A stretch of 64,000 bases of DNA, taken from contig USDL01000003.1 in assembly GCA_900553365.1 (NCBI GenBank), positions 24,258-88,257 of the forward strand, written 5' to 3'. The translations under genes and the position numbers were made by a program. Of the stretch, positions 1-64,000 are shown one piece after another (position 1 is the stretch's first letter; each line of letters starts with the position of its first letter). This stretch comes from an uncultured Clostridium sp. (GTDB lineage: Bacteria; Bacillota; Clostridia; TANB77; CAG-508). Under the pieces are notes generated by a model that ran no database searches, had not been told where the DNA came from, and worked only from the letters and a program-made list of their open reading frames with translations.

Positions 1-524
1 TGAGTTAATCCGTGTGAATATATTGCCATTAGCCCACTATCATGCATTTCCTTTGCTTGCTCCCAATTATAATATCCTGGTGCTCCAACACAATCGTCTA
101 TTGCAAAAGATGTCATTGGTATATTATATTTTTTTGCAATTTGAAAGGCATAATTATATATTCCTATGTATCCATCATCAAATGTAATTAAATAACTCCT
201 TTTTGGAAGTTTTTTCTTACCTTCTTTATATTGAACTAAATCTTCATAGCTTATTGGTGTATAGCCTATTTTCTTTAGTGTTTTTATCTGCTTTTCAAAT
301 ACATCTACTGGAGTTTGCATAGATGGGTCTTCAACTTGGCTACTATTTTCAACTATTTCATGATATACAAAAATTGGTATTTTTAAGTTTTTTTCTCCTA
401 TATAATATTCTTTTCTCATTGTTACTACCTCACATATTAAAAATGTTATTATTATCGTTGATAATATTAAGCATATTGACAGTATAATTCTTTTTGTTTT
501 TGGTATTTTTGATTCTTTTTCCAT
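1..524 (-). CDS. polysaccharide deacetylase (NodB domain) with N-terminal membrane anchor; 3' end lies beyond position 1
   Basis: Reverse-strand translation from the ATG at 524 gives MEKESKIPKTKRIILSICLILSTIIITFLICEVVTMRKEYYIGEKNLKIPIFVYHEI...ITFDDGYIGIYNYAFQIAKKYNIPMTSFAI...YSHGLT. TFDDG is NodB motif 1. The ORF runs off the window edge, which is why it is absent from the ORF track. Confidence 0.7.
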   Translation of the reverse strand, partial: MEKESKIPKTKRIILSICLILSTIIITFLICEVVTMRKEYYIGEKNLKIPIFVYHEIVENSSQVEDPSMQTPVDVFEKQIKTLKKIGYTPISYEDLVQYKEGKKKLPKRSYLITFDDGYIGIYNYAFQIAKKYNIPMTSFAIDDCVGAPGYYNWEQAKEMHDSGLMAIYSHGLT

Positions 525-666
525 TGTATCATTTCCTTAATTCATTTTTTTACCTTGTTTTTTCAAATAATAAGTAATTATGAAACATTCTCCATAATTA
601 CTTGTTATTTTTGCATAGTTAGTATACTACATTAATATACTTTTTTCAATACGTACGTGCTAATTT

Positions 667-807
667 TTAGCAATTTATTCCAATTTTATGAGCCCATTTT
701 CTTGCTTGTTTTGTCATTCTTTTGCTATTGAACATTCCTTCTGCATACATTGCATAGGCTGCGGCTGTAACTGCTGACCCTATTATAATACCTTTTACAA
801 ATTTCAT
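667..807 (-). CDS. small glycine-zipper membrane protein (46 aa), YtxH-like N-terminus
   Basis: Translation is MKFVKGIIIGSAVTAAAYAMYAEGMFNSKRMTKQARKWAHKIGINC. It is preceded by a strong SD (GGAGGT) 7 nt upstream. It falls below the ORF-track size cutoff. Confidence 0.3.
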   Translation of the reverse strand: MKFVKGIIIGSAVTAAAYAMYAEGMFNSKRMTKQARKWAHKIGINC

Positions 808-832
808 ATATCATTACCTCCATTCTTTTTTA

Positions 833-1210
833 TTATTTGGACTTTTTTGTTTTTTTATACTCCTTTATAATTGAATATATTTCATATATTGCAATAATGG
901 TAAGGAAAATTCCAAAGCATCTTTTTAAAACTTTTACATTCATTTTTGATGATATATTTGCTCCTATTATGGCTCCTACCACACCACTTATTGCTAATGT
1001 TATTCCTATTTTCCATTCTATTAATTTGGATTTAATTGAAACTATTATTGCAGATATTGATGTTGGCACAAAAAACACTAAATTTGTTGCTTGAGCTACG
1101 TGTTGTTCTACGACTAAAAAAATAGAGAGAACAAGTATTAGTATTGTTCCTCCTCCCATTCCTGTTCCACTTACAGTTCCTGAAATTAATCCAGTTACAA
1201 TTTCCCACAT
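833..1210 (-). CDS. TauE/SafE (DUF81) anion-exporter family, C-terminal 4-TM half (ATG start MWEIVTG...; the ORF-track start at 1228 is a TTG)
   Basis: Contains Gly-rich TM helices (GTVSGTGMGGGT...VVGAIIGANISSK) typical of the second TauE repeat. It lies immediately downstream of the N-terminal half. Confidence 0.6.
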   Translation of the reverse strand: MWEIVTGLISGTVSGTGMGGGTILILVLSIFLVVEQHVAQATNLVFFVPTSISAIIVSIKSKLIEWKIGITLAISGVVGAIIGANISSKMNVKVLKRCFGIFLTIIAIYEIYSIIKEYKKTKKSK

Positions 1211-1220
1211 ATTAATCCTT

Positions 1221-1568
1221 TCACGCAATTATCATTTTTATTGATGTATATGTCAAAAATATTATAAATAAAATTCTTAAAACTTTTGTTGGCATTTTTT
1301 TTAAGAGTTTTGCCCCAATTACTCCTCCTATTATTCCTCCTATTGCACACTTTATTCCTAAATTCCAATCTATATAGTCGTTTTTATAGTAAAATATTCC
1401 GCTTGCTATTACCATTGGAAGTATTGCAAATACTGATGTTGCTCTTGCTTTACTATCTTCTAGTTTAAATAAATGTATTAATGCTGGAACTACTATCATT
1501 CCTCCTCCTGCTGCAAATAATCCGCTTATGACGCCTGCTATTAAGCCTATTGTTATCTTTTTAAACAT
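1221..1568 (-). CDS. TauE/SafE (DUF81) family, N-terminal 4-TM half
   Basis: Translation is MFKKITIGLIAGVISGLFAAGGGMIVVP...GGIIGGVIGAKLLKKMP, the first TauE repeat. The ORF ends at a TGA 13 nt before the ATG of the second half. Confidence 0.6.
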   Translation of the reverse strand: MFKKITIGLIAGVISGLFAAGGGMIVVPALIHLFKLEDSKARATSVFAILPMVIASGIFYYKNDYIDWNLGIKCAIGGIIGGVIGAKLLKKMPTKVLRILFIIFLTYTSIKMIIA

Positions 1569-1789
1569 TTTTTCCCCTGTTCATAATAACTTTTGAACTG
1601 CTCTTCTGCCATTTTTGTTAATTGTTCATCACATTTTAGCATTTGAATAATTATCTCATTTTTTAGTTCTTCATTTTCGATATTTTCTGCTTTATCCAAA
1701 AATTTTTGAAGCTCTCTTAGATATATTTTATTTTCTTTTTTCCAATCTTCTTTTATTTTCATATCTTTATTATTAGTTTTTTTTATCAT
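1553..1789 (-). CDS. hypothetical small charged protein (78 aa)
   Basis: Open frame overlapping the TauE start by 16 nt. No recognisable domain. Confidence 0.3.
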   Translation of the reverse strand: MIKKTNNKDMKIKEDWKKENKIYLRELQKFLDKAENIENEELKNEIIIQMLKCDEQLTKMAEEQFKSYYEQGKKCLKR

Positions 1790-1945
1790 TTTATACCTCT
1801 CTTTTACACATTTATTATATCATTTTGTTTACTGTTAGGCAACTTTTTATTACTTTTATCGTTATATTCTTTTGTTTTCATGTAATTTTTAGACAATAAA
1901 TGATAAAATACTGCCATATAATACTTTAAGAGAGGAGTTTTTCTT

Positions 1946-2158
1946 ATGATTAAATTTAAGCTTTCAAATTTATTAGGCGAGCATAAAATGACTCAAAAAG
2001 CTCTTGCTGACCTAACTAAAATACGTCCTGCTACAATTTCAAAAATGTATTATGAAGAAATTAAAAGAATAGATATAAAGCAATTAGATAGCATTTGTAA
2101 AGCTTTTAATTGCGAAATCTCTGAACTTTTAGAATACATACCTGATAAAAAACAATAA
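1946..2158 (+). CDS. XRE-family helix-turn-helix transcriptional regulator (70 aa)
   Basis: The motif MTQKALADLTKIRPATISKMY is a Cro/C1-type HTH. SD GAGAGGAG lies upstream and a terminator immediately downstream. Confidence 0.7.
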   Translation: MIKFKLSNLLGEHKMTQKALADLTKIRPATISKMYYEEIKRIDIKQLDSICKAFNCEISELLEYIPDKKQ

Positions 2159-2192
2159 GCTAAGCACTTATAACTTAGCTTATTGTTTTTGT
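2154..2192. terminator. rho-independent terminator between convergent genes
   Basis: Hairpin AATAAGCTAAG-cacttataa-CTTAGCTTATT followed by GTTTTTG. Confidence 0.55.
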
Positions 2193-2950
2193 TGTTTCCC
2201 GTTATTGTCAATTATATAATTTTCTGTATAAATTAATTCTGTTACTGGCACAATTTTGTATCCTTTATTTTGTATATTTGTAATTATCATATCTAAGCTG
2301 TTTGCTGTATTTTCTGTGCCATTGTGCATTAGTATAATGCTTCCATTTTCTAAGTTTGGTTCTATCCTCTCCCACATCTGCTCTCCTGTTAATGCCTTAT
2401 AATCTAATGAATCAATAGACCACTGTATTGTATAATGGTTATTATCCTTTGCTGCTTGTATTACTGTATCATTATACTCTCCATAAGGGCCTCTGTATAA
2501 TGTACTTGGTTTTCCTGTTATTTTTTTTATCAAGTCTGAACACTTATTTATTTGCTCAACATTTTTATCGTAGCTTAAATTATTTACATGTGGGTGATTA
2601 TATGAATGGTTTGCCAGTTCATGGCCTGCCTGATATATTTTTCTTGCTGCTTCTTCGTTCTTTTCTATCCAATCTCCTACCATAAAAAATGTTACTTTTA
2701 CTTGATGTTTATCTAATGTTTCTAATATTTTATCCACATCCTCTGCATTCCATGCACAGTTTATTGTTAAGGATATTTTCTTTTCTTCTGTTTGAACTGA
2801 ATATATTGGCAGTTGCCTCTTAGTAGCTGCAGTTGCTATAGTGTTTTCTGGCGTTTTTGCGAAAAATGAAGTCATTAAAAATAGGGCAAACACGGTTGAA
2901 CATGCTACGACAAATGCCATTATTTTGTCTTTATTGAATACTAAAAACAT
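2180..2950 (-). CDS. polysaccharide deacetylase family protein (NodB; PdaA/PdaB-like), N-terminal anchor
   Basis: Contains the ...VTFFMVGDW...HELANHSYNHP...LYRGPYGE...ILMHN series of NodB motifs. N-terminal hydrophobic segment. Confidence 0.8.
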   Translation of the reverse strand: MFLVFNKDKIMAFVVACSTVFALFLMTSFFAKTPENTIATAATKRQLPIYSVQTEEKKISLTINCAWNAEDVDKILETLDKHQVKVTFFMVGDWIEKNEEAARKIYQAGHELANHSYNHPHVNNLSYDKNVEQINKCSDLIKKITGKPSTLYRGPYGEYNDTVIQAAKDNNHYTIQWSIDSLDYKALTGEQMWERIEPNLENGSIILMHNGTENTANSLDMIITNIQNKGYKIVPVTELIYTENYIIDNNGKQQKQ

Positions 2951-3001
2951 AATTAACCTCCAAAATTTAAGCTAATAAATTTTATGCTTGAATTTTGATA
3001 A

Positions 3002-4504
3002 TTATGCATTTGTTATAATTATTCTTCCATTTTTATTTTCTTTTTTTATTTCTTCTGCTCTGTATGTATAAATTCTATATTCGTTTTTACCATCAAATTT
3101 TATTCTTACTGCTTTTGTGTAGTCTGTTTTGTTCATTGGGTGTTTTTCTTCTATTATTAAACTTGCTTTTGTATTTTTTAGTGTTTCAAATGTTGTCATA
3201 AATCCTATTCCGCTTCCTCCTGTTTCTTTATGAGTAGTAATTTGTTCTAGTCCAAGTTTTAATAATGTTGGTATTTCAAATTCTATACCTGTATCATATA
3301 TACGAACTTCATAGTGTTCATCTATTATTCCTAGTATTAGCAATATATTTTTATTTGTATTGTTGCTACTATTTATTGCTATTATTGCGTCTTTTATGTG
3401 GTCACCTAGCATTGTTTCTAGCTTACTTTGCTCTACTATGTTTTCTATCATGTAGTTGATATTTCCATTTATTTTTACATTAAATTTTATATTGATTTTA
3501 GTTGCTTCTTGGTTCATGTATTCTAAAATATTATCTATGCCAAAGATTCCTGTTTTTGGTATTTTGTTTTCTATATTTTTCTCCATTTCCATAGTGTATT
3601 CTTTAGATAGTTTTTGTACTTGTTTTTCAAAATTTAAAAATTCATCTCCAAATTCTACTTTCATGTTTTCTACTATTTCTGGTTTTGACATTACTTTGTT
3701 TGAGAAGCCTTCTAATGCTTTTATTCTATTGCTGTATTTATGATTTATTGTAGCAATTCTTTGATTTTCTTCTAGGATGTTTTTTATTTCTTTGTCCTTT
3801 TCTTTTATTTCGTTTTCTAGTTCTTCTATTGTTTTTTCTTTTAATTTTTGTTTATAGTATTTGGTTATTTTCTGTTTAATCCAAATAAACATGCAGATAG
3901 ATTCAATGACAATGCCTAAAAATAAATATGTACCTGACTGCCATTCACTAGTATTGCTCACTATTGAGTATATTATTATGGTTATTCCAATAAATGCAAA
4001 ACCAATTATTCCTATATTATTTAGCTTTTTATTATCTTTTAAAAATGTTATACCATTCTTAAGCCTTTTAATTCTAAATATTCTATTTATTAATAATATT
4101 TCTACACATATTATTAGCATTAAGGAATAGATTGAATTAATTGGAAAGTCTGGCTCAATAAGCATTAATATAATTGCAACTATAACAACACTAATTGTGT
4201 ATACTAAATATGTAATACTAAAAGATGCTAGTGTTACAATTATAGAATAACTAAATTTATTGTTTGTTATTTTTGATATTACAAAACCATGTATTAAATA
4301 CATAACAATTAAAACTGGTAATACAGGAATATATTGTACAAGAAACACTTCCAAACTCGCTTCTATTATGCTTATTATTAAAATTGCGAGTGTTTTTAGC
4401 TTGTCATTATCTCCATAATCAGTTAGTTTTATAAATATGAAATATGTCAAAATATTTATAAAATCCACTTTTAATACTTTATTTACTATATCTATTATTT
4501 CCAT
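3002..4504 (-). CDS. membrane sensor histidine kinase, AgrC/LytS-like (6-7 TM N-domain, coiled coil, GHKL ATPase)
   Basis: Multi-TM N-terminus. H-box-like RIATINHKYSNRIKALE. C-terminal ATPase with ...HKETGGSGIGFMTTFETL. Probable start is MEIIDIV at 4504, which has an AGAGGGA SD. The track ORF extends to 4558. Confidence 0.7.
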   Translation of the reverse strand: MEIIDIVNKVLKVDFINILTYFIFIKLTDYGDNDKLKTLAILIISIIEASLEVFLVQYIPVLPVLIVMYLIHGFVISKITNNKFSYSIIVTLASFSITYLVYTISVVIVAIILMLIEPDFPINSIYSLMLIICVEILLINRIFRIKRLKNGITFLKDNKKLNNIGIIGFAFIGITIIIYSIVSNTSEWQSGTYLFLGIVIESICMFIWIKQKITKYYKQKLKEKTIEELENEIKEKDKEIKNILEENQRIATINHKYSNRIKALEGFSNKVMSKPEIVENMKVEFGDEFLNFEKQVQKLSKEYTMEMEKNIENKIPKTGIFGIDNILEYMNQEATKINIKFNVKINGNINYMIENIVEQSKLETMLGDHIKDAIIAINSSNNTNKNILLILGIIDEHYEVRIYDTGIEFEIPTLLKLGLEQITTHKETGGSGIGFMTTFETLKNTKASLIIEEKHPMNKTDYTKAVRIKFDGKNEYRIYTYRAEEIKKENKNGRIIITNA

Positions 4505-4593
4505 ATAATCCCTCTGTATTTTATTATATATAAATTGTAAAAAAAAATCAAACCACATATATTAATATGTGATTTGACTATACTATTTATTTT

Positions 4594-4641
4594 TTATACT
4601 CCGCCCCAATATAAGAAAAATTCCATTATTTTTTGCCACAT
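4594..4641 (-). CDS. 15-aa ORF MWQKIMEFFLYWGGV with a perfect SD, in the leader of the kinase gene
   Basis: AAAAGGAGGTGGGAATT-ATG. The ORF ends 90 nt upstream of the kinase start. Too short for the ORF track. Confidence 0.25.
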   Translation of the reverse strand: MWQKIMEFFLYWGGV

Positions 4642-4700
4642 AATTCCCACCTCCTTTTTTAATGAATTTGGTAATTTGCATTTTGTATAATACAAAAATA

Positions 4701-4727
4701 CCACCTAAGCTTGATTTCTTAGGTGGT
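4701..4727 (-). terminator. terminator downstream of the response-regulator gene (minus strand)
   Basis: CCACCTAAG-cttgatttc-CTTAGGTGG 9-bp stem. On the minus strand it is followed by a U-rich run. A weaker second hairpin lies at 4772-4797. Confidence 0.5.
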
Positions 4728-4804
4728 TTGGGGATGGAAAAATTATGCAATGAAATACAAAAAAATAAAAGCTCTAAACTTTTTGTTAGAGTTTTTATTG
4801 TTTT

Positions 4805-5599
4805 CTATAAATATTTTTTAATTTTATCTGCATAGTAATATATAAATTCTGTTGGTGTTGGCACTCCTGTTTGATGATTTATTCTAGCTGTATAATGTGT
4901 CATTAAGTCATCTATTGAGGATATTCTCCATGCATAGTTTATGGCTGTTTGCATCGCTCTGCTTATGCTACTATTACCAACTTTAAATTCGTTTGATAAA
5001 TAGTAAAATACTGAATCGTTGTTTTTTTCATCATTTTCTAATAGATACAAAATTGCATCAAATAAGTATTTTCTACCTTTTAAATGATTTGCTACTCCAA
5101 TTAGATCTAATTCATTGTTTATTTTATCTTTTATTCTGTTTTCATGCTCTATTGGCGTTTCTGTTGTAGTTTTAACTATATTAGTTTGATTATGGTATAT
5201 GGTTTCTCTTAATGAAACCATTGAATTTATTACCATTTCAGGGCTATAATCACTTTGTTTTTTATAAAAGATAAAATCTGTTCCCAAGTCATGAATATGG
5301 TTATACACTATATTTGATGAGACATTTGTAGTAACAACTATTAATGGTCTAAATTCTAATTTAGTTTTCTGCAATTCTTCTAAAAAGCTTATTCCTGAGC
5401 CTTCTCCTTTATGTAATTCTAAATCAAGGATTATTCCTTCTGGGACATACGTTTTTGTGTCCTTGATTCCTTCGTAGCTTGAATTTGTATGCTTTATTAT
5501 TTCTGCATCATTTCTAGTTTTTAAGTATTCTAGAAATTCTTTAACTTCAAGTTCATCATCTTCAATTAATAATATAGACATAGGTTTTTCAGTATTCAT
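4805..5599 (-). CDS. Spo0A-like response regulator paralog (receiver domain plus Spo0A_C-type DNA-binding domain)
   Basis: Receiver MSILLIEDDELEV...IILDLELH...FIFYKK. C-terminal LDLIGVANHLKGRKYLFDAILYLLEND...SRAMQTAINYAWR...PTPTEFIYYYADKI parallels Spo0A HEIGVPAHIKGYLYL...SRVERAIRHAIEVAW...PTNSEFIAMVADKL. SD AAGGAGGT upstream. Confidence 0.75.
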   Translation of the reverse strand: MNTEKPMSILLIEDDELEVKEFLEYLKTRNDAEIIKHTNSSYEGIKDTKTYVPEGIILDLELHKGEGSGISFLEELQKTKLEFRPLIVVTTNVSSNIVYNHIHDLGTDFIFYKKQSDYSPEMVINSMVSLRETIYHNQTNIVKTTTETPIEHENRIKDKINNELDLIGVANHLKGRKYLFDAILYLLENDEKNNDSVFYYLSNEFKVGNSSISRAMQTAINYAWRISSIDDLMTHYTARINHQTGVPTPTEFIYYYADKIKKYL

Positions 5600-5756
5600 A
5601 ATAGTTAATATTACCTCCTTAGTAAAACTTTAGTTTGGTAATCAAACTACCTATTTAATATACCACATTTTTCGGCAAATTTCCACATTTTTTGCATTGT
5701 TTGTTCCACACTTTTTTATTTGATTTTGAAATACACTATTTATGGAGGTTTAAATT

Positions 5757-6083
5757 ATGAAAGAAGAAATTGGAAAAAGAATTACAGAAATAAGAAAAAG
5801 CTTAAATATGAACAAGGAGCAGTTTGCTAAATTAATTGGGTTTAGCGGGCAATTCTTAGGCACTGTTGAATCAGGTGTAAATGGTTTAGCATTAGATAGA
5901 GTAATAGCTATTTGTGAGAAGACAAATACTTCTGCTGATTATCTTCTTTTTGGAAAGAGAACAATATTTGCTGATGATTTAAAGCAAATTTTTGAGAACA
6001 TTGATGAGTCTCAAATTGCTCCCGCTTTTGAAGCATTACAAAATATAGCTTTGTTCATAAAAGAATCTAAAAATTCTGCATAA
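5757..6083 (+). CDS. XRE-family HTH regulator (108 aa)
   Basis: EQFAKLIGFSGQFLGTVESG HTH motif. Divergent from the Spo0A-like gene. Confidence 0.7.
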   Translation: MKEEIGKRITEIRKSLNMNKEQFAKLIGFSGQFLGTVESGVNGLALDRVIAICEKTNTSADYLLFGKRTIFADDLKQIFENIDESQIAPAFEALQNIALFIKESKNSA

Positions 6084-6084
6084 T

Positions 6085-6115
6085 AAAAGATGGCTTTTGC
6101 CATCTTTTATTATTT
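6085..6115. terminator. bidirectional rho-independent terminator
   Basis: AAAAGATGGC-tttt-GCCATCTTTT followed by a T-run. It sits between the XRE stop and the FtsZ-paralog stop. Confidence 0.6.
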
Positions 6116-7062
6116 TACTCAACTCCGGTTGCTATAACAGTTACCTCTGTTTCATCTCCTAATGTTTCATCAATTACTGTTCCAAATAAAATGTTTGCAT
6201 CTGGATCAACCTTATCATTTATTACTTGAATAGCAGTATTAATTTCAATTAATCCTAGGTTTTCTCCTCCTCTTATGTTGAAGATTACACCTTTTGCATT
6301 ATCTATTTTATTTTCAGTTAATGGGTTATCAATAGCCCTTCTAACAGTATCTTCAAGTGGTTCATCATTTCTCTTTTTTGCAATTCCCATGTAGGCTTTT
6401 CCTTTATAACTAAAAATTGTTTGAACATCGGCGAAGTCTATATTAATATCTCCAACAGTTGTAATTAAGTCTGTTATGCTTTGAATACCTTGTTTTAGTG
6501 TATTATCAGCTAGTTCAAAAGCATCTTGTATTGATGTTTTGTCTCCAACTACTTTTAGCAAGTTATCATTCAAAACAACTATTAATGCATTAACATTTTC
6601 TTTTAGCTTTGCAATTCCACTATCTGCTCTAAGTGACCTTTTTCTACCTTCAAAAGTAAATGGTTTAGTAACAATTCCAACAGTTAAAATATTCATAGAT
6701 TTTGCAATTTCTGCAACTACTGGTGCTGCACCTGTTCCAGTTCCTCCTCCCATTCCAGCAGTTAAGAATAACATATCAGTGTTTTGTAAGATTTTTTTAA
6801 TTTCTTCTTTACTTTCAAGAGCTGCTTTTTCTCCTATTACTTCATTTGCACCAGCTCCTAATCCCTTTGTTGTTTCTTTACCAATTTGTAAAACGTTTTT
6901 AGCATTAGCCGTTTTTAGGCAATTAGTTTCTGTATTAAATAAATATGTCTCAATATTTGGAACTTCATCTGCAATCATTCTCATAACTGCATTGTTTCCT
7001 CCTCCTCCAACACCAATTACTTTTATTTTTGCTATTGCTTCTGTATTTTTTACATTATTCAT
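6115..7062 (-). CDS. FtsZ paralog: tubulin/FtsZ GTPase core only (315 aa), no C-terminal linker or tail
   Basis: KVIGVGGGGNNAV...AGMGGGTGTGAAPVVAEIAK (G-box). NIDFADV matches the T7 loop. Collinear with B. subtilis FtsZ up to ...VTVIATG, then a stop and a terminator. Confidence 0.85.
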   Translation of the reverse strand: MNNVKNTEAIAKIKVIGVGGGGNNAVMRMIADEVPNIETYLFNTETNCLKTANAKNVLQIGKETTKGLGAGANEVIGEKAALESKEEIKKILQNTDMLFLTAGMGGGTGTGAAPVVAEIAKSMNILTVGIVTKPFTFEGRKRSLRADSGIAKLKENVNALIVVLNDNLLKVVGDKTSIQDAFELADNTLKQGIQSITDLITTVGDINIDFADVQTIFSYKGKAYMGIAKKRNDEPLEDTVRRAIDNPLTENKIDNAKGVIFNIRGGENLGLIEINTAIQVINDKVDPDANILFGTVIDETLGDETEVTVIATGVE

Positions 7063-7187
7063 ATATAAATCACCTTTCCTTTTGCATTTTTTACTTTATT
7101 ATATTTTAATTTAAAAAGCAAGACCTTTGGTCATAAAATGATTATATATTATACCACAATTTTTTATTTTTTCATTAGTTTTTATAA

Positions 7188-7228
7188 TAAAAATCAGCTC
7201 TTTTTAATTTTGAGCTGATTTTTAAAAT
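7188..7228 (-). terminator. terminator downstream of spoIVA
   Basis: AAAATCAGCTC-(11 nt)-GAGCTGATTTT, with flanking T and A runs. Confidence 0.55.
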
Positions 7229-8707
7229 TTATAGTATTATACAAATTAGTCCGCCGCTGCCTTCATTTACTATTCTTTCTAGGGTTTCTTGTAGTTTTCC
7301 TTGTGCCTCTTCTGGCATTCTGTATAGTTTGTTTTGTAGTCCTTCATTAACTAATTCATGTAAATTCTTTCCAAATATATTTGATTCCCAAATTTTCTTT
7401 GGATCATTTTCAAATTCAGATAGTAAGTAATTTACTAGTTCTTCTGATTGTTTTTCGCTTCCTACTATTGGTGATACCTCTGTTTCTATGTCTGCTCTAA
7501 TTAGATGTATTGATGGTGCACGAGCTTTTAGTTTTACTCCAAATCTTGAGCCTTGTTTTACTATTTCAGGTTCATCAAGGATTAATTCTTCCATACTTGG
7601 CATCACTATTCCATATCCCTTTTGTCTTACTTCTTGCAATGCCATTGATACTTTATCATATTCTTTTTTTACATTTGCTAAGTTTTCCATAGTAGTAAAT
7701 AAATCTGCTTCATTTTTTATTTCTATTCCTGTAATTTCAGTAAGTATTTTATAGAATAAATTATTATTTAATGTTATTTCTATTGAAACTGAGCCTGTGC
7801 CTAAATCTATCTTATCTATTGTTGTTTTTACAATAATTTCTGTTTGCTTTATTCTTGATATACCAGTATTTATTGTTTTTATAGTTGTTATATCTTTAAA
7901 TGCGTCTTTTATTTCTTTAAATAATTCTTGTTTTAGTTCATGTTCATAATTTAAGCCATCTATCCATCCTGGGAAGTTAATATTTATTCTTTCTACTGGG
8001 AACTCATATAATATTCTTCCAAAAATGTTATTTATATCATCTGTACTTAAATTTGTGCAATCTGTTGGTATTACTGAAACGTTGTATTTTTCTTCTAACT
8101 CTTTTGCTAAATTTTGTGTTTCATCACTATGAGGATTATTTGTGTTAAGTACAATTACAAATGGTTTGTTTAATGCCTTTAGCTCACTTACAACTCTTGA
8201 TTCTGCCTCTACATAATCTTCTCTTGGAATTTCTGTTATGCTTCCATCTGTAGTTACTAATATTCCTATTGTTGAGTGTTCTGTAATAACTTTTCTTGTG
8301 CCTATTTCTGCCGCTTCTTCAAATGGAATTTCTTCATCTGACCATGGAGTTTTTACCATTCTCGGTACATCTTCTTCCATATACCCAATAGCATTGTTTA
8401 CTAAATAACCTACACAGTCAACCAATCTTGTTTTTAAATTTAAGTTGTCTCCTATTGTTATTTCAATAGCTTCATTAGGCACAAATTTGGGTTCTGTGGT
8501 CATTATTGTTCTTCCCGCAGCACTCTGTGGAAGTTCATCTCTTGCTCTTTCTCTTTTATAGCTGTTTTCTATGTTTGGAATAACTAATAAATCCATGAAA
8601 TTTTTTATAAATGTAGATTTTCCTGTTCTTACTGGTCCTACTACTCCAACATATATATCCCCATCTGTCCTTGCCCTAATGTCCTCATATACTCCTATAT
8701 TCTCCAT
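7229..8707 (-). CDS. spoIVA: stage IV sporulation protein A (spore coat morphogenetic ATPase)
   Basis: N-terminus MENIGVYEDIRARTDGDIYVGVVGPVRTGKSTFIKNFMDLLVIPNIE carries the SpoIVA Walker A. 492 aa. GGAGG SD. Confidence 0.9.
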   Translation of the reverse strand: MENIGVYEDIRARTDGDIYVGVVGPVRTGKSTFIKNFMDLLVIPNIENSYKRERARDELPQSAAGRTIMTTEPKFVPNEAIEITIGDNLNLKTRLVDCVGYLVNNAIGYMEEDVPRMVKTPWSDEEIPFEEAAEIGTRKVITEHSTIGILVTTDGSITEIPREDYVEAESRVVSELKALNKPFVIVLNTNNPHSDETQNLAKELEEKYNVSVIPTDCTNLSTDDINNIFGRILYEFPVERININFPGWIDGLNYEHELKQELFKEIKDAFKDITTIKTINTGISRIKQTEIIVKTTIDKIDLGTGSVSIEITLNNNLFYKILTEITGIEIKNEADLFTTMENLANVKKEYDKVSMALQEVRQKGYGIVMPSMEELILDEPEIVKQGSRFGVKLKARAPSIHLIRADIETEVSPIVGSEKQSEELVNYLLSEFENDPKKIWESNIFGKNLHELVNEGLQNKLYRMPEEAQGKLQETLERIVNEGSGGLICIIL

Positions 8708-8825
8708 AAAAATAATTACCTCCCATAACTTAAACGTTTGTACTAAACTTTAATTAATGTATATTAGGGGTAGGTAATTATTATTACTATTTTTTTGAAT
8801 TTTTTTATATGATTTTTCGAAATGA

Positions 8826-8975
8826 TTAATTATCTTTTTTATTTCTTGTTGCTTGTTCTATTTTTTCTACTTGCTCTTTTTGTTTTTCTATTGGAAGCCA
8901 ATGATATGTGGAGCATACAAATTCTCCATATTTTGTTGTATCTTCTTTTTTGTGTTCTTTTTTATCTTTTTGCAT
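8826..8975 (-). CDS. hypothetical small protein (49 aa) downstream of lexA
   Basis: Translation is MQKDKKEHKKEDTTKYGEFVCSTYHWLPIEKQKEQVEKIEQATRNKKDN. SD AAGAGGTG lies 6 nt upstream. Confidence 0.3.
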   Translation of the reverse strand: MQKDKKEHKKEDTTKYGEFVCSTYHWLPIEKQKEQVEKIEQATRNKKDN

Positions 8976-9044
8976 ACAAACACCTCTTTTTAGTAGTATT
9001 TGTTTTTTTATTTATTATATGCAAAAAGTGGAACTAAATATATC

Positions 9045-9704
9045 TTATAATTTTCTAAATACACCAGCAACTTTGCCTAGAATTTTGCAGTCTGGAACTA
9101 TTATTGGATCCATTGTATGATTTTCTGGTTGTAAACGTATGTGGTCTTTTTCTTTATAGAATGTTTTTACTGTTGCTTCATCTCCTATTAATGCAACAAC
9201 TATTTCTCCATTCATTGCTATATCTTGTTTTTTAACTAGTATATAATCTCCATCTAATATTCCTGCTTCTATCATACTTTCGCCTCTTACTGTAAGCATA
9301 AAGCTTTCGCTATTACCTATAAAATCTATTGGAATTGGGAATGTATCTGTTATGTTTTCTACTGCTAAAATTGGTGCTCCTGCTGTTATTTTTCCTATAA
9401 CTGGAACATCTACAAGTTCTTTTCCACTATATGCTGGTTTTTCTTCGAATTTTTCTTGTCCTTCTAATCCACCTTTTAATAGTTTTAGTGTTCTTCCTTT
9501 TTGGTCTTCTTTTTTAATATATCCTTTTTTCTGTAATCCTGTTATATATGTATGTACTGTAGCTGTTGAACTTAACCCTACTGCTTTTCCTATTTCCCTA
9601 ACTGATGGTGGGTATCCATTTTCTTTGATAGACTTTTCTATGTATTTTAATATTGCTTTTTCTCTTTTATTTAATTCATTTGGATCTTTTCTTCTCATCT
9701 GCAA
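9045..9704 (-). CDS. lexA: LexA repressor (S24 peptidase)
   Basis: N-terminal winged HTH (GYPPSVREIGKAVGLSSTATVHTY). Ala-Gly cleavage region (KITAGAPI). Ser/Lys dyad regions (RGESM...KTFYK). Confidence 0.9.
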   Translation of the reverse strand: MQMRRKDPNELNKREKAILKYIEKSIKENGYPPSVREIGKAVGLSSTATVHTYITGLQKKGYIKKEDQKGRTLKLLKGGLEGQEKFEEKPAYSGKELVDVPVIGKITAGAPILAVENITDTFPIPIDFIGNSESFMLTVRGESMIEAGILDGDYILVKKQDIAMNGEIVVALIGDEATVKTFYKEKDHIRLQPENHTMDPIIVPDCKILGKVAGVFRKL

Positions 9705-9826
9705 TCACTCCCTTTAAAAATATTTGCAAATATATTATCATAAATTTAAAAATTTGTCAAACAAAAGTTTTAATTTTTATTGTTTTTTTGTAAATTTTTT
9801 TATCTTACTATTTTTTTGTTTTTGGG

Positions 9827-9854
9827 TTGTTTTTTTTATTATTTTTGATATAAT
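9827..9854 (+). promoter_or_regulatory. putative sigma-A promoter for the EEP gene
   Basis: TTGTTT, 16-nt spacer, TG-a-TATAAT. A GGAGG SD follows at 9868. Confidence 0.35.
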
Positions 9855-9877
9855 GAATAGTAGAAAGTGGAGGTTTT

Positions 9878-10613
9878 ATGATATTAAAAGCAATTTCCTT
9901 TAATATGTGCCATCGGTGAAGGGCTTGATGGTAGAATTGATGTACGTAGACAGGCAATGTTACTAAAAAAGTATAAGCCTGATATTATTTTTCTACAAGA
10001 AATTGATGTATATACTAAGCGTGCATATAATAAAAATCAAATCTATACTTTTAGTAAATATACTGGTTTACCTTACAGAGCTATGGGAACTAATATTAAA
10101 TACAAAAACGGGTTTTATGGTGATGGACTTTTATCTCGTTTTCCTATTGAATATTCTGCAAATTATTTGTCTCCAACCACCTCTCCTGAACATGAGCAAC
10201 GTGGATTTTTATGTATTAAAGTTGGTGTTGGAACTATTAAGCTTAATTTGTTTTCCCTACATCTTTCCGTTTTTGAAGAAGAACGTGTTTTGTCTAGCAA
10301 AGCTCTATTGCGTATAACTTCTAATATAAATAAGTCTGAAGGCATTATTATTGCAGGAGATTTTAATGTTGGTGTTAAAAAAATTGGAACACATAGATAT
10401 ACTTATGAGCAAAAGGATTCTTTTGAGGAATATGAAATTTTAAAGAAAAAGTTTCATCATTTAGAAAATACTGAATCAACTTGGTTTTCTAAAGATGGAG
10501 TTGGCTGTATTGATTCTTGCTTTTATTCTAATAATTTAAAGCTTACTAAATTTGAAACGATTCCTACTCAAGTTTCTGACCATTATCCTATTTATATGGA
10601 GTTTGTAATTTGA
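9878..10613 (+). pseudogene. endonuclease/exonuclease/phosphatase (EEP) family protein interrupted by a +1 frameshift at about 9914
   Basis: ATG at 9878 with a strong GGAGG SD gives MILKAISFNMCHR-stop. Removing one C (CAT-C-GGT) yields MILKAISFNMCHGEGLDGRIDVRRQAMLLKKYKPDIIFLQEID..., a typical EEP N-terminus. The downstream frame matches the 218-aa track ORF. Confidence 0.7.
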
Positions 10614-10615
10614 AT

Positions 10616-10645
10616 AACGTTTTTGGGGATAGCCCCAAAAACGTT
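10616..10645. terminator. bidirectional terminator between the EEP gene and smc
   Basis: AACGTTTTTGGGG-atag-CCCCAAAAACGTT followed by ATTTTTT. Confidence 0.6.
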
Positions 10646-13600
10646 ATTTTTTCTCTAATTTCATTGAAAGTAATTTACTTATTCCGCTTTCCTCCATTGT
10701 TATTCCATATACAGTATCTGCTGCTTCCATTGTTCCTTTTCTATGTGTTATTACTAAAAATTGTGTTTCTCCTGTAAATTTTTTCAAATAATCTGCAAAC
10801 TTGTATACATTTACATCATCTAGTGCAGCTTCTATTTCATCTAATACACAGAATGGTGCTGGATTTATTCTTAATATTGAAAATAGCAATGCTATTGCAG
10901 TAAATGCTCTTTCCCCACCTGATAGTAGCATCATGTTTTGAAGTTTTTTTCCTGGTGGTTGTACTTCTATTTCTATTCCACAATTTAATATATCTGTTTC
11001 ATCTGTTAATTTTAGTTCTGCCTTGCCTCCTCCAAATAGTTCTTTAAATACCTCTCCAAAGTTTTTGTTTATTATATTGAATTGCTTTTCAAATTGTTCT
11101 TTCATTATTTTTGTCATATCTTGTATTACTTTTTTCAATTTACTACTAGCATTTTCTAAATCTAGGCGTTGCTCGCACATATAGTCATATCTTTCTTTTG
11201 TTTGTTTGTATTCTTCAATAGAATCTATATTTATGCTTCCTAAATTTTTGATTTCATCTCTTAAATGTTTTACTTCCTTTGTTGTTTCTGCAACATTATT
11301 TGGCTTTTTAAATTCTCCTGCTGTGTTTGGAGTTATTTCATAGTCTTCCCACATTTTATTTATTATTTGTTCAAGTTCAACATCTAATTTTGATTTTTTC
11401 ACTTCAAGTTTATTTGCCTGATTTTTAATTTCTTCAATTATCTTATATTTTTCCTCAATTTCAGTTTCTACTTTGGTTATTGCCATGTTTTTGTTTGATT
11501 TTTCTTGTTTTAATTTCTGGGCAGTTTCAGAGCTTGTACTAACCTCTATTTTTATTTGTTCAATATTTTGTTTTAGCTCCTCTATTGTTTTAGTTAATTC
11601 TTCGTTTTCAACTTTTAGATTTTTGCTTTGCTGCTTTTTATTTTCAATTTTGCTCATATTTGTTTGCAATTCATTTTCAATTCTTGATAAGATTTCCTCT
11701 AATGAGTTGCTGCTTTCATCAAATGAGCTTACTGATATTTTTAAATTTGTTATATCAAAATTTAAGTCATCTATATATTTTTGATTTTCCTTGTTTTTCT
11801 CTGCAAAATTTTGAATTGCAGTATTTAAAATTGTAATTTCTTGTTCTAATTCTAGATTTTTTTGCTCTATTACTGCTTTTTCTTCTTTGTTTTTATCTAT
11901 TGATTCTACTATTTCATTAGTTTCTGTTTTTAGCTTATCAAGCTTTGTTTCTAAGCTTGAAATTGTTTCTTCTATTGACTCTAATCTTTGTTCTTCTGTT
12001 GCATATTCAATTTCGGTTTCTCTTGAAGATGCTTCTATACTTGTTATTTCTTCTAATAAACTTTCTATTGAATTTTCATAATCTTCTTTTTCTTTGGTTA
12101 TTTTTTCTATTTCTTTTTGTATCTTTTCTATTTCTTTTTCTAATTGTTTTATTTGTGCTGTTCTTCCTATAATGCTGTTTGTTTTTTGTGTTGTTGAACC
12201 ACCTGAAATTGCTCCACTTGGATTTATTATATCTCCCTTTAATGTAACTATTCTAAAGCTATATTTGTTCTGCTTTGCTATTACTATTGCTGTATCCATA
12301 TCATTTACTATTACTGTTTTTCCAAGTAAATTTGAGATAATTTCTTCATATTTTTTATCTGTTTTTATTAATTTTGAGGCTACTCCAATTACTCCTTGTG
12401 TTCCATTTGTTATAAGTTTATCAAGATTTTTTCCTTTTACTGAGGTTATTGGTAAAAATGATGCTCTTCCTAAATTATTTTTTCTTAAATATTCTATTAA
12501 TTTTTTTGCATCTTCTTCCGTCTCTGTTACTATGTTTTGAAGTGTTTGCCCAAGTACAGTTTCAACTGCTAATTGATATTCTTCTGGAACAGTTATTAAG
12601 CTTGCTAAAACTCCTCTTACCCCTTTATTTAAGTTGCTATCTACCTCACATTGTGTAAGTACTGATTTTACTGCTCTTGAATAACCTTCCTTTTCCTTTT
12701 CCATTTCTTGCAAGAATTTTTGCTTAGAATCTTTTATTCTATATTCTTGTGTTAAATTGTTTATTTTATTATCAAATTCAGTTATTTTTGCATTTGCTTC
12801 TTCACGTTTTACTTTAATATCTTCTAATCTTTTTTGGCACTCATTTCTTTTACTTTCTTTTTCGTTAAAGGTTTTTAACAAATCAGATTTTAACATTCTT
12901 TTTTCATCTAATTTAGATATTGTTTCTTGAATTTCATTTTTAACTGTTTTTGAGCGTTTGTTTAAGTTTTCATTGTTTATTTCAAGAGTATTTATTGCTT
13001 CTCTATTTTCATATTTTGCTTCTGTATTTTTTTCTACTTGTTTTTTCTTTTCTTCTATTTCAACTTCTTCTTTAGATAGCTTACTTGTAAGTTCTTGTAG
13101 TTTATTCTCTTTTTCTTCTAATTCTAATACAAATTTTTCTCTATTTGCCAATAAGTTATCTTTTTTATTAATTCTATTTTCTTTTTCCTCTAAAATTTCA
13201 GCATTACGTTTTTTTAGTTCTTCAATTTCTTTTAAATATGTATCGCTATTTTGATTGTTGTTTTCAATTTTTGTTTTTTGAACATTTATATCAGAGTTAA
13301 TTTGCTCAATTTTCTTTTCACTTTCAAAGCCTAAATTTTGAGTTTCTTCTATTTTTGATATAATTTCTTCTAACTCAGTTTTTAAATTTTCCTTTAAGTT
13401 TTGCAGTACAGAAAGTCTGCTTTCTTCATCTTCTTTTTGTGAATTTATTATATCTATATCTTTTACTAACTCTTCTATTTTTACCTTATATGTATCTATA
13501 TTATATATGAATAAGCCTATTTCTATAGATTTTAGTTCTTCTCTTAAGCTTAAATATTTTTTAGCTTTTTCTGCTTGATTTTTAAGTGGTCCAATATTTG

Positions 13601-14198
13601 CTTCTATTTCTGCTAATATGTCGTTTATTCTTAGAAGATTCAATTTTGTTTGTTCCAACTTTTTCTCTGATTCTGTTTTTCTTGCCCTATACTTTACAAT
13701 TCCTGCTGCCTCTTCAAATATATTACGTCTATCTTCAGATTTGTTGCTTAAAATATCATCTATTTTACCTTGACCTATTATTGAATATCCATCTTTTCCT
13801 ATTCCAGTATCCATAAATAGTTCTTGAATATCTTTTAACCTACAAGGTGCTTTATTTATAAAATATCCACTTTCACCATTTCTAAAAATTCTTCTAGTTA
13901 CAACTACCTCTGCAAACTCTATTGGAAGCTTACCATCAGTATTATCAATAACTATTGAAGCTTCTGCAAATCCTAAAGATTTTCTATTTTGAGTTCCTGC
14001 AAAAATAATATCCTCAGACTTATTTCCTCTCAAGGACTTCATACTTTGTTCACCTAAAACCCACCTAATACTATCTGATATATTACTTTTACCAGAACCA
14101 TTAGGTCCTATAACGGTTGTAATACCTGGCATAAATTCTAATACTGTTTTATCCGCAAATGATTTGAATCCCTGTAATTCTAATCTTTTTAAAAACAT
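10644..14198 (-). CDS. smc: chromosome segregation protein SMC
   Basis: 1184 aa. N-terminal Walker A (GPNGSGKSN). Long coiled coils. Hinge. C-terminal LSGGE signature and Walker B. Confidence 0.95.
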   Translation of the reverse strand: MFLKRLELQGFKSFADKTVLEFMPGITTVIGPNGSGKSNISDSIRWVLGEQSMKSLRGNKSEDIIFAGTQNRKSLGFAEASIVIDNTDGKLPIEFAEVVVTRRIFRNGESGYFINKAPCRLKDIQELFMDTGIGKDGYSIIGQGKIDDILSNKSEDRRNIFEEAAGIVKYRARKTESEKKLEQTKLNLLRINDILAEIEANIGPLKNQAEKAKKYLSLREELKSIEIGLFIYNIDTYKVKIEELVKDIDIINSQKEDEESRLSVLQNLKENLKTELEEIISKIEETQNLGFESEKKIEQINSDINVQKTKIENNNQNSDTYLKEIEELKKRNAEILEEKENRINKKDNLLANREKFVLELEEKENKLQELTSKLSKEEVEIEEKKKQVEKNTEAKYENREAINTLEINNENLNKRSKTVKNEIQETISKLDEKRMLKSDLLKTFNEKESKRNECQKRLEDIKVKREEANAKITEFDNKINNLTQEYRIKDSKQKFLQEMEKEKEGYSRAVKSVLTQCEVDSNLNKGVRGVLASLITVPEEYQLAVETVLGQTLQNIVTETEEDAKKLIEYLRKNNLGRASFLPITSVKGKNLDKLITNGTQGVIGVASKLIKTDKKYEEIISNLLGKTVIVNDMDTAIVIAKQNKYSFRIVTLKGDIINPSGAISGGSTTQKTNSIIGRTAQIKQLEKEIEKIQKEIEKITKEKEDYENSIESLLEEITSIEASSRETEIEYATEEQRLESIEETISSLETKLDKLKTETNEIVESIDKNKEEKAVIEQKNLELEQEITILNTAIQNFAEKNKENQKYIDDLNFDITNLKISVSSFDESSNSLEEILSRIENELQTNMSKIENKKQQSKNLKVENEELTKTIEELKQNIEQIKIEVSTSSETAQKLKQEKSNKNMAITKVETEIEEKYKIIEEIKNQANKLEVKKSKLDVELEQIINKMWEDYEITPNTAGEFKKPNNVAETTKEVKHLRDEIKNLGSINIDSIEEYKQTKERYDYMCEQRLDLENASSKLKKVIQDMTKIMKEQFEKQFNIINKNFGEVFKELFGGGKAELKLTDETDILNCGIEIEVQPPGKKLQNMMLLSGGERAFTAIALLFSILRINPAPFCVLDEIEAALDDVNVYKFADYLKKFTGETQFLVITHRKGTMEAADTVYGITMEESGISKLLSMKLEKK

Positions 14199-14428
14199 AA
14201 AATTCCCCTTTTTTTTGATTCGATTTTTATATAATATATCAAAAGTTGAAAATAGTCAAGGAAAAAATATATTCTACATTGTTTTTCGTAAAAGCTTCCT
14301 TTACTACCTTTACCTTATTATTTTTATATGCAATTTAAAAAAATTCACTCATTTCTTGGTTACACTTCATCTTATTTATCTCTGTATTTATTATGTATGG
14401 TTTTTGTCATTTTTGCAAAATAATAAAT

Positions 14429-14461
14429 AATCAACAAAATGTTTTTTCCATTTTGTTGATT
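14429..14461 (-). terminator. terminator downstream of the LRR-pilin gene
   Basis: AATCAACAAAATG-ttttttc-CATTTTGTTGATT. U-rich run on the minus strand. Confidence 0.55.
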
Positions 14462-14483
14462 ATTTTTACTATCGAATACACTT

Positions 14484-15737
14484 CTAGTCTATTTGACTTC
14501 CCTTTTGCACTTTATCTCCTGATTGTGTTGCTATTACATTATCTATAATTCCTGTTGCACTTGATGTGTAATTAACTATTAGTGGATTATTGCTGTTTTG
14601 TGCTGTTCCATTGAATGTTCCTTTATATGTTGTGATTTTTGTTGAGTCAAAGGTTAGTGCTATAGTTCCTTCCAAAACTTCACATGAGTTGAACATGTAT
14701 TGAATATTAGTAACATTTTTCATGTTCCATCCATCAATATTTAGAGTTTTCAGACTTCTACAGCCATTAAACAATTGTAGCATATTTTCTACATTGCTAA
14801 CATCCCATTTATGTAAGTCAAGTGTTTCTAGTTTTTTACAATGTCTAAACATTCTTTCCATTGTAGTTACATTACTTACATCTAAATTCTCTATTCCTAT
14901 TATTCGTTTTAAATTCATAACATTGGGAATTGTTGCATCATCCCCAGAACCAAAAGCCCAAGTCATATTTTGCATACTACTTGTATCCCAATTACTTATA
15001 TCTAGTGTTTCAAGATTTGCACATCCATAAAAAATGCTTTGCATGTCGATTACTTTTGATGTATTAAAATTCCTCAAATCTAGTTGTTTAAGATTACTAC
15101 AATTTGAAAACATCCATCCCATATCTGTTACATTTTCTGTATTAAAATATGAAAAGTTAATTGTTTTCAAATTATTGCAATCATAAAACATTCCTTTCAT
15201 GTTTGTCATGTTACATATATTTAAATTTTTAATTCCTTCAATTGTACTTATATTAGTTAAATTCTTAAATAAATAATTACCACCCTTTGGTGCTACTTTA
15301 TCTTCTATTATTACCGAGGTAATTTTTTGTGCAAATTCATCATCATTAATCCATGGCATTAATGTTGCTGCTTCTGAAAGTTTTAAATTAGATATATCTG
15401 AAATATCTACAGTTTTTTGTACTAAACTTGCTCCATTTCTTGTTTCTAAAATATGTGTACTATCTGCATAAAATACAAGTGCACCATCAGAATATAATGC
15501 TGCATATAAAGGTGTGGGGTCCATTCTATTATTAACAAGATCATCAATTAATTTGTCTAATTCATTTATTGTTTCATTTTCCTTTTGTGTTTCCTCATTC
15601 CAAGCTTTTACTGCTTTGTCAGCTGTTCTAATTATATCCGAATTAATTACTACATTAACACTAACACCTACCAATATAAGCATAATGATTATGGTAATAA
15701 TTAGTGCAATTAATGTTATTCCATTTTGTTTTCTCAT
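14484..15737 (-). CDS. BspA-type leucine-rich-repeat (DUF285-like) surface protein with a prepilin-like N-terminus
   Basis: N-terminus MRKQNGITLIALIITIIIMLILVGVSV is nearly identical to that of the pilin at 33627-33878. C-terminal repeats NL.T..FSNCSNLK.LDLRNF.TS.V are BspA/DUF285-type LRRs. Confidence 0.75.
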   Translation of the reverse strand: MRKQNGITLIALIITIIIMLILVGVSVNVVINSDIIRTADKAVKAWNEETQKENETINELDKLIDDLVNNRMDPTPLYAALYSDGALVFYADSTHILETRNGASLVQKTVDISDISNLKLSEAATLMPWINDDEFAQKITSVIIEDKVAPKGGNYLFKNLTNISTIEGIKNLNICNMTNMKGMFYDCNNLKTINFSYFNTENVTDMGWMFSNCSNLKQLDLRNFNTSKVIDMQSIFYGCANLETLDISNWDTSSMQNMTWAFGSGDDATIPNVMNLKRIIGIENLDVSNVTTMERMFRHCKKLETLDLHKWDVSNVENMLQLFNGCRSLKTLNIDGWNMKNVTNIQYMFNSCEVLEGTIALTFDSTKITTYKGTFNGTAQNSNNPLIVNYTSSATGIIDNVIATQSGDKVQKGSQID

Positions 15738-15792
15738 ACATAATTCCTCCTCTGTTCTCTTTCTCTTCCTAACTTTTATATCTTTATTCTAT

Positions 15793-15833
15793 AAAAAAAA
15801 ATTACAAATTGCAACTGTTTTTGCAATTTGTAA
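15793..15833 (-). promoter_or_regulatory. perfect 13-bp inverted repeat plus A9 run (minus-strand hairpin and U9) in the leader of the LRR-pilin gene; operator or attenuator
   Basis: TTACAAATTGCAA-ctgttt-TTGCAATTTGTAA at 15802-15833, preceded on the plus strand by A9 at 15793-15801. Adjacent direct repeats TGTAACA x2. It lies about 65 nt upstream of the gene start. Confidence 0.4.
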
Positions 15834-16003
15834 CATAATTGTAACATTACTCACATATAAATATTACAATTCAAGCAATTTTTAAGCATACTTTTCTATC
15901 CTTCTGGTTACAATATTTTTACTGCTAGTAAATATTTACATTGTTGTTTCTGTTTATTTTTACCCCAAAATGCTATTATTCAAACAAAAAAGGAGGAATA
16001 TAT

Positions 16004-16327
16004 ATGGCACTTAATTATAGTATTATTGGTATGAGATTAAAACAAGCTAGAATTGACAAAAAATTAACACAAGAGAAATTAGCAGAAGAATTAGATGTTT
16101 CTGTTGCTTATGTTAGCAGAGTTGAACGTGGTTCTACAGAAATTGGTTTAAAAAGATTAGATGAGATATGTGATTTATTGGATGTTTCTTTAACTTACGC
16201 CTTAGATGGAGCTTCTACAAGGGATAGCTCTTACTTGAATACAGCTTTTAGTGATTTGTTCAAAAATTGTCCAACAGAAAAAATAGATTTAATTTATAAA
16301 GTATCACAGGTTATTGCTGAAAATTAA
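16004..16327 (+). CDS. XRE-family HTH regulator (107 aa)
   Basis: LTQEKLAEELDVSVAYVSRVERG HTH. GGAGG SD. Divergent from the LRR gene. Confidence 0.7.
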   Translation: MALNYSIIGMRLKQARIDKKLTQEKLAEELDVSVAYVSRVERGSTEIGLKRLDEICDLLDVSLTYALDGASTRDSSYLNTAFSDLFKNCPTEKIDLIYKVSQVIAEN

Positions 16328-16453
16328 ACAACGATTAATTTATAAATAATAATTAGCTAAACCTTACATATAGTTCATTTTTATGTAAATTTTAGCATAT
16401 TTCTCTTCCATTTTTATACACTTTATAGTATAATGTTTATGGAGGAGATTTTT

Positions 16454-16888
16454 ATGTGGTATTTATGGTTAATTGCTGCTGGAATTTTTTTCATAATCGA
16501 AATAGCAACCGTTGGCTTTTTAATTTTCTGGCTTGGTATTGGTGCTCTTTTTGCTATGGTAGCAAGCTTTTTTACAGATAATTTATTAATCCAAACCACA
16601 GTATTTGTAATTTCTTCAAGCGTTCTTATTCCTCTTACAAAACCTATTGTTAATAAGTATTTTGATGATGGCAAAACTATTGCAACAAATGCTTATAGTC
16701 TTATTGGAAAAGTTGGTATTGTTACAACCGAAATTAACACACTTAATTCAACAGGTCAAGTAAAAGTTAATGGGGAAATCTGGTCCGCTAAAGCTAATGA
16801 AGATATTAAACAAGGTACAGAAGTTGAAATTTTAAAAATTGATGGTGTTAAACTTATTGTTAAACCAAAAACACCTATTTTAAATTAG
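16454..16888 (+). CDS. NfeD-family membrane protein (short form, C-terminal OB-fold)
   Basis: Two N-terminal TM helices, then a beta-rich C-terminus (GKVGIVTTEINTLNSTGQVKVNGEIWSAKA...EVEILKIDGVKLIV). GGAGGAG SD. Directly upstream of an SPFH gene, the canonical pairing. Confidence 0.7.
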   Translation: MWYLWLIAAGIFFIIEIATVGFLIFWLGIGALFAMVASFFTDNLLIQTTVFVISSSVLIPLTKPIVNKYFDDGKTIATNAYSLIGKVGIVTTEINTLNSTGQVKVNGEIWSAKANEDIKQGTEVEILKIDGVKLIVKPKTPILN

Positions 16889-16923
16889 TTGAATTTTAAA
16901 AAATTTATAGGAGGTAAATTTTT

Positions 16924-17823
16924 ATGGCAGTAGTTTTAATAATTTTATTACTAATTGTGCTAATTATAGCATTCAAATCTATTAAAATCGTAAGACAAGC
17001 TGAAGTTTACATTATTGAAAGATTAGGTAAATTTCATAAAATAGCAGATGCAGGACTTACAATAATTATACCTTTTGTTGACCATGTTCGTAGTGTTGTA
17101 AGTTTAAAGGAACAAACAATGGATATTCCTCCACAAGGAGTTATTACAGAAGATAATGTTACAATAACAATCGATACTGTTGTGTTTTATCAAATAACAG
17201 ATCCAGCAAAAGCAGTATACGAAATTCAATCTCTAAGAAGAGGTATTGAATATTTAGCAATAACTACTATTCGTGATATTGTTGGTAAAATGAGCTTAGA
17301 CTCAACATTTAGTTCAAGAGACATGATAAATAATGAATTAAGAGTTTTACTAGATGAAGCTACTGATAAATGGGGATGTAAAGTTAACCGTGTTGAAATA
17401 AAAGATATTAATCCACCTGCTGATATTCGTGATGCAATGGAAAAACAGATGAATGCAGAAAGAAATAAAAGAGCTGCAATTTTACAAGCAGAAGGTGAAA
17501 AACAAGCTGCTATAACTCTTGCAGAAGGTCAAAAGCAAGCTGCTATCTTACAAGCAGAGGCTGATAAAGAATCTCAAATAAGAAGAGCTGCTGGTGAAGC
17601 TGAAGCTATACGTGAAGTTGCTGTTGCTAAAGCTCAAGAAATTCAAATGATATATGAATCTATCAAGAAATCAAATCCTGATGATAAATTAATTCAAATT
17701 AAATCATTAGAAGCTTTGCAAGAAATAGCAAAAGGAGATGCTAATAAAGTATTTATCCCTTTTGAAGCAACAAATGCATTATCTAGCTTAGGTGCAATTA
17801 AAGAAGTAATTAAAGACAAATAA
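16924..17823 (+). CDS. SPFH/band-7 (stomatin-like) protein
   Basis: N-terminal TM. SPFH core (IVRQAEVYIIERLGKFHK...DIPPQGVITEDNVTITIDTVVFYQI). Ala/Glu/Gln-rich coiled-coil C-terminus. Confidence 0.85.
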   Translation: MAVVLIILLLIVLIIAFKSIKIVRQAEVYIIERLGKFHKIADAGLTIIIPFVDHVRSVVSLKEQTMDIPPQGVITEDNVTITIDTVVFYQITDPAKAVYEIQSLRRGIEYLAITTIRDIVGKMSLDSTFSSRDMINNELRVLLDEATDKWGCKVNRVEIKDINPPADIRDAMEKQMNAERNKRAAILQAEGEKQAAITLAEGQKQAAILQAEADKESQIRRAAGEAEAIREVAVAKAQEIQMIYESIKKSNPDDKLIQIKSLEALQEIAKGDANKVFIPFEATNALSSLGAIKEVIKDK

Positions 17824-17995
17824 TTTGTCTGTTTAAAAAAGTAGTCAAATCTTTAGGAATTTAATAATTTTTCTAATATTAAAGCTCCTCAAGTTTGGCT
17901 ATTTTTTTATTTTTTTTGCCTTGTTTTTCATTGACAAATTATTTTATTCGTTATATTATATATGCATATTATTTAATTTTTTAGGAGGTTTTTTT

Positions 17996-19402
17996 ATGTT
18001 TAAATTTAAACGATTTTTTATTTTACTTTTATTATCTTTTGTTTTACTTTCTTCTGCTGTTCTTGCTAGTGATGAAGAGCAAATGGTTACAGTTGAAGCC
18101 CCAACAACCACAGCAGCAGTAGAACAAAAGCCTACTACTATTGATGAAGATGTTTTCGTTTCAAATGAGGAATCTTATTCTTTAAGTGATATTATTATGG
18201 GAAACATTTTTGCTTCTGCTAATAAGTTTACTACTAATCCAAGAAATAATGGTGGTATAATTAATGGTAATCTATTCTTAATGTCTCAAAATGCTACTAT
18301 TCAATCTGATGTTGTTTATTCAAATAATAAAGATAAAAAGGGTAATGCTATAATCGATTCTATTAATTCAAGATCTGTAATTAATGGAAATGTTTACGTT
18401 TTAGCAGATTCTTTTACTATTGAAGCTGGTTCTGAAGTTCACGGAGATATATATGCTATAGCTAATTCTGTAAATATTGGCCCTAATGTAGTTGTTGATG
18501 GCAGTATTTTTGTAATTACTAGTGATATGACTTTAAATGGCCAAATAAAAGGTTCTGTTTATGCACAAGTTAGAAACTTTACAATGGATTATTACTGTTA
18601 TATTCAAAAAGATTTGAATTTAGCAGCTTATGATGCTTCTCTTGATGGTATAGTAAATAGAACTGCTTCTATTACAGCAACAAACAATTTAATAACACAA
18701 AATAATTTTAAAGTAAATGCAAATCTTTTAGTAGATTATGCAGAAGATTTTAAATTTTCTGGTAAAGTTGCAGGTAATGCAAAAATTAATGCACAAAATT
18801 TAATTTTTACAAATACTGATGCAAATTGCTCTATAGATGGAGACTTAGATTATGCAACTCCTCATGATACTGCAATTCCAGAAGGAGTTGTTGCTGGTAA
18901 AGTTACAACTTCTAAGTTTGTTGATGTTTCAAGCAACAATACTTCAAAAGTAATATTTGCTTCATTATTTGACTTAGTTGCTTTACTAGTTTATGTTTTT
19001 GCAGTAGTTTTCTTTGCTAAACTATTTGCTCAAAAGGCTTTAAGCAAACTACCAGAATTCAATACTGCTAATGTTTTTAAAGCTTTTGGTATTGGCCTTG
19101 CTTCATTTATTGCAATCTTTATTATATTTGTTGGATTATGTTTATTAAGCGTAGGTATTCATTTAGCTTTCTTTATGGTTGTTGCTTACTTATTCTTATT
19201 AGGATTAGCTTTACCTCTATTCTTAAATAAGATTGCAGACATTCTTAATATAAGACTAAATTCTTATATTAAACTATTAATTGTAGTTGTTGCATTTTAC
19301 GTTATAACACTAATTCCTGTATTAGGTGCATTTGTATCATTTATATCAATGACAGTTGGAATTGGCCAAATACTATTAGGATTTTTTAATAGAAAAAATT
19401 AA
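17996..19402 (+). CDS. secreted beta-helix repeat (bactofilin/polymer-forming-like) protein with a C-terminal 4-TM anchor
   Basis: Signal peptide MFKFKRFFILLLLSFVLLSSAVLA (GGAGG SD at 17983). Repeats of the form GNVYVLADSFTIEAGSEVHGDIYAIANSVNIGPNVVVDGSIFV. Hydrophobic C-terminal 150 aa. Confidence 0.55.
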   Translation: MFKFKRFFILLLLSFVLLSSAVLASDEEQMVTVEAPTTTAAVEQKPTTIDEDVFVSNEESYSLSDIIMGNIFASANKFTTNPRNNGGIINGNLFLMSQNATIQSDVVYSNNKDKKGNAIIDSINSRSVINGNVYVLADSFTIEAGSEVHGDIYAIANSVNIGPNVVVDGSIFVITSDMTLNGQIKGSVYAQVRNFTMDYYCYIQKDLNLAAYDASLDGIVNRTASITATNNLITQNNFKVNANLLVDYAEDFKFSGKVAGNAKINAQNLIFTNTDANCSIDGDLDYATPHDTAIPEGVVAGKVTTSKFVDVSSNNTSKVIFASLFDLVALLVYVFAVVFFAKLFAQKALSKLPEFNTANVFKAFGIGLASFIAIFIIFVGLCLLSVGIHLAFFMVVAYLFLLGLALPLFLNKIADILNIRLNSYIKLLIVVVAFYVITLIPVLGAFVSFISMTVGIGQILLGFFNRKN

Positions 19403-19427
19403 GCTGGTGCTTTGAACAAAAAAACAA

Positions 19428-19455
19428 CTTTTCCACAGGATTTCCTGTGGAAAAG
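19428..19455. terminator. bidirectional terminator
   Basis: CTTTTCCACAGGA-ttt-CCTGTGGAAAAG followed by a T-run. Confidence 0.6.
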
Positions 19456-19457
19456 TG

Positions 19458-20117
19458 TTATTTTTTTAGCTCTTTTATAGTTTTTTTATAGTCATCTGAG
19501 TTTATTATACAGCTTCCTACTACCATTATGTCTACTCCTGCATCTTTTAATATAGCTGCATTTTCAGTATTAATTCCTCCATCCGCTTCTATAAATGTTT
19601 CTAAATTATTTTGATATATATACTCTTTTAATTTTCTTATTTTTTCTATTGTTTCTGGGATTAGTTTTTGTCCTCCCTTTCCTGGCTCAACAGTCATCAT
19701 TAAAAATAAGCTTAATTGTGGAAGAAATTCATAAATTTCCTCTATTTTTGTTTTTGGTTTTATTGATAATCCACATTGTATATCATTTTCCTTAAGGTAT
19801 TGTAAAGTTTTCTTTATTTCCTTTTTATCCTTAAATGCCTCATAATGAATTGTTATAAAGTGTGGTTTTAGTTCTAAATATTGCTCTATGTATTCTTGCA
19901 CATTTTCTACCATAAGATGTACATCTAATGGTATATTTGAAATATGTTTTATGCTATTTGCATAATCGTACATTAGTTCTGTTGTATTCTTTTCTACGAA
20001 ATTGCCATCCATTACATCAATATGATAATAATCGGTTTTAGCAACCTCTAAATCGTAAAAAGTTTTCATTGCATTTTCTTTATCTACATTTAAAATTGAA
20101 GTTGAAATTTCTACCAT
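19458..20117 (-). CDS. rpe: ribulose-phosphate 3-epimerase
   Basis: MVEISTSILN...HIDVMDGNFV...HLMV...MTVEPGKGGQ...EADGGIN motifs. Start at 20117 has an AGGAGGAAG SD. Confidence 0.85.
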   Translation of the reverse strand: MVEISTSILNVDKENAMKTFYDLEVAKTDYYHIDVMDGNFVEKNTTELMYDYANSIKHISNIPLDVHLMVENVQEYIEQYLELKPHFITIHYEAFKDKKEIKKTLQYLKENDIQCGLSIKPKTKIEEIYEFLPQLSLFLMMTVEPGKGGQKLIPETIEKIRKLKEYIYQNNLETFIEADGGINTENAAILKDAGVDIMVVGSCIINSDDYKKTIKELKK

Positions 20118-20185
20118 ATTCTTCCTCCTTTGTTTTATTGTATAATAAATCAAACTAAATTGCAATGCATTTTATTATTTTTTTA

Positions 20186-20461
20186 TTATAAGTTCCATTG
20201 CACTATTGACACTATATCTGCTATATATTGGCCTAGTATTGGTATATTTAGTTTTATTAATTTTTGTAATAAGTACACTATTATTGATGATATTATTGTT
20301 ACACCAATTCCAATCCCTACTCCTCTTGATATTCCTGCTAATAGGTTTCTCTTTATTATTTCTTTCTTGCTTCCCATTAAGTAAGATATTTCCATTATGC
20401 CAGATTTATCAAGTTTTTCATTTAAGTTATCTATTTTTTTATTTATCTTTTTATTAAACAT
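20186..20461 (-). CDS. hypothetical small membrane protein (91 aa)
   Basis: Single C-terminal TM segment GVGIGIGVTIISSIIVYLL. No known domain recognised. Confidence 0.35.
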   Translation of the reverse strand: MFNKKINKKIDNLNEKLDKSGIMEISYLMGSKKEIIKRNLLAGISRGVGIGIGVTIISSIIVYLLQKLIKLNIPILGQYIADIVSIVQWNL

Positions 20462-20501
20462 AAGAAAAACACCCTATTTTATTTTGGGTGTTTTTCTGTT
20501 T

Positions 20502-23271
20502 TTATATACCTTGTTTATTGCTTTGGCTAACATTTTCTTGTTCCTGAGCTTTTTTATTTTGTTCTTCTTCATTTTTTAGCTTTTCTAATTCATTTATTAA
20601 GCTTTGCAACTTTTCTATATCTTGTCCTACAAGTGCCCAGTTATTGCTCTTGTTTGATTCAGTTAAGTTATTGTTTGCTTTTATTATTTCGTCTATTAAG
20701 TCTTCTATATTTCCTGTTTCTATTTTTATACTTACAGCATCTTGTGATAATAGATTTGCTAAAGCTTCTCTTATATTATTTCCTATTGCAACTTTGTTGC
20801 CTGAAGCAACAATAACCTTTTTTAATATTGGTGATGTTTTATTTTCATTTTGCAGAACTTGGAATATTGGTTCTACATATAGTAAAGTATTGTTTACAGG
20901 AATTACTATAATATTTTTTTCGATTTTTGCTCCCATAACTTCTATTGCATTTAATTCTGCTGATATTTTTTCATCCTGCTCAACTAATGTATCTAGTTGT
21001 AGAGTTCCAAGTATTGCAACATCTTTATTAAATTTATATAGTTTTAGCACCTTTTCCCCATTTTCATTGCATGAACCTACTAAGTAGCTATTAATATTTT
21101 GCTTTTCTGTTATTGTATATGGTATAACTAATCCTAATTTTTCTTTATCACTGTCTACTGTTTTTACAAGTGTATAATATGGTTTTATGTCTGTTCCTAT
21201 TAATGTAGTTACTTTACTTGTATTTTCTTTTGCTGTATCCCAAACATCATCTGACCTGTATAATACTTCTGGCTGTACTTCATGATATTGTTTTAATATA
21301 TCTGCTTGAATATTGTATAAATATTCTGGATATACAAAATGTTTTGATATATCTTCTGGTATTTTTGCGTCTTTATCTTCAAATAGGCTTGGATACATTT
21401 TCCAATATGCCATTATTATTGGGTCTGTTCTATCTGTTATATAGAACTTCATTGTCCCATCATAGCTATCTACTATTACTTTTGCTGAGTTCCTTATGTA
21501 GTTTATTTTCTTTACTGTGCCATTGTCTTGAATTAAGTTTGTAACTTGTGAATATGGATAACTATTTGATGTTGTGTAACAATCAATTACCCATACCATT
21601 TTCCCTGAATCTGTTATTACCATGTATGGATTTTCATCATATTGTAAATATGGTAAAACTTTTTTTACTCTTTGTAATATATTTCTTTTTATTATTATAT
21701 TACTTTCAGAATTAATATTTGAAGAAAATGCAAGCTTTATTTTTCCTTCTTTTATTCCTAAAACTAATCTATCTAAGAAACCTAGTTGTATTCCTGCTTT
21801 TCCATTATATGTGTTGTAGCTATTGCTTGTACTAGTTAGAGGGTAATCATATTCTGTTTTTTCATTTTTATTTGTGGCAATTACCTCATTTGTTTGTAAG
21901 CCAAAATAAATTCTTGGTTCTTTTATTCTTATATTCTCATCTGTATCTACAAAGTTGCTCTTTATATACTTTAATGCTCCTATCTCTGAAGTTGTTGAAG
22001 CAGATGTTATTATTGCTCCATATCCATGTGTATATTCATGCATTTTATTGTTATAAGTTCTTGTTTCATTACTTATTATTTCGCGTGGGCTTACATATAC
22101 TAAAGTTTCTTTTCCATCTACATCATACACTCCTACACCGTGTTGAATCAAAAGTGTAAAAGCCTAAGCTTGTTTGATGTTCTTCTAAGTGTGATAATAC
22201 CCTTGTTTTATTGTATATATTGATATTATCTACAACGTTTTCATTTTGTTGAATATCATTTGCTGTTATAGTTCCTGTATTTTGTAAGTCGATTTCCTCT
22301 ATATTTATATCATAAGCTTGTTTTGTATATTTAATATTTTCAGCAATATAGTTTTTTTGGTTATCTAATTCATTTCTTTTTACATAAGTAACATCTACTA
22401 ATATTACTACTAAAAATAGCACAACTAGATAAATTGGTATTTGTAAAACTGCATAGCAAGCTTTTCTATATTCTTGCTTTCTGGTTTTTATTAATGCTCT
22501 TATTGCATTTATTACTATAAATACTGAGAAGATAATATATCCCCATTTTTTTATTGTTACATCTATAAAACCTGCACCATAAAGTGATGTACCGTTTTGA
22601 GTTGTAGTAAATTTACCCAATACAATTTCTTGGACTGTAATTATTGATAATATTGAAATTGCAAGTAGTATTAAAAATATATTTGTTACAATTTGTTTTA
22701 TAAAAGTATTCTTTTTTAGTGTATCCATATTTATGCCTTGATTAAAAAATTTATGAAAACATATTACATAATATACTGTTATATGTAAACACATTACTGC
22801 CATTACAATTATAAAACTATATAGTATTGCCTCGATAAATGGCTTTTGGAACACATAATATCCAATATCTAGATTAAATACTGGCTCTGTTCTTGCAAAA
22901 AAAGTTCTATTAAAGAAAAGTATTGCTTTTTCTGTAATTGTGCCTGAAAATATTAATCCTGCAATGGTTGCATAAGCAAAAGATATTGATTTATTAGGAA
23001 GTTTTGGCATTTCTTTTTTATCTTCATTGAAAAACTTTTTTAGTCCTTTTTTTACAAAAGCTGTTGTTATATAGCTTAATAAATATATGATTGCAAAACT
23101 TGCTAAAAACACATAAGTTCTTTGTTTTAAATTGTGTTTAAATATTTCCAAATATTGTTCTCCTATGCTTAGAATCTGTAGGTATTCTCCTCTTATGTTT
23201 ATAATACTATATATTGCAAATATTATAAGAAATAAAATTACAAATATCTCTCTTTTCCTTATTTTTTTCAT
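20502..23271 (-). pseudogene. UPF0182 family membrane protein interrupted by a +1 frameshift at about 22140
   Basis: The N-terminal 382-aa multi-TM ORF (22123-23271) and the C-terminal 549-aa ORF (20502-22151) are collinear halves of an approximately 900-aa UPF0182 protein. Removing one C (ACA-C-GGT) joins ...SLGFYTFDST to GVGVYDVDGKETLVYVSPREI. Confidence 0.75.
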
Positions 23272-23283
23272 TTAAACCTCCAA

Positions 23284-24189
23284 TTATATTATTGCATCCA
23301 CAAATTCTTGTGAATTGAATACCTCCATATCATCTATCTTTTCTCCTACACCAACGAATTTTACTGGTATAGAATTTTCGTTTACTATTCCTACTACTAC
23401 TCCACCTTTAGCTGTACCATCTAATTTTGTAAGTATTAGTCCTGTTATTGGTACTACTTCTTTAAATGCTTTTACTTGTATAATTGCATTTTGCCCAGTT
23501 GTTGCGTCTATTACCATTAGGGTTTCTTTTGAAGCTTCTGGTAATTCTTTTTCTATTACTTTACCTATTTTTAATAGCTCGTCCATTAGATATTTTTTAG
23601 TGTGTAATCTTCCTGCTGTGTCACATATTAATACATCCGCATTTTTTTCTTTTACAATTCTTATAGCGTCAAATACAACTGCTGCTGGGTCTGAGCCTTC
23701 TTGCCTTTTTACTATGTCAACACCTGCACGATTTGCCCAAATTTCAAGTTGTTCCACTGCTGCTGCTCTAAATGTATCTGCTGCTGCTACTACTACTTTT
23801 TTTCCTTGTTTTTTTAAGTTATTTGCAATTTTTCCAATCGAAGTTGTTTTTCCTACTCCATTTACTCCAACTACTAAAATAACTGCTGGAGATGTTTTTA
23901 ATTCTAGTCCATTTGGTACTTTATCTAATATTGCCTGCATTTCCTCTTTTAAAGCAGTTTTTACGCCTTCTTCATCTGTTATTTTTTCTAGTTTTATTCT
24001 ATTTCTCAATTTTGATATAATTTCTGTTGCTGTTTCTACTCCAATATCAGACATTATTAAGATTTCTTCTAGCTCATCTAATAACTCTTCATCTACTTTT
24101 CTAAAGTTACTAAAAACACTATTTATCTTATCATTTAGTGAATCACGTGTTTTTCCTAATCCTTGTTTTAATTTATCGAAAAATCCCAT
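23284..24189 (-). CDS. ftsY: signal recognition particle receptor FtsY
   Basis: NG domain with ILVVGVNGVGKTTSIGKIA...DTAGR...TKLDGTAKGG. Confidence 0.9.
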   Translation of the reverse strand: MGFFDKLKQGLGKTRDSLNDKINSVFSNFRKVDEELLDELEEILIMSDIGVETATEIISKLRNRIKLEKITDEEGVKTALKEEMQAILDKVPNGLELKTSPAVILVVGVNGVGKTTSIGKIANNLKKQGKKVVVAAADTFRAAAVEQLEIWANRAGVDIVKRQEGSDPAAVVFDAIRIVKEKNADVLICDTAGRLHTKKYLMDELLKIGKVIEKELPEASKETLMVIDATTGQNAIIQVKAFKEVVPITGLILTKLDGTAKGGVVVGIVNENSIPVKFVGVGEKIDDMEVFNSQEFVDAII

Positions 24190-24208
24190 GTTAATCTCCT
24201 TTTATTGT

Positions 24209-24238
24209 TTTTTGGGGCGTATGCTATACGCCCCTTAA
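24209..24238 (-). terminator. terminator downstream of prkC
   Basis: GGGGCGTATAGCATACGCCCC followed by A6-CAATAAAA on the plus strand, which is a U-run on the minus strand. Confidence 0.6.
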
Positions 24239-24257
24239 GTTATTCTCTTATAAATTT

Positions 24258-26252
24258 TTAAGGAATGTTTATTGTTGTTTGTGCATTTAAGTTTAAGTCT
24301 TTTCTTGCTTTTACAGTTCCATCTATCTTAACTGTAATTCTTACTGTTCCTTCTCCATCAAAGCCTACTGTAACATTGGTTAAGTCTTCACTAACATCCT
24401 TTGATTCTACTTGTACATCATCTACTAAAACTACCAATTTTACTTTGCTTGGCTGATTTGCTAAAACTTCTTTTTCTACTTCCTTTTCTTCTCCTGTTTC
24501 TGGATCTTTTATTTTTTCTTTAATTTTCTTATATGTTGGTTCATATCCTGTAAGGCTTGCAACATTAATATTTATTGTTCCATGTACCATTGCTTGATAT
24601 TCATTTATTGTTATTGTTATTTCTGAGTTTTTACTTACCATACTTTTTGCTGATATGTTTTGACCTACTACTCCATTGCCTTTACTTGAGTCTTTTATTT
24701 TATCGGTTCTTATCCATTTTAGCTTTGCTTCTGCAATTTTTGCTTTTGCTTCATCTTCTGAAAGTCCTTTTAAATCTGGTACTTCTACTTGTTCTATTCC
24801 TAAACTTGCTTTTACTTTTACTTTGCTTCCTACTAGAATTTCTTCTCCTTCTTGTTTATCTTGTTCAATTATTATTCCTGCTTCAACTTCATCACTATAT
24901 TCTTCTTCTAGTTCCATTTCTAAGCCTAATTCTTTTAATTCTTTTCTTGCTTCATCCTTTGTTTTGCCTACTAATTTTGTAACTTTTACAAGTTCTTGAC
25001 CTTTGCTTATTATAACATTTATTGTGCTTCCCTCTTTTACTGTAAATGCAAAATTTTCTTGGTATTTTGGGTCTTGTGATATTATTTTTCCTTCTGGAAC
25101 TTCTGGATCATATTTTTCTTCTTGAATTTTTACTGTAATTTTTGATTCTGCAACTTTTGCTTTTGCCTCATCAAATGTTAAGCCTACAAGCTTTGGTAAT
25201 GCAACATCTTTTGGTTGTTTTGAGTTAAGAACTCCTAGTGTTATAGCTATTGTTGAAATAAATACTATTAAAAATATAATTCCAATTAATGCTGCTTTTA
25301 CAAATTTATGCTCTTCTAAAAATCTATTAAATTTTGCAAATTTTCCTTCTTTTGCTCTTTTGGCAGTTCCAGTTCCTTCTTTCTTGCTTGGTTCTGTATC
25401 TTCTGCAACTCTAGATACTCCAATTTCTGGATTTTTTATGATTCTATCTAAATCTTCAATCATTTCTGTTGCTGAACTGTATCTTTGATTTGGATCTTTT
25501 TGCATTGCTTTCATGATTAAGTTATTTAAACTTTGTGGAATAGCTGGATTTAGAACTATTGGTTCTATTGGTTTTTCTTGCATGTGTTTTAATGCTACTG
25601 ATACTGGTGTATCAGCATCAAAAGGTACTCTTCCTGTTACCATTTCATATAGCACAACTCCTAGAGAATAAAGGTCTGATTTTGCATCTGTATATCCTCC
25701 ACGTGCATGTTCTGGTGAGAAATAGTGTACTGAACCTATTGTTGTTCCAAAGGCTGTGATTGTTGAGTTTGATACTGCTTTTGCAATTCCAAAATCAGTT
25801 ACTTTTGCTGTTCCATCTTCTGTTATTATTATATTATGTGGTTTTATATCTCTATGAATTATGTTGTTTTTATGTGCTGTTTCTAGGGCCTGAGCTATTT
25901 GTTTTGCTATTTTTACAGACCATTTCCAGCCCATTCTTCCATCTTCAACAATTATTTCTTTTAGAGTTTTGCCTTTTATTAATTCCATTACAATATAATA
26001 TAAACTACCTTCTTTGCCAACATCATAAACTGATACAATATTAGGATGTGTAAGGCTTGCTGCTGATTCTGCCTCTGTATTAAATCTTTTTATGAATTCA
26101 TTATCTGTTGTATATTCTTCTCTTAAAACTTTTACTGCTACATATCTTTTTAATACTAAATCTCTAGCCTTATATACTGTTGCCATTCCTCCGCTTCCTA
26201 TTTTTTCTATAAGTTCATATCTACTTCCAAGTACTTTCCCTTCTACATTCAT
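24258..26252 (-). CDS. prkC: Ser/Thr protein kinase with TM segment and PASTA repeats (PrkC)
   Basis: Kinase motifs GSGGMATVYKA...HRDIKPHNI...DFGIA. TM segment. C-terminal PASTA-like repeats. Confidence 0.9.
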   Translation of the reverse strand: MNVEGKVLGSRYELIEKIGSGGMATVYKARDLVLKRYVAVKVLREEYTTDNEFIKRFNTEAESAASLTHPNIVSVYDVGKEGSLYYIVMELIKGKTLKEIIVEDGRMGWKWSVKIAKQIAQALETAHKNNIIHRDIKPHNIIITEDGTAKVTDFGIAKAVSNSTITAFGTTIGSVHYFSPEHARGGYTDAKSDLYSLGVVLYEMVTGRVPFDADTPVSVALKHMQEKPIEPIVLNPAIPQSLNNLIMKAMQKDPNQRYSSATEMIEDLDRIIKNPEIGVSRVAEDTEPSKKEGTGTAKRAKEGKFAKFNRFLEEHKFVKAALIGIIFLIVFISTIAITLGVLNSKQPKDVALPKLVGLTFDEAKAKVAESKITVKIQEEKYDPEVPEGKIISQDPKYQENFAFTVKEGSTINVIISKGQELVKVTKLVGKTKDEARKELKELGLEMELEEEYSDEVEAGIIIEQDKQEGEEILVGSKVKVKASLGIEQVEVPDLKGLSEDEAKAKIAEAKLKWIRTDKIKDSSKGNGVVGQNISAKSMVSKNSEITITINEYQAMVHGTININVASLTGYEPTYKKIKEKIKDPETGEEKEVEKEVLANQPSKVKLVVLVDDVQVESKDVSEDLTNVTVGFDGEGTVRITVKIDGTVKARKDLNLNAQTTINIP

Positions 26253-26292
26253 TTTTTTATCATTCCTTTCATGAGATAATTAATGTTTTTGC

Positions 26293-27024
26293 TTAATTTA
26301 CAATTATAATGGTTGTAATATTATCATATCCACCTAATTGTTTTGCTTTATTTATTAAATTTTTTGTTGCATTTGGAATATCTTGTGTAATTATATTATA
26401 TATTTCTTGTTCTGCTATCATATTTGTTAGTCCATCTGAGCAAATTAAAATTATATCATTTGGATTAAAACCTTTAACCATAATATCTGGTTCAATTTCT
26501 GGCTCACATCCTAATGCTTTCATTAGCATGTTCTTTTTTGGGTGATGAATTGCCTCTTCTTTAGTTATTGTTCCATCTTTTATCAATTTCTGTACATAAC
26601 TATGGTCGGTTGTTATTTTTCTCATAATCCCTTGTCTTATTCTATAAATTCTACTATCTCCAATATGGCCGATAAATGCTCTATTATTATATATTAAGCA
26701 TACTTCAACAGTAGTACCCATTTGTTCTAATTCTTTTTCTTCTCTTGATTTTTCATATACTATTTTGTTAGATTCTTGCATTGCATTTTTTATTAATTCC
26801 ATTAATTCTTCTTTTGTGTATTGTTTTTTATCTTCGAAATTCTTTTTTATGTATTCGGCTACTCCTATACAGGCTAAGCGACTTGCTATTTCTCCTCCTG
26901 TATATCCTCCCATACCGTCTGCTAATATGCATAATTTATAATTGTCATTTTCCTCCGATATATAGTAAGCATCTTGATTTATTTGTCTTACCATACCTAT
27001 ATCTGTATCAGCATATATTCTCAT
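26293..27024 (-). CDS. prpC: PP2C-family Ser/Thr phosphatase (Stp/PrpC)
   Basis: ADGMGG...GHIGDSR...CSDGL motifs. ATGA overlap with rlmN. Confidence 0.85.
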   Translation of the reverse strand: MRIYADTDIGMVRQINQDAYYISEENDNYKLCILADGMGGYTGGEIASRLACIGVAEYIKKNFEDKKQYTKEELMELIKNAMQESNKIVYEKSREEKELEQMGTTVEVCLIYNNRAFIGHIGDSRIYRIRQGIMRKITTDHSYVQKLIKDGTITKEEAIHHPKKNMLMKALGCEPEIEPDIMVKGFNPNDIILICSDGLTNMIAEQEIYNIITQDIPNATKNLINKAKQLGGYDNITTIIIVN

Positions 27025-28052
27025 TTACTCACCTCTTTTTTTCTAAGTTGTCCACATGCTGCATCTATATCTGAGCCTAGTTCTCTTCTTACAGTTGCAA
27101 CTATTCCCTTTGAATTCAAATAATCTCTAAATTTCATAATATTCTCATTACTACTTTTTGTAAATTTGCCATCTTCAATTTTATTTATTGGTATTAAATT
27201 TACATGACATAACATTCCCTTTAGTAATTCTGCAAGCTCTTTTGCATCTTGAATATTATCATTATTGTCCTTTGCTAACGCATATTCAAATGATATTCTT
27301 CTGTTTGTTTTCTCTATATAATATTTACACGCCTTTATTAACTCTTGAATGTTGTATAAATTATTTACTGGCATCATTTTGCTTCTTTTCTCGTTTGAGC
27401 TACTATGAAGTGATATTGATAATGTGCATTGTATATTCTCATCTGCTAATTTATATATATTAGGTACTAATCCACTTGTTGAAATGCTTATATGCCTTGC
27501 TCCCATATTTATTCCTTTAGGATTATTTAGTATTCTTATTGCTTTCATTACATTATCATAATTATCTAATGGTTCTCCTATCCCCATAAATACTAAATTT
27601 GAAATATGTATTTTTTCGTCTCTTTCAATGGCTAGTAACTGTTCTACAATTTCTCCTGCCTCTAAACTTCGTGCAAATTTTACACCTGTTGATGCACAAA
27701 ATTTACAACCCATTTTGCATCCCACCTGTGATGATACACATATTGTTTTTCCGTATTTATATTCCATCAATACAGATTCTATTGCATTGTTATCAAGAAT
27801 ATCAAATAGATATTTTTTTGTTCCATCTTTTGATACTTGTTTTGTTATAATTTTAAATGTATGTAAATCAAATTGCTCTTTTAGCTTCTCTCTTAAGGCT
27901 TGTGATAAATTCGTCATTTCATCAAAACTTGTAACATTTTCTTTATATATCCAAGAAAAAATTTGCTCTGCCCTATATTTCTTTTCTCCGTAGTTCTTCA
28001 AGTTTTTCTTTTAGTTCTTCTAAATCGTAATTTTTTATATTTTCTTTTAACA
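27021..28052 (-). CDS. rlmN: 23S rRNA/tRNA m2A methyltransferase RlmN (radical SAM); N-terminus interrupted by a +1 frameshift at about 27990
   Basis: CxxxCxxC CKMGCKFCAS. The track ORF starts at a TTG. The ATG at 28052 gives MLKENIKNYDLEELKEKLEELRRKEI-stop. Removing one C (CTA-C-GGA) yields MLKENIKNYDLEELKEKLEELGEKKYRAEQIFSWIY, matching the conserved LGEKPFRA N-terminus. Confidence 0.8.
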
Positions 28053-28128
28053 TATAATTCCTTCTATTTTTAAAATTTTACGAATATATTGTACCATATA
28101 TCTAAAATTTATACAAGTTAAAAAGCAA

Positions 28129-28158
28129 TAAAAAATCCGCTTTTGCGGATTTTTTATT
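28129..28158. terminator. terminator at the end of the type IV pilus operon
   Basis: AAAAATCCGC-tttt-GCGGATTTTT with a flanking T-run. Confidence 0.6.
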
Positions 28159-28175
28159 TATATTTTTAATTACCT

Positions 28176-29522
28176 TTAGGTATATTTGTCTAACATCCAG
28201 CCACCCATGTATACTTGAATTAATGGTACTATAACTACTAAAACTACAAATATTAAAACCAATCCTACAAATATTTGTACTATTTGTGGTAATACTTTTA
28301 TTACTTTTTGTATTATATTGTCTATATCTATTTGCATATAGCTATTTAATTTTTCCATCATTTCAGTTAGGTCTGTTTGCATACCTATTTTTAGCATTTC
28401 TGTTATCATTGGTGTTGATAATCCTGATTTTTCGAATGGTTCTATCCAGCTTTGACCTATTAATATGTTATTTATTGCTGATTCAATTAATGATAACATA
28501 ACTGAATTGTTTGTAATATTTCTACTAGTTTCCAAAGCTTCCTGTATTCTTAATCCATTTTTTAAGTTTAATAATATTGATTGAACTAGTCTTGAAAAAT
28601 CTATTGCATATATTAGCTTACCAAATATAGGCATTGTATATTTAAAATAGTGATATTTATATTTTCCTTGTGGAGTCCTTATATAAGCTATGATTGAAAC
28701 CACTATTGCTGCTATAATTACAACTGGTATATACCATATTTTTGCTACTGCATTTATTAAATTTGAAAACCACAATGTTAATGCAGGCAATTTGGCATCT
28801 GAACCAAAACTCTTAAATACATTTTGAATCATTGGTACTGATATAATTGTTCCTACTACTGCCAAAACCATTAATACTACGAATTGTACCAAGTTTGGTA
28901 TTAATATTTCCCTTAGCTTTTTATTCATTGCTTCTGTATCTTCAAGGTATTTTACTGCTTGCTCTAATGCATTTGTAAGCGAACCTGATAATTCACCTAC
29001 TTTAATCATATTTATGTATATTGGAGGAAATATAGAGCTATAGTACTCCATTGTTGTATACATGTTTTCTCCTGCTTCTACTCCAAGCAATATATCCTCT
29101 ACTATTATTCTAAGTGTTTGGTTTTCTATTGTTTCTATAACTGTTGTTAAAGCATGTATGTTATTAAAATTTGCTTTTTTCAAAAGATAAAAGTTTTCTG
29201 TAAATACCAATATGTCTCTCTTTTTTATAGCTTTATGCTTTTGCATAGTGTCTTTCATTCTTCTAAACCAGTTATCTTTTTTGTTCATACTTTTTTCAAT
29301 TTGTTCTGCTCTAACTTGTTTTAAAACACTATTATTTGCTTCAATGTTTCTTTTTTGCTTATTAATATTTTTATTAGCTTTAACATTAATTGATACCACG
29401 GAAATTGGATACAAGTCATTATTTTTTAACTTCTTCAATAAGGCATATTTATTTGGTGCATCTATTCTGTTTTCTACAACATCTCCTGCCTTTGTTGCGG
29501 CTCTATACTTGTATATAGGCAT
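28176..29522 (-). CDS. pilC: type IV pilus inner-membrane platform protein PilC (GspF family)
   Basis: 448 aa. Polytopic with two T2SSF-type repeats. Last gene of the pilus operon. Confidence 0.85.
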   Translation of the reverse strand: MPIYKYRAATKAGDVVENRIDAPNKYALLKKLKNNDLYPISVVSINVKANKNINKQKRNIEANNSVLKQVRAEQIEKSMNKKDNWFRRMKDTMQKHKAIKKRDILVFTENFYLLKKANFNNIHALTTVIETIENQTLRIIVEDILLGVEAGENMYTTMEYYSSIFPPIYINMIKVGELSGSLTNALEQAVKYLEDTEAMNKKLREILIPNLVQFVVLMVLAVVGTIISVPMIQNVFKSFGSDAKLPALTLWFSNLINAVAKIWYIPVVIIAAIVVSIIAYIRTPQGKYKYHYFKYTMPIFGKLIYAIDFSRLVQSILLNLKNGLRIQEALETSRNITNNSVMLSLIESAINNILIGQSWIEPFEKSGLSTPMITEMLKIGMQTDLTEMMEKLNSYMQIDIDNIIQKVIKVLPQIVQIFVGLVLIFVVLVVIVPLIQVYMGGWMLDKYT

Positions 29523-29550
29523 ATATTTTCCCTCCGTTCTAATGAATACT

Positions 29551-30648
29551 TTATTGCATCATTTTCATTTTCATTTGCATAATTGTTCTATTAAGAATTT
29601 CTATATTTTTTTCTTCTAGTTGTGATTTTGCTTGCTCTAATGTGATTTTATTTTTAACATATAATTCAGCTAGTGAATTTATTAAACTTACATTTCCTTT
29701 TCCTAAACTGCTTTGTATTGCATCTTCTAGTTCAGATACGCTAAATTTTTCTTTTCTTATACATCCAGCTACTACATTATCTACCACCATAACTTCTGGC
29801 AATAGTACCAACTTTCCATCTACTCCTCTTAATAGTCTTTGTGATACTATTAGTTTTAATAATGAAGCTATTAAGTACTTAACTGAGCCTTGGTCTCTTA
29901 TCTCATAGAAGTTTATTATTCTGTCTATTGTTTCTGCACATGATTTAGTATGTAAAGTTCCCAATACTAAATGACCAGATTCTGCCATGTCAATAGCTGC
30001 TTCCATTGTTTCTTTGTCTCTAATCTCTCCTATAATTAGTATATCACAGTCTTCTCTTAACGCATTTTTTACACCGTCTCTATAAGTTATTACGTCTTTA
30101 CCAATTCCAACCTCTTTTTGTACTATTAATGATTTTTGTGAAGTATGTTTAAATTCTATAGGTTTTTCTAGAGAAAGGATTTTTTTGTTTTCATTTTGAT
30201 TTATTTCATTTATTAATGCATTAAGTGTTGTTGTTTTACCAGAGTTTGTTTTTCCTGTTACTAATATTAATCCTTGTGGTTGATACATCATTCTTCTAAC
30301 TACATCTGGAATTCCAAGTTCTGAAAATTGTGGTAATGTATTTTTAATTAATCTAAGTGTTGCAACAGGAATATCATCTGAAGAAGATATATTTCCTCTA
30401 AATCTTACTCCTTCATATTCATAAGAAAAATCTAGTTTTTTAGTTTTACTATATTCTTCATCTTTTTGTATATTTCCTCGTACGAAATAATCGTACATTT
30501 CATCCATATCTTCTGCATCTAATATTTCTTCATCTTCTATTTCATTTAATTCTCTTGCTACTCTAAGCATTGGTCTTTTTCCTGCAACTAAATGTATATC
30601 TGATGCATTTTTTTCTATTGCTTCTTGAAAAATTTTGTTTATATTCAT
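29551..30648 (-). CDS. pilT: type IV pilus retraction ATPase PilT
   Basis: 365 aa. Walker A GKTNSGKTTTL. Asp box. GTLHT His-box. Confidence 0.85.
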   Translation of the reverse strand: MNINKIFQEAIEKNASDIHLVAGKRPMLRVARELNEIEDEEILDAEDMDEMYDYFVRGNIQKDEEYSKTKKLDFSYEYEGVRFRGNISSSDDIPVATLRLIKNTLPQFSELGIPDVVRRMMYQPQGLILVTGKTNSGKTTTLNALINEINQNENKKILSLEKPIEFKHTSQKSLIVQKEVGIGKDVITYRDGVKNALREDCDILIIGEIRDKETMEAAIDMAESGHLVLGTLHTKSCAETIDRIINFYEIRDQGSVKYLIASLLKLIVSQRLLRGVDGKLVLLPEVMVVDNVVAGCIRKEKFSVSELEDAIQSSLGKGNVSLINSLAELYVKNKITLEQAKSQLEEKNIEILNRTIMQMKMKMMQ

Positions 30649-30678
30649 ATTATTCTTCTCCTCATCAGTATTTTAAAC

Positions 30679-32307
30679 TTAATATATTGCTACTTTTTTA
30701 TTCAATTCTTCCAATGTTGTTATACCTTGTAAAACTTTATGTATTCCATCAATTGAAAGTGGAACATATCCTTCTTCTAATGCTGTTTGTCTAATGCTTA
30801 GGCTTGATGCTCCATGTATTATTTGTTCTTTTATTTCATCTGTTATTGTTAAAATTTCAAAAATACCAATTCTTCCCAAATAGCCTGTTTGATTACATTC
30901 TTTACAACCTACTGGTGTATAAGTATATTTATCTGTAAAATCTATTTCTTGATTATATCTTTTTGCAAAATTCTTCATGATTTTCTTTTCTTCTTCTGTA
31001 AATTCCCTTTTTTTAGCACATTTTGGGCATAATCTTCTCACTAATCTTTGTGATATTGATGTTGCTAAGGTACTTGAAATGTCGTAATCAGATATTCCCA
31101 TTTTTCTTAATCTTGTTATAACTTCTAAGCTATCTATTGTGTGGATTGTTGATAAAACATAATGTCCTGTTTGACCAGCTTGCATTGCAATTTCTGCTGT
31201 TTCCTGGTCTCTTATTTCTCCAACAAGAATTATATCAGGGTCTTGTCTTAATACTGTTCTTAATGAATCAGAAAATCTTAGTTTTTCTGAAATTTCTATT
31301 TGGTTTAAACCTGGTATACGAATTTCAACTGGGTCCTCAATAGTTGTTATATTTATATTTGGATTATTTAAGTAATCTATTATACTATATAAAGTTGTTG
31401 TTTTACCTTCACCTGTTGGTGCTGCAATAACTGTTATACTATTTCTTTTGTTAAGTTTTTTTCTAATCTCTTCATCTGTTTGGTTAAATCCAAGTTCTTC
31501 TAAGCCCATAATGCTCATGTTTTTCTTTAGTAATCTTAAAACAAACTTTTCTCCATAAATATTCTTCTGTGAAGACACACGAATGTTGTAATCTGGGTAA
31601 AGTATAATTCTACCATCTTGAGATTCTTGCTTTTCTTGGAACATGTTAGATATAGCTTTTAATCTACCTATTATTTGTCCCTGTTTTTCCTTTTTAATCT
31701 CTGTTGCTTTTATTAATTCACCATCAATTCTATATCTTACTCTAACAGAATCTTCTAATGGTTCTATATGTATATCACTCGCTCTTTTTCTCATTGCAGA
31801 TTTTATAATGCTATCTATTAAAGTGGTTGCATCCTCTCCAGTATCTATATTTTCAGAATCTGTTCCTTCTAGCGAATTCAAAACAGATTTTATGTTTTTC
31901 TCAAAGGTTACATATTTGTCCATTACTAAGCCTTTATTAAGCAATACTAACCTAACAGCTTCAGTAGATGCTTTAGAACTACTATCTGCAAAACATACTT
32001 TTACTCTATCACCTACAATTTCAAAAGGTATTGCTAGATATTTTCTTGCCATATCTAATGATATATATTTTTTAACATCAATTTTTACATCAGCATAAGA
32101 AAACATCACTGCTTTCTCATCAAGAATTTCTCCTAGTATTTGTAATAAGGTGTATTGATCGCATAAATTTAAAATATTGATAATTTCAATTATCTTTTTG
32201 CTTGGGTTTCTTCTCTGATATTCTAATGCCTTATCGATATCAGATTGTGTTAATATTCCTCTTCTTACCAATTCAATTCCAATTGGGCCTCTTCTTTTTG
32301 AATCCAT
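30679..32307 (-). CDS. pilB: type IV pilus assembly ATPase PilB (GspE family)
   Basis: 542 aa. N-terminal T2SSE_N domain. Walker A APTGEGKTTTLYS. Tetracysteine CPKC...CKEC. Confidence 0.9.
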   Translation of the reverse strand: MDSKRRGPIGIELVRRGILTQSDIDKALEYQRRNPSKKIIEIINILNLCDQYTLLQILGEILDEKAVMFSYADVKIDVKKYISLDMARKYLAIPFEIVGDRVKVCFADSSSKASTEAVRLVLLNKGLVMDKYVTFEKNIKSVLNSLEGTDSENIDTGEDATTLIDSIIKSAMRKRASDIHIEPLEDSVRVRYRIDGELIKATEIKKEKQGQIIGRLKAISNMFQEKQESQDGRIILYPDYNIRVSSQKNIYGEKFVLRLLKKNMSIMGLEELGFNQTDEEIRKKLNKRNSITVIAAPTGEGKTTTLYSIIDYLNNPNINITTIEDPVEIRIPGLNQIEISEKLRFSDSLRTVLRQDPDIILVGEIRDQETAEIAMQAGQTGHYVLSTIHTIDSLEVITRLRKMGISDYDISSTLATSISQRLVRRLCPKCAKKREFTEEEKKIMKNFAKRYNQEIDFTDKYTYTPVGCKECNQTGYLGRIGIFEILTITDEIKEQIIHGASSLSIRQTALEEGYVPLSIDGIHKVLQGITTLEELNKKVAIY

Positions 32308-32386
32308 AATCTAGACTCCTTTCGTTTATTTATATAGTTAATTATAATACATTTCTTTAAATTTTAAAATATATTTTTACATATTA

Positions 32387-32890
32387 CTATAAACTTCCAT
32401 TTTCGAATATTTCTATCAAGTCGCTTTCATTAGCCTTTTTTAATTTTGAAACACTCTTTTCATAAGTTTTATCTCCTACAGTTTTTTGCATCTTTATGTG
32501 TATAATTTTAACCAAATCAAGTTGTACTTCACTGTTCTCAGGAATATAGTTATCTACATTTATTTGTATTTTATACGGAGTTGTTAGGTTTTCTAATGAT
32601 GAACCTGCACTAAAATATTCTGAATCTTTTGCATTTACATAGTTAATTAAATTTGCTTCTGTTACATCCTTAAAGTCTGCCTGCTGAACATATTCTAATA
32701 TTTCAGTAACAACATCTAAGTACATACTATTTAATTTAATCTTTGTTTTTTCTGAAAAAATATTAATTGTTATTGAGGTTACAATTCCAGCAAAAAGAAG
32801 TATTATTAATATTGCTACAATGGCATCTGCCACAATAATTCCTTTTTTTTCTTTAAATATGTTTATTTTAGCCATATATTCCTTTCTCAA
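32387..32890 (-). CDS. minor pilin-like protein (prepilin-type N-terminus with Asp at +5)
   Basis: N-terminus KEKKG-IIVADAIVAILIILLFAGIV, then a globular domain. It sits between pilD and pilB. Confidence 0.45.
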   Translation of the reverse strand: MRKEYMAKINIFKEKKGIIVADAIVAILIILLFAGIVTSITINIFSEKTKIKLNSMYLDVVTEILEYVQQADFKDVTEANLINYVNAKDSEYFSAGSSLENLTTPYKIQINVDNYIPENSEVQLDLVKIIHIKMQKTVGDKTYEKSVSKLKKANESDLIEIFENGSL

Positions 32891-32927
32891 AATGGTTAAA
32901 CATTTTGTATTTTACTAATTTAGAATT

Positions 32928-33545
32928 TTAGAAAATTATAGTTGCCATTTCTACTATACCCAAAATTGTAAATAATACAAATGACATTATTTTTAGTTTT
33001 TCATTTGTTTCTTTTCTATTATTAAAAATTGTCATTAACGTTAGAGTTACTAAGTATATAATATATCTATATATACTAGTATCCAATATGTATAGATATA
33101 TCATATAGCATGCTTCAGCTAAAATACCAAAATTGAATACTGATTGTTGTATTTTTTTATATTCTTTAAAAATTCCAATAATTATAAAAACTGTACTTAA
33201 AAATAGAACTCCGAAAATTAGTGTTGCAATTTTTGAGTAATTTATATTTAGTAAATCTATTTTAAGTAAAATAGCAAATAAAAGAAACACAAGTCCAGAT
33301 GAAACTTCTAATATAAGATACCTTGGTCTTATTTTTTCTTTGCAGTATCTGCATTTTCCACCTAAAAATATATAACTTAATATTGGAATTAAATCCAAGA
33401 AATTTAATTTATGATTACACTTTGGGCAATATGATCTGGTATGCGTAATGTCTTGTTTTAAAGGAATTCTATATACTGCTAAAGTATAAAAACTGCCTAA
33501 AACTGCCCCCATTGTAAACATAAAGAAATAAATAATAGCGTTCAA
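32928..33545 (-). CDS. pilD: prepilin peptidase-like protein (A24 family; short, the second catalytic-Asp motif is not recognisable by eye)
   Basis: N-terminus GSFYTLAVYRIP...SYCPKCNHKLNFLDLIPILSYIFLGGKCRYCKEKI is the PilD N-terminal Cys-box domain. Polytopic C-terminus. 205 aa. No GxGDxK-like motif seen. Confidence 0.6.
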   Translation of the reverse strand: MNAIIYFFMFTMGAVLGSFYTLAVYRIPLKQDITHTRSYCPKCNHKLNFLDLIPILSYIFLGGKCRYCKEKIRPRYLILEVSSGLVFLLFAILLKIDLLNINYSKIATLIFGVLFLSTVFIIIGIFKEYKKIQQSVFNFGILAEACYMIYLYILDTSIYRYIIYLVTLTLMTIFNNRKETNEKLKIMSFVLFTILGIVEMATIIF

Positions 33546-33626
33546 TTTTGTTCACCCTTTTTATAGAATTAGGCATATACATATTTTATGCATATGCCTA
33601 TAAATACAATTCTAATTCATCTTAAA

Positions 33627-33878
33627 TTAAGGAGTAATTCCTGCATTTAACATGTAGTTTCCTACAGATGCTGTATTATTGCTGATTATATTTTCAGATC
33701 CAACATTTTTTAATTTATCATCAGCTCCTTCGTATGCTTTTCCAGCTTTTTCAGCATTTCCAATTAAGTCAGAGTTTACAACAACTGCTACTGTAACTGC
33801 AACTAATATTAACATAACAACTATTGTTATAATTAATGCAACTAAAGTAATACCTTTTTGATTTTTCATAAATTTCAC
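33627..33878 (-). CDS. pilA: type IV pilin (83 aa) lacking Glu5
   Basis: Translation begins MKFMKNQKG-ITLVALIITIVVMLILVAVTVAVVVN..., a class III signal peptide with G-1. Position +5 is Ala. GGGAGGTG SD. Confidence 0.65.
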   Translation of the reverse strand: MKFMKNQKGITLVALIITIVVMLILVAVTVAVVVNSDLIGNAEKAGKAYEGADDKLKNVGSENIISNNTASVGNYMLNAGITP

Positions 33879-33936
33879 CTCCCTTTTATCTTGTCTTTTG
33901 TATATATTTAATTTAATAAATATTACCTAAAATTAA

Positions 33937-34332
33937 TTATTTAACAGTATTTAATAATTTACCCTCATTTCCTGTTCCTTGTGAATTTCCTGAAGAATTT
34001 GTATTGCTGCTTGAATTATTACTGCTACTTGGATCTTCTGCTGATTTTGAGAATGGATTAATTTTTCCTTCTTCATAAATCTTTTTTCTTCTATCTAGTG
34101 CTAAATCATCATCATCAACTCTATATGTTTCAATTATGTTTTGTGTTTCTTGAGCTTTTATTGTTTCATTTAACTCTTTTTCAATATCAGCTGATAATGT
34201 GTATTCTGCTACTGCCGTTGGTACTTGTTTAGAGTTTGGTGTATATTCGTAAAACATTATACCTAGTATCAGCAATATAGCAACAATTAATAGTATTATT
34301 ATCAAAATTTCTTTAATTACTGATTTTACCAT
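33937..34332 (-). CDS. hypothetical membrane protein in the pilus operon (131 aa, Ser/Asn-rich tail)
   Basis: N-terminal TM ILIIILLIVAILLILGIMF. The position suggests a pilus-assembly accessory role. Confidence 0.35.
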   Translation of the reverse strand: MVKSVIKEILIIILLIVAILLILGIMFYEYTPNSKQVPTAVAEYTLSADIEKELNETIKAQETQNIIETYRVDDDDLALDRRKKIYEEGKINPFSKSAEDPSSSNNSSSNTNSSGNSQGTGNEGKLLNTVK

Positions 34333-34345
34333 TTTGGAACTCTCC

Positions 34346-35023
34346 TTAATCGAATTTTATTCCTACTCCCTCTATTTTAAAAGTTGCTTTTAATCTATCA
34401 GTATTTGTATTTGTTGTTGTTTGAGTAGTATTATTCCCTGTGTTATTGTTTTGTTCATTATCTGTTGTTTTAGTTGAATTTGTATCTAATACTTTTGGTA
34501 TTAGTTTAAAGTTTAGTATTTTAAATCCTAATGTATCATCTTTTTCAATGTCATAAATAAAATCTGTTATATTTACATATTCACCCTCTGCTGTAACTTC
34601 TAAATCATATTTTCCGCTTATTGTTGAATCTACTACGTCTACTTTTAAATTTATATTTTCAGCTTTAGCATACTTTCCTAGTGCTATCCATAGTCTTTCA
34701 ATTTTGTATTCTTTTGTAGGTATAATGCCTAATTCAACATTTTCTTCAATATATTTAGCTTTTGCTTCATAGTTTGCTTTTGTTTTTTTCAAATTATTCA
34801 TTGATTCTTCTAATTTTCTTATGCTCTCTGGATAATCTTGTTGTTTTATTTGAGTTGCATTTGCAATAGTTATATCAAGTGTACCACTTAAATCCTTTAC
34901 ATCTTGAATATTTTTGCTTTTCCATTCAAAACTTGCGGTCTTAAGTTGAACATTTTTTATTGCTAAAATATACATTAATACAACCAGTAGCACTAGTAAA
35001 ACGGATATAAGAAACTTTTTCAT
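34346..35023 (-). CDS. pilO: PilO-like pilus assembly protein
   Basis: N-terminal TM, coiled coil, then an alpha/beta domain. The position after pilMN suggests PilO. Confidence 0.5.
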   Translation of the reverse strand: MKKFLISVLLVLLVVLMYILAIKNVQLKTASFEWKSKNIQDVKDLSGTLDITIANATQIKQQDYPESIRKLEESMNNLKKTKANYEAKAKYIEENVELGIIPTKEYKIERLWIALGKYAKAENINLKVDVVDSTISGKYDLEVTAEGEYVNITDFIYDIEKDDTLGFKILNFKLIPKVLDTNSTKTTDNEQNNNTGNNTTQTTTNTNTDRLKATFKIEGVGIKFD

Positions 35024-35044
35024 GTTTTCTCCTTTACTTTTCTA

Positions 35045-36685
35045 TTAATAAGGTAATTGTCCTGTTATTGTTACTCCTATTAGGTTGTCTTGTTTAACGC
35101 CTTTTGTTGTTGTAATATTTGTTAAAATTCCTTCCTCTTCTAGAGTTGCTTTAAAGTACCCTAACTGGTCATATTTTTCTGCTTGTGCTGTTATTGTTAC
35201 ATTTTTGCCTGTTGCATTTTCTATTGACAATAGTTGTACTCCAGTTGGAATTTTGTTCATAATTCTGTTCAATAAGTTTGGAATTGCATTCTTACTTGAA
35301 TATTCTTCGCTTATTCTTTCATTTTGCTCATTTATTTTATCTATCATACTTTGATATGAAGATGTTCTTGTATTAATCATTGAAGTATATTGACCAATTT
35401 TTTCTATCTGTTGTTTGCTTTCGCTTATTGTTGTTTGAGCTTCTTCAATTTTATTGTTGATTTGTTTTGAAATAACTTCTGTTGTTGCTGTGTAAAAGAT
35501 TATTGCAAGTAGCATTGTTGTTACAGCTCTTAGTAAAACTTTATCTGTAAAATCTAATTCAGCATTCATTATTTCTTTGAAAGTTGCTTTAGGTTTCTTA
35601 GGTTTTTGGCTTAATATCTTGCTTTTACCTTTTCCAACATCGCTTGTAAGTAATGCCCAAATCTGTTGTCTTCTCTTAGCTTTATCGCTAAAGTTTGTAT
35701 CTTGATTTTTTGTATCTAGACCTTGTAGAGCTAATGCAATTGCTGAGTTTACTTCAATATAGTCTTTAATATTTATTTTTATATTAGTTTTTTCAACAAA
35801 ATATGGTACTAGTATTTCACATTTTTTATTAATAAAGCTCTCTTGGAAAAGTAAATCAATATTATTTATTATAAGTCCCATACCAGTTAAATATATGCTA
35901 TTAATTTCTAATCCGCTGTTTGTAATGTTTTCTTTTACTTTTTCTATGATTTCAACTAGTGTAGTTATTATTTCGTCTAAGTATTCATTACCTTCTATTT
36001 TTAGATTTTGACCTGATTTTGTATAAACTGTTGTGTTTTTGCAAATTTCATAAGCTCTTTGTATTGAATTTTCTTTTTCAGCAATAGATTTTAAAATTTC
36101 TGCCATTCCTTCTTCAATTTTGTCTATTTTATATATTTTGCCATTTATTATTGTTGTAATTTCAGTTTGTTCTTCTAAGTTTACTACCACGCAATTATCT
36201 TGTAAAACTGCTCTATTTAAAACTGGTATTATTGTTGATATTGGTGATATATTTTGTACTCTATATTTATCTAAAAGTTGTAATCTTTCTACTATGTTTG
36301 CTTTATCAATATATGTGTAAACAACTCTAATTTTATCTCTATCTTCTAAATTGTCTGCCTTTAATCTTCTAAATTCAATAGTATTTTTGTTTTTATTGTT
36401 ATTGTTGCAGAAAAATTCAAATTCTGTTTCAATTGCTTTTTCCATGTCATTTGGTTTTAGTAAATTAAATACATTCGAATATGCATAATGTTCTTTTTCT
36501 ATGTTAACGCTTATTGGTATTTGAAAACTAAATGTTTCTTTTATTATTTGTTCTATGGTTTCTTCTATATTTAAATCAAAGAACTTAACGCCATAAGCTT
36601 CAACTTTAAATTCGTTATGTTCTTTAGAAATTTTAGCATATTTTATTAAATTATTCTGAATATACATTCCTAAACAACTTGGCAT
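35045..36685 (-). CDS. pilM: PilM-PilN fusion (actin-like ATPase domain, then TM and periplasmic domain)
   Basis: 546 aa. N-terminal half has the PilM/FtsA-like fold. Mid-protein TM LLRAVTTMLLAIIFYTATT followed by a coiled coil. AAGGAG SD. First gene of the operon. Confidence 0.65.
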   Translation of the reverse strand: MPSCLGMYIQNNLIKYAKISKEHNEFKVEAYGVKFFDLNIEETIEQIIKETFSFQIPISVNIEKEHYAYSNVFNLLKPNDMEKAIETEFEFFCNNNNKNKNTIEFRRLKADNLEDRDKIRVVYTYIDKANIVERLQLLDKYRVQNISPISTIIPVLNRAVLQDNCVVVNLEEQTEITTIINGKIYKIDKIEEGMAEILKSIAEKENSIQRAYEICKNTTVYTKSGQNLKIEGNEYLDEIITTLVEIIEKVKENITNSGLEINSIYLTGMGLIINNIDLLFQESFINKKCEILVPYFVEKTNIKINIKDYIEVNSAIALALQGLDTKNQDTNFSDKAKRRQQIWALLTSDVGKGKSKILSQKPKKPKATFKEIMNAELDFTDKVLLRAVTTMLLAIIFYTATTEVISKQINNKIEEAQTTISESKQQIEKIGQYTSMINTRTSSYQSMIDKINEQNERISEEYSSKNAIPNLLNRIMNKIPTGVQLLSIENATGKNVTITAQAEKYDQLGYFKATLEEEGILTNITTTKGVKQDNLIGVTITGQLPY

Positions 36686-36722
36686 TTTTTATCTCCTTAG
36701 TTTTAACGTTTTCTTTAACTCT

Positions 36723-36750
36723 ATTTTAAACTATTTTTTTGCATAGTCAA
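36723..36750 (-). promoter_or_regulatory. putative sigma-A promoter of the type IV pilus operon
   Basis: On the minus strand: TTGACT, 16-nt spacer, TAAAAT. About 30 nt upstream of the pilM ATG. Confidence 0.4.
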
Positions 36751-36888
36751 TACTTTTGTCGAAAATGTAATATAATTGTAATATTTTTGCAACATTTCTG
36801 TTTTTTATTAAATTTATGTATTTTTTTGTTACATTTGTAAACACTATTCTTATTAATTTAACTATTAAAATGGAGGTATTATTTTGTT

Positions 36889-37101
36889 ATGAGCACAGAA
36901 AAGCATTTGAAATTAACTGGTTCTTCAGAGGTTTCTTGGAAAGATGCTATTGTAAAAACAATTCAAGAAGCCTCAAATACAATAGATTATTTAACTGGAA
37001 TTACAATTTTAGAGCAAAAAGCAAAGATTGATGGTAATAAAATTATTAAGTATTACGCAACTATGGATTTAACTTTTAATGTTGATAATAACAGGGGGTG
37101 A
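36889..37101 (+). CDS. dodecin-family protein (70 aa)
   Basis: LKLTGSSEVSWKDAIVKTIQEASNTIDYLTGITILEQKAKIDGNKIIKYYATMDLTFNV matches the dodecin pattern (GSS...eDAi...As.t..nl.wfEv...G......Y.v.l...F). GGAGGT SD. Confidence 0.65.
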   Translation: MSTEKHLKLTGSSEVSWKDAIVKTIQEASNTIDYLTGITILEQKAKIDGNKIIKYYATMDLTFNVDNNRG

Positions 37102-37106
37102 TTTTT

Positions 37107-37556
37107 ATGAAGCCTATTAATACAAATAAAGAATATCAAGAATATGTAAAGCAAAAGTCTCCTAATTCTCCTATCTTTAAAAATTGCTTCAACAGTTTTT
37201 GGGTTGGTGGCTTAATATGTGCACTTGGTCAAATTATAATGGAGATTTGTAAATATAGAGGTTTAGATATTGAAATGAGTGGAACTGTTGTTTCGATTTC
37301 ATTAATATTTTTAAGTGCATTTTTAACCTCTCTTAATATATTTAATAAAATAGGAAAATTTGCTGGAGCTGGTTCACTTGTTCCTATTACTGGTTTTGCT
37401 AATTCTATCGTTTCTCCTTCTATTGAATATAAGTCTGAAGGTTACGTTATGGGAGTTGGAGCAAAAATGTTTACAGTAGCAGGTCCAGTACTTGTTTATG
37501 GTATATCAACATCTATTCTAGTTGGAATTTGCTACTTAATTTTTACAGGTGTTTAA
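37107..37556 (+). CDS. spoVAC: stage V sporulation protein AC
   Basis: Polytopic. GAGSLVPITGFANSIVSP...VAGPVLVYG are conserved SpoVAC blocks. GGGGGTGA SD. Confidence 0.85.
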   Translation: MKPINTNKEYQEYVKQKSPNSPIFKNCFNSFWVGGLICALGQIIMEICKYRGLDIEMSGTVVSISLIFLSAFLTSLNIFNKIGKFAGAGSLVPITGFANSIVSPSIEYKSEGYVMGVGAKMFTVAGPVLVYGISTSILVGICYLIFTGV

Positions 37557-37583
37557 TATTATTTTTGAAAGGAACGTGATAAA

Positions 37584-38594
37584 ATGAAAAGATTAGGAAG
37601 CCAAACAATTAAGTTTGATAATCCAATTACAATATTAGAAACAGCTTCCATTGTTGGTCCCAAAGAAGCACAAGGGCCAATGGCAGATTATTTTGATAAA
37701 TGCTTAGAGGATGAATTCTGGGAAGAAAAAACTTGGGAAAAGGCTGAAAGCAAGATTATAAAAGAAACTGTTAATATGAATATAATGAAGGCAGGTGTAT
37801 CTTCAACAGATATTAATTATTGTTTTGCGGGAGATTTATTAAATCAATGTATTTCTTCAAGTTTTGGTTTAAGGGAACTGGGAATTCCTCTTTATGGTAT
37901 ATTTGGTGCTTGTTCAACATTTGTTGAGGGAATGCAACTTTCATCTGTTTTCATAGATGGTGGTGCAGCTGATAAATGTATAGCTTCCGCTTCTAGCCAC
38001 TTTTGTAGTGCCGAAAAGCAATTTAGATTTCCATTAGAACTTGGAAATCAAAGGCCTCCAACTTCTCAATGGACAGTTACGGGTGCAGGCTCTGCGATTT
38101 TATCAAAATGTGGTAATGGACCTTATGTTACTTATATTACCACTGGTAAAGTAATTGATATGGGAATAAAAGATGCCAATAATATGGGAGCAGCAATGGC
38201 ACCTGCTGCATTAGATACGCTTGTTGCTCATTTTAAAGATACTGGCAGAAAGCCTAGTTATTATGACGCTATTTTAACTGGAGATTTAGGATATATTGGA
38301 AAAGAAATATTATCAGAAATGGCTATGACAAAAGGATATAATATCAAGGCAAACTATAATGACTGTGGTGTTTTAATGTTTGATAAAGAAGCTCAAGATA
38401 CTCATTCTGGTGGTAGTGGTTGTGCATGCTGTGCTACAATTTTTTCTGGATATTTATTCAATAAATTAAAGCAAAAGGATTTGAAAAAAATTCTTCTTAT
38501 TGCAACAGGAGCTTTAACAAACTCTACTAGTAATCAACAAGGAGAAAGTATACCTGGAATTGCACATGCGATTGCGATTGAAAGTGAAATATAA
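37584..38594 (+). CDS. spoVAD: stage V sporulation protein AD
   Basis: 336 aa thiolase-like fold. GACSTFVEGM...DCGVLMFD...GGSGCACCA. Confidence 0.9.
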   Translation: MKRLGSQTIKFDNPITILETASIVGPKEAQGPMADYFDKCLEDEFWEEKTWEKAESKIIKETVNMNIMKAGVSSTDINYCFAGDLLNQCISSSFGLRELGIPLYGIFGACSTFVEGMQLSSVFIDGGAADKCIASASSHFCSAEKQFRFPLELGNQRPPTSQWTVTGAGSAILSKCGNGPYVTYITTGKVIDMGIKDANNMGAAMAPAALDTLVAHFKDTGRKPSYYDAILTGDLGYIGKEILSEMAMTKGYNIKANYNDCGVLMFDKEAQDTHSGGSGCACCATIFSGYLFNKLKQKDLKKILLIATGALTNSTSNQQGESIPGIAHAIAIESEI

Positions 38595-38649
38595 TTGTTT
38601 AAAAGCTATTCTTTATGCTTATAGGCAATTAGATTAGAAAGGAGTAAAA

Positions 38650-64000: not shown

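Follow-up and report, generated by a model that had tools for sequence, protein, structure and literature searches.

Many uncultured gut Clostridia carry a cassette of four parts, namely a divergent XRE regulator, a response regulator with a Spo0A_C output domain, a leaderless peptide and a 7-TM kinase, and we consider it fairly probable that this cassette is a self-contained two-component system of the peptide quorum-sensing type, diversified into pherotypes. The copy analyzed here lies in a stretch of 64,000 nucleotides (hereafter, the window) from an uncultured Clostridium sp. A sequence-only reading of the window had flagged the kinase and the Spo0A-like regulator, whose open reading frames are indeed found where it placed them, as an orphan-looking module of two genes. 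However, a gene of 15 codons located between them had been overlooked, and the pair belongs to the larger cassette. The label of orphan must also be dropped: the regulator family contains 300 clusters (50% identity) at E ≤ 1e-30, and searches with the kinase returned 1,994 and 2,483 proteins. On the other hand, the peptide gene and a mosaic of pherotypes now lend support to the guess that the pair might serve as a “quorum checkpoint”, and the cassette is apparently undescribed, as had been suspected: no description was found in the literature searched.

Gene neighborhoods were compared among 81 loci (80 GTDB-representative loci, one per assembly and all different, plus the window). The only conserved neighbors detected were the XRE gene (62 loci), the regulator gene (66) and the kinase gene (81). 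In about 66 loci, the regulator gene directly precedes the kinase gene on the same strand, which upholds the view that this polytopic membrane kinase is a dedicated partner. Six loci lack an adjacent regulator, so another partner for the kinase is possible; some lineages have lost the regulator and retain the peptide and the kinase. At least 80 genomes at the species level, all from uncultured gut Clostridia, contain the cassette, as do thousands of protein clusters from metagenomes; all its carriers are uncultured MAGs. Among the 81 loci, genes for an exporter, a protease or a modification enzyme are not conserved beside the cassette, nor are genes for immunity or an ABC transporter near it, and no AgrB or AgrD-like gene belongs to its conserved neighborhood. 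Close relatives were not found in the phage, plasmid and IMG/VR collections searched, and the cassette is not mobile. The proposed link to spoIVA and a second FtsZ gene did not hold, as these genes adjoin the cassette in only 7–13 of the 81 loci; their proximity is incidental, and it is the XRE, regulator, peptide and kinase genes that travel together.

The XRE-family protein (108 aa; 5757 to 6083, plus strand) matches Pfam HTH_3 with 32 bits. Its gene is found upstream of the regulator gene and divergent from it, and searches against PDB and PADLOC yielded nothing beyond generic HTH matches. The protein is identical among pherotypes I–III and therefore cannot be a determinant of specificity.

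The peptide mini-gene (4594 to 4641, minus strand) occupies the region between the regulator and kinase genes, and encodes the Trp-rich 15-aa peptide MWQKIMEFFLYWGGV, here called pherotype I. A perfect Shine-Dalgarno sequence (GGAGGTG; 4648 to 4654, minus strand) is found 6 nt ahead of the ATG, and the gene has its own terminator. When mini-ORFs were defined by a Shine-Dalgarno sequence plus ATG, a length of 13–20 aa and at least two Trp residues, one was found upstream of the kinase gene in 69 of 74 related loci and in none of 276 control intergenic regions. Family peptides were detected in 78 loci and comprise 76 distinct sequences, with the consensus M-D-W-[WFY]-[DE]-x-[FL]-x-[EK]-[WY]-[LI]-x-[YK]-W-[LG]-G. 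Trp makes up 19.7% of their residues, compared with 0.37% in neighboring proteins, and positions other than Trp are also conserved: an acidic residue, hydrophobic residues in helical register, and a Y/K-W-G motif. Close pairs of peptide genes show 4 synonymous changes versus 1 non-synonymous change. The helical hydrophobic moment is 0.484 versus 0.246 for shuffled sequences, about 18 SD above the mean of the shuffled set, and the charge is near-neutral or acidic (mean −0.28, range −4 to +3). Altogether, these features identify the mini-ORF as a real gene, judging from its sequence conservation. As the peptide carries neither a signal nor a leader sequence, and no exporter or processing gene is linked to it, its secretion is purely something that we infer.

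The sensor kinase (500 aa; 3002 to 4504, minus strand) has no database name. According to gene callers and to all homologues it starts at Met19 (4504) of an ORF that itself extends to 4558; the ATG at 4558 falls within the terminator/promoter region. Because no match was found in Pfam or NCBIfam, including the HATPase_c_5 model suggested by the sequence-only reading, its nature was established by other means. The family profile matches the CA domain of KinB (E 1.3e-5), 39 of 63 family members match HATPase_c, and profile and fold searches identify the 7-TM protein as a diverged histidine kinase. Its layout consists of a 7-TM sensor (residues 1–210), a DHp coiled coil and a diverged GHKL ATP-binding domain. 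The AlphaFold model displays seven transmembrane helices with almost no extracellular loops, and a sensor that is joined directly to the coiled coil. An invariant H255 occupies the place of the phospho-acceptor histidine in the helical DHp domain, and the Bergerat-fold CA domain preserves the G1 box (DxGxG) as D404-x-G406 and the G2 box (GxGxG) as G430-x-G432-x-G434. In histidine kinases, the Asn of the N box coordinates Mg2+-ATP. Alignment with KinB places Asp at both N-box positions (D368, invariant, and D372, in at least 90% of members), a replacement owing to which catalytic activity is not guaranteed; Asp departs from the consensus and could still bind Mg2+.

The kinase had been described as AgrC-like with 6–7 TM helices. 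Seven helices and a histidine kinase were confirmed, while an AgrC/LytS-type affiliation was not. Membership of the AgrC/HPK10 group was rejected because PF14501 (HATPase_c_5) gives no match and the structure is no nearer to AgrC than to generic kinases; the context speaks against it too, as the 7-TM sensor is accompanied by a Spo0A_C partner. A LytS-type kinase was likewise rejected, as the Pfam marks 5TMR-LYT and His_kinase (PF06580) are absent.

Comparison of strains revealed a hypervariable block (3900 to 4641, minus strand) that unites the coding sequence and terminator of the peptide with the promoter and the membrane-domain region of the kinase gene. At the nucleotide level, strains are 45–70% identical in this block, compared with 99.5–100% in its flanks. 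In the species of the window, four alleles of the peptide are combined with four of the TM domain, and the peptide follows the TM group without exception. Among the seven loci from this species, the regulator is 98–100% identical and the cytoplasmic half of the kinase 95.5–100%, while TM-domain identity is 38–47% between pherotype groups (74% for I versus II) and 90–99% within a group. Between pherotypes I and II, differences are confined to the C-terminus of the peptide and, in the kinase, to the first ~100 residues. Pherotype IV is found on two different cytoplasmic backgrounds of the kinase, and is also present in a sister species, whose TM domain is 73.7% identical to that of pherotype IV versus 42–46% to the others. 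The mosaic is repeated in a distant lineage with only ~34% kinase identity, where the TM domain is 57.5% identical, the cytoplasmic domain 99.6% and the regulator 98.1%, and the peptides end in KWWG versus KWWV. Family-wide, the correlation between peptide and TM domain, controlled for the cytoplasmic domain, is modest (rho 0.25), and this test does not discriminate because the reciprocal control (0.19) is also significant. The peptide gene is linked to a membrane kinase and a regulator, and peptide and sensor alleles diversify together while the signaling domains are conserved, as in pheromone systems.

The absence of linked export or processing genes and of a leader admits another explanation, which we consider unlikely: the peptide might be a non-secreted micropeptide that inserts from the cytoplasm into the inner leaflet and tunes the kinase of its own cell, as MgrB and SafA do with PhoQ. 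On this view, the cassette would amount to an ordinary two-component system for sensing a stimulus, to which a small protein is added as accessory subunit. A strongly amphipathic, near-neutral helix would fit binding at the membrane interface, and a kinase with hardly any extracellular loops would suit this explanation as well. However, no diversifying pressure on an internal subunit is obvious, and yet at least four deeply diverged peptide/TM alleles are found in a single species; these alleles are shuffled onto other backgrounds and shared across species, which is so far typical of secreted pheromone/receptor pairs. Furthermore, a separate, strongly translated and terminated transcription unit suggests production in high copy number.

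One would also expect peptide and sensor to co-vary if the peptide were a leaderless, membrane-active bacteriocin or toxin, sensed by the kinase and the regulator to control its production or immunity as NisK senses nisin. Short, Trp-rich amphipathic peptides are often membrane-active, and leaderless bacteriocins exist (for a review, see PMC6131525). The near-neutral or acidic charge of the family peptides, their length of just 13–20 aa and the lack of a conserved immunity or ABC transporter gene nearby make this possibility very improbable, however.

The regulator (264 aa; 4805 to 5599, minus strand) contains a receiver and a Spo0A_C DNA-binding domain. The effector domain recognized in the sequence-only reading is genuine: the Pfam Spo0A_C profile (PF08769) matches along positions 1–104 of 104 with 61.5 bits (E 8.8e-17; gathering score, 25 bits), and in phmmer searches residues 160–261 align end to end with the Spo0A DNA-binding structures 1LQ1 (E 1.3e-7) and 1FC3 (E 2.7e-6). 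The Response_reg score (29.9 bits) is slightly below the cut-off of 30.2. Residues E13, D14, D59, T91 and K113 of the receiver are invariant in 24 family members, and the regulator is thus predicted to be phospho-competent. Its score against the Spo0A equivalog of NCBIfam, TIGR02875, is only 93.1 bits (aligned over 4–256 of 262), and the equivalog cut-off is 200 bits; therefore, the regulator is classified by profile as a Spo0A_C-type protein that is not Spo0A, as the sequence-only reading had maintained.

Divergence of the recognition helix was also correctly noticed, although the alignment offered for it is out of register with the HMMER pairing, which sets S210-S-I-S-R214-A-M-Q217-T-A-I-N-Y-A-W224 of the regulator against S210-R-V-E-R214-A-I-R217-H-A-I-E-V-A-W224 of Bsu Spo0A. 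The near-invariant Spo0A helix, S-R-V-E-R-A-I-R-H-A-I-E-V-A-W, is replaced in the family by the signature S-[TS]-I-[ST]-[RN]-[AG]-[MI]-Q-[NT]-A-I-x-[HY]-A-W. R211 has changed to T/S, E213 to S/T, R217 to Q and H218 to N/T, while the scaffold (I212, A219, I220, A223 and W224, with R214 in 41 of 63 members) is kept.

The regulator shares with Spo0A a full-length receiver plus Spo0A_C architecture, and could be imagined as a very divergent true Spo0A, the only one of its lineage, with the peptide and the kinase gating the initiation of sporulation. The organism harbors a full-length spoIVA equivalog (774.8 bits) near the cassette and therefore probably sporulates and needs Spo0A; in Clostridia, kinases phosphorylate Spo0A directly (PMC11210211); and the boxes at the regulator promoter resemble 0A boxes. 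Neither the window nor 1.3 Mb of related loci yielded a canonical spo0A gene, an absence that is uninformative because this is a small sample of these genomes. We hold this interpretation to be most improbable. Besides the low score of the regulator itself, all ten family representatives sampled score 60.6–100.4 bits against TIGR02875, identity to the C-domain of Bsu Spo0A is 25–33% (the second Spo0A of C. thermocellum still reaches 49% to Bsu Spo0A), the four recognition-helix residues mentioned above are all replaced, and the regulator has been lost in lineages that keep the peptide and the kinase. Unlike Spo0A, moreover, the regulator has a dedicated adjacent kinase and a peptide, and does not lie beside spoIVB. 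Spo0A_C domains are not essentially confined to Spo0A, as had been assumed: published work includes Spo0A paralogues, phage copies that lack the receiver, and an enrichment of PF08769 in mobile elements of the gut. No kinase or peptide partner has been reported for the published paralogues (Galperin 2022; C. thermocellum Clo1313_0637).

A search for 0A-box-like motifs, which the sequence-only reading had advised, detected direct repeats at the promoter of the regulator gene (5657 to 5710, minus strand). On this strand, the boxes read from the sequence are TGTGGAA (5704 to 5710), TGTGGAA (5681 to 5687), TGCCGAA (5671 to 5677) and a TGTGGTA that lies over the extended −10 TGTGGTATATT (5657 to 5667). 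A neutral scan described the promoter as TGGAAA-17-TATATT with an upstream TG. The boxes are conserved among eight species, with TGTCGAA in loci L011 and L012, and a TGT[AG]GAAA box lies over the −35 at a fixed position in 60 loci, with the T conserved in 91%. The density of TGT[AG]GAA is 4.14/kb versus 0.25/kb in control DNA. This promoter is the sole tandem-box match in the window, where it is not statistically significant by itself, and the overlap with the −35 position implies that the box may in part be an ordinary −35 element. The arrangement of TGTnGAA direct repeats with ~10-bp spacing over the −35 recalls that of 0A boxes at Spo0A-activated promoters.

Two hairpins separate the regulator and peptide genes. 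Directly after the stop codon of the regulator gene, a terminator-like hairpin, AAAAACTCTAAC-aaaaa-GTTTAGAGCTTTT plus a T-run (4759 to 4796, minus strand), was read from the sequence in the species of the window and occurs in some relatives; it was not called by the scan because the rule demands at least three G-C pairs. The second, a conserved stem-loop with a T-run (ACCACCTAAG-N8-CTTAGGTGGT; 4690 to 4727, minus strand), was called as a terminator, is maintained by compensatory changes in eight species and appears in the centroid RNA fold (z = −4.8). GTGG[AT]A motifs reach 4.27/kb in its region versus 0.68/kb in control DNA, and boxes are thus conserved and enriched 5′ of the peptide gene as well as at the regulator promoter. 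The stem-loop may be a terminator, an operator or both, and TGTATTATA, located 3′ of it, is a possible −10 of the peptide gene. After the peptide gene come an intrinsic terminator with a 15-bp stem and T9 (4537 to 4579, minus strand), found by scan and by RNA fold, and a separate sigma-70-type promoter of the kinase gene, TTGATT-17-TATAAT (4523 to 4551, minus strand; 10 of 12 positions matched), in which TATATAAT is conserved across species.

The succession of a 13–20-codon ORF with 2–5 Trp codons, an intrinsic terminator and the kinase gene recalls a trpL-like attenuator, in which charged tRNA-Trp would set ribosome-mediated read-through into the kinase gene, but this is hardly credible: conservation extends to non-Trp positions of the peptide, each pherotype allele has a wholly different hairpin as terminator and no conserved anti-terminator was found, the centroid fold contains two terminators only, the conserved TATAAT promoter of the kinase lies 3′ of the terminator, the spacing between stop codon and terminator is variable (with an extra 140 nt in locus L091), and co-variation of the TM domain would find no rationale.

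If the cassette is a peptide quorum-sensing system, a short, terminated transcript of the mini-gene would be translated with the help of a very strong ribosome binding site. The peptide would then leave the cell by an unlinked route and partition into the outer leaflet of the membrane, inside which it would be recognized by the 7-helix bundle of the kinase, whose alleles co-vary with it. Autophosphorylation of the kinase on H255 would be followed by transfer of the phosphate to D59 of the regulator, and the phosphorylated regulator would bind direct repeats akin to the 0A box and distinct from it. Such repeats overlap the −35 of the regulator's own promoter and related motifs are found 5′ of the peptide gene, an arrangement that would thus give autoinduction. 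Possession of several peptide/sensor alleles by one species would give rise to pherotypes that are private to one another, as known from agr and comQXP.

On comparison, the logic of the cassette appears to be like that of agr and comQXP, with every part drawn from a different family and without a linked processing gene. Unlike agr, the cassette lacks AgrB and includes a divergent XRE gene; its peptide is 13–20 aa long, with neither leader nor tail and without a conserved Cys/Ser for a thiolactone ring; and the output domain of its regulator is Spo0A_C instead of LytTR, with a kinase that does not match HATPase_c_5. As in ComQXPA (see PMC4008528), polymorphism covers the putative pheromone gene together with the membrane domain at the N-terminus of a multi-spanning kinase, the kinase C-terminus and the regulator are conserved, and Trp is central to the pheromone. 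The cassette differs in its gene order (regulator-peptide-kinase), in the lack of a ComQ prenyltransferase gene, in a peptide that is far shorter than pre-ComX and apparently unprocessed, and in a regulator that is of Spo0A_C type, not of NarL/ComA type. Very short hydrophobic or aromatic peptides from unannotated mini-ORFs beside a regulator, together with a divergently encoded XRE-type HTH protein, are reminiscent of Rgg/SHP and ComR/ComS (XIP), and ComS-type peptides contain a double-Trp motif. In those systems, however, the peptide is taken up again and binds a cytoplasmic receptor of the RRNPP type (HTH plus TPR, ~300 aa), whereas the XRE protein of the cassette is much smaller and invariant between pherotypes, and the partner that co-varies is the membrane kinase. 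With ComCDE and BlpCHR the cassette would share an unmodified linear peptide pheromone, a polytopic kinase and allelic pherotypes; the double-glycine leaders, dedicated ABC exporters and LytTR regulators of those systems are all missing.

A wider proposal is that the cassette represents a new class of Gram-positive signaling, in which an unprocessed, leaderless, Trp-rich amphipathic 13–20-mer is read in the membrane by a new family of 7-TM kinases, with output through a Spo0A-fold factor on 0A-like repeats, and in which “dialects” specific to strains gate a Spo0A-related developmental or lifestyle program of abundant uncultured gut Clostridia, with possible cross-talk to the sporulation regulon. 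We offer it tentatively, as an idea that is doubtful rather than probable.

What is understood of peptide quorum sensing in Firmicutes comes from few systems, namely agr, com, blp, fsr and the RRNPP family. The cassette shares the evolutionary logic of pherotypes with known systems, yet three of its component families are invisible to current annotation, as the kinase has no Pfam match, the 15-codon gene is below gene-calling thresholds, and the regulator is misread as Spo0A or CitB. With the cassette, the sensing of a leaderless peptide inside the membrane could be tested directly. If our interpretation is true, it would provide a function for unexplained Spo0A paralogues, the first dedicated kinase/ligand pair of any Spo0A_C regulator, and natural orthogonal peptide/receptor pairs usable in synthetic biology; it would also reveal social discrimination at the strain level within a poorly known part of the gut microbiota.

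The 300-bp gap between the regulator gene (window 4805-5599, minus strand, 264 aa) and the kinase gene holds a short gene that the sequence-only reading had missed. On the same strand, AAAGGAGGTG is followed six bases on by ATG TGG CAA ... TAA, an open frame (4641-4594, minus strand) whose product is MWQKIMEFFLYWGGV. A 13-20-codon ORF with a Shine-Dalgarno sequence and a related product lies in essentially every regulator-kinase gap of the species loci (examples from other loci are MWEWLMKTLSYWCG, MSFWEWIRYIMGI, MDWFDALMEWLGYWLS and MDWWDELMEWIRKWWG), and 76 distinct peptides were found across 78 loci. Their consensus is M-D-W-[WFY]-[DE]-x-[FL]-x-[EK]-[WY]-[LI]-x-[YK]-W-[LG]-G, and Trp makes up 19.7% of their residues, compared with 0.37% in neighbouring proteins. 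When mini-ORFs were defined by a Shine-Dalgarno sequence, an ATG start, a length of 13-20 aa and at least two Trp, 69 of 74 kinase-upstream regions contained one. The same definition gave only six matches in 282 other intergenic regions of these loci; all six are family peptides missed by the exclusion rule, so that the true background is 0/276. Synonymous changes predominate between close peptide pairs (for example, 4 synonymous against 1 non-synonymous), a substitution pattern that shows the mini-ORF to be under coding constraint.

Together with the regulator, the kinase and a divergently transcribed HTH gene of XRE type, the peptide gene makes up a cassette whose best-supported reading is that of a pherotype-diversified peptide-signalling two-component system, which we consider probable. 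The peptides are near-neutral (mean charge -0.28) and, modelled as helices, strongly amphipathic: their hydrophobic moment is 0.484, and that of shuffles 0.246. A non-secreted membrane micropeptide that acts as a subunit of the kinase is an unlikely account of the gene, and a self-inducing membrane-active peptide is a decidedly improbable one. The decisive evidence for the peptide-signalling reading is the co-diversification of peptide and sensor. Kinase homologues at 75-89% identity are the same as the window protein past approximately residue 200 and strongly different before it, and the chromosomal context of their contigs is unchanged: spoIVA, the ftsZ-like gene, the XRE gene, the regulator gene and the downstream deacetylase gene are 99.5-100% identical in nucleotide sequence. 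One block, which runs from within the peptide coding sequence to 300-600 nt into the kinase gene, is only 45-70% identical. The putative peptide promoter and the Shine-Dalgarno sequence lie outside this block and are identical, and the kinase gene is 100% identical beyond it.

Seven loci sort into four groups of peptide and transmembrane (TM) domain alleles, or pherotypes: I, the window (MWQKIMEFFLYWGGV); II, loci L087 and L096 (MWQKIMEFFLYWGGWH); III, L089 and L095 (MW[E/D]YILKILQYWGGF); and IV, L091 and L094 (MLSWLEELLRYWGRWN). Regulators are 98-100% identical both within and between groups, and the cytoplasmic halves of the kinases are 95.5-100% identical, again within and between groups. 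In contrast, TM domains are 90-99% identical within groups and 38-47% between them (74% for I versus II). Between pherotypes I and II, the only differences are at the C-terminus of the peptide and in the first ~100 residues of the kinase, which suggests that TM1-3 reads the C-terminal end of the peptide. Kinase variation spans TM1-TM5 and all predicted outer loops; TM7 is conserved, as is the inner loop 143-160, which is positively charged. Pherotype IV is found on two different cytoplasmic backgrounds, an indication of recombination. A sister species carries a peptide near-identical to that of pherotype IV and a TM domain 74% identical to the pherotype IV one; its cytoplasmic domain is 86-87% identical to that of all strains. 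The mosaic is repeated in a lineage whose kinase is only ~34% identical to that of the window: there, TM domains are 57.5% identical, cytoplasmic halves 99.6% and regulators 98.1%, and the peptides end in ...KWWG versus ...KWWV. A family-wide partial Mantel test of peptide against TM domain was significant in both directions and hence not discriminating. In these alignments, peptide and sensor are shown to co-vary allele for allele, with recombination and trans-species sharing. Mosaics of this kind are the known hallmark of agrBDC, comQXP and comCD/blpCH. After the peptide gene and before the kinase promoter, the pherotype IV loci L091 (3775-4000) and L092 have ~140 nt of extra, fairly G+C-rich DNA (…GAGTTGGCGGGGCGTGAATG…), which neither the other pherotypes nor the sister-species allele in L093 possess.

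The kinase gene (3002-4558, minus strand) encodes 518 aa as an open frame; gene callers and all homologues place the start at Met19 (window 4504, 500 aa), and the upstream ATG at 4558 falls within a terminator and promoter. Neither Pfam nor NCBIfam yields a significant match to the 518-aa ORF. Searches with the kinase yielded 1,994 and 2,483 proteins, none of them named, and in a collection of 5.8 billion proteins no homologue has a Pfam domain or a name. Alignment of 63 homologues (31-61% identity) leaves a small invariant set, namely H255 in a long helix, D368, D404-x-G406 and G430-x-G432-x-G434, with D372 present in at least 90%; these are the residues expected of a histidine kinase. The family profile matches the ATP-binding domain of the sporulation kinase KinB (3D36, E 1.3e-5), and Pfam HATPase_c is reached by 39 of the 63 members when each is searched singly. 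With 50 sequences as input, the AlphaFold model (mean pLDDT 77.6, ~80-85 in the catalytic domain) predicts seven transmembrane helices together with an unbroken coiled coil and an alpha/beta domain; it supersedes a model from 26 similar sequences, with a catalytic domain pLDDT below 50, that preceded the addition of a distant subfamily. Foldseek retrieved 92 PDB matches at E<=0.001, and the top 50 are all DHp/CA structures of histidine kinases. The conserved residues, the KinB and HATPase_c matches and the fold matches identify the product as a diverged histidine kinase, and establish its fold and catalytic residues. Throughout the family, aspartates (D368 and D372) take the place of the two asparagines that classical histidine kinases have in the N box (LGDHIKDAIIAI versus LLNVMKNAIEAM in KinB), which, as read from the alignment, makes for an unusual Mg-ATP site.

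The claim that the regulator carries a Spo0A_C domain without being Spo0A is borne out. The Pfam model matches over its full length (positions 1-104 of 104; E 8.8e-17, 61.5 bits, gathering score 25), and residues 160-261 align by phmmer with two Spo0A DNA-binding domains of known structure, 1LQ1 and 1FC3. On the curated NCBI Spo0A equivalog the protein scores 93.1 bits against a cut-off of 200; hence, the Spo0A_C domain of this response regulator is genuine, and the protein as a whole is not Spo0A. Response_reg gives 29.9 bits, slightly below the 30.2 cut-off. Receiver residues E13, D14, D59, T91 and K113 are invariant among 24 family members and, because of this, the regulator looks phospho-competent; its fold and catalytic residues are likewise established. 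The recognition-helix alignment offered from sequence alone was out of register with the HMMER alignment. Both the latter and an alignment of 63 family regulators give the helix as S-[TS]-I-[ST]-[RN]-[AG]-[MI]-Q-[NT]-A-I-x-[HY]-A-W, corresponding to S210-R-V-E-R-A-I-R-H-A-I-E-V-A-W224 of B. subtilis, with R211, E213, R217 and H218 consistently changed and the buried scaffold positions retained. The 1LQ1 work reportedly identified which Spo0A residues touch DNA. A profile search of 1.84 billion representative proteins gave 300 regulator clusters at E<=1e-30, a number that rises to 1,230 at E<=1e-10. On the Spo0A equivalog, each of ten representatives sampled between 388 and 186 bits scores 60-100 bits. 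Judged by these scores, the family is large, discrete and distinct from Spo0A. No canonical spo0A occurs in the window or in 1.3 Mb of loci, an uninformative result as these are parts of genomes. A canonical Spo0A is likely to exist elsewhere in the genome because the organism carries a full-length spoIVA (774.8 bits, in the window). That the regulator is itself the sole, highly divergent Spo0A of the organism seems very improbable.

In a window of ~28% G+C, the regulator promoter (5657-5710, minus strand) consists of direct repeats at ~10-bp spacing that abut an extended -10, with the form ...ATGCA-AAAAA-TGT[GA]GAA-att-TG[TC]nGAA-aaa-TGTGGTATA[TG]T in eight species; in two of them the middle repeat is the canonical 0A box TGTCGAA. 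Across 60 loci anchored on the -10, the position of a TGT[AG]GAAA box over the -35 is constant, and its T is conserved in 91%. The density of TGT[AG]GAA is 4.14/kb in regulator promoters compared with 0.25/kb in control intergenic DNA, and GTGG[AT]A is enriched 5-6-fold in these promoters and between the regulator and peptide genes. A tandem-box search in 10-nt register found the regulator promoter as the sole match in the 64-kb window, and thus no further targets. These elements fit autoregulation by a Spo0A-fold protein of altered specificity but do no more than suggest it: the box overlaps the -35 site, and the tandem box is not significant alone. Between the regulator and peptide genes, a stem-loop (CCACCTAAG...CTTAGGTGG) is preserved by compensatory changes. 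A neutral scan detected intrinsic terminators just before (4727-4700, minus strand) and just after the peptide gene (4579-4546, minus strand; 15-bp stem and T9), as well as a separate kinase promoter (TTGATT-17-TATAAT), and the centroid RNA fold is dominated by two hairpins flanking the peptide gene (z = -4.8). Rfam found no RNA family anywhere in the window; hence, a riboswitch or known sRNA does not explain the intergenic structures. A Trp-codon attenuator of the trpL kind was also considered and rejected; its likelihood is very low.

The kinase alignment, used to scan a single genome of each GTDB species, gave 80 loci, each from a different assembly. All belong to gut MAGs of uncultured organisms labelled 'Clostridium sp.' or 'Clostridia bacterium', Clostridium sp. 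CAG:452 among them. Wherever upstream sequence is present, a Spo0A_C regulator directly precedes the kinase (~66 loci). When all ORFs within 8 kb of the kinase were clustered for 81 loci, only three families proved conserved: the kinase (81 of 81), the regulator (66) and the divergently transcribed XRE-type HTH protein of 108-120 aa (62). Both the gene structure and the conservation of the cassette are established. No exporter, protease or modification enzyme is among the conserved neighbours within this distance. Every other neighbour occurs in at most 13 loci (deacetylase 12, lexA 8, spoIVA 7), and the sporulation and division context is therefore specific to the window species and its close relatives. 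The proposed functional tie to spoIVA and FtsZ must be rejected since synteny is not kept, spoIVA lying near the kinase in 7 of 81 loci.

Six loci lack the adjacent regulator (L066, L074, L077, L082, L083 and L086; kinase at ~7700-9400 in each). Four are XRE-peptide-kinase and two peptide-kinase only, and all retain a family peptide with a strong Shine-Dalgarno sequence; the kinase must have its partner elsewhere in those genomes. In three loci of a distant lineage (L085, L097 and L098), a divergently transcribed gene for a 400-aa HD-domain protein replaces XRE upstream of the regulator. In locus L064 (2224-7460), ~5.2 kb are inserted between the regulator and the peptide-kinase pair; the insert contains duplicated genes whose products combine (His-Thr)n repeats with N-termini like those of type IV pilins (KGITLIALVITIIVLLILAGVAIAMLSG).

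A mobile-element origin was discarded: phage and plasmid matches are only distant and Spo0A-type (20-28% identity), with none in IMG/VR. A defence-system reading was likewise set aside, as PADLOC shows generic HTH and receiver similarity only. A collection of human faecal 'Bacteriophage sp.' records (H1-H8, e.g., MT835781.1:4687-5451) encodes Spo0A-like proteins that cover 86-98% of the regulator, receiver included, at 21-28% identity. The phage spo0A homologues of a published survey, by its account, have no receiver. The records may thus represent phage copies of full length or else bacterial DNA that was binned wrongly.

Other features of the window can be summarized as follows. The FtsZ gene (6115-7062, minus strand; 315 aa, 358.9 bits against an ftsZ equivalog cut-off of 295.2) lies between spoIVA and the XRE gene, outside the conserved neighbour families, and its product stops directly past the FtsZ_C domain, without the usual C-terminal linker and tail. 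A TauE/SafE-type permease (833-1568, minus strand) is split into two adjacent half-size ORFs (115 and 125-131 aa), as it is in the same-species loci for which the downstream flank was fetched. Also present are a PARCEL-repeat surface protein (14484-15737, minus strand; 159 bits), a PASTA Ser/Thr kinase (24258-26252), a type IV pilus gene set with a PilB-like ATPase and a PilC/GspF-like platform (28176-32307, minus strand) and a polysaccharide biosynthesis cluster (~42-57 kb).

If the cassette is a peptide-signalling system, the peptide would be exported by an unlinked route and bound within the 7-TM bundle, in the outer leaflet. Phosphate would then pass from H255 of the kinase to D59 of the regulator; autoinduction might proceed via the 0A-like boxes, and XRE may act as a repressor or gatekeeper.

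Spo0A paralogues have been reported as two copies in ten Clostridiales genomes and three in Anaerostipes hadrus (10.1101/2022.02.25.481979), and C. thermocellum has a second Spo0A whose role is unknown (PMC4890492). Receiver-less spo0A copies occur in gut phages (PMC10294663), PF08769 is enriched among gut mobile elements (10.1101/214213), and the small proteins linked to AgrB that Sberro et al. describe belong to another system. In our literature search, no account emerged of a Spo0A_C regulator that has a kinase and a peptide of its own. The observation of an AgrC-like kinase paired with a Spo0A-like paralogue holds with corrections, and its interpretation is supported in part; what is present is more interesting than that description. 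The cassette follows the same evolutionary logic as agr and comQXP but is built from different protein families. Altogether, this cassette of four parts, which seems not to have been described before and which annotation does not see, occurs widely among uncultured Clostridia of the gut.

Follow-up and report, generated by a model that had tools for sequence, protein, structure and literature searches.

ftsZs, a tail-less FtsZ family of uncultured gut Clostridia and a candidate modulator of the Z ring

The gene analysed here, for which and for whose tail-less family we coin the name ftsZs, encodes a complete FtsZ core that stops almost immediately after its last strand. We lean towards reading ftsZs as an accessory FtsZ paralog that is transcribed from a housekeeping promoter of its own, co-assembles with canonical FtsZ and modulates the Z ring. 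The C-terminal peptide of FtsZ is regarded as a universal docking site for membrane tethers. A widespread, conserved core without a tail constitutes a natural experiment on that view, and on the treatment of Firmicutes FtsZ as single-copy (PMC8136486).

A core-only FtsZ in a single-gene cassette

In the window (the whole 64-kb stretch of DNA that was analysed), ftsZs is an open reading frame of 315 aa with an ATG start (Table 1). Pfam places a Tubulin domain (PF00091) at residues 12–172 (153.7 bits) and an FtsZ_C domain (PF12327) at residues 221–315 (90.3 bits), so that both the tubulin/FtsZ GTPase domain and the C-terminal subdomain that define the family score above their curated cutoffs. 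The NCBIfam ftsZ equivalog TIGR00065 matches at 358.9 bits (cutoff 295.2) over profile positions 11–325 of 353. The top solved-structure match is Bacillus subtilis FtsZ (2VAM; E = 1.6e-97), and residues 6–313 align with residues 7–314 of that protein with zero gaps at ~52% identity. The protein has the G-box, MGGGTGTGAAP, as well as the T7 loop, N207-I-D209-F-A-D212. Across the family, the tubulin signature G103-MGGGTGTG-A112 and residues N207, D209 and D212 of the NxDxxD motif are unchanged in 25 of 25 members, and the equivalent of Escherichia coli L272 is unchanged throughout. Judged by these positions, the protein would retain all residues for GTP binding and hydrolysis in a head-to-tail filament. 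The first-pass annotation had recognized a whole-length FtsZ core with an intact G-box and T7 loop, and the Pfam and TIGR00065 matches and the gapless 2VAM alignment bear this out.

The protein ends in ...VTVIATGVE, only two residues (VE) past the last core strand (..VTVIATG). In FtsZ, the C-terminal peptide is the docking site for FtsA, SepF and EzrA. Both the linker and this peptide (D/E-I/L-P-x-F-L-R) are missing from ftsZs, which departs in this from canonical FtsZ, and the stop codon is followed directly by a hairpin with a 15-bp stem (−20.4 kcal/mol, z = −6.1), as had been noted in the first reading of the locus. Supply of a tail in trans by a 49-aa open reading frame beside spoIVA was considered and rejected, as that frame has no IPxFLR motif.

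The surroundings of ftsZs are those of a free-standing unit. The spoIVA terminator is predicted to separate ftsZs transcription from spoIVA, with no co-transcription. The convergent HTH_3 gene probably lies outside the ftsZs unit, because sister species have it with or without ftsZs. A sigma-A-type promoter and a strong ribosome-binding site are conserved in each chromosomal subgroup examined, the orthologs carrying TTGAAA or TGGACA, a 17-nt spacer and TATAAT or TGtTATACT upstream. No dcw cluster lies within the 64-kb window, in which 40–58 kb is a polysaccharide synthesis cluster, and sepF and divIVA are the only division genes in the ~10 kb past each window end. SOS control, prompted by a neighbouring lexA gene (directly upstream in the CAG-452 group), was rejected: no GAAC-N4-GTTC box was found near ftsZs or near lexA, and matches were no commoner than chance.

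The flanks named at first, spoIVA and a Spo0A-like module, are confirmed by domain and family matches, and a role for ftsZs in asymmetric division had been proposed. We give very little credence to the idea that ftsZs regulates asymmetric septation specifically during sporulation. In the window genus it lies next to spoIVA and the gene for a Spo0A_C response regulator, and in another subclade it sits directly downstream of sigH, but its promoters are of sigma-A type, with a sporulation-sigma promoter in no subgroup examined, and its neighbourhoods are not conserved. Only within one genus does ftsZs adjoin spoIVA and the Spo0A-like module, and even in that genus the arrangement varies; sister species with intact spoIVA lack ftsZs, and the CAG-452 group keeps ftsZs although its spoIVA is frameshifted in the Walker A motif.

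Table 1. Features of the ftsZs locus in the window, and gene contexts of element-borne copies
Feature	Position	Strand	Basis
Spo0A_C response regulator	4805–5599		domain/family matches
108-aa HTH_3 regulator (Cro/CI, DicA/RstR-like), convergent to ftsZs	5757–6083	plus	domain matches
Bidirectional intrinsic terminator hairpin AUAAUAAAAGAUGGC-AAAA-GCCAUCUUUUAUUAU, common to ftsZs and the convergent HTH gene	6080–6113	unstranded (.)	folding and sequence
Single-gene cassette (terminator, promoter, RBS, ftsZs), ~1.1 kb	6114–7228	minus	synteny comparison
ftsZs, CDS, tail-less FtsZ core (GTPase domain and FtsZ_C domain)	6115–7062	minus	ORF, profile and structure matches
RBS AGGAAAGGTG, 8 nt 5′ of the ftsZs ATG	7071–7080	minus	sequence reading; strong RBSs conserved across family members
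Predicted sigma-A-type promoter of ftsZs: ATGAAA, 16 nt, extended −10 TGgTATAAT	7148–7175	minus	sequence reading
spoIVA terminator hairpin (aaatcagctc...gagctgattt), upstream edge of the cassette	7189–7224	minus	sequence reading
spoIVA, intact, upstream neighbour of ftsZs	7229–8707	minus	domain/family matches
Element context L099/L100: DUF3846 (two), ftsZs, DnaB_2, HTH_26			
Element context L101: HTH_17, DUF3846, DnaB helicase, ftsZs (2-nt gap), DnaB_2; sortase, two integrases, DUF927 nearby			
Element context L103: WYL, AAA, DnaB helicase, ftsZs; HicAB nearby			

A divergent family on chromosomes and mobile elements

The ftsZs family consists of tail-less FtsZs of 309–329 aa in uncultured low-GC gut Clostridia, and its host clade is probably of the TANB77 type. 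All of the best 120 homologs are 300–327 aa long, save a truncated fragment (P0047) and a 483-aa protein (P0030). The latter, a canonical FtsZ, was considered as that of the host and rejected, because it proved to be a dcw FtsZ of melainabacteria-like type whose sequence contains an internal repeat. A scan of the GTDB genome collection, which used ftsZs-specific patterns and was not designed to reveal a paralog in the same genome, found ftsZs in at least 20 species. Every match with ≥64% identity (20 of 20) ends at the ATG residues of the last core strand plus 2–4 residues, and every match with ≤56% identity (60 of 60) has a linker and an IPxFLR peptide. Family C-termini lie mostly 2–4 residues past the core and rarely up to 17, the longer ones without a peptide motif. 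The short length is thus a conserved family trait, neither a truncation nor an assembly artefact. A 980-kb contig carries a truncated copy, which was considered as a case of pseudogenization and rejected as such; many genes in that assembly are frameshifted, most likely an artefact of long-read errors.

The members of the family form a single clade, set apart from other FtsZs by a long stem. Core identity between ftsZs and canonical FtsZs of any phylum is 49–52%, compared with 54–64% among canonical FtsZs of different phyla. At 28 of 93 universally near-invariant FtsZ positions ftsZs is altered (including D45E, P74E, D158N, P164L, S252K, G255N and F314V), yet catalytic and GTP motifs are unchanged across the family. 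Substitutions fall in the T2, T3 and T6 loops of the nucleotide face, and dN/dS is 0.03–0.14. Sequence comparison thus indicates a family that is old and fast-diverged and is restricted to uncultured low-GC gut Clostridia. Genomes of the host clade are probably reduced, and the TANB77 type is prevalent in the human gut (PMC11680825). Against an accessory status, selection on ftsZs is strongly purifying, its promoter is strong and constitutive, and it is retained across an order-level clade of probably small genomes, all of which exceeds what is usual for a dispensable paralog.

Some copies are carried by integrated mobile elements of the same bacteria, a trait that the first-pass annotation had not anticipated. 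Three such contexts are known, two of which have ftsZs directly after a DnaB helicase gene (L101 and L103). The element-borne copies all fall into a single shallow subclade; stable chromosomal genes make up the deep branches (the sigH–ftsZs–thrS group, the L026 group, L107 and L108). Some neighbours of ftsZs match PHROG families. Searches of sequence collections returned no further relatives: among 50,697 phage records the only matches were host-like FtsZs (≤51% identity), phage and plasmid records together held solely host-like FtsZs (≤53% identity; rhizobial plasmids carry FtsZ copies), three scans of IMG/VR found no ftsZs relative, no PADLOC family was matched and no PHROG family matches ftsZs itself. 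With only host-like FtsZs in these records and nothing in IMG/VR or PADLOC, we dropped a phage, plasmid or defence-system origin of ftsZs.

We give a fairly low probability to a bolder reading, in which integrative mobile elements recruited the tail-less core into their replication operon (DnaB helicase, then ftsZs), where it might control the host Z ring, arresting or delaying division during replication, or move the element's own DNA; chromosomal copies would have been exchanged with elements or domesticated from them. If so, it would be the first case of a dominant-negative or decoy FtsZ system that is mobile. A stricter version, which we regard as unlikely, holds that ftsZs is a weapon or decoy of such elements. 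It would delay or arrest host division while the element replicates, acting as a dominant-negative subunit that cannot be tethered or by soaking up FtsZ-targeting factors, and the window copy would be a stranded or domesticated remnant. The three element contexts fit this account, among them that of L101, where ftsZs follows the helicase gene by 2 nt beside DnaB_2, DUF3846, an excisionase-like HTH_17, integrases and DUF927, as do the PHROG matches among neighbours. So does the window copy, a clean single-gene indel next to a phage-type Cro/CI repressor, and so does locus L023, where a decayed copy of the gene, a DnaA-like open reading frame and a degenerate FtsZ-like open reading frame come after ftsZs. 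The tree speaks against it, however, with element copies in one shallow subclade and stable chromosomal genes on the deep branches, as does the empty outcome of the phage, IMG/VR and PADLOC searches, and a division inhibitor under a constitutive sigma-A promoter would be costly. On the reading that we favour, the window cassette exemplifies a gene that comes and goes and moves from place to place, both among chromosomal sites and on mobile elements.

Additional copy or main FtsZ

Comparison with sister species bears on whether ftsZs is dispensable. The ~1.1-kb cassette is found in the window species and in L011, and the same slot is empty in the sister species L095 and L097/L098, which share the order lexA–small ORF–spoIVA–HTH–Spo0A-like...sepF–divIVA without ftsZs. 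In L095 the gap between spoIVA and the HTH gene is just 42 bp and contains the same terminator, a homologous hairpin directly after spoIVA. Both sister species are abundant; the exact SepF sequence of L095 is on 303 contigs. In a collection of 5.8 billion proteins, the window type of ftsZs occurs on 349 contigs and the L011 type on ~360, and among the matches listed there was no ftsZs of 81–98% identity beyond these two types. Clusters at 76–80% identity were all rare where checked, the CAG-452 and L012 types aside. Sister species might have a tail-less copy of <67% identity elsewhere, given that the matches listed were the best 120. Empty slots and extra element-borne copies are not the pattern of a single, universally retained gene.

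The host's SepF points the same way. Its gene lies 8.5 kb from ftsZs and encodes a protein of canonical architecture, with a core ~50% identical to B. subtilis SepF. It keeps a lysine and a phenylalanine spaced six residues apart, as are K125 and F131 of Corynebacterium glutamicum SepF, the residues that touch the FtsZ tail. With these contact residues conserved, a tail-bearing FtsZ is expected in the host.

Searches for that protein in the DNA at hand found no such gene. No second FtsZ homolog lies in the 64-kb window (tblastn) or in the ~10 kb past either end, and FtsA and dcw queries against ~460 kb of clade DNA, at ~1% of each genome too small a share to be informative, gave no matches. 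An exhaustive search of representatives yielded no canonical FtsZ of >57% identity and no AT-rich candidate; a metagenome scan returned mostly unrelated FtsZs among the matches listed. None of mur, ftsQ, ftsA, spoIIGA, sigE or sigG lies within 10 kb in 22 ftsZs family loci, but this division-context test is weak, as just 9 of 60 canonical loci have mur or ftsQ nearby. In Clostridia, ftsZ characteristically lies upstream of spoIIGA–sigE–sigG. Position outside dcw was likewise set aside as proof of paralogy, since the canonical ftsZ of Clostridium sensu stricto does not adjoin mur genes either.

The first-pass annotation had called the gene a second FtsZ. That ftsZs is an additional copy is very probable, because syntenic sister species lack it, relatives sit on mobile elements and SepF keeps its tail-contact residues; a 'second' FtsZ we can only infer, because the window and its ~10-kb flanks hold no other FtsZ homolog, and likewise we infer a tail-bearing canonical ftsZ in the same genome. 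It is very unlikely, in our judgement, that ftsZs is the sole FtsZ of these bacteria, having lost its tail, left the usual context and become tethered in some new way. In its favour are the equivalog score, strong purifying selection and a strong housekeeping promoter, its presence in 20 or more GTDB species belonging to a clade whose genomes are probably reduced (PMC11680825), the single-copy view of Firmicutes FtsZ (PMC8136486), and the fact that no second copy was seen in the sequence read (window, ~10-kb flanks and family loci). Against it stand the empty slots of sister species, for which no matching ortholog appeared among the collection matches listed, the additional copies on mobile elements, the conserved SepF contacts and a distance from all canonical FtsZs that exceeds their distances from each other across phyla. 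A further point is that every tail-less FtsZ known to us is a second copy.

Proposed role and relation to known systems

Since the linker and C-terminal peptide are missing, neither SepF nor FtsA would be able to anchor the ftsZs protein at the membrane, and it would not recruit proteins that depend on the peptide. Its most likely mode of action would be co-assembly with the cell's canonical FtsZ, which may dilute tether density and alter filament dynamics. Agrobacterium FtsZ1 and chloroplast FtsZ1 are precedents for tail-less paralogs that co-polymerize. Diluted tethers and changed dynamics would therefore make ftsZs a modulator of the Z ring, and an inhibitor when abundant, and it would probably not be a division scaffold itself. 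The altered T2, T3 and T6 loops could hinder such co-assembly and favour homopolymers. We consider it quite unlikely that ftsZs forms a filament system of its own, apart from the Z ring, such as a TubZ- or PhuZ-like cytomotive filament that positions or segregates DNA (including element DNA) or serves another cellular structure. The long branch and the changed nucleotide-face loops would suit filaments that have ceased to mix with FtsZ, and the element copies are linked to replication genes, as TubZ/RepX is on Bacillus plasmids. However, the protein scores above the equivalog cutoff and is ~52% identical to B. subtilis FtsZ without indels, whereas divergence is far greater in TubZ and PhuZ, which bind their adaptor through a C-terminal tail; chromosomal ftsZs copies have no conserved adaptor gene.

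If co-assembly with host FtsZ holds, ftsZs would give these cells an intrinsic means of tuning how densely filaments are tethered and how they turn over, and would be to bacteria what FtsZ1 is to chloroplasts. Mobile elements could also have in it a route to manipulate division. The hosts are uncultured, yet the protein is open to heterologous expression and in vitro assembly.

With canonical FtsZ (TIGR00065; B. subtilis, 2VAM), ftsZs shares the two-domain core, the G-box, the T7 catalytic aspartates and the L272 equivalent. It differs in having no linker or peptide, in the 28 of 93 changed conserved positions, in not adjoining spoIIGA–sigE–sigG or mur genes, and in a patchy distribution among congeneric species, sometimes on mobile elements. 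Agrobacterium tumefaciens FtsZ1, Sinorhizobium meliloti FtsZ2 and Magnetospirillum FtsZm are, like ftsZs, core-only, and are extra copies outside dcw. The A. tumefaciens protein is GTPase-active and dispensable, and it co-polymerizes with the essential FtsZ (bioRxiv 10.1101/412759). Unlike these alphaproteobacterial paralogs, ftsZs arose independently in Firmicutes, has a much longer branch, is linked in some genomes to the DnaB-helicase replication operon of integrated elements and is known here from sequence alone.

In sequence, TubZ and PhuZ stand very far from FtsZ, and they work through a C-terminal tail and an adaptor of their own (TubR). By contrast, ftsZs has a near-canonical core, no tail and no conserved TubR-like neighbour, and so does not belong to the TubZ/PhuZ type. 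TubZ/RepX and PhuZ nonetheless illustrate FtsZ-superfamily GTPases in replication and partition modules of Firmicutes mobile elements (PMC9871819). Chloroplast FtsZ1 lacks the tether-binding C-terminal core motif, co-assembles with tail-bearing FtsZ2 and raises ring dynamics (PMC8142252, PMC3494859, PMC12343686); it is an obligatory plastid partner, whereas ftsZs is probably dispensable at the species level. Archaeal FtsZ1 and FtsZ2 divide the labour, with Haloferax SepF binding only one of them (PMC8187382). They represent an ancient, universally retained duplication in which, unlike in ftsZs, both proteins have C-terminal regions.

Core-only FtsZ in its own transcription unit

The first-pass annotation described a core-only FtsZ that stops and runs into a terminator, and domain content, profile score, structural alignment and the hairpin behind the gene all bear this out. 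The product of this gene, here called ftsZs, comprises a Tubulin/FtsZ GTPase domain (residues 12–172) and an FtsZ_C domain (221–315) in Pfam. It scores 358.9 bits against TIGR00065, the NCBIfam ftsZ equivalog (cutoff 295.2), matching only positions 11–325 of 353. The best solved-structure match is Bacillus subtilis FtsZ (2VAM, E = 1.6e-97), with residues 6–313 aligning to residues 7–314 with zero gaps. The G-box GGGTGTG and T7-loop residues N207, D209 and D212 are both present, and the protein ends in VTVIATGVE. By domain content and score, ftsZs is an FtsZ.

A hairpin with a 15-bp stem (−20.4 kcal/mol, z = −6.1) lies directly 3′ of the stop codon. On the 5′ side, a separate hairpin terminates spoIVA; next come an extended −10 promoter (ATGAAA, 16 nt, TGgTATAAT), a strong RBS and then ftsZs, whose strand the first-pass annotation left unstated. 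With its own promoter and RBS between flanking terminators, the window ftsZs therefore forms an independent transcription unit. Neither further FtsZ-like sequence nor a dcw cluster was found within the 64-kb window, and that ftsZs is a 'second' FtsZ is not readable from the window sequence itself.

Among other window features, the Spo0A_C response regulator scores below the cutoff for true Spo0A and is therefore a Spo0A paralog. The multi-TM protein resembles a hypervariable sensor: across assemblies with 100% identical flanking proteins its identity is just 77%, and across species 51–59%. The two UPF0182 ORFs span profile positions 5–375 and 380–768, reflecting a frameshift or a genuine split, and the bactofilin-domain protein is possibly another cytoskeletal element.

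Features of the window and of homologous loci (L numbers)
Feature	Sequence	Coordinates	Strand	Details
ftsZs ORF	window	6115-7062	minus	ATG start, 315 aa
Convergent HTH gene	window	5757-6083		shares ftsZs terminator hairpin
Spo0A_C response regulator	window	4805-5599		93 bits (cutoff for true Spo0A, 200)
Multi-TM protein	window	3002-4558		518 aa, GHKL-like C-terminus; adjoins Spo0A paralog
493-aa protein	window	17921-19402		weak bactofilin domain, 29.5 bits
UPF0182 family membrane protein	window	20502-23271		two overlapping ORFs, 382 aa and 549 aa
Type IV pilus gene set	window	28176-33545		PilB-like and PilT-like ATPases, PilC-like platform protein, prepilin peptidase
spoIVA frameshift	L007	11242-12721		also L013, L014 (Clostridium sp. 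CAG:452), L015
Element locus	L101 (GCA_964320525.1, CAYCZV010000002.1)	7262-20930		
Element loci	L099/L100			
Element locus	L103	42-9185		
Decayed partial ftsZs copy and neighbours	L023	4262-6219		3′ of sigH-ftsZs
sigH-ftsZs adjacency	L018	9168-10882		
thrS as two ORFs	L186-L188	11393-13329		three independent assemblies
Second arrangement, L095 species	L096	2654-3637		

The tail-less family and its divergence

A homolog search covered 5.8 billion proteins. The best 120 homologs considered are 300–327 aa long and 67–100% identical to the window protein, save P0047, a truncated fragment of 247 aa, and P0030, a canonical FtsZ of 483 aa with an internal repeat; their named sources are 'Clostridia bacterium' MAGs. 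In the assembly collection, 737 blocks contain the exact window protein, and each of the six places listed is a human-gut metagenome assembly. A GTDB scan with one genome per species identified at least 20 species with ftsZs proteins 64–90% identical to that of the window (locus GC 26–30%), including uncultured Clostridium sp. UMGS1740, Clostridium sp. CAG:452, and Hadza and other MAGs. All ftsZs proteins of the 20 species end 2–4 residues past IATG, and the tail is also absent from further members at 60–70% identity; a linker and IPxFLR-type C-terminal peptide are present in 60 of 60 scan matches at or below 56% identity. Genomes of the uncultured order TANB77 are described as reduced and distinct in GC content, with a pilus cluster conserved among them (PMC11680825). 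The window's low GC (27.9%) and type IV pilus cluster fit this order, an assignment drawn from these two features. In Clostridium sensu stricto (locus L036), canonical ftsZ is immediately preceded by a pilT homolog, an adjacency not seen in the window.

In a neighbour-joining tree the ftsZs family is monophyletic with a long stem. Core identity is 54–64% between canonical FtsZs of different phyla and only 49–52% between the family and every canonical group, Clostridium included. Of 93 columns nearly invariant in the canonical sample, the family keeps 65 and changes 28, among them D45E and a variable Q47 in the T2 loop, P74E in the T3 loop, D158N and P164L around T6, S252K, G255N and F314V (window ftsZs numbering, the same as that of E. 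coli up to the T7 loop). Judged by established FtsZ structure, several changed positions sit on the nucleotide-binding ('top') face; no variation occurs across the family on the T7 ('bottom') face or at the L272-equivalent. With a dN/dS of 0.03–0.14 between close pairs, ftsZs is a functional protein with shifted constraints.

Gene neighbourhoods, mobile copies and sister species

The neighbourhood of ftsZs differs between groups. The order is lexA, a 49-aa ORF, spoIVA, ftsZs, HTH (convergent), Spo0A-like regulator and multi-TM protein in the window species and L011, and obg, lexA, ftsZs, small ORF, spoIVA in the CAG-452 group. Other loci read pilin-like genes, ftsZs, Spo0A-like regulator (L012); DUF4130 ... 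ftsZs ... MatE (L026–L030); trpS, obg ... ftsZs (L107); ftsZs adjoining addB (L108); and GH18, sigH, ftsZs, thrS, ychF (L017–L025, L106, L186–L188). None of these loci carries spoIIGA-sigE-sigG, mur genes or ftsA, a weak criterion for Clostridia. The last of these groups is a large subclade that keeps this gene order across many species; in it, ftsZs comes immediately after sigH, a sporulation/stationary-phase sigma factor gene, with a terminator and sigma-A promoter in between. There, thrS is a single 644-aa gene in L018; the halves in L186–L188 encode TGS and tRNA_SAD (290 aa) and the catalytic and anticodon-binding domains (324 aa).

A good sigma-A-type promoter lies directly 5′ of ftsZs in every chromosomal subgroup examined (for example TTGAAA-17-TATAAT and TGGACA-17-TGtTATACT, with a strong RBS alongside), and a LexA box was looked for at ftsZs and not found. 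From these signals, vegetative, constitutive expression is predicted, which argues against a sporulation-specific role. So does the uncoupling of spoIVA from ftsZs retention: the CAG-452 group keeps ftsZs despite a common +1 frameshift in spoIVA, and sister species with intact spoIVA are without ftsZs. The proposed tie to sporulation or asymmetric division was thus not upheld, and a sporulation regulator is highly improbable. Three GTDB species representatives, together with several metagenome assemblies, share this frameshift, which inserts a C (GTAGTA-C-GGCCCAGTAAGA) within the Walker A motif GPVRTGKST; the frame past it is still 91% identical to intact window SpoIVA. The insertion marks either recent pseudogenisation, in which case sporulation has been lost, or recoding at a rare CGG codon.

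Two congeneric species (loci L095 and L097/L098) were reached by searching with the organism's SepF. They are as close to the window as L011 (LexA 89–93%, SpoIVA 88–90% identical), and their gene order from lexA to divIVA is that of the window minus ftsZs. In L095, 42 bp separate the spoIVA and HTH stops and contain the same 'aaaagatggc...gccatctttt' hairpin as found 3′ of window ftsZs; 303 contigs carry the exact SepF of this species, which is common. At 81–98% identity, the protein collection holds, among the matches listed, only the window type (349 contigs, in line with the ~356 that carry its SepF) and that of L011 (about 360 contigs). The 76–80% clusters checked are all rare, CAG-452 and L012 types aside, and the single abundant 70% cluster falls in the sigH group. 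Both sister species thus seem to do without ftsZs, which means that another FtsZ must exist in the genus. The L095 species also has a second arrangement, in which GntR/ABC genes and an rve-family transposase take the place of lexA-spoIVA-HTH immediately 5′ of the Spo0A-like gene; this makes the surroundings of the ftsZs slot a hot spot for rearrangement.

Further copies lie on mobile elements, near DUF3846, excisionase-like HTH_17, integrase, DUF927, WYL and HicAB genes. The orders are DUF3846 twice, ORF, ftsZs, ORF, DnaB_2, HTH_26 for homolog P0007 (77% identical); HTH_17, DUF3846, ORF, DnaB helicase, ftsZs (2-nt gap), ORF, DnaB_2, HTH_26 for P0017 (79%); and WYL, AAA, DnaB helicase, ftsZs, with HicAB nearby, for P0025 (78%), whose helicase is 72–80% identical to that of P0017. 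A sortase, two integrases and DUF927 lie near P0017, and ordinary chromosomal genes adjoin its region in MAG GCA_964320525.1. In L101 and L103, ftsZs directly follows a DnaB-type helicase in the replication operon of an integrated element, and in L099–L101 a small ORF and then a DnaB_2 protein lie 3′ of it. Element-borne copies form one subclade, adjoining the window/CAG-452 group in the neighbour-joining tree, and their hosts belong to the same bacterial clade as those of chromosomal ftsZs. A role of ftsZs as a mobile-element weapon or decoy is unlikely. FtsZ-derived genes are also paired with a replication-initiator-like gene in L023, where a decayed partial ftsZs copy accompanies a DnaA-domain-III-like ORF (247 aa) and a degenerate FtsZ-like N-domain protein (236 aa) whose G-box is lost.

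The organism's SepF, encoded 8.5 kb from ftsZs with DivIVA alongside, combines an amphipathic helix at the N-terminus with a core that aligns to B. subtilis SepF at ~50% identity without gaps. It retains K and F six residues apart, matching K125 and F131 of C. glutamicum SepF, which touch the FtsZ C-terminal peptide and are both needed for binding (PMC7118173). Within the clade, SepF is at least as conserved as ftsZs. Retention of a SepF that reads the FtsZ tail leads us to expect a tail-bearing FtsZ and would otherwise be hard to explain. Sister-species absence, element copies and SepF contact residues converge on a second FtsZ, and on this genomic evidence ftsZs is very probably an additional, accessory FtsZ; that it is the sole FtsZ of these bacteria is very unlikely. 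The first-pass interpretation is partly right: ftsZs is very probably a second FtsZ that could not be tethered, but without the sporulation tie; it further appears to be accessory and partly mobile, beyond that reading.

Proposed mechanism and comparison with known FtsZs

The proposed mechanism draws on the intact GTP pocket and T7 loop, the missing tail, the constitutive promoter signals, purifying selection and the patchy, partly mobile distribution. We infer that ftsZs would polymerise head-to-tail and most likely co-assemble with the host FtsZ, because it is still ~50% identical to canonical FtsZ without indels; an independent filament is decidedly unlikely. Co-assembled tail-less subunits would be unable to bind SepF or FtsA, would reduce tether valency and change turnover, and at high dose would inhibit division. 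More speculatively, the remodelled top and conserved bottom faces might produce end-specific effects such as capping. On elements, ftsZs is co-transcribed with the replicative helicase, which points to the same activity being used there to delay division during element replication or to segregate the element.

Surveys regard FtsZ as monogenic in Firmicutes (PMC8136486), and extra copies outside the dcw cluster are mentioned only for a few other phyla (PMC9871819); the literature library searched gave no description of the ftsZs family, and PHROG families gave no match. Unlike canonical FtsZ, ftsZs lacks a C-terminal linker and peptide, does not lie among division genes and is not universally retained. 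Its link to mobile-element replication modules resembles that of TubZ/RepX, but its sequence is nothing like TubZ. In function, ftsZs comes closest to plastid FtsZ1 and to the extra FtsZ copies without a tail found in Alphaproteobacteria: Agrobacterium FtsZ1 co-assembles with the main FtsZ (bioRxiv 10.1101/412759), as does chloroplast FtsZ1 (PMC8142252, PMC3494859), in the manner proposed for ftsZs.
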